Assembly: GCA_046563655.1 (NCBI GenBank)
Contig: CM102284.1
Coordinates: 4,774,001-4,838,000 of the forward strand
Reading direction: 5' to 3'
DNA: 64,000 nt
Source: Yuukianura sp. NJ FZ-2021
Taxonomy: Eukaryota
This document shows positions 1 through 64,000 of this stretch, one piece after another. The position numbers and the translations under genes are program-made. The notes beneath the pieces were generated by a model that was not told the DNA's origin, made no database searches, and saw nothing but the letters and a program-made list of their open reading frames with translations. Each line of letters opens with the position of its first letter. Position 1 is the stretch's first letter.

Positions 1-3000
1 TGGGCCAAGACTGATTTACAACGAATATTAGACGACGATGGATTGGCATACCTTTGGAATGAGATGATCAAAGATGGAGAGATTACGGGGTCATTCAGTG
101 ATGGATTGCTTAATCCAGCAGGAGTGACAGCTAGAAAAGGTAACATCGTAGTAATAAATCTTTGTGAGTTCGGTTTACAAGTCTTATTAACATATTGTTC
201 ATGTTTGAATTATAGGCGACAATGGTCGGTATTACTGCGGAATGAAAGTTCTCACTTGTCCATGCTGCGATGGAATCTGTGGACCTCAAACTGGATGTAA
301 CTGCGTACCGTGTCAGCGTTTGGAGCGTGACGAAGAGTTGCTTATTCGTCCCCAGTCGATGCCCACAGTAACATCATCGTTGATTTATCAAAGTTGGACA
401 TGGGGGAGGAAACCAAGTTCGATCGAATTAGAAGAGTGCCTCGATGCTTTAGTGAAAGAACAAAAATTGTCCAGTGTGGATCATGCCAGTAACTTTCGAT
501 TTGCAAATCAACTCTGGATGAGGCTTATTATCCAGTATCGCTACTTTCTAGCAACTTCAGCCATGACTACTACTAATAATGTTCCAAGGCAGCTCAATAT
601 CTCCACTAGTCAATCCAAGTCTAGTCTAATTGGAAGCGAAATGCGAACAAGGTACAGTGTTATCATTTTCTTCTTCTCACTAAAAAAAATCGAACTGGTT
701 TTATTAAAACGTTTTAATCAATGCTTTCAGTTCCATAACTGGGCAGAAGTTATCGTCAAATATTGGAAGTTTTGGTTTAGCACAAGTCGGTTCTAAAGCT
801 GCTCTCAATTTTGCATTTGCATTTTTACGTCGAGCTTGGAGATCAGGTACGAAAAATCACAAACGATTCCAAGTTCATCGTGGTACAATTAATTTTAGTT
901 AATCCTTAATCTCATTCCTACTTATTTTTATAGGCGAGGATACAGATTTATGCACTGATTTATTACAAGAGGCCTTAGGAGCTTTAAGGTTACTTCCCGA
1001 AGCATCGCTTTTTCCAGAAGGCAGTCTCTCTCCTGTTTGGGGTGAAATTATGGAAAAGTCGGAGAAATTTATACGTTCCGTGGCAATTGGGTGTGTATTT
1101 GTTCCACTTTCAGTAGATTTTTATGATGGAACCTAAAATTCAGTTTGGTTTCTTGCAGTAATGTTGGCGGAGAAGGTGACGTTGCCGTTCCTCTGATAGA
1201 TCAACAGTTAGCGCTTTGCCTTCTGCTTGAAATTGCTCTTCAACGGGGAAAACTCTGTTCCATGTTAGACTGCGTGTTGCTTCTTCTAGAAATTTGGGAA
1301 ACTAAAACAAATGTTCCGACTCCTGCGAACCGAATTCAACGTTCTGCCACTGCCCCGTTAGTTCCAAGTTTGCGTCGACTACAGGATATTCCAGCTCAAA
1401 CGGCACTACTATCAGCGGAAAAAGTGGAAGATCCAGTTGTGACGCACAGTTATCTAGAATACAACGAACTCCCGGCTAGTGAAACGTCGCTTTTAGATCT
1501 GAAGAGAGCTGCAGTGATGATAATGTGTCATCTGGCCCGTTTAGCCTTGCCTCACAACCCGCCTTCATCCTACACCAGTTAGTACTCTTCAGTAAACAGT
1601 AGTATTAGTATATATTTTAAGCAATATTCTAAATGTTTCTTTTGCTACAGATTTTGCAGAGAATGCTTCTGGTCAAGAAGTTCTTGCAATGGGAGCTTTG
1701 GGTTGGGGATTTGGTGGGACTCCGGGACCACAAATCTGTGATATTCTTGGCGAACTCGGAGTGAAGTCGATTGCTTGTGCGGAGAAGGTGATGCTAATTC
1801 TGAGTTATGATGGAAACGTATACAGTATGTACTACAGTTCAGAAGCACAGGTGAACCCACTCTCAATTCAAATGTTCTTCGTTAAATGTGTTTGAATATT
1901 GTGTAGTATGCAACAAAGTTCAACTTTTAAACTTTTGTTTATGAATTTTTCAGTTTCCTCAGCTTGTGGAAGGATTCGGTGGCAAATTCATTACCAAAAT
2001 AGCAGCATATCATTTAGGTCAACACTTTCTTGCCTTGTCGTCAGATGGATTTGGTAAGCTAATACTCGAAGCTGCTAGACTGTGCTCGCTAACTTTAAAA
2101 TTGCTTGATTTGAGGTTTCTTCTTTTTTTGAAAATAGTTTTCAGTTGGGGTGTTGGCGGAGGTGGAAGACTAGGTAATTTTTTTTTGCAAGGAAATAACG
2201 TACTGGAACATTGAAACTAAACTTAAAATTTTGTGCAGGTCACAATGACACAAATTCCAGGGACGAGCCGACAGTGATTGAAGCTCTCACTGGGAAAAAT
2301 GTATGTCAAATTGCTTGTGGGAGCACTTACAGGTATCAGCTTACTTTTGATCGTACGATTAGTCATTTTGGTACACAAAAGGTCAATTTTCAGAAATGCA
2401 TCTCAATTTTTTTTAGTGCTGTGTTGACAGAATCCGGAACCCTTTATACGTTCGGAAGAGGAAGTTATGGTAAATTGGGACTGGGCGATGGAGAGGACCA
2501 ACTTGTACCCACCGTTGTTTCGGCACTGCGGAGTAAGTTTATTGTTTTCTATGTTGCACTCATTAAGAATTAAAGTCAAGCTGCGACATTATTTTGTCGT
2601 TTGTTTTAATGATCCAGTGCATAAAGTCGTTGACGTGGCTTTGGGATCCGGTGATTGCCATACTCTATGCGTCACGAGCACTGGCCAAGTTTGGTCTTTT
2701 GGCGACGGTGGTACGTTGGACTTTTGCTGATTGATTTATATTGAAAAATGAATTGGGTAAAAGTTTTTCTGTTTTTAGATTTTGGAAAATTGGGCCGCGG
2801 AGGAAGTGACAGTAGCAAACTACCGCAAGTTGTGGACAAACTGGAAGGAATTGAAATCAAGAGAGTTTACTGTGGAAGTCAGTTCAGTGTAGCTCTGTCA
2901 AAGTCTGGCGAAGTGTTTACTTGGGGAAGAGGTTGTGAATTTCGTCTAGGACATGGAACGGAAGAACATTCCCGCTATCCTCGTAAAGTGGAAGGGCTCA

Positions 3001-6000
3001 GTGGGAAAGTCGTGAAGCAACTTGCAGTTTCTCAGTTTTTTACGGTTGCGTTAACCGAGGATTCAGAAATCTATGGATGGGGACGAAATGATGGCGGAAG
3101 TCTTGGAGATTCTCCTGGCAGTTTTCTTCCTCAACCTACACTCCTGCATTCTCTCAAAGGAAGATCTATTGTTGGAATTGCTGTGGGACAAGGACAGGTT
3201 AGTTTTAATTTATAAACTAATAATTTCCACTCCAGTCATGTTTAATCTTTCTCTTTTTGTTGTAGACCTTCATGTGGAGCTCAAATAGTCGCTGGAAAGT
3301 GGACGGACAAATTCGGTTTGTGGTTGATGTCAAGAAAGAAACACTGGTGAACTTGGACAAGTTGCTGTCGATCCAAGACTTTGTAACAAACTGCAGTCGA
3401 CCATTGACTCAAGACAAGGAATGTGTCATTGTTGCGGCACTGAATCTCATAAAGTTACAAGTAAGATTTTACAAATCCCATGCAAATTTCAATTTATGTT
3501 GAAATCTTTATGATTGAGAAACTCAACTGCTGTTTGTCCGATTTTTTAAGTTTTATTCCATCCTGGGTAGTTCTTCCGACTTGGAATCGCTGGGTCTCAG
3601 TCCAGGCCAAGATCTGCTGAACAATTTGAAGGAAAGGATTGTAACTTTTGCAAGTGAAACTGGAATTCCAGCGTCAGTGCAACTTGCAGCTCAAACTACA
3701 CTTAAAATGGGATGGAGCATCCTTCTTCCAACGCCTGAGGAGAGAGCGAGATCGCTGTCGACACTTCTTTCACGCCCATCCACTTGTGCGTAACTTTTTT
3801 CGTTCATTGCATATTTTTAATTGCAATTTTACTTGCAGATCGCTGATTTTTATGATACTGTTTTTAAGGTGGAAATCGGTTCTTGGTTGACCTCCTTGTG
3901 TCGAGTTTAATGGACGATGGAGAATTAGGAGAAGCATTGGAAAATGCAATTATAGAAGAGGGAGACAACATTCGCAGACGAAGAAGAGAAGGGTCAGCTG
4001 CCGGGTCAAAAGAAGAATCAAATGAAATGCTTGCTCATGAAAACTTGATAAGTGATGAAGCAATTGAAGAATTTCAGACGAAGAGGGAAGAATCAGAACG
4101 AGAGAAGAAGAAACGAGCATTTCAAGCGGGGAAAGGTTCACCATCATCTCAGATGATTCCATTGCTCAACCTGGTTAATCAATTACTCAAAACGGGAACT
4201 ACTGCAACAATGAGTAGAATCAATGCACTTCCTAATCCAACTGTTCTTTCAACACCGGAAAATCCTCATCCAGCAACACATGATGGAACAGGAGATTCTG
4301 TCACATTGAGTTTTGACAGATCTAGTCCTAGCATCTTGCTTCTTCTGAAATTTCAACGACTACTTTTGAGTAGGATTATGGCGAAACAAAACGAATTGCG
4401 ATTCTCAAACATCGAAAACTGTGGTAAGCTTCTCTTAAAAAAAATGTAACAATCCCGAGAACTTTTTGTTTTTAAAAATTAAGCTACCTACGCCTTGAAA
4501 CCTTGAAAACTAATATCGTTTTTCTGATTTTCTAGTGGATGAAGAAACGGAAGCTGAGGAATCTGTGCTATGGAATTACGTTTCTACTTTACTTTCTTAC
4601 GTGAACAAATCTTTGACTCTAGCATCCGAAGTTGGACAATGGTCAAGTAGAACGTACATCAGCGTTTGTTCAATTCTGGGCGAGGACATTACAGGTGATT
4701 TAGATAACACTAGGAACTGTGATTCACGGTACTCCGTTATTTCCTTATTTGTTGAATCATTTCTGAAGATTCTAAAACTTTTCTGTCTTCCAGGAATTTT
4801 GATACCCGAACTAGTGACGTCGCTTCTGTTGCTAACTGGAGGCTCGGATGGTATTTCCAAGATCTGTCAGAGAACAAGAACTGAACGAACAGGTTCTCAG
4901 AAACTGAGCGATGTTGGACTGGTTCTGATTCGACGCTGTAATGTAACAAATTCACTCCGGGAATTCATGGAAAGACTGAACAATTTCAATCGTTTGGCTC
5001 CTGGATATGAACGGGAAGACGCCGAATCGCTTGCTTGGCCTGGAGTAATTGGTAAGCCTTGTTTGAATAATCAGTTTAACAACTTAGTTACATGTTAAAA
5101 TCTGACCAACCTAATCAATTTCATTCCCTAGCTCCAAACCAAGGAAATATTGAAATGGAGTTGGAGCATTACGCAAGTCCAATAACGAAGTGGGATTTCA
5201 AGAATCACAATGCTGGCGAAGGGCTATGGATTACAATCAAGGGAAAAGTTTACGATGTTCTTGAGTTCAGGTATTTTTCTAATATACTTTTTAACTGGCT
5301 AACTGAAGTGAAGTTAGTGAATTTTTACTTTTACTTTACAGTAGAGACGCTCCATGTGGAGTGGATCTTCAAACGTTTTCGAATTGCGACGCAACCAGTG
5401 CTTTCATGGCAGCTAATCACTCCGCCAGATCCACGCAACTTCTTTCTCGGTTTTACGTTGGGGACTATTTGGACGTGGAGGCAGAAGTGGTGGAAGGAAT
5501 CGACACAAATACATTCTCAGCTCCATTGATGGAGACTCAGCGCCTGCTGGCATTGTTTCTGGGGCTTTATGCACATGCAATGACCTTGGGCATTCCATAT
5601 CAACCAATTGAAGCCTCTTATAGGAAAATCCTTGAATCGTCGTTTCTTCAAGGAGGTTTAGATTCGAAACCGTTTTATCCAATTCCAGCAAAATCTAATG
5701 CAAAATCCGAATCAAAGGATCCTCGTAGTGAAAAATGCATCGCATTCGAATCGGCCAGACTCAACACTGAACTTAGAACGTTCTTCTACTCATTTTTAAT
5801 TCACGATATCAGGGTAAGTACACTTTAAAAATTTACGAAAAAACGAATCCTTTTTGAAAACAAATTGATAGTTTGAATTTTTTTCGTTGTAGGAGCCGTT
5901 AGTTTGTTCTTTCCTGAACATATTGGATAGTCATGCAAAACGGAATCGCCTTCTAACGAACGAAGATTTTCAATTTGACCATCCGATAGAACGGTTAGGA

Positions 6001-9000
6001 AGATACTTGCTTGTGGCATTACTAAAACATTTGAATCTTCTTGGAGTCGTCTATAATCTTGTGGAGAAAGGTAAGCATCGATACAAAAGAGTTTAAAAAA
6101 GTTTTGAATAATATAAGACGTTGGCTTTTATTGCTACAGAACATGAAGGAAACACGCAAATCGGCTTCCCGAAAATTATAAGTCAAATCTTGGTACACGT
6201 CAATCAAACGAAATGGAATTTAGTCAAAATCAAACAAGAAAAGGGGAAATCATATAAAGAAGTTTGCACTCCAGCACTGGAAAGATGTCTTTTCCTGATC
6301 CAGGAAGTTCGTCCTGTTGATGCAGAGGAATGTCGATTTTATCGAAGCCAGAAGTATCTATTCGAAGAGAACCGATGGAAAGCTGCAGTAGGAAAGATTG
6401 TTAAAGACATTCGCCATGCGAAGCTTATGGTCAAACGAAGTTCTCGTCCAGAAGATATCGTCAATTCCAATATTCAGGTAAAACTTCAGCCACAGTATTA
6501 CACAGTATTAGTGTTTGCAAAAATTTTCTTCAAAATTTTGAATTTTGCAGAATCTGGATGGACGGATGAATGGGATGCATGATCATGAAGTACATCGAGT
6601 TGTTCCTGGAGTGTCATGTGTTCCTACCCATTCTTCCAAAGAAATCGTTGTGAATGGGCCGAGTAGAACGGATATAGTATTCAAACCTGGATCGTACTCT
6701 GTCCATCATCATCAGCCCCATTTAGAAGAAGTGAAAATTCGGTGTGCCGAGTTGAGCAACTTTGTGATATATCAGAGTCTTGACGATGGAGATGACGCTT
6801 TGGATGTGAATTGCATCCGAGAATGCATTGAGCTTCAGGTGAGTGTCTAAAATTAGCCGAAAATAATCTACAAGTTCACTTTTTGACGCTAATTTTGTGA
6901 ATTTGCTGCTAAAACTTGAATTTAGAACAAAAGAGCAGCGTCAAGATGCGATGGACTCCAATTGATTTTTGAACTCCTAAAGAATGAGAATCTAATTCCG
7001 TCTTCCAAGTATCTGATGATGAACGGATGGCAAGGAATAATTCATCAAGGAGTGACGAGGAAGTTAGCGCTGGGCAAAATGTTGGAAAATATTGAGCAAG
7101 CGTCACCGTACCTGAGGGCCAAAGTTAACCTCGCTCATGCTGATATACTCAAATGGGCACTAACTGATCTCAAATTTATTGTATTGGAAGCAAGAAGTAG
7201 TTCCGAAAGTCGGATCCGTCGAAGCATTCGGTCCAAGGAGAATCTGAACAATCGTGATCGTATGAGCTTGGGAACGCTGGCGTCGTCTCGGTTTATTCTC
7301 AGTTTCATTTCCATTTTGTCACAAAATCTGGAAGGGAGGCAACTCAGGTATGACATTTTCTACGAAAAATCCATTGTGTCGGTATGATTCATAATAATTC
7401 TATAATAATTCTATATTATATATAATAATTCTTATATATAATAATTCTATAAACATCTATAGATGTGCTTGGTATTTTTCAGCCTCCTGTTTTCCTCTGG
7501 AGTTTTGTCAGCTGTTCAGACGTTGTTTTCTTGTGTGGGATCAAGTGGACCTCAGACGGCGGATCCGAAATCCAGAACGTTGTCTCTGAGCGTCGTTTAC
7601 GAAGAGATGATTCTCAGAAGTAAACCACAACCAGCGCCATTGACTGGACCAGAAATGGCAACTTACATGAAAGTTGGGACGAGGGTGGTACGAGGAGTGG
7701 ACTGGAAGTGGGAAGATCAAGTGAGTGAATCAATTTTTATTTAAACTATAATTTATTTGCTAAGTTATAATTTCTTGATTAATCACTTTAGGACGGAAGT
7801 CCACCGGGAGAAGGGCGCGTAGTTACTGAGCTTGGAAACGATGGATGGGTTCGTGTTCAATGGGAAAACGGACAGACGAATTCGTATAGGATGGGCAAGG
7901 AGGGGAAGTATGATCTCAAACTGGCCGATCCTCCGCTTCTTCCACAAAGCGATTCCGATACTGAAAGTCAAGTAGATGATGAAGGTATGTTCAAAAACGA
8001 TTTTGTTGAAAAATCAAAAATGACGAGCGTTTCCTTAATTTTTTTTTCATTTTATGGTCACAGGTATCGCTGATACGAATTCAACTGGGAAGCATCCGAC
8101 CGGAATGATTCGGCATAGTTGCCTTCAATTGATGAGGATTTTTGCAGTATCCGTAGGCCTTCACTCGGATTTTATGCAGGATTCGGCTCTACGATCGTTT
8201 GCTGGACTTTTGAGAGAAATTGTTCGAGTAAGAAGTTGTTGAGAATATTATTCAAAGTTCAATTCCTGTTTTGCTGGAATTAGAGATTAGTTTGCCAATT
8301 ACCAAGAGTATCCTTTGATTGATTTGTTGTATAGATGGGGTCAACCGTGGGATATGAACTGAGGCAAACAGAAAAGGAATTTTTATGTTGCGAACAGTAC
8401 GAAGAATGGGCCAATCTTGGATTTATCCGAGGAATTACAATTTCGATGAAGATTTGTGAATTTCTGTCATCGCCGCTATGGGTTTCGGTTTGTTTGGATT
8501 TAATTGACAAGTCCTTGGAGTATCAAGTGGATTTGTCAACGCAAGTGCTTGTCCTTCGTGTCTTGGCTGCTGTTTTACCTTTTGCTAACAATCTTAACAC
8601 GTTTGAGAAAGCTGCAGTGTTGGAACGGCTTGGCAGAATCATTGGACTACGAGCTCTTCTTGAGTGTAAAGATCCATCAATTGAAAATCAAGGTAAGAAT
8701 TTAAAAATCTTTCAAAATGACAATCCGGGTAGAACTAGATATTTGTGTTCCAGAATTCCTAACTCAGCAAGAGGAATTTGTGCGACTGACACTTCCACTG
8801 TCTGCTCCTCATTCCAGTACAATAATTGAAGAATGCGTGTCTCTCGTCCGGAACATTTACCGCCTTCGTGACTGGCATGGAATTGTCAATTCGTTTCTTC
8901 AGTCGTACTTAAGTAACTTTAAAACAAGTCATAAGTTTTTAGTAGCGGAAGGAAAAGAAGGTGACCGCCATGCCGGGGTGGCGGCGTCGCTGGCTATACT

Positions 9001-12000
9001 GGGTGGCTACGATTCAAGAGTTAGAATCGGAGGAAGCGTTGTGATTCGTTCAGGAAATGGTACATTTACACTAATTTCTTCTTTCAGCGCAATTTGTCAT
9101 TTCTTGACCATGATTTTCTTAATTTTTCAGATGAATATGCGGGTGATGAGAGGGGAACGTTATGTCGAATTAGTCCAAATGGAAAAACTTACATCCAAGA
9201 TGAATTCGGTACAGTACGACGAACTGCACTTTGGAACTTTGAAGCTGTGGAAAAAGATCGGTTTGACCTTCACCTTCTTGCCGAATCTACTTACGTTCTT
9301 CAAATGTGGGTTGATTTGTTTTCCATTGCAATCACAAAAGTGAAAATGCAAGACTGGAATCTCAGGAGTGGTGAGCTCTCATCTTACAATTCAATGAACT
9401 TAAATTTAATTATTTTTGATGATTTACATTATTTTTCGCCAGGAAATCAAGTCAACGGTCCACTTTTGCAAGAGCAACAACTGCTATTTCTAGTTTTAAA
9501 ATCAATTCGGATTGTCTTTAAAAATCAACCTCTTGTCAAAAGAATTCTTAAACAGGTTAGTCTTTTGAATTCGATATACCAGTTTCGTTACTTTGGACGA
9601 TTAGGGTTTCTATTCGCTTTTTGTAAATTCAGGTATACGTTAACGCTAAGGATGACACTGGTGAAGAATCTGGAGATGGACACGTCGTTGAATTATTAAT
9701 CGAAAAGTTCCTCTTCCGAGCAACTCAACCATGTTCGATGAAACCGATATTTTCCATGAAGGAACTCGAGGTGAGTGGTAAACTACGAATCTTTTAGTGT
9801 TTATTGACGACACAAGATGCTTTTTTGACAGGAAGGAGCAATTGCTGTAAGTCAACAATTGGGAGCAAGTTTTCGAAATGCTACTAAATACGAAGAGGGT
9901 GACATGACTGTGGATGAGGCCATTGAAGAACCAGAGCAAGCGGAACAAGTGATGATGCCAACGGAAATGGTGGGCCGAAGGGCCAGTAAATTTTCAGTGA
10001 ACAAGCGTCGGAGTTTTAAGGAAGAACCGAACAACGTGGTGAAACAGCTCGTGGAAATGGGCTTCGATCGTCGAGTGGTAGAAAAAGCAGTCGGAATTCT
10101 TTGTCGTGGGGGAGATGTCTCACCAAGTCCAGAGACGCTTGTAGGATGGTTACTTGAACAAAATCTGAATTCTCTAACAACTTCTTCTGAAGAATCGGAG
10201 AGTCTTCATGTTGAACTTGAAGAAGACGATGAAGGAGATAGTAGTGGAGATGAAGAAACTGGAAGAGATGAAGATTATGTTATTCATTTGGGTGAGAATT
10301 CGGTTACTTATTTCAAAATTTGACTGACATTGAAAAAAAGTTTTGGTGTATTTTTTTTTCTGTTTGTGATCTCAGGAATTGTCTGTGATGGATGTCAGAC
10401 GTGTCCAATCACTGGTCCTCGTTTCAAGTGTCGAGTTTGTCCAAACTTCGACTACTGCCAGAGTTGTTTCTACAGCGGGAAGGATCACGCGCACACTTTT
10501 TTCCGAATGAACGAACCTGGTTCACCACTTATTTATGCCGGAAAACCTGAAAAAGGACGAACCGTGGGAAAAGACCGCGGCGTACTGAAGGAATGGAGTC
10601 AATGCGTAAAATCTCTGGCCGTGTCATCATTTGAGTCATGGTCATCAAGACTACTGGATGGAAATCCTGGAACCTATTGGCAGAGTTGTGGAACACAAGG
10701 GAAACACTGGATTCTGATGGAAATGCAAGCTGGAGTGGTCGTGAAGGAGCTGAAACTGTTGGTCAATCCAGCTGATGGAAGTTACGTGCCTTCTAAGATA
10801 CTGATCACTGGTGGACAGACGCCTGGATCCGTTTCTAAAGAGTTGAGTGTAACGATTGTGCCACTAAATGGAAGTTGGGTTACACTTTTGTCAGAAGTGA
10901 ACGATTACTACAAGTACATTCAAATCACAATTCTTCAGTGTCGAAATGGAGGGATCGATTGCAGACTCCACGCCTTATCGATTTCTGGCAGAATGCAAGC
11001 TGAATTAGATTTTGGAACTCCAGTGTCCTTTTTGGCGTCAGATGGAGAAGATGTGGAAGCAGAGGACTTGGGTTGGGGTAGATCCAATACTGCCGTCAGA
11101 AGAGGAACACGACTTCGTGGACGTGGACAAGGAGCTGTCAAATGCTATGCTTGGGTAAGTAAATTTTCAAATTTTGTAAAATTACTTTGAGAATTTTGTT
11201 CAAGAAACCATTTTTTTTTCTTAACTTAGGGGCTGAACGACAAAAACCAACTGGGAGGAGTCAAAGGAGCCAAAGTGAAGTCTCCTTTACTTTGCGAAGC
11301 AATTTCAGCGCTCAGGCCAATTCATATTTCTGGTGGAACAAAGTCACTTTTTATTGTTTCGCATGATGGAAAAGTTTATGCTTGCGGAGAAAATGGAAGT
11401 GGAAATCTGGGACTGGGGCACAGCAATCCAGTGGGGACACCGCAACAAATCGTAGCTCTTTCATCTTATGTGATTCGGAAAGTTGTTTCGCAACATTTTC
11501 ATTCCTTGGCTCTTACCGTCGATGGAAAAGGTGAGAATACATCATATCTCTTAACATCTTTCTGCATGAGACGAAGCATGGGACAAAAGTGGAGAAAAAG
11601 TATGGTAGATGGCAACTTTTAATTTGAAGTTTGAACTTTTCAGTTTTCTCTTGGGGAACGAACGAAAACGGACAATTGGGCCACGGAAATCGCCAAGCTA
11701 GTGACCGACCAAAGTTAGTGGAGGCTCTTAAATCTAAGCGAATTCGAGACGTCGCTGTTGGTTCTGCACACTCGGCTGCTATAACATCTAATGGAGAGTT
11801 GTACACTTGGGGCCAAGGAGAATATGGACGATTGGGTACAGGAGATACTGTGACGGAAACGAAACCAAAATTGGTGAAAGCTCTAGACGGAAAACGCGTA
11901 ATACACGTTGGTTTGGGTTCGAGAGATGCACAAACGCTTTGCGTTACGGAAGATCGTGGTGTTTTGGAGTGCTGGAGTTGGGGTGACGGTGATTTTGGCA

Positions 12001-15000
12001 AGCTAGGAAGAGGTGGATGTGACGGATCTTCTGTTCCGCTGAATATTGAGCGTCTCAATGGATGCAAAGTCATTGAGGTACACTGTGGAGCCCAGTTTTC
12101 ATTGGCCTTGACCAAGCAAGGTCAAGTGTATACTTGGGGAAAGGTAAGTTTTGGCTTAAAAGATCCTGATTTCCGAACTCAACTGACAGAATTTTTTTGA
12201 TGCAGGGTGACTATTATCGTTTGGGACACAATCACGATCAGCATGTGAGGAAACCAACGTTGGTTGAGGGGTTGAAAGGCAATCGAGTTGTTTCGGTAGC
12301 AGTTGGAGCACTTCATTGTCTTGCTGTCACTGACAAAGGAGAAGTGTGGGCATGGGGGTGAGTTTTGAATGAACATGCCAAACTCAAATAACTTTGAAGC
12401 AATTTTATGTTATTTCATTTTTTGAATTCATAGCGATTCAGATCAAGGACAACAAGGGAATGGAACGACAACTGTCAACAAGAAACCAACACTGGTTCAA
12501 GGTTTGGAGCATATAAAAGTTGCGAAAGTGGCTTGTGGTAGCTCTCACTCAATTGCATGGACGAGTCCTGAAGTTTCGACGCAAAGAGTCAGTGATACTG
12601 TTTTATTCCCAGTCGCTCGTGACCCGCTTGGAGCATTTAGTAAGTTGTTTTATCGTTGATTTTCAAATTCATAGTGGTTGAAATTTGAAAATGGTCGTCT
12701 AATTTGCAAAATTTCCGTTTAGGTTATTTGAATATTCCGTTCGACGAGGACGAAGAAGATCCAGAAGGAGGAGACGGCGCTTCTGGAGGGCCAAGTGCAA
12801 ATGTGTTCAGTGGGCTTTCCTCGGATGAAAGCCAAGGACCAAGTCCCGCTATTGGAGGGGCTCGTGACCCTGGACCAAAGCAGAAATCAAGCGGAGAACC
12901 AAAAAGACCTTCACTGGCAAAAATGGTTTTAGCACTGGACTCTGTCGCAGCGCAACAGCGTGCTCTTCAACAAATACTCAATACGATTCAGATCCTACTG
13001 GCGAGAGAAGCAATTGTTACTGCATTGTTACCACCAAGTGCCGTTCCAGATAAAAGGGACGACGAAATAGAAAAATCTGTTTGGAGAGATGCCACCGAGT
13101 CCATGGATACTTCGATTCTGTCTCCATCGAGTATCATTTTTTCAATGGATGATTCCATCAAAGATGACGCATCGGCTCAAGGAGGTGGAGAAGGACAAGC
13201 GTCACACGTATGACGATTAATAAGTAATGTTGTTAGGTTTTGAATATTTGAAAAATGGCTTGATCTTTTTTTTAGAGTGAAGATGTGAGTCAAAATGCTG
13301 ATGAATGGAAGAGGCATGTGTCTTCAAGTGTCCATGTCTCATCTCCTGGTGGAAGTGTTTCATCTCGTTTGAGCAATAGCATTGCGTTAGTTCTGGAAGG
13401 AATATCATCTGATACACAGGCGATGGTATGGATTAAGAAATTGCAGAATTTGGTTAGCCGTGTACTACTGATTCAGTGATTCAGTGATAAAATATTTTCT
13501 GTTTTACAGTTGTGGAAAGGAAGTAGCGAAGATGTTACGGGAGGAAGTTCATCCGAATTTCGAGATTTTTCTGAATTATTCTCTCTAGATCATGTCACTC
13601 TGCTGATGGACTTACTGAAATTGGGCGTAGCTGGAAGAGCTGGACCAAATGCCAAGGAAGGAATCACAGGAATGTTGCTGGGTAAGTCGCAAGATACAAA
13701 TATTGCTAAGCACTGTGTGTTTTCTGACATGATGCCATTTTATTTTACAGCTCTGAGTGATCGACAGTCATCGCTTGCAGAAATGCTTTTGGATCTTTGT
13801 GTAACTGAAATTGAAGATGTCGCTGTAGATGAAGATACGCTTCGATCTCTTCCGCCTCCAGTGATTCAAGAAAGTCCACATCCCTACAATGACAACTGCT
13901 TCCTAACAGGGAAAGTCAACATTCCTGGTGAGTTGGGGGAAGCTGAAAAAAAAAACTTTCAAAGCCTACGTGAAACGAAAACTCAGAAGTTATTAAACTT
14001 TTGAACAACTTTTAGGAGCTGAGGAGTTGTGGGTAGAATTTGATCCACTCTGCAGTACCGAACGACGACACGATCCTCTTTGCATCATGGACGGAACTGG
14101 ACGAGTCGTTGGAGTGAGGTCCGGAAGAGAATCTTCTGACTGGGAGTCCGATATCCGAGTGGGTGGCGAAGACCTGCTTTGGAAGTTCACCAGTGATTCT
14201 TCAGTGAATGGATGGGGTTTCAGATTTAGAGTTCATGCAATCATGCCGCTTGCTGGTCCTGCAGGACGTTCGACTGATAGACGAATTCTCTCCAGACCGT
14301 CAATGGACGTAGTAATTTCACTTCTAGATCGAGACTTGATCACGAAAGCTGCAACAGCAAAACAGAGGGGATTGATGTTACGACTGGCCTCAGCTCTTGC
14401 TACAGCATCCCAAGTTTCTAACCTTAGTTCAAATCAAAGAATGTGGGCGCTACAAAAGTTACGGAAAGTAATTCGGTCCCTGGCACTTGAAGAATCTATG
14501 AATTCCGTCGCTGGAGACTCTCCTACCCCATTTTTCACGATTTGTAAAGGACTGGGTAACTTGCCGGATCTGCTGCTCCGGCAATACGAGTATGAAGAAC
14601 CAATCCTGCGTACTGGAAAGCATCTCATGTTTAGTCCGTTTTTCAAGGTTAGGCTCCGTTCATCTAACTGAACTGTTGCAAATTTTCTCTTCGCAGTCAT
14701 TTTGTTACAAAATTATCAATGGCTCAAAAATTTGCACTAAATCAAAACGAGATTTACAGAGTATGCAATTCCAAGTTTATGAATTGCGTATTTAAGCTAC
14801 TCGGAACAAGCCGACTTAACAAAAGATTTGAAAATAGATAATGGGGAAAAAAACTTTGCTATTTGACAGGTACTGGTGGCCCTTTGTTGTGACCTGGGCG
14901 TTGACAACTTGGTTGCGTCAATGGACACATATCGCTGGGCATGGTTCAGAAAGTATTGCCTCACATCTCGTGTCACTTCGGCGCTTCTGGAACGATCAGA

Positions 15001-18000
15001 ACTTCCCGATGAATTTAAAGTGGAAGTTAGCAAAAAGATTGGAGAGATTGGTGGAGATGAAGAGGAAAAGGAGCACGAAAACCCAGAAACCTTCAAGCAA
15101 GAAGAAGACGAGCAGTTACTGCATTGGATCCAGAGTCGACCACAAGACTGGACCCTTCCTTGGGGAAATACTGGAATAATCTATGGGTGGGGCCATAACC
15201 ACAGAGGTCAACTTGGTGGAGTTGAAGGGGCTAAAGTGAAGTTACCAACGCCATGTCACGCTCTGTCTGCAATTCGACCTGTTCAAATTGTCGGCGGAGA
15301 GCAAACGCTGTTTTTGGTGACTGGAGACGGAAAAGTTTATGCTACAGGTAAGATCTCAGAAGTATTTTGCAATTTTAGAAAAAACTTGAATTTTTGAAAG
15401 TTTTTGTTAAAAATACTAAATAAGTATTTCACTGTTCACAGGGTACGGTGCGAGTGGACGACTTGGAATTGGAGGAGTCGAATCTGTCAATACCCCAACG
15501 CTTGTGGAATCAATTCAGGACGTTGTTATTAAACGTGTCGCTGTTAATTCAGGCGGAAAACATTCTTTAGCGTTAAGCATTGACGGCACCGTGTACTCGT
15601 GGGGTAAGCCTTATCCAGTATCACGCGAAACTCTAAAATTAAGCGCTGGATACTTAGATTCATGGCTACCGAAATGTTAAACACTGGAATAATTTTAAAT
15701 CTTTAATTTTCTAGGTGAGGGAGAAGGTAAATTGAACTATTGTGAATAATGGAAATATTTTTTTAAAGGTATATTTTATAACTGATTTTGTTTTTTCCTT
15801 GTGATTAAGATGGCAAACTTGGACATGGAAATAAGAGGTGAGTCGTTCTTGTTGTGTTAAAATGTTTGAATTATTTTGATAATCGTAATTGAATCTGTGC
15901 TTTTGTGCTGTTTTCAGCAACTGCGATCGTCCGAGGGTAATTGAGGCTCTGCGTGGCAAAGATGTCGTTGGAATTGCTTGTGGTGGAGCTCACAGTGCTT
16001 GTTTTACAGCTCAAGGAGAATTGTACACTTGGGTAAGGTTCTTTTTGATTTGGATTTTTGTGAAGGAAGTGTGCAAATCGGTTGAATTTTGTAATTTTTG
16101 GGTTGTTCTATTTAGGGAAAAGGAAGGTATGGAAGGCTGGGGCATGGTGATGGCGAAGATCATCTTAAGCCAAAGTTGGTGGAAGCGCTGCGAGGTCATA
16201 AGGTTGTGGATTGTGCTTGTGGAAGCGGAGACTCTCAGACGTTATGCATCACTGATGACGGCTTCCAAACGTTTGTTTGGTCATTTGGGGACGGTGATTA
16301 TGGAAAGTTAGGGCGTGGTAAGTATGACGTTTTAATCGTTCAAGTTTTAGAATATTAAAAACGATCTTGGGGACCACGCTCATCTTTCGTTGAACTTTAT
16401 TTTTGCCTTAACTCGCTATATATTTTTTCTAGGCGGCTCCGATGGTTGCAAAGTTCCATTGAAAATAGATTCGTTGACGGGTCAAGGCGTAATCAAAGTC
16501 GAATGCGGAAGTCAGTTCAGCGTGGCATTAACAAGAGATGGAACTGTGTATAGTTGGGGTAAGTTCTAGTATTTCTCTTCATTTTTATAGAAGTATTTCA
16601 GTAATAAAATTAATTATGAATTGTTTCTAGGAAAGGGAGATTATCACAGGTTAGGACATGGCTCCGACGATCATGTCAGGCGACCGAAGAAGATTGCTGC
16701 GCTTCAGGGGAAGAAAATTATTTGTATTGCAACTGGATCGCTTCACTGTGTCGCTTGTACTGATCAAGGAGAATGTTATGCATGGGTAATAATCTGCTGC
16801 GTAAAAATTGCAATTACGTTCAGAATTTCACGAATTGAGTTAACTCCGATCTCGTTTTCGTACTTAGGGAGACAACGATGAGGGTCAGCTTGGAGATGGA
16901 ACGACAAATGCAATACAAAGACCACGCCTAGTCAGTGGCCTTGGAGGAAAAAACATCAACCGTACGTCATTTTTACGTCATCAAACATAATTTTTTTTTT
17001 GAATTTTTGCTTTAGAATTTCTACAGAAGTAAAATTAAAACGGATTTTCAGGTTGTAGTTCGGGTTCTGCTCACTCTTTGGCTTGGTCCACTTCACGACC
17101 ATCTTCCTCTGGACATCTTCCTGGAGAAATCCCTATGGAATATGATTTGCTTCAAGAGATTCCACTACTGGCTCTCAGAAACCGACTCCTGCTACTTCAC
17201 TACTTTTCAGACATTTTCTGTCCAATTATACCAATGTGGGATTCGGATTCAACGGATGAAAACCAACATTTTGATCCAAATAACCTACGGGGTCTGCTCG
17301 TTTCAAATTCAAAAGAAACAGCTTTCAGGAAGATCATTCACGGCACGATGGTGAGGGACAAGCAACACGGTCCGGTCATAGAACTCAATCGGATCCAAGT
17401 AAAGAAAGCGAGAGGGAAGGGTGGATTAGCTGGGCCTGATGGAACTAAATCTGTTTTTGGACAAATGGTGTCCAAAATGCATCTTCTCACTCAAAATTCT
17501 CTACTACTGCCACATCGAATTTGGAAAGTAAAGTTTGTTGGAGAAAGTGTTGATGACTGTGGGGGTAAGCACAGAAAACTTCCAAAACGACTGTAAACTA
17601 CCTCTGAAAATGAATTTTAAAAGTTTTTCTAAAAATTATGTGTTTCCTAGGTGGATTCAGTGAGAGTATTGCTGAAATGTGTGACGAGCTGATGAACGGT
17701 TCAGTTCCAATTCTTATTCCAACTCCGAATGGTCGAGAAGAAGCTGGAACCAGTCGTGACTGCTTTCTCTTCAATCCATCAGCGAAATCGAGTCTTCACA
17801 TGAAAATGTTTAGATTCCTTGGTAAGGCCGCCGTTTCGATGCTTCGAATTCGTAGAATCGTAGAAAAAGAGAAACATACCAGACAGTTTTTTTTTAATTT
17901 TAGGAATACTCATGGGAATGGCAATTCGGACCGGCAGTCCGTTGAGCCTGAATCTAGCAGAACCTGTGTGGAAACAATTGGTTGGAATTCCGCTGTCTGC

Positions 18001-18992
18001 AAATGATATCACTGAAGTTGACAGAGACTACATCGCTGGGCTTATGTACATTCGAGATTTTGAAGGCGACGAGAAAGCGATTGAGTACTTGGATATGCCG
18101 TTCTCCACGCCTTCCGCAAGTGGCCAGGAAATTCATCTGTCTTCCATTCACAAAACAATCACACTGGAAAATCGGCACGAGTATTTCAGTCTTGCACTTC
18201 AATTTCGGTAAGTCTCTCTGGATCCAAAATCTCCAAGTTTTAATTCTTTTCGAAATGTCAAACATGATTTGTTACGCATTTGTTTTTAGGTTGCATGAGT
18301 TTGATGAAGCTGTTGCTGCCGCGAGGGAGGGAATGGCTCGTGTTGTTCCAGTTCCACTGCTCAACTTGTTTACTGGCTACGAATTGGAGACGATGGTCTG
18401 CGGACATTCGGAAATTCCATTGGGATTGCTCAAATCTGTCGCAACATACAAAGGAGTTGAAGCAACGAATCCTCTAGTCATTTGGTTCTGGGAAGTAATG
18501 GAAGAGTTCACGAACGAAGAGAGGTCGCTGTTCATCCGCTTCGTTTGGGGAAGAACACGACTGCCGAGAACTATTGCAGATTTTAGAGGCAGAGATTTTG
18601 TTTTTACGGTAAGCTAGTCTTGAAAATCATGAATATTCTGGCTAAATAACTTAAGAGAATTGGCTATTTGGAAAACTAATTGTTTTGCACCTAAATTCCA
18701 GGTGATTGACAAGTACAGTCCACCGGATCACTTTCTTCCAGAGAGCTACACATGCTTCTTTCTACTCAAGATGCCAAGATACTCTTGCAAATATGTTCTA
18801 CGAGAAAAGTTAAAATATGCTATCCATTTTTGTAAATCAATTGACACGGATGAGTACGCGAGAGTGGCCATACCAGGAAATGGTCATGCTAATGGCGACG
18901 CTTCATCTGTGGAAGAAGAATTTCAGAGTCCAGTGAGTGACGAACCGATAATGCTGGACTACTCTTCACCAAGCGGTTCCGTACATTTTTAA
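1..18992 (+). CDS. HERC2: HERC2 giant HECT E3 ubiquitin ligase (multi-exon; 5'-partial, start codon just upstream of window)
   Basis: Window opens with [28 protein letters not shown] (HERC2 N-terminus). Domains in order: RCC1-like RLD1 (~1670-3260), cytochrome-b5-like ([12 protein letters not shown], ~5180-5470), MIB-HERC2 ([13 protein letters not shown]...[13 protein letters not shown], ~7660-7925), ZZ finger ([19 protein letters not shown], 10376-10510), DOC/APC10 ([13 protein letters not shown]), RLD2, RLD3, HECT with [19 protein letters not shown] at 18990-18992. Short GT-AG introns join the ORF fragments. Confidence 0.97.
7390..7450. repeat. Short AT-rich (TATAATAATTC)-like tandem repeat in a HERC2 intron
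   Basis: About 4-5 degenerate copies of ATAATAATTC/TATA are directly visible. Confidence 0.7.
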
Positions 18993-19163
18993 GGCATAGT
19001 TAAATAGCAAGTAGTTTTTAACTCTTTGTAATCAGTCAAATTTATGGAAGTGGACTGCTATTGTACCTGTTGTTTGATAATTACTTAAATTGTCAATTTT
19101 TATTTTGTTTTGTTATTCTCGTCATTTTCCAAACTTTGTACCAAAGACTTACTAAAAACAAGA

Positions 19164-19169
19164 AATAAA
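19164..19169 (+). promoter_or_regulatory. Probable HERC2 poly(A) signal
   Basis: AATAAA about 170 nt after the HERC2 stop codon. Confidence 0.55.
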
Positions 19170-19249
19170 TTCAGGAAGTACTGCTACAAATTATATCTAC
19201 AACGAATTCATTCAGCGAAACATTGTAACTTACTCCAAACCGTCTTTAC

Positions 19250-19520
19250 AGATCATTCTGAAATCGGTCGTGAAGGAATTAGCAACTTACTGCATTCCAT
19301 TTCTGAGATATAAATTTTGAAAGTTTTCGAAATTTTGGAAATGAATTTTGCGTTGCGAAGTTTTGGCTGTGCTTGGAAACTGTCCGGAGCTATGCGGATA
19401 TTAGGCAACTCAAAGAGGCTCCTCTCCTTCCTCAACTTTTTTCCCTCCGGTGGCCTCCCCATACAAAAAGCACACGAGAGCAAAAGACCTATCTCGCCTC
19501 TTCGCTTCGTACGATCCCCT
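19250..19520. repeat. Diverged ~270-bp repeat, copy 1 (probable non-autonomous interspersed element)
   Basis: Shares colinear blocks with 20049-20326: AGATCATTCTGA, CCGGAGCTATGCGGA (19384/20192), CTCCTTCCTCAACTTTT (19424/20232), CCATACAAAAA. Confidence 0.8.
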
Positions 19521-20048
19521 GTCAACTTTTCTGCTCTCTCGAAGGCCTCCCATGTAAAAGACTCTTTAGAAACTTGAACTTGGAGCTCACGCTCATTTCC
19601 ACGGCTAGTACAGTTCTACCACTCAAGACTCAAGTCCATCGATAGTACATCGCCCGCATCTATCTCCTTTGCAAATATCCTTACACTTAATTTCGCATAA
19701 AAATTTGCAAACAATCTTACATTTAAAATGTTTTCAAATTTCGAAATAAAAAACGTTTGCATCGTATGTCTTTTCTGGTTTCTCATACGATCCTTATCCG
19801 AAAAAGAATTTAGAAACTTACGATACAGACGCACGGTTCATAATTTTGTCCCGTTTTAGAAAATTTGAAAAAATTCAATCTTGTAACGTTTCTGCTACTC
19901 CTTCGCTCGACTCAACTTGCAAAACATCTTTTCGCTTAACGCACTGCGAAAACTTTGCAAATAACGCCCCCTCAAAATTTTTACGAAGAGATTTTGTCAG
20001 AAATCAACCTATTCTTGATTTCGGTTTTTTTGTGCCAAAATATTGTTA

Positions 20049-20326
20049 AGATCATTCTGAGTTTAGGTGTGAAGAGAGTAGTTTGATAACATATTCCATT
20101 CTTGAGATATGAATTTTTTAAGTTTTTGAATTTGATGAATTTTTGGAAAGAGATTTAACATTGTGAGGTTGGAGGCTCCTGAAAAAACTGACCGGAGCTA
20201 TGCGGAGATTAGGCGAGTCAGAAAGCCTCCACTCCTTCCTCAACTTTTTGCCGCTGGCGGCCTTCCATACAAAAATTCGGAAAAGCAGAGAGGGGCTACC
20301 CGCCCCTTTGCTCCGTATAATATCCT
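20049..20326. repeat. Diverged ~270-bp repeat, copy 2
   Basis: Same-orientation, colinear similarity to 19250-19520. Confidence 0.8.
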
Positions 20327-20725
20327 ATCTCAAATCGACCGAATTCACTCCGGACACTTTTCAATTGCTCAAATTACAAAATTCAAAAAATTTCCACTTT
20401 CTTGCAATTTTTGCAAACCCATCGACTGGTTGATGTTGCAAAACAACATTTCGCATACTTTAGTGCAAAAATTTTGCAAAGAGTGCATTTTCAACATTTG
20501 TTTTGAGAAAATTCATGGAATTCATTGCTTTTCAAGTTTGGATCAACGGATAATAAAAGTTTTGCAATTCTACAAGTGAGGAACTTCGCATGTTTTCGTT
20601 TACGCGTTCATTTCGTTGCTGAACATTAAAATTTTCATGAAAACTATCTTTTTTATTTTCGCTATACCCTCACGCCGTGTAAAACTTTTCTGCTTTTGCT
20701 TATGGAACTTCTGTTTTTGCACCAT

Positions 20726-21075
20726 GGAAGAAAATGATTAATTTTTATGCGGCGCCTAACTTGCAGCAAAAAAAAAAACCTCAGCTCTCTTTTGTATTTC
20801 GAAATTAAAAACTTGCAGCGATTTCTTATTATCGCCTCACATATCAAAATGAAAAGCATCGAAAAGCGAAATTTCGCAGACTAGATTTGAATAAAAATTT
20901 AAATTTTTCCTGTTTTTCATTACTGGTACTGTATCTGTTCACGCCGCATTAAAAATATTATAATTCTTGTATCCAAATTTCCGTTTCCATACCCAGGACG
21001 AAAATAAGAAATTTTTAGGTGGCGTCTAATTGTAGCAAAAGAAAATTCCAATTTTGTTTCCTGTGTTTCGAAATT
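20726..21075. repeat. Second diverged direct repeat pair (~80 bp; 20726-20806 and 20996-21075)
   Basis: GGA.GAAAAT...AATTTTTA...GGCG.CTAA.T..AGCAAAA...TTTCGAAATT occurs twice; TTGCAGCGATTTCT recurs near 20813 and 21220. Confidence 0.55.
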
Positions 21076-21645
21076 TTGGCAAACCAAATCACTTCTAAAT
21101 CCAAATTAATCTAAGTAAATCAAATTAATTTAACCAAATACATTTAAATTTTATTAATTAAATGTAACGTGCTCTATCGCTCTAATAAGTATAGAATCTA
21201 ACCTGCGAATAATCTTACCTTGCAGCGATTTCTAGGGATCGAGCGCTGTTCACTGTTCTTTCATTAAAAATAATATTAATATTGAACTTTATGACTTTTA
21301 TTTACAGAATGTAGCATTTCTTTTATTCTAAAGAATCATTCATAAAAAATCAACTTCATAATTAATAAGCAAATTAACAGTGTTCACTTTAAAAAAAAAG
21401 CTTTTCCAGCATCCCAGCAAACTTACCAAATCTAGAACGAGCTGCTAAACTTAATTAAAAACTAACAGCAATAAACAACCTTAGTTTTGATGCATTTTCC
21501 ATTTTTTCATGAAAGAAAATTTTTGGTATAGAGGCACATTTATAAATCGAGGAGAAATTGAGGTTAGACTCCAATCTGCTTAGAGAAAGCTATATAAGCT
21601 GCGAGAGAGGGTAGTTGGAAGAATTATTATTCCGCGAAAGTCGAA

Positions 21646-22267
21646 ATGGCGAATTTGGATGAGTTGATTGTTTACCAAAACTTTCGACGAGACGAAATTC
21701 AGCAGCGAATTGCACGATTGTCGCTGAAAGGAACAGTATCACCGATCAAGTATCGCTGCCAGCGAAGAAGCTCTTCAAAGCCATTGAAACGTTTGAACGA
21801 CGTGTACATTGGAGCAGTACCCGGTTCCAGTAGTAAGGTAAACAAACACCCTTACGTAAACACATCTTAACTTCAAAAATTTAGACTCTAAAAGCTAACT
21901 TGACCTTTCACCCGTGACATTTAGGCCCAAATTGCAAAGTGTACCAAATTATTGGACACAAAATTCAATGAAGTCTACCTTCACGCCCTGGGTCACTCCA
22001 TTCCCCGTGCTATGCAAGTAGCCGAAGCAATTAAGACTTTTTACGTTGGAACAGTGGATTTTACGACGAAAGAATCTACGAAAACATTCATCGGTAAGTG
22101 CTAAGACTAATACACGATTAAATGTTAATTTATCGATTAATGGTTTAATTTGGATACATTTAGATGATCTGATCCCGTTGGATGAGGATACGCTGCCCTC
22201 TCAGCAAACACGTACCACACCTCAACTGGAGATTCATATTTTCCGGACGGTTCCGATACCTCTTTGA
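21646..22267 (+). CDS. POP7: Ribonuclease P/MRP subunit Rpp20 (Alba-like); exons 21646-21837, 21925-22093, 22164-22267
   Basis: Spliced translation ...KRLNDVYIG...KAQIAKCTKLLDTKFNEVYLHALGHSIPRAMQVA...DDLIPLDED...LEIHIFR matches the POP7/Rpp20 pattern (NDIYV..KAQLARC.KLLD..EIYIHGLG.AI.RA..DELEP..IHI); canonical GT-AG introns with consistent phases. Confidence 0.85.
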
Positions 22268-22316
22268 GCTGACACAAACGGCAACGTTAATTGATTTGAA
22301 GTAACTTTCCTAAAAG

Positions 22317-22721
22317 ATGCTATTCACTCTTCAAGAAATTAATCAATGGCTAGGCATCACTGCCTACGAAATAGCGGTTTGGCTCTCTTCAATCCTCGTA
22401 TTTAGTATTCTTCTTACCCTGAAATGTGACGCTGAAGTGGACTTGTCGTGGTGGCTCGTATTCACTCCTCTGTTCGTTGGAGATGCCCTCAACGCTTATT
22501 TCGTTACAATCGTATGTATTAGAATGTATGTTTCAAAGAAAATTAGGCCAGCTCTCCTTCGAACAGCCTGGAGTCTTGTCCAGTTATTTTTAGTTTTCTT
22601 GTTTCAATTTCTTTTGTGCTGGAAGTTATCTGACCCTCAAATGTTTGATTACTCTGAAGTTATGTCACCACTTTTCATTCTGTCTAAATTTATTATGATC
22701 AGAGGATGTCAAATGCATTAA
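22317..22721 (+). CDS. TMEM203: Transmembrane protein 203 (single-exon, 134 aa)
   Basis: MLFTLQEINQWLGITAYEI...LSWWLVFTPLFVGDALNAYFVTIVCIR...F.FLLCWKL follows the TMEM203 family pattern; four hydrophobic segments. Confidence 0.9.
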   Translation: MLFTLQEINQWLGITAYEIAVWLSSILVFSILLTLKCDAEVDLSWWLVFTPLFVGDALNAYFVTIVCIRMYVSKKIRPALLRTAWSLVQLFLVFLFQFLLCWKLSDPQMFDYSEVMSPLFILSKFIMIRGCQMH

Positions 22722-23556
22722 AGATTTATGATATTTTTCTCTTTTTGAAATTTCGAAATTCTACTATTTACATTAATTGAATTATCATCGAATTAATTAA
22801 TTAAATACGTTAGTTAAGTCAAACGCCAAATCAAAATTAATAAAAATCCACCCTGGATTGAATTTATTACAAGGCAGGGTTGATAAATAAAACGTTTAAT
22901 TTGGATTCAAGGAAAAACAAAGAGAGAAAGTTACGAATCAAAGGAAATTCAGTCTCACAATTTCCAACATAAACCAAAATTTTAAAATTCGTATTTGTGG
23001 AGAAAATGCAATTTATTTGAATCGCAGTTTTAAATTTTAGCATTGTAAAAAAAAATTGTAGTGGTAGAACTTGAACGCCAAGCAAAAATTAATATTTGTC
23101 TTTGCTGCTTTTCAGATGGAAAAAGAAATCACGAGAAAAATATTTTAGGCCGTGTGGAAGCAACGAATGATAATAATTTAAGAATTTTCAGCTTAATGGC
23201 GCGGAGATCAGGATTCAAATTTTTACTTATCCAATTCCAAATCAATTTTGTGTCTTTTGGAGTTGAGAATGATTAACAATTAAAATGAACATACAAAATT
23301 AACTTGTTTTGTTGTTAATTACGAATTAATAATTAGCACCTATTGTGTGAACCTCCAGTGAGTCTTCATTCAAAGGGTAACAAAACATCCGAAACCGATA
23401 TTTGTTATTTTCGTTATTTCGTTGTTGATATTTATTATAGTATTGATAATTTATCTGGATATGATTTTCAAATGTAGGGTTGTTCGGACTTCGGATTCGA
23501 TTACAACTACTATACTACATCACAATTCATATTACAAGTAGTGCTGGAAATAAGTA

Positions 23557-27049
<3,493 letters not shown>

Positions 27050-28298
27050 AAAAAGAGGACTTGAGCCACACCCCATTTCAAGTGTATTTTACAAAGTCAA
27101 ACGACTGACAATGTCGAAAACGTTACATCACACCGCGTAAATAGTCGATAAAAGGCATCACAATCACAATTCGAATTTTAGACATCACACAAATTATACC
27201 ACCGTAAGACTTTCTGGCATTTTTCGATTCTGCGAGATTAACTTTATTAATAAGGTACGGAACTAGCGTTAATTCGTTTAGCCAAAGCGATTAGTTGTAA
27301 AAGGCTTTAACAGAAACAAGGCGTCTGCCTTAACTGATTTACTTTTAGTAGGTTTATTACTCAGCGAGAAATAAGAGCTGACATTTAATACTTAAGTTTT
27401 TGAAATAAGTTGCTCACTGGCTGAGATAGAAACTTTGAGTTACGAAAATCCTGGATTTTTTGGTTAGTTGATTGAGATGTGATAAATATTAATTAAGGAT
27501 CCTAAAGTATGAATTTTGAGCAACAACAGTTGCATGTTGCTGCTGTTCGCCTGAATACTGCTTCTAAGCGCTAAGAACTTGGAAGCTCAAAACCAATCGA
27601 CTTTAGAAAGCTTGGGCCAAAGAGGTTTACAATCGCTGATTTCAAAGTGTTAAGTTAAATTTTGCGTGAATTGAAGTTAAGTTAAATGTTTCAGGAAAGC
27701 TTGCAAGTATTGGTAATTTTAAAAATATGAAAAGATTACTTTAAATATATCGGTGGTAAGAAACTTCAATGGGAAGTGAAACTGTTGGTGGTGACTAAAA
27801 TGCTGAAGCAGTATTTATTGAAATAAATTTGAATTTACTAAATTTACTAATTTACTTTTTTTTCATGTACAAATAGAATTCGAATATGACTTCAAGCCAA
27901 CACTTTGAACAGAACTCAAATCATAACGTTTTCACATTTTATAACATTACCAACATTTTCAGAAATGTTGCTTTACACATAGATGTAGGTTTTTTTTTGA
28001 ATTTGGGTTTATGAAAGTGTCCATAAGACATGAAGCTAACCCTAAAGTTTTGGTGGTTAGAAGGAATTAAGGAAATGGTGGTTAACTGAAAGTGGTTAAG
28101 ACTTTTAAGAGGATGCCACCATATTAAGTTGAGTTAAGCACAAAGCAGTGTTTCCATTAAAAATCTAATTCAGGAATTTAGTGAAACTTTTTTTTTTAAA
28201 TTTTCTTTAGTTAGGCTTTGGGTTTATTAGTGAGGAAGGGTGCGGTGCACGCATCAAGTTCTAATTCAATTAGAGCAATCTTTCAGCGGAACGCTAAA

Positions 28299-29176
28299 AT
28301 GGAATTTGGAATTGGAATCCGTATTGTGGCATTCGCTTCTTTTGTAAATTTAAATTTTTAATTTAAAAAAAATCAATAGAAAATCAAAATTTTCTAAAGC
28401 GAAAGGCTAACACTGAACAAACCGTTGATGATTTTATTTGGTTTTAAAGCTTTTGGGCGTACTTTTGCTTGGCGTCTGTGGTTGGACGTACCAAAAAATT
28501 GCCACTGGAGAAATTGGCAAAAATTCGACCCTCGCGGCACTGGACAAAGGAGCTACTGATGCTGCTAGTGCTAGTGGCCAAAAGGGACCACAGACTCTTG
28601 TCACTGAGATCCACAAAATTTCTGGACAGTACGCCGACCTACAAAAGGAATGGAAACAATTCAAGCCATTTCTAATGGGATCCGGTGGAGTGGCATTGGC
28701 TGGCGGTGTCGTCCAAGTCCTTACGGCATTAGCTCTGCTATGTTCCGGGACAAAGGTATAGTGGTTGACCTCTTGAAAATTGTGTTTGAGATTTGAAAAT
28801 CTTGAATGCTTTCCTCAATTTTACGATATCCGTTTGACCTTCTTCGTTTCTTGGATGGTTTTAGGGAGCGAGAAATCGCGTTGGATGCTTCAAGATTACG
28901 CATTTCCTGGTGGCAGTGGTTCTAGTTGCGGCAATAGTCGTTCCAGCCAGTTTTGACGTAAAGCATGATTCATTGTCGCATAAGCTAAAGGTCCTCCTGC
29001 AGCAAGTCAAGGACGAAATCCACAAGTCCGTGACTGCCGACGGTGAGTTTTCACCGGATGTGATCACTGCTTACTACGGAGTCATTGCCACCGATATTGC
29101 TGGAGTCCTCATCATCGTCTTGTGTACTTGTTGTCTCATGCGAAATGCTGAATATGACTACCGGCAATATCCCTGA
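28299..29176 (+). CDS. Uncharacterised four-transmembrane protein (tetraspan-like topology); exons 28299-28343, 28450-28755, 28865-29176
   Basis: Three phase-0 exons with GT-AG junctions give one open frame with four hydrophobic segments and juxtamembrane Cys (LCTCCLM); family not recognised. Confidence 0.7.
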
Positions 29177-29999
29177 ATCCAACGTTTTTTATTCTCAAGC
29201 ACGATGACCTTTCACTTTTTTCTTTTACCCAATCTCAATCATTTTCTCATTTCTGTTCAACACTTTCCCCAAAACAAAAAAGAGAAAAAAAAGTTAAAAC
29301 ATTCATTTGAAAGCCATAGATTTCCTGTTGTGGTTACCCAAAATATAAATATACTCTTGACATGATTGCGCTTGACACGCACTAACTTGACACGTTTAGG
29401 TTGAAGTAAAGTGCAAATTTTAATAGAGGAAATAAAATAAGAATAATATTTTCTATTTCTCTAAAGTACGATGATGACGAATAAGCAAAAATTGTCCAGA
29501 TTGAGTAGAATTTCAATCGTTTTATGGTTTAGCTAGTAGCTGCGTAATGCAGTCATTTCCCACAAATTGCCAGTTTAATTTCATCACGCTTATGAATGAC
29601 ACAGCATTTCTGAGGTGTTGTGTCTAAACTTAAAACTCAAATCGTAATTGAATTCCGTCATCCTTCATTATACACTTAAATCGCCAACTCGTGACTCTAT
29701 TGCTTAAAAACTAACATCATAGTTTAGCTTTATTATGTCAATACTAAGGCAATACTTATCATCTCTTGTCCTTGAGTTGTAAAGTGGAAGTGAAAACAGA
29801 TAGACTGTGTTCATAAATTACGAAAACAGTTTTTATCTATTAATTTATCCAAAAGTAATCTGCGATCAGAAGATTGCCCATCCACATTTTAGTTGAAAAA
29901 ATATGCCTTCTGTGTCCAGTTTTCAAAACTGGGACGTCCATGACCTTGTTAACATTAGATTAGTCTGTAAAACTTTGTGATTTGTCTAGACTTTCCAAA

Positions 30000-31372
30000 A
30001 TGTCTACTAAAATTATAAAGTACAAGCAGTCTGTGTGGTCTCTTGGGAAAGATTTTTTGTCAATGAAAAGAAAGTACACTCCACTTCAGAAGGCTGATGA
30101 AGAAATAGCAGAAGGGAAAGTTGTGGTTATCACTGGAGCCAATTCAGGTATTGGGGAAGTCGTGGCACTGGAAATGGCTAAACGAAATGCCCGTGTGGTA
30201 ATGTGCTGTCGAGATGTGGAGAAAGCAAGGAGAGTTATGCAGAAAATTTTGAAGCAAGCTCCAACGGCTACACTTGTAAGAATGGACTTTCTGAAATTTT
30301 GAATCTAATTGAGTTGAATTCGCAGTATTTTTTCGTTAGTTTTTTATGCTGCTTGAATTTTACAGGATATCATCGCACTAGATTTGGGAAGTTTGGCGTC
30401 CGTAAGGAAGTGTGCTAATGAAATTCGTGAAAAGTACGATCACATTAATATTTTAATTAACAATGCTGGAATCCTGTTCAATGAAGACAAGTTACACAGA
30501 ACAGAAGATGGATTTGAAATGCACATGGGAGTTAACCATTTAGGAAACTTTCTCTTTACAATGCTCCTTGTGGATCTTCTCAAACCAAAACAAATTGAAA
30601 ATGTTAGTCCAGAGTTAACGTAAGCCACTCGAACAGTCCTGGGAGCATATTCTCCTGCAAGCTGTTTTATGAATCGGAAAGCTGGTAAATTTTGAATTTA
30701 CCAGGCGGTAAAGATATCAGCGGACTTACGACCTTTCCAGAATATGGTCCCTGAACTCAAAATTTCGGATTGAAACGCAGAAAAAAGTACTGAAACAATT
30801 GCCTTCTCGAATTTTTAGGAACCGCATCGTATTTGTGGGGTCAACTGGCCATCTCTTTGCAGAACTGGATCTGAATGACCTCAATTTGGAGAAACGCGGT
30901 AAAAGTTTTGGCATGGACAACAATGGACCTTACGCCAATTCCAAATTGGCCAATATGTATTTTGCCCGGGAATTGTCTAAAAGGCTAGATGGATCTGGCG
31001 TGAGCGTGTCTGTCCTGTGTCCAGGGTTTATCAAAACCGATATTTTTAGAAACAGTGGAATAATTCACAAGATCAAAACCAATGTTGGAATCTTTTTGTA
31101 CGGATCATCAATGGAGACGGTAATAATTCATATTACATTTTTACATGAATCACAAACTAATATACTAATTATAAATGTTATAATAATTAATCATTGTTTT
31201 ATAGGGAGCTGATGTTGTGTTGTATTGTTCACTATCTACAAGGATTGCAAATCAGAGCGGAGAAATGTACCGATTTAATAACGTCTGGCCAGGAGTCATG
31301 GACGCTCTTGACGATCTAGCAGCTAAAGAATTGTGGGAGAAAAGTGAAATACTAGTTGGTCTAAGGAGCTGA
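30000..31372 (+). CDS. Short-chain dehydrogenase/reductase, RDH11-14-like; exons 30000-30275, 30366-30619, 30819-31119, 31205-31372
   Basis: [11 protein letters not shown] (TGxxxGxG), [21 protein letters not shown], catalytic [14 protein letters not shown]-terminal ELWEKSE. Confidence 0.92.
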
Positions 31373-31477
31373 AATTTCCAATTTGGAAAAACTACTAGTA
31401 ATGTGACTTTCTAATCACATTTTTAAATTGCAACTCTTCTTCCAAAATGCTGCTGCATGTCTACGCCTTCATTTTCT

Positions 31478-32820
31478 TTAGATAATGCAGGCTGCTAGAA
31501 ATGCCAGGACTGCTGCCATGAAGGCCATTCCCTGTTTAAAAAAAAGTAAAGCAGCAGATTTCTATTAGAACCACTAATTATTCCGTAGTTTTTAATTAAC
31601 TAATTTAATTTAGTGTTAATTTAAGCCAGCAAAATTCACTTACCATTGAAACACAATGGACTGCGAAGTCGTGTGGCTCAGCCGACTGAATAAACTCACT
31701 TGGCAACCCGCTTTTTTCAATGTCAAGTTCAGTTGACATGTAAAACTGAAAAGGAAAAAAGGATTTTCCACCTTATAGCGTGGCAACTTGATCGTTACCT
31801 TGCCTAACCTTAGCAACTGTGTTAACTTTGACCTTACCTTAAACCCAACTACGTGGCTGTACGAAGAGGGTTCACCCCGCTTTACGACGTAGTTGCATCG
31901 ACACCAGTTAGTGCTCTCGAGATTGTCCAAATATTTCAGAAAATACGGGCTTCTGACGTACTGAAGTGAGTTGGCCTTAGATCCGCCTCCGATCGGATTT
32001 GGGTTAGGCAGTACAACGTTACCTAAAACATCAATTTGGAAACTAATTTACTAACTGTAATTATAATCATTAATTACTGGTAAGTCTGAAAGAGTATATA
32101 ATGTAGCATCTTACAACATCCTTCCCAAAATCGGAATGTGCCAATGCCGCCTAGAATATCAACAAAATACACTTGGTGCAGAGGAAATTCCAAAATGGTT
32201 TTTATTTTTAGGTTTATGTTGTTTGAGTTTGTTATACTAATTTCGAGAAGTAAAAATTCAACTAACCACAAATGATTCCAATGCATAAGACGATTCCAAT
32301 GGACAAGTAGAAAAATCGGTTCTGCTCAACAATCAAGTAAGGTTCAGATTAAAACATTTTTACTTATAGCAAATCGGGAGTTGCAATTTTGAAAAAAAAA
32401 AACTTACCACTGTCAAAGCAATATTTCGAGTAGCACCGAGAAGTAAGAATGGGAGAAAGCAGAGTAAAAGCAGGAAGGAAATGATGACAATGGCGATGTA
32501 CGCCTTATTCAAAGGTTCCACGATGTATCCAAGTCCATTTCCATAGTATTTGTCAGCATCATTACGACTAGAGTCGTAACTGTCAAGATCATTCGGAGAT
32601 CCGATAGAACCCAAGATCAAGGCCAAAAAACTGAATCCCTGCATTAAAACACACACATAAACATCAAACTAACAAAGTAACCTGAAATTCGTATCCTATG
32701 CTTTGATTGGAAACTTACGGTAACCAGGATCCGCAAAATTACACCACACACCGATGATGTCTTCTTACTCGAATCAATTCGTTTAGTCTGACTTGGCATA
32801 GCAATGGTATGGTCAGCCAT
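31478..32820 (-). CDS. Uncharacterised four-transmembrane protein with Cys-containing second loop; exons 32820-32719, 32638-32408, 32324-32267, short exon ending 32115, 32022-31838, 31685-31644, 31531-31478
   Basis: Phase-consistent GT-AG exons reading MADHTIAMPS...ILVT/GFSFLALILG...LLLLCFLPFLLL.../NRFFYLSIGIVLCIGIIC.../GMAFMAAVLAFLAACII-stop; family not recognised; the acceptor of exon 4 is ambiguous. Confidence 0.65.
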
Positions 32821-33622
32821 TTTTATTTTCAAAATTTCAAATTTTTTGATAATTTTTCACAAGTTCCAGAGTGTGCTGCTGTGTGAGATTAACTTCAATT
32901 TGTTTTGAGTTTTCCCTTTTATAACTAACTCTCCATTCAAAAAGACGCTTGGATTTAATAACTGAACACGCTTTGCGTTTTTGCTTAAAACGCTTCCTAG
33001 AAATACTTTGTTTGTTTGTTTGTTTGTCAGACAGACAAATAAATTGACTTCGGTTTAGGATTGCTTTTAATTTCGGTTTTACATAACAAGATTCAACGGC
33101 GTGTTTACCAAATTGAAGCAGACATTTCTGCGTAGCAAAATTTGGACGCGGAAATTGCGTGCTTAAGTAAATTTTAATTGGAAATCCATTAGAAACACTT
33201 TTTAACTAATTTCACTTTCACTTTGGAAAGTATTTTCTTTCATGTTGTTTACAAAATCGGGTGTCCATTATCATGTTTACTAGAGCTTTGTAAACAAAAT
33301 TTCACTTATGCTCCATCATTGGCTTTTACTTTTACATGTTTCACTCAGAATAAACATAAATCAACAACTTTAACTTTTAATTTCCTTAACTAAAAACTCT
33401 TCTGTACTTTCAATTCCTACTTTCACCTCTTTCTTTTGATTTTCATAGGTGAAAGTTGCAGCGTGCCCCATATTTAGAGGGGCGGGAAAAGATTTGAAAA
33501 TAAATGTAAACAATGATGTAAAAAATAAAAACTCCAAATTTTCTGCTTTGAGTGTTAATTCAACCAATAGTAATCAATTAATAATTAGTCATTGTTTAAT
33601 TAATAACTAACTTCTAGGGAAC

Positions 33623-35421
33623 ATGACACCGTCGACGGAAGCCCTGAGGAAGTTGCCACTTGTCATTGTTTTGGGAGCAACTGCCACAGGAAAATCAAAA
33701 TTGGCAGTGAGCATTGCTCGGCAATTTAAAGGGGAAATCATATCTGCGGATTCGATGCAAGTAAGAATTAACGTTGTTGACCTCTGTCTTCCTGTACATG
33801 GCTGCACCTTGTGATAATTAGGTATTGTAATGAACTTCCAGATTTACAAAGGATTGGACATCCTGACCAACAAGATGACCGAAACGGAAATGCAGGGAGT
33901 ACCACACCATATGATGTCTATCCTTGACGGACGGCAGCATTTTGACATAACCTTGTTCCAAAAACAAGCTCTACCCATTGTGAGTTTACTACCTACTTCG
34001 TAAACATATTTCAAACAAGTCTGCAACTGAATTGAAGTTACAATATTAATATTGGCATCTTCATTATATAGGTTGAACGCATTCTAAAGGATGGAAAGAT
34101 TCCCGTCATCGTTGGAGGAACAAATTATTACATTGAAAGTATACTCTGGGAAGTCCTTGTGACCAAAGGGAACCAGGAAGACGGAGTTCCAGCGGAGGCC
34201 TTGCATCAAAAAACACCAACCTCAACCTCACTCCTGACACCTTACAACCACGATTCTACTATCCCAAATCCTAATGAAATTCTGGATCTATTTCAACAGC
34301 ACCAAGGAAATGTCAATGACACAGATCTGGAACCCTATCTCTCTACGACACTTCACTCGACATTGGAGTTGTGCGATCCGGTCCGGGCTTCTACGCTACA
34401 TCCCAACGACAGAAGGAAAATTATTAGATCGTTGCAAGTTTGCTACCAAACTGGACGGAAACACTCAGAAATAATTGCGGAACAAAGGCAATTGTCAACC
34501 CAAGAAAGCAAGGTTGACGAAGACGCTGACACAAACACCAATCACAAGCATCATCTCGGTGGACCGCTGCGATTTGAAAATTCGCTTTGTTTTTGGATAC
34601 AAGCAGACCAGCAGCTTTTGCAACAACGCATTGACCAACGAGTTGACGAGATGGTTCAAAATGGACTGAGAAACGAATTGAACAATTACATCGACGATCT
34701 CAGGGCTGACGACACGTATGACCAAGATACATCACACTACTTATGAATGAAACTTTGACGAGTATTTGCTTACTAAATTCTTTATTTTAGGACGTTGGAT
34801 TTTACTAAAGGGCTTTTGCAATCAATTGGATTCAAAGAATTCAACAGTTACCTGCAACTACTGCCAGAAGAGCGACAGTGTCCTGTCGGAGACGCCCTGT
34901 TTGTTCAAGGCATTGACCTTCTTAAAATTGCTACTCGTCAGTATGCCCGACGCCAATTGAAGTGGATCACCCATCGGTTTCTACAACCAAAGAAACGTCA
35001 AGTTCCTCCAATTTATCGCCTAAATGGAAATCTAACTGACCACGACTCATGGGAAATCAATGTGACGCAACCAGCTCTGGCAATTTTGGAAAACCATCTG
35101 AAAGGAGATTTTGAGCACCCCTTACTTTTGGAAAGACTCGTTCCAGCCAGCAATGACGACAGTCAGGAAGATGGAATCGTCCGATACTGCCAAGTATGTG
35201 ATAACCGTGCTTTTGTTGGAAATGTACAATGGGAAGCTCATCTTCGTGGAGCAAAGCATAGAAAAATGAAGAAACGAAAGCAAATACAAACTTGGACAAC
35301 TAGTTCCGATTTTGCAGCAACGACAAGCCCACCCTCAAAGAAATCAAATTTTGGTGACAGCGTCGCCTACGACAAAACCGAAAGCGCAACGGTGCTTCCA
35401 ATTCCTGAAACAAACTCCTGA
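33623..35421 (+). CDS. TRIT1: tRNA dimethylallyltransferase (IPTase); exons 33623-33760, 33842-33979, 34072-34715, 34791-35421
   Basis: P-loop [70 protein letters not shown] and C-terminal zinc finger CQVC...[10 protein letters not shown]. Confidence 0.95.
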
Positions 35422-35555
35422 AAGTCAAGCAAGTCCTAAAGTCAAGCTTTTTTAATTTTATAGTCCTTTATGATTTTATTTGCAGCGAATAAAGAAGTGT
35501 TCAGCGATTGGAGTTTAAACAGTAGTGATTTCCTTCAGTTAGGAACAGCGTACCA

Positions 35556-38500
35556 TCAAACATCAATATGATATGCGGGTTGGTCATTGTTTCGTTGACT
35601 TCGGGTTCTTTGGGAAAGTAGAGTCGAAGGCTGAATCCCACCGCCGCTGCCGCTGTTTCCAGCGTAACGTTTTCCAGAACTTCCAGCTTTCCTTGCCCGC
35701 TTCTGCGTCTTCTTCAAATTCAACGTCGTAACGGCAGCAGGCGACGTGCTCAACTCCTCGTCACTTTCCGGAACTTCTCCAGCGTCAGTCAAGTCCCGAG
35801 AATCCGAAAATTTCGTTGGTGGTTGAATTCTCTCCCCGAAACTAAGAAAACCGAAACAAGGTAAGTGATTGCTCTTGTTTTCCCAGAAAAATGAAAAGTT
35901 TCATAATTTGTTACAATAAGTTAATAAGTAATTGCCAATTACTGTCTAATTTATAAATTGCAGTTACCTAAATGATGTTTCTTCGGTATGACTCGAGTAG
36001 CCACTGCTGCTCCTTACTCTTAATTTGGCACTGGAACCGCTCTGAACACTTGACTTGGATTTATTATGCTTACGTGATAGATAGGAAGACTTACGAGGCG
36101 GAGTGGTTCCCCCGGGGGAAGAGTCTGCTGAAGATGTAGTCGAAGGCTCAGATGTAATTACCGGATCTACCCAGAATTAAACCAACTTTAGTAGTGGAAC
36201 TGCGGGGCGGTGAAACAACCAAGATTTTCTTATTCCAGAGCCACCGTGCGCTGCAAGCCACCGTTAACGCACGGTGGACCAGTTTATGTTTGTGAAGCCG
36301 AGTATTTTGTGAGCTGATATTACCTACCCGAGCGTTGTCTTTGTCTAAACGTAATGAGTTCATGCTGTTGCTGCATAGTGAGTCCACTGGAATTACGATT
36401 GAGGTGATTCGCAGGAGGTGCTTGATGAGGCCCCAGTCTTGGAACATGCTGCGGGTGATGCTGATGATGAGAAGATGGTGGGGAGGAAGATCTCTGCTGA
36501 TGAAATTTTTCTCCTTCAGAATCAGACCCAAGGGTATCGTAGTCCCTTACTATTGGCATATGGAGACTTAGGATTTTCTTTACTTCCGAATCTGTACTTG
36601 CCAAGTTATCTGAATCCGGATTCTCAAAGTCTCGTCTTCGTTTGGCCTTCATGTACTCGGGTTCCTAAAAAACGGGAAGAAAAACGAAAGTTTTATGTCG
36701 AACTTTCTCCAATTCCGGAATGTTCCAATTCTGAGAGTGTTGGGGAGCATAAATTACCCGCATTTGCATTGTGGGGGCTTGATTGTAATGAAATCCAGGA
36801 GATTCCAGGGAATGGTAAGGGCCACTGTAAACATTCCCTACGTTGTACATTGTGTCACCCGTGTGATACCCAAATTTCTTTTGATTTTCTCCTTTGTTGA
36901 GTAGGGGTCGACCTGGAGCTTTCTCCGGGAGCTGAAAAGTGGCGTAAGGACACACATCTTCTCCATAATCTAAAAAAACAACACGTATTTTTTACTAATC
37001 AAACCAGATTTCATGAAATTTTCGTTTTTTTGAAGGTTTTCGAAATTTTTTGGCCATCAAACCTGCAGCATCACAACTTTTGTATCGAACAACATCTTCT
37101 GGATCTCCAGGACTGGAAGAGGGATCTGTCGTTTTAACAGGGCAGTAGCGCGTCTCCCGCCTTCCGCCTCCTCCAATGATTCCCGTTGGCATCTGATTAT
37201 CTGCGTACGTGTTCATTCCTCCTGGCGAATCGCCAATGATTGTCTTAGGACCATATCCAAGTCCTGGACAGAATTAATCGAAAAGTCGAAAGTCAAGCAT
37301 CTGAATCCAAAGTAAGCACACGAGAATCCAAAAGCTTACGTTTCCTCCGGAAGTAGCACATGACACCAATGACCCCAGTGACTGCCAATACTGCCAGAAC
37401 TGATGGAAACACAATGAGAAAAGACGTGTACAACTGAGGAGACGTATCTGTCTCTTCCAATTGTTCGTCACTGCCATTTCCACTCCATTTGACACCTTGT
37501 GAACCATCAGAAGCCAAGAGGTCAGAGGTCAACGATCCACATTTCGTAATTCGAGAAGCTTTTTATTACCCGCTAGAGTAGGCGATGTCACAAAATCATA
37601 CGTGACACTGCTCTTGCCAGCATTATTTTCTGCACTAATTCGTATGTAATATTTTACTCCAGCCTCCAGACCATGGATCGTGTACGACGCCAGTTTGGGC
37701 TGGAATGAAAAAAAAAGAGAGAAAGTTATTCACATTTGTGCAATTTTTGTGCGGGTTCTATTCCTGAGAATGTGGATTCCTTGATGCTGGAAACCATTAT
37801 GGAATCAACACATTAATGCTGGCCAAGCACATTAGCATTTTTGGAACCATTTTCATTCCTTTGGACAAAAAATGCTAAGGGATCCTGACAGCCTAAAAAA
37901 TTAGAAGTTGGAACTCATGCAGAAGGAGGCGACTATGACTACTGCCGTGTCCTAATTTAAAAAATGAAGTCTTGAAAAAGTGGTCCATTTTTTTAAGAAA
38001 ACGAAGAAAAGCGTGATGGTGATGATCTCAGAAGAGTCATAAAGAAGGAGAAAGTAGAATTAAAAATACTCACGTTTAATTCATTTGGGACATGAATCCA
38101 ATTACTGTCAGCAGGAATTGCTCCTTTGTAGTCAACAGACAGTCGAACCACGGGACACTCCGGTTCAGTCCAGGAATTCCCAAACCGAATTGTAATGGAC
38201 GACGAATTGCCAACCAACACATCCGACTTTTTTCCTATTGAAGGTACTGGAGAAACCAAAAACGAAGAAAAAGTTATACAAATTTGATCTCTAACGTCGT
38301 CTAAAGTACGAGTACACTCAAATTCTACGAAAACTTAAACAAAAAATGAAGAAAAACTTATTTTTCCATCTCTAACTTCATCTAAAGTACGACAACACCG
38401 AAATTCTGAGAAAATTTTCAAAATTGTTTGTCACATTTAAGTAATTGTTTCGAAATTTTGAAAATTCTTTCTCCTCTTGGCAGTTTTGAAAATTTGAAAA

Positions 38501-41500
38501 GGCGTCAAGTGCCTATTAGCCAACGGTGACGGTGCCAAGAAGACGCTTATTAGACATTAAACTCAAGACGCTACAAATGCTTTCACCGCTTCTACTTTCT
38601 CCAGAAAAAGCGCAAAGCGTTAAGTGCTCGTCTTTACTAATTTGGGGAAATGAGTCCATTGAAGTCAAGTAATTTGCAATTTGGAGACAAAATTACTTTA
38701 GTATTTAGAACAGTTCCAGAGTGAAAGCGAGCTACAGTGTAAGTGCTTTTGTTTTTAGAGATCATAAGCATCTAAATAGTTACAGAGGCTCATTCTGGAA
38801 GGTGTATTTTATTTATATAGGCACCAGAACTTACCGTTTCCCTTCGTCTGTGCCTGGACAATTTGAGAGGGAAGGCCAGTTCCAATTTTATTGGCAGCAG
38901 TAACATAAAAGCTGTATTTGGATCCACAGCCAAGTCCCTTGAGAATATGATTATTAGAGACTCCCTCTGTCTCTACTTCTTCCCAGTCACCATCTCCACT
39001 TCTGTAGTGGATAACGAACCCTGGGAAAACAACAAACTTTCTCTTTTGGCATCATGCGATTCACAATCACAAGGAAACTGGAGTTCCAGTGTTCCACTTC
39101 TCGAGTTCTTGCGGTTTAAGGGTCAGAGAGACTCATTCTCACCAGCTTTCAAGTACTGCCGGCCTCCGCTGAGAATTTCGTGGTCAAAGCAGCAGCGATT
39201 TCTCAGGAGAAATTAGGAAATGAGAAAACTGACTGACCTTTTATAGAAGTTCCGCCATTGGAGGGAACTGTCCATGCCATGTGAACAGCATCGTAAAAAG
39301 TTTCGATGATGTGGACTGATGGTGGAGGAGGAGGAGTTTGAACTTTGACATTGTAAGTTATGGAGTCCCGTCCATAGAGATTGAAAACAGTGCAAGTATA
39401 GTTTCCTTGATCAGCTACGGTTATGCCCTCAATCGTCAGCGTTCCAGTGTCACTCACCTGAAAATTTTCACGCAAATGCAAATTTTCGAATTAGAATTCA
39501 AAAACTAAAAATGAATTAAAAATATATGCTAAATTAGGCTGAAATTTACATGTTGACGAGAGGTCATCTCGATTTGACCTCCGTTGAACTTCCAGCGTTG
39601 AGTGGAAGTGGGTTTGCCGAGGCCGACAGCCATGCAAGCCAACTCCATTGTCTTCTTCCATTCAACGTCAATGGATTGATCAAAAGATGCTATCCTCGCA
39701 GGTACTAAATTTTGAACAAAAGTTTTAAAATTATGCAAAACTTTTGAAATTTTGAAACTGATTTGTTTTTAAATTCAGGTCATTGACCTGTGGCAAGCGT
39801 CGTAGCTCTAAAACGCGGTGTAGTGCCGCTTTCTCCCATTTTAGTTGAAGCTGATACCCAAAACTCGTATTGCTGATTTTCCTTGAGGTTGACGAACGAA
39901 AAGAAAGTTTCGTGCGGAAGTAAGTTTTTCTTTTCCTGAAAATCAAAATTTTGAGAAAATTTTTTTCAAGCAATTGCGAATTTTTTTTAACTTTACCACT
40001 TTTGCACTGTCTAGTGCCTTCATGTACAAAGTGTAGCGTTCAAGGCGTCCGTTTGGCGTTTCCGGTGGCAGCCATGACACCAAAATGGAACTACGAGAAC
40101 TTGGATGAACTTTGATCCCTCCAGGAGGACTTGGAACTAAAAAATTGCGATTTTGGAAAAACATTTTGGATCTTTTTTGAAAAGTGAATCGTACCATCTT
40201 CATCAGTGCTACAAATCAAAGGCTTGGAATACACTCCATCTCCTGCTAACGTCGAAGCGAGAACACTAATTGAGTAATTGGTCCATCTTCTCAGACCATG
40301 CAGAGTTGAAGACTTGACCTTTGACACTTTAACTTCAATTTCAGAAGGATCCAGAACATCTTCTCGGTGGAACTTGATTTTGTAGCCGTCGATGATTCCG
40401 TGTCTTCCTTCCAGCGGTGGGTCATCCCAGGTCAACTGAAGACTCTGAGAAGAAGTTGGCACACAAACTAGAGCTGCCGGTGGTAGAGAAGGTACTGGAA
40501 ATCAAAAATTTTTATCAAAATTTTGTGAAAATTTTGAAAACTGAAATTTTGATTTTTTTTCTAGAACCGTCAGTCAAAGTTGTTCCAATGACAGGAACCG
40601 AAGGTGGTCCAGGACCTTGAGAATTAAAGCCTTGAACCAAGACAGCGTATCGTGTGAACTTGTTCAGGTTGTCCAGGACAGTTGTGCCTCCAAAGTCGAT
40701 GCCAACCTGTTGAACATTGAAATTGCTACGTCAGTAGAAGTTTCATTTGATCTTGAACATAGGTTAGGTTGGGATATTAGGTTAGTGTAGTACAAGATGC
40801 TTACATCCACCGTTTTGAAGTGGAACCCATTAGCGTCAAGGGTGGAGATGGAGTTAGGACCATAATGAGGTGTTGTAAAGTGAGGCCCCAGTTCCGGTGG
40901 GAAAGCCAGCCCCACTTCCCTGTAACCCACGTAGTAGCCCAGTATGTTTCCATGCCAGAGATGCTTGAGTGGTGAGGACCACTTGACTCGTAACTCAGTT
41001 GCTGAAGCGAGTGATTCGATTTGGATATCTTCTGGAGCGCCTTCTGGAGCCTCCTCGGCTGTCGTGATTTGAACAAGTTCAGACGGTGGACTGTAGCCCA
41101 TGGAATTAGAAGCAAGGACTCGGATGTGATACGTTGTGGCTGGAGAAAGGCCGTCCACGCGGGAAGAAGTCTGAGTCGCTGGAACTGCTACTTCCTCCAC
41201 TTCAGCTTCAGTCCAAGTCTCTGAAATTTCAAAATTACCAATCAAGTTTCGGAAATTTTCTGAAAATTAACTAATCAAAATCAAAGGAAATGAAGTAATG
41301 GTATGATTAAGTTGCATTTTAGATCGGAATTATGGTATTGTATGATCTAAGTGATATGGCTAATACTTTCTTTAAACTTTTTTTTTTAAATTTCTACAGG
41401 GTTCAATATTGAAAAGTTTACAATTTACGTATTTACATGTTTACGAAAAAATTTTACCTGAAGGAAACTTGTACTGAATGATGAAGTTGATGAGCGGACT

Positions 41501-44500
41501 GTTACCGTTGAAAGCTTCTACCCACGACACTCGAATGGAGCGACTCTTCTGTTCAATTACTCTGATATGAGTCGGTTGTCCCGGTGGTTCTGGAAGAACA
41601 ATTTCGTTGAAAATCTGCGCATGCGTGACAAACACTCCAACTAAATCGCTGCTGCCTACCTTGAACGCTCAAAATCACCGAAGTTTGGTCCGTTCCGAAC
41701 ATGTTTGCAGATCGACAAGAGTAGATTCCACCATCGTCTCGTGAAACGTCATTGACGATCAGTTCCGACATGACGCCATCTTCCAAGTCCTGCTGACGGT
41801 TGACGTATCTAAAAGTTCAGCGAAGGATTCATTATAGTAAGCGAAACTCAAAAATTGAAAAGCATCCAGAAAACTCAGGTCAAAATTCAAGTGCTGAAGT
41901 GAAAGTCGAAAGTCGAGTGAAAGTCGGTGAAAGTGAAAGTTGATTTGAAAAATTCCTTGACCTTGATCTGATAATTTCGGAAAAACTGACCTGTGGTTAG
42001 AATGTGGTGTAATTTTGGAATGTTTGTTGGACCATTGGATTTCAATAGGCAAGTCCCCCTTGGCTCTGCATTGAAGTATAGCCCTTCCGCCCACTCGAAC
42101 TGAAATTTGCTGATCCCTTTCCAGGAATTGAGCAGGGGCTGCAAAAAACGCAAAGAAAGTAATATTTTCCACACACGGCATATTCACAAAAACTCACCGC
42201 CGCGGTGCTTTCAGGTTAGAGAAAAAATTGTTCGCTGCCGACACAATTAGAGAAAGAGGACAAAAGAAAGCTAGAGGGGTTCAGGACAGAAAAGGATATT
42301 AGGATATGTGGGACAATAAAAAGTTCTGGAAGGACAGCGACAGAAACGGCAGCAGCAGCAATGTGTGTTCACCGTGGCGTGCCACACTGCTAAAGATTTT
42401 ATTGGCTACGTCTGACAAAAGGAAACCGCCGCTGCGGTCCAAAGCCCACTAGATTTGAACTTCTTTCGAGCTTTAGCCGCAATCTTAAACGGAAACTCTG
42501 GCTTAATTTTAGGATTTGAAAAGAGAAAGTTTATGAAAAAGTTTTTGCGGTGGGTGAAAGTGGAAGTTCTCCGAAGATTGGCACTGGAAGGACACAGAAG
42601 TTCGAGAAAAGCTAGGTTAACCAACATACTGCCCGTATAACTCCAAACACTTTCTGAGGTTTCTGTTGATTGAGTAGAAAATTACTGGTGTGAAGCAGAG
42701 ATCTTTAGATTTACTTTCACTTTCACCGAAAAAAGTTAGGTTAACCTAAAGTGCCAAGTGAAGAGAAGAAAAGACAGAGTTAAATCAAGCGAAAGTCTAA
42801 ATCAAATCCTGTCACTTCTTTCTTTTGTAGCCTTGGTCACATGGGTACACGCACCATACACTGGTTCAAGTCAACCAACTTTCTCTTTTCCAAAAAATAT
42901 TTCTATTTTCTATAGATTCAACGGAGTGGCAAATTCCTTCAACCTTCTGTCACTTCCAGTTCTAGTTTACAGAGTTCGGATGAGGTCAAAGGTCACGCAG
43001 CTCAAATCTTACCATTAACTTTAAGAGAGATGACTTTGCTCAATCCAGAACCAACTCCATTACGAGCTTCACAGAGGTATTGTCCTTCGTCCAATTTTCG
43101 AACTTCATCAAACCGAATCGTTCCATTGACGAAGATTCCTGTCCAACTTCCTGTCAAGTCTTTGTACTCTCCCGGTTGAGTTCCTGTGCCAACATTGTTC
43201 AAAATCAGGATTAGAACAGTTTCCAGATTTTCAAATTTTTAGCTTTTTAGATCAATTTTAGCTCAAAAACTTCTTCAAATAACAAATTGGACTTCAGGGA
43301 GCCCTTAACTCTAACTGGGACTAACAAAGTTAATGCTGAATCAGGACCGTTGTCACACGGCTCATTTTTTAAAAAGAAGTTTTTATTAGCTGTGACAGTC
43401 CAGAAGAAAGAGAAAGTTGGAACCTGTCAAGGATGGGTCTTAGAAGTTGCAAGAAAAGAAATGTATTAGATCAGGTTGAAAAGCTAGGTTATGGTTAGGC
43501 TAAGGTTAGTTTTTAGGTTTTGAGCCTTATATTAAATGGGTTCTCTGCTTTACGATTATTACCCGTAGCTCGTTTCCAGACAATTGATGGGGTTGGATAA
43601 CCGTCGGCTTGACAGTGGAGAGCAATTGAGTGACCCGCAGACACATTAATGTCTCTGGGTTCAAGAGTCCATTTTGGTGGAACTTGGAACAGAAAAACAA
43701 AAATGTTAGTGTTAGGTGAGTCCAAAATCGGAGAAATTCAAAAACTTTCAAAAGTTCATTTTAAACATGGAAGGTCAAAGGTCAAGGTCATTACCATTGA
43801 CTGTCAACATGGCCGCATGATGCTCTTTTCCCGCCGAATTCTGGGCAATACAAGTGTACAGTCCAGTATGTGCTGACGACAGAGTGTCAATGACCAGAGT
43901 GGACGAATATTCGTCTGGAAAAGTGATTCGGGGGCCCTTAAGAAGCAAACAAACACCCAAAACACATTTACGAAAACCTCAAAATGTTTGCACAAGTTTT
44001 AAAGAGAAAGCGGGTAGGGTGTTTGAACAACTTTTAAAAAAGAATGTGTTTGAACAGAGATTAGTAACCAAAGGATCTTAAGCTTTGGACTTAAGTCCTC
44101 TCTCATCAAATCCCTTCCATTTAGAAAGTGGAGAACCCAAATAAGTGAAAAGTGCTATTTTGAAGAGGGGGCGGAGGAGGGGGGACTTACTTGATGATTG
44201 TGAGCTGAAATTGGTTTTTCATCGAAGAGCCACGTGAATTCAAAGGGTCTGTCCCCTTCAATGACCGAACAGGACACGGAAGCTCGCTTTCCCTCTCCCA
44301 GTAATTGACTCATGAATTGAAATGGCATGATTTTCGGAGCAACTGGGAAGGGAGACAAAGTGAAAGGAGAGAAAGTTATTTATTTTTCATTACGAAATTC
44401 AAAGCCACAAAACCCCTTCTGTCCATGAACAGTGCATTGACAAAGGCTGAACTCTGCCGTTGTCATCAACTTAAGCGCTAATTCACTTCTAATTGCTTTC

Positions 44501-47500
44501 ACTTCCGTGATTAGGTTAAGTTAGGCTATACAACTTAAGCATATTTTCAATTTGCAACGTGTCTAAGCTTACCAATGACCTGGACATGGAGGTCTCTCGT
44601 GGAAGTTGTCCCTTGACGATTCTTGGCTTCACATCCATAAATACCTGTTTAGATTATTAAGAAATAGTTAGCAAAGTGTGTTTTCTTCGATGACTTTAGA
44701 TGCTTGGACTTTTTAGTTTGTGATAAAAACAGAAAATTCTGATTTTCGTGTCGATTTAAGTCGACTGAACTCCCAGCCAAAATTTTCAACAAACTTTTAT
44801 TATAATTTTTCATTATAGACAGTTATATACTTGTGTAACAATTTTACGAGAATTTTTTTTAGTCTAATTTTGAGGAAATTAAAAATTCGAGTATTTTCTT
44901 TTGTTTTTATATTAGTTTATGTTAGGTTATTATTTATGTTATGTTAGAAAGAATATGATTAAGTCCACCCTCATATCAATTTCTAGTGTTTGTCTATCCT
45001 TCTGCTTGATCAAAAACTGTTTTGTTTACCTTCGTCTTCACCCTGTTGAATTTGTTCAATAATAAGCGTCCCATTTGGATATACTTTTTGACGTCTGTTC
45101 ACTGGCAAGGCAGAACCACCTGTAAAGTTACAGTGAAAAGTTATTAAAGTTGGAGTAAATATTGCTCAGCTAGTTAAACACATTTCAGCGATGACAAATG
45201 CTTGAAACGCACTTTGAGCAGTACAGGGACATTTGAAATTTAATCAAGCGCTGGAGGTATACAAAAGCAGGGCGTGGTTGGGCTTTGAGCCGTCAACTTT
45301 CTTCCTGTTCTAAATGATTGATGGCCTCAAAAGAGACAGTTACAATCAAATCCTTTTTTGGTTTCAAAGGGAATTGAATGCACTAAAGACATGATGGAGG
45401 GAGGAGGAAAAGTTCGAAAAGTGAAAGCCCAGCTTTCACTTCCTTCTCAAGCAATCTGATTAGCACGTTAATTGTCAGGATCTGCCTCCAGGTTACATTA
45501 GACTATATGTTATGCTAGTTTAACATAGAGTTAAGTTTAAAAAGCATACCTCGTTCCCACGTGATGCTGTCTATAGGGTAACCGGAAACGGGACATTGAA
45601 TGCTAAAGTGCTTTCCAGCAACTGCTTTCACTGGTGGAATTGGTCGAATAAATGGTGGACCTACAAAAAAACTGGTGTAATTGAAAACGTAGATTCTAAA
45701 GATGTAATTTTACTTTTACACTAATTTGCAATTTTCGTAAATTTTGTAAAAGTTGTTACCGTAAATGTTCAAGCGTGCGGAATGGGAGACGCTTCCCATG
45801 CTATTATGGGCTAAGCAACTATAAAGGCCTCCATCAAACGGCTCCACATTGGAAATGTTTACGTGGGAAATCACATTATCGTGAATCGTTACATACTGAC
45901 CCACTAGGTACCTTGAATCAACAAAAATCAGGGTCAAAGGTCAACGCCGTAGAAAAAGTTTGAACAAACTAAAAGCTCCAATTTCGAAAACAAGACTGAA
46001 AAGTTCAGAACTCAATGTGATAGTTTAAGGGTCAAAGGTCAGCGTAAACATTCTTATACTTTTTTTTTCATTTTTCTATAAAAGTTCAACTTTAAAAAAT
46101 AAAATAGTACAATTAAATATAAATTCAAAAAATGAGGTCAAAGGTGAATTTCTTTAAAGCTAACCTCTCACTTTCCGGAAGTGGAAAGCCGTCGAGGGTC
46201 CACTGAAACTGCGGCGGTGGATTTCCGACGCCCGTACACTTAAGGGACACCGAAGGGCCCGGTTGGAGCGTTTGTTCAGTAAATCTGTAGACGAGTTCTG
46301 GAACAATCGCTACATAAGACAAAGACAATGGAACTGTTATGCCTAGGCCCATTGAGAAGTCTTTTGGACTGAATTAAATAGAGCGAACGAGGCTTCTGGC
46401 TAGTGGTGGCAGAGGATTTGGGAAGAAAATAGTTTCCATTTACTTTGTTCCTTACAAGGGCTTTCTCTGGGCAGAGAAAGCGCCAAAGGAACTTCCAAAA
46501 TTACAAAAAGTGAAATCAAAATCCAGGATTTGTGGTAATGTGGCAAGACGAGAAAAAGGAGCTGAATGGAAATGGAGTGGGATCTGCGTCAGCGCTTTGC
46601 TTACAACCGAGTCGGAGCTGGGCACTGTCTTGAGCAGACGCTTGGTCATTCGTTGCAAAACACTGGAACATTCCAGCGTCTTCAGGCTCCACTGAACTAA
46701 TCGTCAGTTCCAATCGACTTCCGGATAATGACCAACGACTGCAAATAAGTTTCCAAGCGATTAAACACTTCATTTTCTTAAGTAAAGAAATTAGGTTAAG
46801 ACGTTAGGTTATTGATCTAACAAAGTTACTGTTAGGTTTGGTGCTTAACCTTGCCTAGCCTAACTGAAAACATAAAGTTAACGAACCTTGATGGTCCGCC
46901 GCCAATCCGCTTTCCATCTTTGAACCACTCAACAGCATCGACTGGGCTGCCTGTGATGAGACACCGAAATGTCATGCTCCTGCCGACCTCAATGACCTGT
47001 GACTTTGGAGTCACTTGAACATGTAAAGGTACTAGAAAGAAAGCAAAAACAAAGTGAAGAAGAACATAGTGACAACAAAAATAGTTTTTGAGAGAAGAAA
47101 GCATCCTTGTTTTGCATATACGTCCCTAGGGCTCCACTTTCACCTCATCATTTATGCACCAAAAAGAATCAATTTCAAAAGTGTACAGTACTTTCTCCCC
47201 TCTAGCACAACATTATTCAAAATTTGAAACTTTACCAGTGCTCACCTACGTATCTTTTGTGTTATGTTTTCGGGAGGCTGTAAATAACCTAACGTGAACT
47301 TCATCCAACCACAACTGAAAAGACTTTCTAATTTTGAAATTTAGTTTCAAATCTAAACTAAAAACTAGAATTTGAAAAAGATCTAATGTGTAATGTTAAA
47401 GACTAAAAACCTGTTTAAAATAAAACTCAAAACGCGTTGGAGTATTTACTTCCTGAAAGTTACCAAAAAGAATCAATTTCAGAAGTGTACAGTACTTTCT

Positions 47501-50500
47501 CCCCTCTAGCACAACATTATTCAAAATTTGAAACACTAGCTGTGCTCACCTACGTATCTTTTATGTTATGTTTTCGGGATGCTTTAACTGACCTAACGTG
47601 AACTTCATCCAACCACAACAGAAAAGACTTTCTAATTTTGAAATGTTTCAAATCTATTATAAACACTAAAAACTAATTCTAAAAACGAGTTAATGTTAAA
47701 GACTAAACCCGTTTAAAATAAAAATCAACAAAGTTAGCACATTTACCTCCTCTCAAAGTTTTGAAAACGGTGAATTTTCCTTGAAATCTGGCTCACTAGC
47801 AGTTGTTTCTTTGAAGAAATTTTTGTCAAGTAATTTTAGAAAATTGTTGAAGATTTATCCTGACCTTTGACCTCCGTGCGAGGAACTTTTACCAAAACTT
47901 TAATAGGCAAAATAAAAATTTGAAAAAAGAATTGATTGCTCTGGTACAAGCAGAATTTGTCCACGGAAGAGGGCCATTGCAGTGAAAGTGTGTCCGAGTG
48001 AAAGTTACAAATTGAATGGAATGATCCCCCTTATCGACTGACGTTCCCTCCCTGCCTATCAATCCAGACAATGAAAGATTGACCTCGAGGCAGGGAACGT
48101 AACCAGTCTAGGCGCGGATGAGGAAACTCAGGTCATTGACGTCCGCTTGAGACTTGAACATGTACTACGAGTATGCGGAAAGCTAAGACCTCTTGCCCTT
48201 GAGGCAATGATAAACTATGGCCGCCATGACTTCAATTTTCAAACGTGCTTTTCCTATGTTCGCTGGAGATAGAAAGCATGAAGCCTTCAGTCCAAAAACG
48301 CCTTCTCAGATGTATGTTCTACATTTTTCTTCTTTGGTCTCTCCAAGTCTTTCGTAACAGAATTTGCCAAAGAGCTTTAACACTTTGTAAATGTCAAATC
48401 CTCCATTCTGGAAGTACCCACAAGAGGAGAGTGTTGGAATCAATAGGTTAGGCTGAGCCTAACCTAACTGGTCTGAATTGGTTGAAGTGAAAGTGGAGCA
48501 GAAAAAGTAGAAAGTTAGATTTAAAAAAAAGTTCTGAACGTAACTTTGCGTTGTATTTTAAGTTAGACTAACTCTTGTCTCATAGATTAGGTTGGCCTAG
48601 TGTTAGATCGTATCTTGTTTAAGTTAGGATCGATTAGGTTGTAAAGTTAATGTTAAGTCATACAAGTTAGAATGGAAGAGGACAAAGGGAAGAAAGACGA
48701 AGTGCGTAAAGTGGTGCGTCAATTGAGAAGTTGTGGAGGGAGTAACTTTCTTTTGCTTTCTCCGTGTGAAAAAAGAAGTTGAAAAAAGAAGTCTCACCAT
48801 AAACATTGAGCTGAAAGCGGACTGTGTCGTGGGAAATAGAATTATTGACCCAACAGAGGAAGCGTTTTGGAGCGTCTTCAGGTTGGACTTGAGTCAGAAG
48901 AATGGGTCCCTCCTGAGATGAATGTCTCGCCTTGGTGGTTGTCGTAGTTCCAGAACCACTCCCAGTAACATAACTTCCCAATATTTCATCCTCCCTCTCC
49001 TGGAACCATCTGCCAACGGAACAAAAACAATATGTTCACGAATTGGGCAATGGCAAAAATAACCTAACTTATACGGAGCTAACGTAAATCACAAAGGCTA
49101 ACTTTAAAGAAAACTGGAGCTGCGGGAGTTGTACAAAGCTGGAGAAAGTGGACACAAATTTTGAGTTCTAGAAGTTCTTGGGACAGAAAAGGACGAAAGA
49201 CGGTGTGCATAAAGGATGCATTGAAGTGGAAGATTTCAATTTGATAGGAAAATGATTGGTGACGACGGTTCGAGTCCCACAGCCGCCAAAGTGACTGTGG
49301 CCCCACCATGGTTTATGGTCCCACCAAGGTGGCGCAATACCGATAGGTAGCCGAGAAAAACTTACAGATACGTTGGCGGAGGACTTCCGGAAGCAAGGCA
49401 TCCCAACTGGACATCATCTCCAGCGTTGGCTTTTATTGTGACTTGTTTTGGCACCAAAAGTTTTACAGGTTCTGGACCATCCGAATCTTAAACAAGAAAA
49501 AGAAAAACAATTTTGTTAAAAAATGCCTGCGTAGATGGAACGTAAACGAAGAAGGAATTGATGATTTCCGTGATTTTCGGAAATTTAAGTTTCAGATAAG
49601 ATCAGCAGAGCACTAGCAAAACGAGGACACCGAACTTTTTTTAGGACAGTCGAACTAGAGTTCTTCATTTCGTCAGAGAATTGTTGATTTAGCCATTTAC
49701 AAAAGTAATCCGGGATTGTGCCAAAGTGAAAGCAATATCAGCACTGCTTATCTCCAAAGTACTTTCACCGTTTGCTTTCAACACCAACAGCAAACGGAAA
49801 AGGCATCAATTTACACCTTGTTCCAAGGGGTCACGACCTCTTTCTTCTTACTTTCTAGGAAATGAGTCGGCATTTCCACCAAAGAAAGAAAAAGTTTTTC
49901 AAAACAAAACTTTTTGGAAAAAGAAAGTACTTTAGATGTTTGTTGTTCACTTTCGTTCCCCCTTTTACTCAAGAAACGAATCAGTACAAAGTAGGGGAAA
50001 TGAAAGAGAGGTCAGGTCACAAGAAAGTTTTCCAAATTTCAGCAAAGGCACAGCATTCCAACAGTCCAAATTCATTTCACGTCCTCAGCATAAAAGAAAG
50101 TACACACTAGAGAGACGGCTAGAAAAGAAAGGAGAAAGTAGAAGACTTTCACTTTAGAATTCGAAGCGATTTTTTTAGTCTTCTAGGTTTCTAAAATAAT
50201 TGCCATATCCTATTCCTCTATACTTGAAGTTCCATTTCAGTAGCGTCTAGCTTCTTTTCTAGAAACCCGGTTTTAAGCGATCAGGAGACGCTTGCTGCTG
50301 CTTTAGCTCTCTTATACTACTAGCACCCCCGTCTTCACCTTCCGAGTCACGCACTTCCCATTCCAATCTTACACTTTCCCTGTGAGAAAAAAATTTATGA
50401 CGGATATCATCCTCTTAGGGAGGAGAAGCCAGAGTTCTTTCTTTGAAATAAAAACCGTGGAATTTGCACTTTTCAAAAAACGAAGGAAGAAAAAGCTGCT

Positions 50501-53500
50501 TAAAAACGTGTGTCGCGTGTCGCTGAGCAGCAGAAATTTAGAATTTTTCAGCGCAGCGCCTTTTACTTCATATTGTCTAACACATCGCTATTAAATGAAA
50601 TTTTGAAAATAAAACTAAAGATTGATTACTAAATCACAAAGTAAAGGAAAGTAAGTTATGGATGGCATCGCTTCGTTTAAGGCGTTCGAGAGTCTGTGAA
50701 AGCAAGTGAAGATTGCAACATTTGTTTTAATTCAGCGCTAGATTTGTGCAACTCGACTCTGCTTGGCTACTAGTTCAAGGTCTTTTGAAGCAAGAACGAC
50801 ACAGGGGATCAGATTTATTGTATTTGTTTCCAAAGTTTTTTGGTCCAAGCAGCAGGACTTTTGTCTTTCCCAACTGAATTTCCCTTGGCCTCGCAAGTCG
50901 ATCACGATTTCCATTCTGCCCCTCTGATCTACTTTCAAATGAAAATTGAAAGTTCGAGACATTTTCCAATATCTAGAGGTTGTAGAGTTTCCTGAAAGTT
51001 CCAGTTTCAAACGCTGGAAATTTTCTGGAGCAGCCTCCAGTAGTTGGCCTGTCTCACAAAGTCTATATTTCTCAAAGAGTAAAACACTTACTCTGTCAGA
51101 CAGCCAGCGACAGACTTGTTTCCAACTTTATTTTTAATTCAAAAGAATCGATTCAAATTCTTTCACAAAAAGTGAGCATGGCCACCAAAAACTTCTGCAA
51201 TACCTTATGAATATAGCCAAATTCTACTTTTTTCGGAAAAGTTTAAAATAAAAAAGAGACTGAATGGGCCATTGTTCTTGAAAACGACAATGGAAAGTGT
51301 CGTGTACTTTGGATTTCGAATTTAAAGAAACGAGTGAATTTGAAAACTTTTATAGCTTCGAGTTTAACTTTTAAGCTGACGGTGAGTGAATAACTTTAAA
51401 TTTCAGTTACGAGGGGTTTACTTTGGCGTAAAATGTTATGGACTTGGAGAAAGGCGTATGTAGTTTATTTAGATTTGAAAAGTTTTTGAATTTTGAAAAG
51501 TAAAAAGTGGTTAAAATTTTGACAGTTTACCTTTGACGACGATTCTAGACGAAGAGCTGACTTTGATTTCGTTTGTGACTCTGTGTGAAGTGCGACAAGT
51601 GAAGCGCTTGTAACCATCTGAAGAGTCAACATTGAAGACCCAGAGGTCACCATTTGGCAGTAGAGTGTATTTTCCTATTAAAATGACACACTAATTTTAA
51701 ATGTAAACAAAATTTTCAAAATTTTGACACAAAAATTAGTTGGATCAAGATTTGACACTTTCTTTTCACTTAGTTTTCACTCACCAGTCTGAAAATTGGG
51801 ATAAATGTTGAGAGTAGAATCTTGTTGCCAAGAAGTGACTGTGACAAAATCTCGTACTTGTTGAGGCACTATGCAGCTTTTAGACAGAAAAAGGGATCAT
51901 AATTTTAAAATTTTGATCAAATTTTGAAAAACTTGAAATTTCGAGATTCAAGTAACCCGAAAAGTATTTTTCCAATGGAACAGAATTTTTCTGCTCAGGA
52001 AAACATAATCTCCCCCTTCGATCAGGGCCGTAAAAATGTCAATTTCCTTTTCGAATGGTTCAAAAAACAGCTCCAGGGTTTTTTTTCAAAGAAGATGAAG
52101 TATTCTGCACCCCACATAAGAACACACCTCGCTGTTTTCTCTTCAAAAACTAGACTTTGAAAAAGCAGTTTCTGTGCTCCTTCAAACTTTTGAATTTCAA
52201 TTTCCAAAAAAAAAATTCAAAATATTGGAAATAGATTTCAGGTCAACTTCAAGTGAATTTTCTATTTTGAATAGTTACTCCCCCTGCTTCTTCCTTGCTT
52301 TTTCGAACCAAATCTTCTTAAAGTGTAGGGATTTTAGATAAAGTAATCTTCATTTTATTATAAAAGAGAAAGCACACACAAGGGTACTTACCGTAATATG
52401 GCAATGTTTCCCCTAAGGACGCTTACATCCCGATTTTCAATTTCATACGGCACATCTACAACTTTGAAGAAAGTAAAAAGAAGACAGGCATTAAGAAAAA
52501 GCCCATTTGAGTGCGGCTTATTTTCTAGTCTGTTTCACTCGGAGGAATTTGAGTTTGAATAATAAATAAAATTTGGACTCATTTTGGTGTGAAATGAAAT
52601 CCTGAAGTTTCCGGAGGGGGTTAGAAAGGCCAACTTTCACCAAAGGAAAATAACCAACACCATCCTAACCTAACTTTAACGTGGGCATAGCGTAGTAGGC
52701 CTAACCTCAACAGAGGGATTTGTGATGGGATCATTAGCGAAGAGGAAGTTTAGAACAGACGAAGGATTCAAAACTGTTTAGCTACACAGTACTCTCATCA
52801 CCATGAATTCTAAACGGGCTTCCAGAAGATCCTTCCTCGATATGCCGGAATACTGATACTTTAAGTGAAAGCACTTCAGAGAAAGCCAAGAAATTAGGAG
52901 GAGGATTAGAACAGGCTTTTCAAAACAGCTCCAATTTTCAAAAACACTAATGTTCTTCGTATGAGTTTTGTTCTAAAACAACAAAAACGAACACTGCATT
53001 CATTTTTACATAACCAAACTTAGCCCCTATAGCAGTATTATAAACATAACGTTAGTTAATATGTTTTCCAAGGTTAACAGTTACTGCGTGAATTTTTGAT
53101 TTTTTACTGAATTGAAATTTTTTCAGTTTTGAATTCAAAAATTTTGAATTCAAAATTGATAAATTATTTGTTTATCTTCCTTTGAATGGGAAAGACAACT
53201 TTAATTTTTTCCAGTTGAATTTGCTTTCAAGAATTCCAAAAATGTAGGCAACATCCCAAGGCAATTTTGAAGAAAAAGTATAAAGTGAATGACGATCACC
53301 GGGAAGACGACGTCTGTTTTCCTTTTGCTGCTCAGGAGAAAGCAACCGACTGAATCACTTTCATCCTTTTCGCTCAACCCCAAAACCCAAAACCCCAATT
53401 CATGGTTCACTGTTTTGAAAATCCCGCCAATTTCCTGGAGCAAGTCGATTGCAAATCATGTAATAATCCTCCACAGCAAATATTTGCTTTCGCAACCTTC

Positions 53501-54771
53501 CAAGTTAGAATAGTTGGCCTACATTATTAAGGCCCAAGCATTGGCTTCCGCTTGTCGGAAGATCCTCGTCATCTACTAGTCGATGGATGTGCCCTTTACG
53601 GTTTGTAATGTTGAAGGGAATCGCGTTTTCAAGTGCCCACAAAGGAGCAGAACAAACGAAAGAGAAATGTCAACCTTATTACGTTCTGATCCAAAATTTC
53701 ACTTTTCAAATTTTGACCTAAGTGACCTAGTTTTTCAAATTTTTCAAAAGCCAAATTCGAAAAAAAGACTAATTTTAAATTCTGAGTTCTAAAATATTAA
53801 ACCCAGCCAAATTATAGAGACGGTGAAACGCGAAAACTTCGAAACTGAAAGCGCGAAAAAGTGAAAACGCGAAAAGTGAAAGTTCGTTAACTTAATTTGC
53901 ACGTCTTTCTTTGGTAAAGTGTGAAAGAAACTTGTGTTTTGAGGGAGTGGAAGTGGGTAATGGGAAGACAACTAAGTTTGGAACCTCCTGTTTTCTCCGA
54001 GAGCTTTATGATTTATAATTCGTATAACTCAATTTGGACTCAGTTTGTGTCCTGGAAGATCCTCCAGAAGCATTCATCCAAGGCCTGTGGTGTAGTTCAG
54101 CAGAGTGAAAGGTTATTAAGTGCTAAGTGGGTGACAAAGTGTCAAAGGGATGATAAGTGGAGCGGGATGATGAAGCTGACATGACAGAAACCATTTTTAG
54201 TTTAATCATCCTTTGTACTAGTTAATTCTCCAGCACAAAATGTTCTCTTTCATCTTTGTAAAAACAAAATCAGGCAATTTAGAACAAAAGAACTGCTGTT
54301 CAAATGAACTTTTTGTGTAAACGTGGTAGTTTTGTTAATTGCTTGTAAAAAGTTAATTAACTTACTTGCTCTAATGTGAATTTCAGGACCAAGGGTTGTT
54401 CCAACGGGATTAGAAGCTCGACAACGGTAAAAGGAATTGTGAACGTCACTTCGGAACTGGTCTGGGCTAAACGGGAATATTTGTAGGGTTCCTTCTTCGT
54501 CAATCTAACAATTTTGAAAAACTTTTTGAAAATTTAACATTTCAGAGACAAAGTTAACCATAAATTCTGCCATTCGTTGGACGTTTTACCTCACGAATTC
54601 CCGAAATGTTCATCACTGGCAAAAAGTCTTTGGTGACCCACTGTGTTGTGGGTTTAGGTTGACCTTCGACCTTGCATTGAACTTTCCCGCCAACGCGAGA
54701 GCTCAAGGTCATTGACCTCTGCCACGGTTCTAGAATTCTCGGTCCATTTTCTTCTAATGAAATTCCGCTCA
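35556..54771 (-). CDS. Dscam: Dscam-family Ig/FN3 cell-adhesion receptor (9 Ig, 4 FN3, Ig10, 2 FN3, TM, cytoplasmic tail); no hypervariable arrays seen; signal-peptide exon not located
   Basis: Over 30 phase-consistent exons read by hand: Ig1 54771-54590 and 54504-54366; Ig2 52461-52392, 51876-51785, 51674-51531 (VLRGNIAILRCIVP...GKYTLLPNGDL); Ig3 49486-49366, 49009-48798; Ig5 FTEQTLQPGPSVSLKC...LDGFPLP (46309-46165); Ig7 44342-44191, 43936-43795; TM exon 37495-37340; tail motifs DVCPYATF and PPTKFSDSRDL; C-terminal PDZ-type HIDV-stop at 35556. The paralog (Dscam2/3/4-like) is not resolved. Confidence 0.93.
38287..38410. repeat. Short intronic direct duplication (period 81 bp)
   Basis: ATCTCTAAC.TC.TCTAAAGTACGA at 38287 and 38368, each followed by AAATTCT. 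Confidence 0.7.
47158..47728. repeat. Intronic tandem duplication, two ~270-bp copies (period 304 bp)
   Basis: ACCAAAAAGAATCAATTTCA.AAGTGTACAGTACTTTCTCCCCTCTAGCACAACATTATTCAAAATTTGAAAC... begins at 47158 and at 47462, highly similar through ...GTTTAAAATAAAA. Confidence 0.92.
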
Positions 54772-57700
54772 CTGGAAATTCAAAGAATCGAAATTTTGAA
54801 ATTTTTACTAATTTTTGTACAACATGTGCCATCACAAGAAAAATGAGTAGGAACATTACAAAATGACGAGAAGCAAAATTTTGTAATAATTAAAAACCAA
54901 AATTTTGAAAAAATTTGCAATTTTTTTTTCCAAATAGTACCAGCACGAAACCAGCAGTGTCATAACTCAAATATTTATTTGAAAATGAGACCATGGAGGA
55001 TTAAGTATCATAAAATGAAAAACGAGAAAGTTCGCTTTCTCCCTCGTGTTTTTTCTCTCGTAATTTCTATTCTGTAAATCATCTTTTACTACTACTGCTC
55101 TCGAACCATTTTCGCGCACGATGCTTTTGAACAAAAAAAAATTCAAAAAAACAGACGAAAATTTGCCAAGCCTTTGAAGAGGATGCAACATTCGGCTTCG
55201 CTGAATCGGTGCTTGCTGCGCTCCTGCTTTCAATTCCATTCTTTCTTCTGAAATTATGGAGACAGTTATGGGTAATTCAAAAGACATTGCTCTGTCCACA
55301 TAAACTTTCTTTTTATTGGATGCAAATCCAGTAGTTTTTGGTGGCTTCGGTGACTATGGGAAAGCTGGTGGGTGGCTCAGTTGGTGGTGGCTTCATGCAA
55401 AACTTTTCCCGGGCGGAACTTTTTTCAAAAAAGGCGGAAAGAGCGCTTTCCGGATCCTTTTGGGTAAATACCCGGGTAGTTACCCGGGGAAAGGTGAACC
55501 TGCGGTTGGAACACAAACTTTCTCTTTTCAATTTTTCGCGCTGGTTCAACTTTTACTTTCCCCGCTCTTCGGAAAAGTAAGTTTTTGAAGCATGAGGCTT
55601 TTATTGCTGAATTAGCGTCATGGTCTTTGGCTCTCAAAATTTATGCACAGTTTAGACTTTCATCTTTTTCTAAATATGTTTTTCCTTTCTTTTTTTAAAC
55701 TTTTTTAAACAAGAGAGCTTTTAGTGCCCATTTGAACACTAAAGCTCTTGGTGTTTGTTCTCTCCCTTAAGGACCCATACAAATTCACCTTCATTTAACT
55801 TGCTTATTAAAACTCATAATCTGTTCATCCTAGCTGCAGGGTTCTTTTAAAAAAAAAGTGTTTCAAACAAAGTAGTAGAGTAAGACAGAAGAAAATGAAT
55901 AGTCCTTGTTCTAAATGGCATGTTTTGAATATTAAGAGTTTAGAAATTCAAAAAACCTTTCTCCCTGAAGGCGAAAGTGATGATGGAGAAAGCTTAATTA
56001 AAAATTGAATTAGTCCTTAACTACTCAAGGTGCTTTCACCAACACCTAAGTCGCTTTAACTTAAAAACTGAAGAAGGTAGAGGTATATAGAACCTTTCTG
56101 GGAGGAAGTACGTGACGCTGTTCTAAGATCGACCGAAGGAAAACCCATAGGAATGGAACTGAGACTGAGGCCTACGGGACTACTTGTGATAATTAGTTGA
56201 TCCAATTAGTTACTCCCTCCCAGACCTACGCCTATCCTTAAGTGAAAACAATTAAATGCATCTTGGGAACTGCCCAGAGGTTCCGTAAAAAATGAAAGAA
56301 TTTTTACTTTTTATGGACAAGAAGCTCTAAAGTTTTACTTTCACTTTGCATTCTTAGACTAATTCCAAGTGCAGCTTTTAATTAAAAAGCTTATAAACTT
56401 TTTAACGTAGCAATTTCTTTTGGCACATTCAGTGAGAGGTGCAGCTGAGCATAATAGACTTACTGTAAGCTACACTTCTCACTGTTAGGATAGCCTATAG
56501 CGGGCATTAGGCTAATGCTAGAAATTTCTGGATCCATAAGAACGAACACTTTACATAAGGCTGCATTTGATTTCAATTGCTTCCCAAAATGTTTATTTAC
56601 TATCCAAATTTAACGTTCCTTGACCCCTCATGGATTTCAGATACACTCTTTTCTCTAGTGCTGCTTTCTCTTCCAGAACTTGGACTCTTTGCGGAATAAA
56701 ACCATAGGATGATGTGGTCATATGCCTTACGATGGAAAAGCATTAGTTCCAATGGAGGGAAATAAAAAGGAATGGGAGGATATGAAGAAAAGGAAATGGA
56801 GAAAGATGGAGGGGGCGGAGGAATCAAGGAATAGGATTTGTATCAGAAATGGCACTGCCAGATAAAGAAAGCATTGGAGGATTTCGGGCTTTTCAAGTTA
56901 GACTAACGTTAGAGTGAAGTTAGGTTAGTTTTGGGTATAAGAGAAAGCTTAAGTTAGGGTTGGATGCACAGGTATGAGTGAAAGGAGGGTGCAGTGATGG
57001 GCTAGGAGGAAGGAGCCAAAAGACTGATTCCGGCTCTGATACGCTGATTGAAAGTCATCAAGAAAATGTACTTTCTCAAACACTTTCACTTTTGCCCAAA
57101 TCCTAACAACTCTACCAACAGTTCCAAACTTGATGATAAAATCAATCACATTGGGTTTCATGCCCAGATTATACAAATAGAACCATTTTCTAAAAAATCT
57201 TTTCATTCTAAAAAAATTTGAACATAATCTAAAACCAAATGCCTAACGTGTTCAGTAACGAACCTAACGTAATCCAAGTATCCAGTGAAAGGTAACTATC
57301 CAATTAACCAGTTTTTCCTGGAGAAAGTCAACAGAAGCAACAAAAGTGTAAGTTCGAAGTAACCAAAAAATGTCTTCCCACGCTATGTTAGGCTTAGCCA
57401 AAAACCTAACCTGACACATTCTGTTTCCTTTCTTTCTTTTTTTGCAAAAAGAGATTTCCGAAATAATTTTTTTTTCTATTGAGCTTACTTTCTCCTTTCA
57501 TTTCCGAGGATCTAATAAGGGGTCTCCTTATTATATTTTCTCCGGATGAAGAGAAAGTGCTTGTTCGATTGGCTCTTTTTGCAGCCTCTTTTTTTAGTTG
57601 CAAAGAGGCTGAACACATCTGAGCTTCTCACATTTTTTTTGAAACTACAATTTTTTCTTTTGATATCGAATATCCTCTTGCAGCTCTCGAGGCTTCTTCA

Positions 57701-60316
57701 ACAGCGAATTATTTTCTCCAGCGTTTCTTCCTTTTCTTTTGTTTTCTCCATCATTAGAGTGAAGAAGAATGACGCAAATCACTATGCATAACTAGAAGGC
57801 TCTCTTCTAGTATTTGATCTTCTGATCTTTCAGGAAGCACAGTCTACAACTGGGCATTCCAATTCCATTTTTGTGTTCAAACGAGACCCTTTGTCTGTTT
57901 TTGAAAAAATTTACATAGGCCTTGTGCCAAATTGTGCTAATTTTGTTCCAGAAATCACATTCAAAGGATTCCTTCTTTTTCTATTTGAAGAAAAAAAAAT
58001 TCTGTTTCAATTTTGAAAATAGAATGCAAAAAAGCCAACTACGGATGGAAAAAAAGCACAACGCGATTGAAATGAAGTCAAAATGTTGTTCCAATTTCCT
58101 ACTTTTGGAAACAAACTTTTTTGATTTTCTTTCTCCATAATTTTATTTGTTCTAAAAAAAATGGAACACTGCGTGTTTAAGAATGGCAGTAAACTTTTTT
58201 CTTCGAAAAGGAAGAAAAAGTGAGATATTTCATTTTGAAAAGTTAAAATTGAAAAAAGCGAAAACAAAATGAGCAACTCGGTCGTAAAAGTTTGTTATAT
58301 TTGAACAGAATGTGACAAGACAGGACCAAGATTTTCATGGAGTTGGAGAAAGCACAACTTTTTTTTTGAAGAAGAATTGAAATATGCGTTTCCATTTTGG
58401 TGCATGTTCAAACAAGAGGGTACGAAAAAAGAGAAAGGAGAGATCCTTGTGTGCGTCGCTCAATCTTCTTCTCCCTTCAAAATTCATATCAACTTTTTTC
58501 GTTTTTTACATTTTTACCAAAAAAAAATTCTAACTTTCTCTCTCGCTTCGTCTAAAGTTCGCCTAGAAACTGAATAGGATGACAACAACACGGAACAAGA
58601 GAAAACGGAACTTCTGAAGAGATAATAGGACTTAGAAACCCTGTTTTCGAACAATAGAATACAATAAGCTTCTCCAGTGAACCAAATCTGCTCATATCGA
58701 CATCTTGTTAGTTACGTGTTTTCATTTTCAAAATTTCCATTTTGTTACCTAATGCTCTACCTATGTGAGTTTACGAAAAAGTGAAAGTGGCTTAAGCCTT
58801 TATGACGAGGAAACAGAAAATGAGGAAGTAGGAATTATGCATAGTGGGACTTTATTTTCTTATCATCATAAATTGGGAAGTTTCTGCTCCAGTTTCATCC
58901 TAAAACTAAAACTAGACTAGACTAGTTTTAGAGACTAGAAAGTAGAAAGTGGCTTCTACTAATCTAGAATCTTCTACTAGTTCTCTAACCTACTTTCTTC
59001 TTGTCTTCTATCCCCATGCTTCGTGGTACTACAACAACCAAATTAATCATCAGGCAACCCTCAACTAAACGACGACTCAGCATAAATTCTCATCAGATTT
59101 GTCAACTTTCTTCTTAAAGCTTCTCCTTAGCTTCCTCGTACCACAAGGGCTTAATTTTCTATTTTCCAAATTGGGTGAAAACTTTGGTCTTAATAGAAAT
59201 GCTACAAATTGAATTTTATTATTTATTGTATTATTAAAATTTATGGGTTTCAACATGTTGACTTTCACTTTAAAAAAAATATAGCGTCAAGATAATAGCA
59301 TTTCTTCATCACAGCGTCACTTTTCTCTTCCACTCAATCTGAAGTTTTACGTTTTTAGTGACCGTTGTTGCTTTAATGAATTTTCTGAGCTGAAGAGCCC
59401 GTAAGGTCATTTGTATTTTTTTAGTAGTTTCGAAATAGTTTTTTTAAGAAAAGTGTTCTTAGATTTGTACTTAAACGGGTGAGAGCGAAGTAGGAACAAC
59501 TTTTGAAGAAGACTTTCATGACACAACGAGTGTATGAAATTGTTCTAGAAAGTGATAAATTGTTCCCAAGCTGTTTGGACCATGTCTCATCTTCTTTTTC
59601 AGCTGTCGCTCCTCTGTCCTTGTACTTTATAGAATCTAGTAGGAAGTAGCTCTAGAAAACTAGAGTTTGCAGCAGTAGTCTAATATTTTCTCAACTTCAT
59701 TGTTCTCCTGTGTGTCTTTTCTGGATCGTAAAAGATAAAAAGAGAATATTTTATAAAGTCAGAGTTAGCAAGTGAAAGCGATAGGAACACCATTGTTGAA
59801 GGTGTAGAGAAAGTTAGACAATGACAATCCTACTTTACTAAAAAGTTTAGCTTCACTTTTCTGTTTATGAATTCAAAGTTACAGTTTTCAACTTGTTTTT
59901 TAAGGTTCCCAAGCAAAAGTTTAAAATTATGGTTCCACCATTTCCAAAATTTTGAAAATGATAAAGTGGACTCTGCCACAACCTTCTGCTGGAGTTTCAA
60001 CTTCCTTGAATCTTTTCCTTCAAGAAGTGGATTATGGGTGCAAAGTAACAGATCAGGTCAAAGGTGAGCAAAGTAAAACTTTCTCTTCCCTTGTTTTAAA
60101 AAATGGCGCCATTTCCGTTTTTTCCCTCAGTTTTTCGGGATATACCCCGAGGGTGTTCGTACTTTCAAAGTCTTTAAACTTTCTAGGTCTAATATTTTTT
60201 CCCGCCAAGAAAAGAATCTACGACTCTTCTGAGCTTTCTTTACTTTCACCTTCTAAGCTCCTTCCTAAGCCTCACATTCACTTTTGACACTTTTCTGGCT
60301 TCCTTGTGTCACAGTA

Positions 60317-60867
60317 TGAGGTCATGGACCTCATCGGAGAACAATTAGTCAATTAGTTAAGTTAAATTAAGTAGGGCGAATGCCCATAAGTGGTTGTCCC
60401 CGGTCTCCCTCCCTTTTTGTGTCAGCAGAGCCGACAGAAGAACTCAAGCAGACTCTCTCTCCAACTGCCATGCCGTTAGCAGCTCCTCCAGACAGCTCCG
60501 CCAATGTCAACCGCCTGATCGCCAGCAGAGAGGTCAACAGGTCAGATCAGCCGTCGGCCAGTGATTGGCCTATGACCAGTGATTGGTCTGCCAGTGATTG
60601 GCATTGTTTTAGCCAGTGATTGGCTTTGGTTTGGCCAGTGATTGGCCGGGAGCCTGTGATAGGCTTTTCCCTTCCCCGGATCGGCGTTTGGTTAGTGTAT
60701 GGCCCTTCAGGCCCTTTCGTTTAGCCCAAAGGGCTTAGTTAGTTGTTAGTATTTTGAGAGAGCTACGATTCAATAAATCGTAGCCCAAGAGATCGGTTTT
60801 TGCTCGTTTTTGTTTCATTTATTCATTGTGGGATTGAGCAGTGCGGAGAGGCACTGCTCAAGCCTCA
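60317..60867 (+). repeat. Probable 5' LTR (551 bp, TGAGG...CCTCA)
   Basis: TG...CA ends with a 5-bp terminal inverted repeat, AATAAA at 60772-60777, and a PBS 4 nt downstream. The 3' LTR is outside the window, so the left boundary is inferred. Confidence 0.75.
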
Positions 60868-60871
60868 TATC

Positions 60872-60881
60872 TGGTGCCCCG
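60872..60881 (+). promoter_or_regulatory. Primer-binding site TGGTGCCCCG
   Basis: TGG-initial sequence just after the LTR-terminal CA; complementary to a tRNA 3' end ...CGGGGCACCA, which is how I recall the metazoan elongator tRNA-Met ending (unverified for this host). Confidence 0.75.
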
Positions 60882-61412
60882 AGCCTTAACTGCCCCTTCA
60901 GAGACATGAGCATTTCATTATAATGGATGATTGATCAGTGATCAATCATCGATTCATGTAAAAATACCGCAACAATCGGTTCGGATGCCGATCATTGGGT
61001 AGCGGAAGGCATGGTTCCCCCTTTTGTACATAAGCAAGTGCAAAGTTCGGTTTTGCGCATTTTTGGTAAAAAGACATTTTTGATTTTAATTTTTTTCGTT
61101 GAGCGCGGTCCGAACCCCGATTCAACTCTCCGATTTCACTTTTCATTTTTTGTAAAGTCAATTACTAATTATATGTACAAAGTTTAAATGCATAATTAAC
61201 CATTCCTAATTAATTCCTGATTCCTAAAATCGCGTTTTTGTTTCTTTTTTGGTTATTTCATGCAGCTGTAAGCAACTAGCAAATTCAGTATCGCTCACCC
61301 CGCGCTCAGATCGGTCGAACATGTGCGCTCCGTTAGCGATCTCTCCTTTGTTTTAACGGTTTTTTCTGCTACTCCAAAAACAAACAGATTTTTTTTGAAT
61401 TCTCTTGTAACC

Positions 61413-62378
61413 ATGGCTACTAATGATGTCAAAGACGCAGAAATTGCGGATCTTACTGAGCAATTACGCGTATTAGAAACAGTGATGGATGACTTGCGTG
61501 CACAGCAGCGATTTTCCGCCGCGCCCGCTCCGGCCGCGCCCGCTCCACAAGTAGTGCTTGTAGAACAAGCACCTGTGATTCCGATTCCAAAATATTCACA
61601 GAAAATTCCAATTTCTTCCTTTTTTAAAGAAGCAGAAGAATATTTTACGCTCAAAAATTCGGATGAAAAGTCAAAAATCGTTCTTATTGGCTTCATGCTT
61701 CATAAAGATTCGGACATTTTTCGTTGGTGGCTGGATATCAAAGAAAGTATCACCACATGGGAACAATTTAAAGCCGCTTTTTTAAATTACGAAGGCGTTT
61801 GTCAGTCTACAGACAAGCTTCTTTGTGATCTTTTCGCTAAAAAGCAATTTTTTTCAGAAGCTTTTGAAACTTTTGCGTGGGATGTCGCAAATTTTTACAA
61901 ACGAATTGACCCGACCGTGTCAAACGAAACGATACGCGAACGGATTGTAAATTCTTGTCTTCCGGAAATTTCAATTTTGCTTAGATCTTCCCGCGCTACG
62001 AATGTAGCCGAGCTAATTGCGCATGGCAAGCAAATTGTGGGCGATCTCAATCGGACTAGACGTTTTGAAAACAAGCCTTTGATTCGTGCGACAGCTTCTG
62101 ACGATTTTTCCGATTTCAATCAAAGACTCAAGGACAGAGCAGCAGCACGTCAACCGTCTAGAGCGGCTTACATTCCCAGGGAATCGTTTCAACCGCAGCC
62201 TATTGGGCCTATTTCAGTCCCACCCGAAAATTCTGGGGCAAGTCAATTCTTTCCAAAGCAAGACTCGGAGGCTCAAACAGCTCCAATTTTTTCTGCTATG
62301 ACTCCAAAACAACCGGAAATTTCCTATTCGCGCCCAGACCGCGCTCCTAATATTCCGCCAAACTCCGACGGAAGGTAG
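61413..62378 (+). CDS. gag: Retrotransposon Gag (ORF open from 61323; probable start ACCATGG at 61413)
   Basis: N-terminal coiled-coil-like segment, retrotransposon-gag-like core (FRWW...ITTWEQFKAAFL...KQ..SEAFETF), Pro-rich tail; no CCHC knuckle; TAG at 62376-62378. Confidence 0.85.
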   Translation: MATNDVKDAEIADLTEQLRVLETVMDDLRAQQRFSAAPAPAAPAPQVVLVEQAPVIPIPKYSQKIPISSFFKEAEEYFTLKNSDEKSKIVLIGFMLHKDSDIFRWWLDIKESITTWEQFKAAFLNYEGVCQSTDKLLCDLFAKKQFFSEAFETFAWDVANFYKRIDPTVSNETIRERIVNSCLPEISILLRSSRATNVAELIAHGKQIVGDLNRTRRFENKPLIRATASDDFSDFNQRLKDRAAARQPSRAAYIPRESFQPQPIGPISVPPENSGASQFFPKQDSEAQTAPIFSAMTPKQPEISYSRPDRAPNIPPNSDGR

Positions 62379-64000
62379 GACGGGAGCTCCCTATCCTTCC
62401 GAAATCGGATTTTTCCAAAGCAGCTCCCACAATCAAAATCAAAATTCGGAATTCCTTTTATTTTGCTCATTTGGATTCGCTATCAACTTATTCGCACATT
62501 TCCGCTTCTTTAGCAAAAGAACTCGGAATGATCATTCACAAAGGGCAAATTCAACTAACGATTGGTGACTCAAGTACAATCAGTACTTCCGGAACAGGAG
62601 AGTTACATTTCAAAATTTATACGGACGATTACATTCACACAGTCCACATTCTCCAGTCTCCGCCTTTTCCAATTATTCTCGGACTTGACTTTATTCGGAA
62701 ATATCATTTGGTCCCGGATTTTCATGACGGTACATTTTCTATTCTCGGAACTAAAACAAGAGGTCGACTCGAATACTATTTTCAAAACCGTGAGTACTTA
62801 TGTGCATTGCTCGGTCTCAGTGACGCGCAAACTGAGGAACTGAAGCATTTGACCGATAGTTTTCCAGCACTTTTCTCTTCTCAGTTAGGCCAAACTGATT
62901 GGGTGAAGTGTGAGTTGACACCGTCTCCCGGACCTCCTATTTCCTCTAAACCCTATCCTGTTAGTCCTTTCAAGCGACAGCTCATTTCAGACAACATTTC
63001 GGAAATGTTGAAATTGGGCGTCATTGAACCCTCTGATTCTGAGTGGGCCTCCCCTGTATATATGCACACTCGTGACAAAGGTCAGTCATGGAGATTTACT
63101 TTGGATTTACGGAAAGTAAATGCTCGGCTACCTCATGATCCTTTTCCTATTCCTAGATTAGATTATTTATTTCATAACTTAGGTCAAGCTAAATTTCTTT
63201 CGGTGATTGATCTTAAGAAGGGCTACTGGCAAGTGGCCATGGACCCACAGAGCGCAAAGTACACCGCTTTCATTTGTCATGAGGGTAAATTTCAATTTAC
63301 GCGCATGCCCTTTGGTTTAAAGTCGGCCCCTTCTTTATTTCAACGCCTTGTAAATAAAATTTTAGGCACAGCGCGAGGACGCTTTGCTGACGGTTACATA
63401 GACGATATAATCGTCTATTCTAGTTCCTGGAAGGAACATTTAGAGCATCTCAAATACGTTTTTGAGAGATTAAATGCGGCTGGTCTCACTGTAAATATGC
63501 AGAAATGTGAGTTCGGTAAAACTACCCTCAAGTACTTAGGGTACATTGTTTCTCCAAATGGAATTGAGAGAGATCCGGATAAGATTTCCGCTGTTTCTGA
63601 TTTTCCCAGGCCGACGACACCCAAACAAGTTCGTCAGTTTTTAGGTCTTTGTTCTTGGTATCGACAGTTTGTCGAAAAATTTTCGGAGCTCAGCGAGCCC
63701 CTGAACCGGTTATTACATAAGGATGTTCCTTTTGTTTGGTCAGACGACCAGGAATCTGCATTTTTAAGGCTCAGAGCAGCCATTTGTTCGGATGATTTGG
63801 TTTTGGCTTTCCCGGATTTTTCCAAAGAGTTTATTATTCGGACGGACGCGTCACGAGTTGGAGTATCCGCGGTTTTAGCCCAAGAAATTAACGGATTTGA
63901 GAGACCCATTGCATTTGCGAGCCGCTCTTTAAATAACGCTGAGAAGAATTACGGTTCCAGCGAAATTGAATGTGTCGGTATTTTATTTGCTTTAAAGAAA
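62351..64000 (+). CDS. pol: Retrotransposon Pol (protease-RT-RNase H; 3'-partial), -1 frame relative to gag; absent from the ORF track
   Basis: Frame opens after TAA at 62348-62350. Retropepsin AHLDSLST...IILGLDFI; RT GVIEPSDSEWASPV, WRFTLDLRKVN, IDLKKGYWQV, RMPFGLKSAP, YIDD at 63395-63406; RNase H IRTDASRVGVSAVL...PIAFASRSL. Confidence 0.95.

Follow-up and report, generated by a model that had tools for sequence, protein, structure and literature searches.

Palindromic repeats clustered in LTRs have been described in Sireviruses, plant Ty1/copia elements whose repeated motifs (RMs) were reported by Bousios et al. 2010 (PMC2829016). There, many short dyad motifs (10-20 nt) are grouped in the LTR upstream of the promoter, with symmetrical subunits parted by 0-5 bases and an outer symmetric sequence that varies by family while palindromy is retained; a function has been proposed only (PMC2829016). 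A second comparable system is LTR12/ERV-9, which carries U3 tandem repeats with a recurring CCAAT + GATA motif (PMC11853044), forming an NF-Y-bound enhancer with a variable number of repeats (PMC11853044, PMC3730095, PMC4982600).

Here, we analysed a 64,000-nt window of Yuukianura sp. NJ FZ-2021 (GCA_046563655.1, CM102284.1:4,774,001-4,838,000, forward strand) containing an array of six 15-nt units within 110 nt, each a perfect dyad composed of a 5-nt arm, the spacer GTGAT and a second 5-nt arm. This array is a variant of a kind already known, namely palindromic LTR repeat clusters and CCAAT/GATA repeats, and the statement of the initial annotation that no element like it has been described was too strong in view of the Sirevirus clusters (PMC2829016) and the LTR12/ERV-9 repeats (PMC11853044). 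In contrast to the Sirevirus RMs, however, the carrier is an animal Ty3/gypsy element of a hexapod with the order protease-RT-RNase H, the core is CCA/TGG instead of CGG-CCG, and six (perhaps seven) copies are found here versus 8-32 there (PMC2829016). Furthermore, the spacer is invariant and asymmetric and makes a CCAAT box together with the right arm, the covariation occurs among units of a single array, and the internal region within the window holds no copies of the unit. The repeats of LTR12/ERV-9 differ in that their units are about 41 bp long, with no palindromy described for them, whereas the present ones measure 15-22 bp and are dyad-symmetric; their CCAAT spacing of 24 or 41 bp accommodates adjacent NF-Y trimers, for which the 15-22 bp found here are too close.

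The Su(Hw) binding-site array of Drosophila gypsy resembles our array in that a short motif recognised by a protein is reiterated, with brief T-rich stretches in between, in non-coding sequence at the 5' side of an arthropod Ty3/gypsy element. It is, however, located in the transcribed leader and not in the LTR. The Su(Hw) motif is also unrelated and non-palindromic, and arm covariation is not described for it. Retroviral RNA elements of U3/R or the 3' UTR (export, response) are LTR-derived cis structures of the 3' end with multivalent protein binding, but they form long complex folds and not arrays of 15-nt hairpins. The array here is without a match in Rfam: the window yielded 0 matches at the gathering score, and a search of 60250-61350 at E up to 5 returned noise only (best MIR169, 25 bits versus a cut-off of 80).

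Carrier element and layout of the array

The carrier is a Ty3/gypsy element, apparently intact, in a springtail-like hexapod, and it runs off the window. Its pol frame matched RVT_1 at 6e-36 along with RNase H and, weakly, a protease, in the order protease-RT-RNase H; at the protein level, it is closest to complete gypsy-type polyproteins that include an integrase, and both the integrase and the 3' LTR of the carrier fall past the window end. The array is located about 200-310 nt 5' of a PBS-like site, followed by gag and pol (Table 1), and therefore lies in a probable 5' LTR (U3). Since the 3' LTR is outside the window, the LTR boundaries are putative. Neither a second LTR nor an LTR pair turned up in a direct-repeat search of the window. 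When the LTR and the internal part were compared with the remaining sequence by blastn, zero further copies appeared, and no tRNA gene for comparison with the PBS is present in the 64 kb. In a window without a second LTR, the designations "LTR" and "U3" used previously depend on the location 5' of the PBS-like site, gag and pol. The sole AATAAA of the LTR sits 107-216 nt downstream of the array, the U3/R border being putative, and the 3' part of the LTR is rich in hairpins, with three perfect stems of 5-11 bp versus 0.61 expected (12/500 shuffles reach three). The evidence base for the array is one copy with six paralogous units in the 64-kb window.

Table 1. Features of the array and its carrier element (positions within the window)
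Feature	Position	Strand	Description
Probable 5' LTR	60317..60867	+	TG...CA ends; 5-bp terminal inverted repeat TGAGG/CCTCA; putative boundaries
Unit 1	60556..60570	+	GGCCA-GTGAT-TGGCC; CCAAT on minus strand; 26.9 bits (unit covariance model)
Unit 2	60574..60588	+	GACCA-GTGAT-TGGTC; pair 2/14 altered on both sides
Unit 3	60589..60603	+	TGCCA-GTGAT-TGGCA; directly adjoins unit 2; pair 1/15 altered on both sides
Unit 4	60611..60625	+	AGCCA-GTGAT-TGGCT; together with its linker, a 22-nt tandem duplicate of unit 3 and linker
Unit 5	60633..60647	+	GGCCA-GTGAT-TGGCC; same sequence as unit 1
Unit 6	60651..60665	+	AGCCT-GTGAT-AGGCT; A-T to T-A at the pair adjoining the spacer; without CCAAT; TGATAG (WGATAR) at 60657
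Possible degenerate seventh unit	60690..60704	+	GGTTA-GTGTA-TGGCC; 11/15 positions match the unit consensus
Hairpin, perfect, 9 bp	60762..60784	+	contains the sole LTR AATAAA (60772-60777); probable R region
Hairpin, perfect, 11 bp	60834..60861	+	3' end of LTR; probable U5
PBS-like TGG... stretch	60872..60885	+	read from sequence; 4 nt past the putative LTR end
Leader palindrome	60926..60950	+	perfect 11-bp stem with AGT triloop; within a 33-nt near-palindrome (60922-60954)
Gag-like ORF	61413..62378	+	counted from its first ATG; Pfam families all below cut-off
Pol ORF	62471..64000	+	protease, RT, RNase H; Ty3/gypsy type; still open at window end

All six inverted repeats with a GTGAT spacer are present with the positions and sequences first reported, and their arms are complementary in 6/6. 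The minus-strand sequence is CCAATCAC for units 1-5 and CCTATCAC for unit 6. Positions 6 and 10 are G and T, respectively, in 6/6 units, which constitutes a constant asymmetry, and the orientation of GTGAT is identical throughout. The arms are exactly 5 bp long: of the next three columns outwards, pairing is seen in no more than 4, 3 and 2 of the six units, respectively, and mostly by wobbles; that the symmetry ends exactly at the edges of the 15-mer counts for pairing within the unit. The linkers had been regarded as unrelated, which does not hold for all of them: a single position distinguishes the two linkers of 7 nt, and a period-22 repeat with 86% matches is detected by TRF. The 22-nt tandem copies formed by units 3 and 4 with their linkers show three differences, two of them at the partner positions 1 and 15. 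The array grew via tandem duplication of 15-22-nt pieces; afterwards, the arm sequences drifted while the two arms of each unit stayed complementary, and the core GTGATTGG remained constant and directional throughout.

With regard to the possible seventh unit, 11 or more matches to the consensus occur in 14/120,872 background 15-mers. Its arms pair with two U.G wobbles and therefore only as plus-strand RNA; its local pairing probability in sense RNA is 0.02, and the unit covariance model missed it at E up to 10. Over the window, the same model detected no further array and a sole extra match on the minus strand (10403-10417, 18.2 bits), which we rejected as an additional unit, as it has an arm mismatch and sits in a host coding exon. 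A three-core pattern scan of a collection of genome contigs returned three loci, all on contigs of bacterial MAGs and unrelated to the array: each is a simple tandem repeat with a unit of 15 or 27 nt, lacking dyad arms as well as any retroelement context. Two of the literature matches to the 11-mer (a qPCR primer and an oligo over part of the poliovirus IRES) are chance identities. An iron-responsive element, considered in view of the CAGTG in units 1-5, was discarded, as no model matched and the pairing register is unsuited.

Complementarity of the arms

All 30 arm pairs are Watson-Crick, and at three of the five pair positions both partners vary, whereas a change of just one partner is never seen; the earlier observation that arm changes are always compensated is thereby corroborated. 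The absence of G.U among these pairs is atypical of RNA stems and consistent with DNA. The 11-mer core occurs, with one mismatch at most, seven times in the window, five of them within the array (shuffle mean 0.68; 0/100 reach seven). Among the 70 GTGAT and 58 ATCAC of the window, five paired flanking positions are found only in the six units, the other 122 having three or fewer, and no other 110-nt stretch in the window has six perfect 5-5-5 palindromes.

The observed pairing score was reached in 2/500 column shuffles, and full pairing was kept in 104/200,000 column-wise shufflings (exact value 1/2160). Sliding the partner by 1-3 columns left just 7-50% paired, and when whole right arms were re-dealt among units, 30/30 pairs were kept in 2/720 permutations: the original order and the exchange of U1 with U5, which have the same sequence. 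Shuffle controls overstate independence here because the six units are related (U1 equals U5, and U4 and U6 share a pair). The minimum history comprises four double substitutions; if eight random substitutions fell on the 60 arm positions, the probability of every arm remaining complementary would be 1.3e-7. For two random substitutions within one 15-mer, the probability of hitting complementary arm partners is 0.016 (analytic; the relevant figure, as the simulated counterpart of 0.111 counts cases with both substitutions in the spacer), and at least four separate events are seen. These values bear out the proposal that the dyad symmetry is non-random and unit-specific. Neither plain tandem duplication nor a plain CCAAT array is sufficient, as already argued in the initial annotation: unit 6 is devoid of CCAAT and retains both pairing and spacer.

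Symmetry of this type might also arise without any selection, if template switching in a quasi-palindrome, by reverse transcriptase or the host replisome, uses one arm as the template for the other, whereby an arm mutation is erased or mirrored in a single step. Retroelement replication is switch-prone, and every change in the array is an exact mirror image, with no intermediates. A single switch is reported to make perfect stems together with multi-base compensatory changes (PMC8794818, PMC5453318, PMC3820800), and that matched changes can appear without selection counts against selection on pairing (PMC8794818). Nevertheless, we consider such an origin improbable: the arms measure just 5 bp, and the authors of the study concerned call the role of switching in the maintenance of short stems "less clear", on circumstantial evidence (PMC8794818). 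Loop inversion, a footprint listed there, is absent, GTGAT having the same orientation in every unit (PMC8794818). Moreover, mirroring would have to outpace point mutation at all 30 pairs, and both the invariant spacer and the sharp 15-nt boundary are left unaccounted for.

Predicted folding by strand

The six hairpins had been proposed to expose GUGAU pentaloops in the 3' UTR of the sense RNA, which our predictions do not support. An all-local structure of sense RNA reaches -40.1 kcal/mol versus -60.2 kcal/mol for the MFE (z = -6.0, 0/200 shuffles), in which whole units are paired with each other (U1:U5 and U3:U4) in helices of 12-14 bp, including G.U at positions 6/10, and the local pair probability of U1, U3, U4 and U5 is about 0. 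If the pairing span is restricted to 30 nt or less, sense RNA forms the local hairpins at 0.88-0.98 in 4/6 units, and at about 0.27 in U2 and U3. On the minus strand, be it RNA or ssDNA, all six local hairpins are predicted at 0.86-0.98 in the 484-nt U3-R context, and the MFE equals the local hairpins for plus ssDNA, minus ssDNA and minus RNA (z = -4.4 to -6.4). Folding thus predicts local hairpins on minus-strand cDNA or antisense RNA and, for four of the six units, not on sense RNA at equilibrium. We know of no function for hairpins in minus-strand U3 cDNA.

A single hairpin is weak (-4.8 to -6.9 kcal/mol). This weakness, the evidence base of one copy, the lack of a known function for such hairpins in minus-strand U3 cDNA, the lack of a sense-RNA fold in 4/6 units, the absence of G.U, the missing Rfam match and the missing Gag knuckle all count against selection on pairing. 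As to the latter, a zinc knuckle of Gag reading the loop guanines was considered as support and dropped, as CCHC is absent from the gag translation and from all plus frames of 61201-64000.

The stable sense-RNA fold could itself be the selected state, with units pairing among each other either in cis, as a compact 3'-UTR domain via U1:U5 and U3:U4, or between two genomic RNAs, as a dimer linkage. In a table of plus-strand unit duplexes, every unit pairs most stably with a second copy of itself (-20.6 to -24.8 kcal/mol, versus -6.5 to -20.9 kcal/mol off the diagonal, the identical U1/U5 excepted), and self-complementarity demands the same mirrored substitutions as a hairpin does. The leader furthermore contains a separate 33-nt near-palindrome, and it is in the leader that retroviral dimer sites are located; for a dimer site in U3, we know of no precedent. 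The in-cis fold is unsupported by the covariation, because U3:U4 is mismatched at the outer positions, in contrast to the perfect self-complementarity of every unit. Six consecutive antiparallel duplexes joined by linkers of 0-7 nt would likely be sterically awkward, and pairing between units gives the invariant spacer no reason. We regard unit-to-unit pairing as very improbable.

Putative promoter motifs and the best account of the array

The inverted CCAAT box is intact in 5/6 units, and the invariant spacer constitutes its 3' flank; unit 6 reads CCTAT on the minus strand and has WGATAR instead, in agreement with the original remark that this unit lost CCAAT yet remained paired. These features would also fit a purely DNA-level array, in which reiterated NF-Y CCAAT boxes and/or palindromes for a dimeric factor serve a U3 promoter or enhancer and no hairpin ever forms. 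However, the NF-Y footprint excludes the left arm of the unit, and because this arm is not read, NF-Y specificity cannot tie positions 1, 2 and 5 to 15, 14 and 11, leaving the arm covariation over. NFI-type sites spanning neighbouring units would be irregularly spaced (N5, N2, N9, N9, N5). A symmetric homodimer site as the sole cause is disfavoured by the constant G/T at positions 6/10 together with the absence of mixed arms, which a homodimer tolerant of several outer bases should accept. The G/T asymmetry, unneeded by such a site, counts for the hairpin reading.

Several published observations favour the DNA-only array. For instance, LTRs coincide with 40% of the NF-Y sites of K562 cells, and CCAAT boxes lie about 80 bp 5' of start sites in either orientation (PMC3730095); the WGATAR of unit 6 parallels the CCAAT + GATA repeats of LTR12 (PMC11853044). 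In Sirevirus LTRs, the dyad-symmetric repeats precede the TATA box, transcriptional activators of retrotransposons are described as being marked by dyad symmetry, and such repeats have been read as DNA-level regulatory sites, which also counts against selection on pairing (PMC2829016). In addition, arm pairs without wobble are what duplex symmetry predicts. On the other hand, all five CCAAT bases are critical for NF-Y (PMC3730095), and unit 6 is therefore not an NF-Y site, yet it retained dyad and spacer. Two bound NF-Y trimers need at least 24 bp between boxes (PMC4982600), whereas the boxes here are spaced by 18, 15, 22 and 22 bp, so that neighbouring units would not be occupied together; at 33-44 bp, every second unit would be far enough from the next for simultaneous NF-Y binding. 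Altogether, we consider a role in duplex DNA alone rather doubtful.

Selection for intra-unit pairing combined with overlapping use as LTR promoter is in our opinion the best account of the array, with a rough probability of 0.4. In this model, the array would be a repeated module within U3 of the probable 5' LTR, with purifying selection acting on base pairing inside each unit. When U3 is single-stranded, each unit would fold back into a hairpin of 5 bp whose 5-nt loop is constant, and a protein may read this loop. The strand concerned, as preferred by equilibrium folding, would be the minus strand, either as first-strand cDNA synthesised immediately upon the first strand transfer or as antisense RNA, and sense 3'-UTR RNA would qualify only with local or co-transcriptional folding. 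In its duplex form, the array most likely doubles as LTR promoter with five NF-Y-type inverted CCAAT boxes and one GATA-like site, and this second, CCAAT/GATA constraint would explain the invariant "loop".

Beyond selection on pairing as such, it is possible, though on balance unlikely, that the units are true hairpins on the single-stranded element and represent a new cis-acting signal for replication or RNA handling, laid over a CCAAT promoter and with outer pairs diversified for self-pairing. Such a signal would be a multivalent array of 5-bp stems showing one fixed pentaloop, where the preferred partner of each unit is the unit itself, or its counterpart in the second genome, and not a neighbour. 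Duplex DNA would then be read in the 5' LTR, and the hairpins would form once the 3' LTR has been transcribed or reverse-transcribed.

The U3 of an LTR is usually read just as a duplex-DNA promoter, and the array offers a compact, statistically clean case in which this reading is insufficient, since a directional CCAAT site inside a dyad with covarying arms is not predicted by NF-Y binding. It is also a small case, with 15-nt units and four natural compensatory variants. If the pairing constraint fails elsewhere, the array would be a conventional enhancer of repeated CCAAT boxes whose history is unusual. If instead it proves true in other copies, short LTR repeats may carry two overlapping codes, one of protein sites in DNA and one of hairpins in RNA or cDNA, which would provide a testable account of the palindromy of Sirevirus RMs, so far unexplained.

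Arm pairing in the six repeat units

Parsing positions 60200-61100 recovered all six units (U1-U6, each a 5-nt arm, the spacer GTGAT and a second 5-nt arm) described by the initial annotation, and in each of them the right arm is the exact reverse complement of the left. On the minus strand, U1-U5 read CCAATCAC and U6 reads CCTATCAC. All 30 arm cells of the unit alignment are Watson-Crick, with zero G.U pairs; three of the five pair positions are altered on both sides and none on one side only. In shuffle controls, which overstate independence since all units are paralogous copies at a single locus, the observed covariation score was reached by 2 of 500 column shuffles, and re-dealing whole right arms among units kept 30/30 pairs in 2 of 720 permutations, namely the identity and the exchange of U1 with U5, whose sequences are the same (column-wise re-dealing: 1/2160). 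Sliding the partner column by 1-3 positions lowered pairing to 7-50%.

By parsimony, at least four double substitutions are needed (two at pair 1/15, one each at 2/14 and 5/11). The probability that eight random substitutions over the 60 arm positions preserve complementarity in every arm is 1.3e-7, and that of two in a single 15-mer yielding a complementary pair is 0.016 (a simulated 0.111 for this case includes both changes falling in the spacer). Throughout the window, which holds 70 GTGAT and 58 ATCAC, five complementary flanking pairs occur at the six units only, the remaining 122 sites having at most three. The 11-nt core, allowing one mismatch, occurs seven times in 64 kb, five of them inside the array (shuffles: average 0.68; 0/100 reach seven). 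The dyad symmetry ends at the unit edges, beyond which successive column pairs are paired in 4/6, 3/6 and 2/6 units, mostly by wobbles. The non-random dyad symmetry proposed earlier is thus upheld, chance or a by-product of duplication being very unlikely given the permutations and substitution probabilities.

The linkers (TAT, none, TTGTTTT, TTGGTTT and GGG, in order) had been called unrelated, which holds except for the two 7-nt ones: these differ by a single base, and a period-22 array (86% matches) is called by Tandem Repeats Finder. U3-U5 thus derive from tandem duplication of a unit together with its linker. The 22-nt copies containing U3 and U4 show three differences, two of them at the partner positions 1 and 15. 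Such mirrored changes could also arise by template switching, which inside quasi-palindromes can introduce both in one event (PMC8794818) and would symmetrise the arms mutationally, without selection. However, the arms here measure 5 bp, and its role in maintaining short stems is called "less clear" by the authors of that work; 6/6 units lack the loop inversion counted among its footprints, and the mechanism accounts for neither the constancy of the spacer nor the abrupt unit edge. We therefore consider this origin improbable.

A possible decayed seventh unit (11/15 matches) lies at 60690-60704, where the unit covariance model detected none. Its arm pairing needs two U.G wobbles and is thus available to plus-strand RNA only, which could be a weak hint of RNA-level constraint, or mere decay via two C-to-T transitions.

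The carrier element and its surroundings

The window contains no LTR pair, and sensitive blastn found no further pieces of the LTR or internal region in it. Downstream of the array, a gag-like ORF (first ATG at 61413) matches no Pfam family above cut-off and has no zinc knuckle; the following pol ORF, with a weak protease match, RT (6e-36) and RNase H, continues past the window end. Among 7,999 scored candidates, 971 proteins matched pol at E <= 0.001. The best are gypsy-type polyproteins of full length that include integrase; the nearest of them (63% identity) comes from a short environmental contig, and named ones are arthropod "K02A2.6-like" proteins and a protein of the springtail Orchesella dallaii (47%).

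The LTR probably spans about 60317-60867, has the form TG...CA and carries a terminal inverted repeat of 5 bp, a PBS-like TGG stretch following 4 nt past its putative end. Its sole AATAAA (60772) lies half inside a perfectly paired hairpin of 9 bp (60762-60784), resembling the poly(A)-signal hairpins that occur in retroviral R regions, and an 11-bp hairpin lies at its 3' end. Judging from the predicted LTR extent, the PBS-like stretch and the AATAAA, the array probably belongs to U3, with the poly(A) signal 107-216 nt downstream of it. At the putative 5' edge (60316-60334) lies a hairpin of 8 perfect base pairs (ATGAGGTC / GACCTCAT, 3-nt loop); its arm sequence reappears as CCTCAT at the putative 3' edge, making the exact LTR ends uncertain. 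In the leader, about 50 nt past the PBS-like site, lies a near-perfect 33-nt palindrome (60922-60954; 11-bp perfect stem with AGT triloop at 60926-60950), which from where it lies may be a hairpin for dimerisation or packaging. It holds the heptamer CAGTGAT, as U1-U5 do, in a different register to the dyad axis.

Elsewhere in the window, the top relatives of the TRIT1 exon are three springtail proteins (45-47% identity; at most 44% for the others among the matches listed), which makes the host a springtail-like basal hexapod. A 183-nt direct repeat at 47158-47644 (two copies, 94% identical, starts 304 nt apart) bears no relation to the LTR.

Table. Features of the window and of MAG contigs sharing the 11-mer
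Feature	Location	Position	Strand	Description
U1	window	start 60556, 15 nt	+	arm-GTGAT-arm reverse complement (sequence read and script parse)
U2	window	start 60574, 15 nt	+	as U1
U3	window	start 60589, 15 nt	+	as U1
U4	window	start 60611, 15 nt	+	as U1
U5	window	start 60633, 15 nt	+	as U1
U6	window	start 60651, 15 nt	+	as U1
HERC2-like host gene	window	200-19000	+	long; ZZ, APC10/DOC and HECT exons
TRIT1-like tRNA isopentenyltransferase	window	34072-35421	+	C-terminal zinc finger
FN3-domain exon	window	40664-41266	-	
11-mer	MAG contig L001	7990-8041		within tandem repeat, coding-like
11-mer	MAG contig L002	7930-8240		within tandem repeat, coding-like
11-mer	MAG contig L003	8001-8041		within tandem repeat, coding-like

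Folding of either strand

Single units form weak RNA hairpins (-4.8 to -6.9 kcal/mol). Each 15-mer is a near-full palindrome once G.U is allowed at the outer spacer positions 6/10, so sense RNA favours pairing between units: its minimum free energy structure, at -60.2 kcal/mol (z = -6.0), contains U1:U5 and U3:U4 helices, whereas six local hairpins reach -40.1, and U1, U3, U4 and U5 have local pair probabilities near 0, likewise in the 484-nt U3-R context. These folds weaken the proposal that the sense 3' UTR carries six GUGAU loops. Restricting pairs to a 30-nt span, as a rough proxy for folding during transcription, gives 0.88-0.98 for four units and about 0.27 for U2 and U3, which abut each other. 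On the minus strand, the 6/10 wobble becomes an A.C mismatch, and six local hairpins are consequently the optimum both as RNA and as ssDNA (ssDNA z = -5.6), with probabilities of 0.86-0.98; plus-strand ssDNA is intermediate (0.45-0.83).

The stable sense fold might imply that the units serve to pair with one another. Yet each unit is perfect with itself, but pairing U3 to U4 leaves mismatches at the outer positions, so that covariation gives no support to such pairing in cis. Unit-to-unit RNA pairing, whether in cis or between two RNAs, we hold to be very improbable. A unit-by-unit duplex table names its own sequence as the best partner of every unit, consistent with a fold-back hairpin or with pairing to its counterpart in another RNA molecule. 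For the plant MIR169 precursor, Rfam gives a sub-threshold match (60554-60651; 25 bits, cut-off 80; E = 0.023) that is produced by the long U1:U5 helix and is regarded as noise.

CCAAT boxes, published parallels and the favoured reading

U1-U5 are intact inverted CCAAT boxes and U6 matches WGATAR; an NF-Y-type site would explain the invariance of GTGATTGG in U1-U5. A purely DNA-level regulatory array would have a precedent in LTR12/ERV-9, where reiterated CCAAT and GATA repeats are described as an NF-Y-bound U3 enhancer (PMC11853044). In human cells, LTRs are reported as the largest class of NF-Y sites, NF-Y needing all five CCAAT bases and the box typically lying ~80 bp upstream of start sites (PMC3730095). 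However, this reading leaves the left arm and the mirrored changes unexplained, and U6 cannot be an NF-Y site. Moreover, the boxes are spaced 18, 15, 22 and 22 bp apart, whereas two NF-Y trimers bound together are stated to need at least 24 bp (PMC4982600), so only alternate units could be jointly occupied. As a complete account we rate it somewhat less likely than the favoured reading. A symmetric homodimer site as the whole story is unlikely, considering the fixed G/T asymmetry at 6/10 and zero mixed-arm units. A single forward-oriented CCAAT lies outside the dyad units at 60501, 55 nt upstream of the array.

Word searches of the open-access literature, which leave absence unproven, covered the motif itself, CCAAT/NF-Y tandem LTR repeats, dyad symmetry in LTR retrotransposons and springtail LTR elements; none of them turned up this array or any account of covarying arms in the repeat units of an LTR. 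The array's closest published analogues are the LTR12 repeats and the repeated motifs of plant Sireviruses, and the novelty initially claimed is weakened by both precedents. Sirevirus LTRs are described as carrying 8-32 copies of a 10-20-nt dyad-symmetric motif in their upper half, upstream of the TATA box, with a CGG-CCG core and outer symmetric sequence varying between families; its authors propose a regulatory role and say that testing is needed (PMC2829016). In a general survey of LTR structure (PMC3601003), stem-loops are mentioned chiefly for R and for the borders of the LTR. The 11-mer also occurs in three bacterial-labelled MAG contigs, within plain 15- or 27-nt tandem repeats without dyad arms, which we attribute to chance.

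Our tentative verdict (probability about 0.4), drawn from one copy of the element, is that base pairing within the units may be under selection in a single-stranded form of U3, while the same DNA would double as a CCAAT/GATA promoter module. As to the strand on which the units would pair, fold predictions point to the minus strand and precedent to sense RNA.
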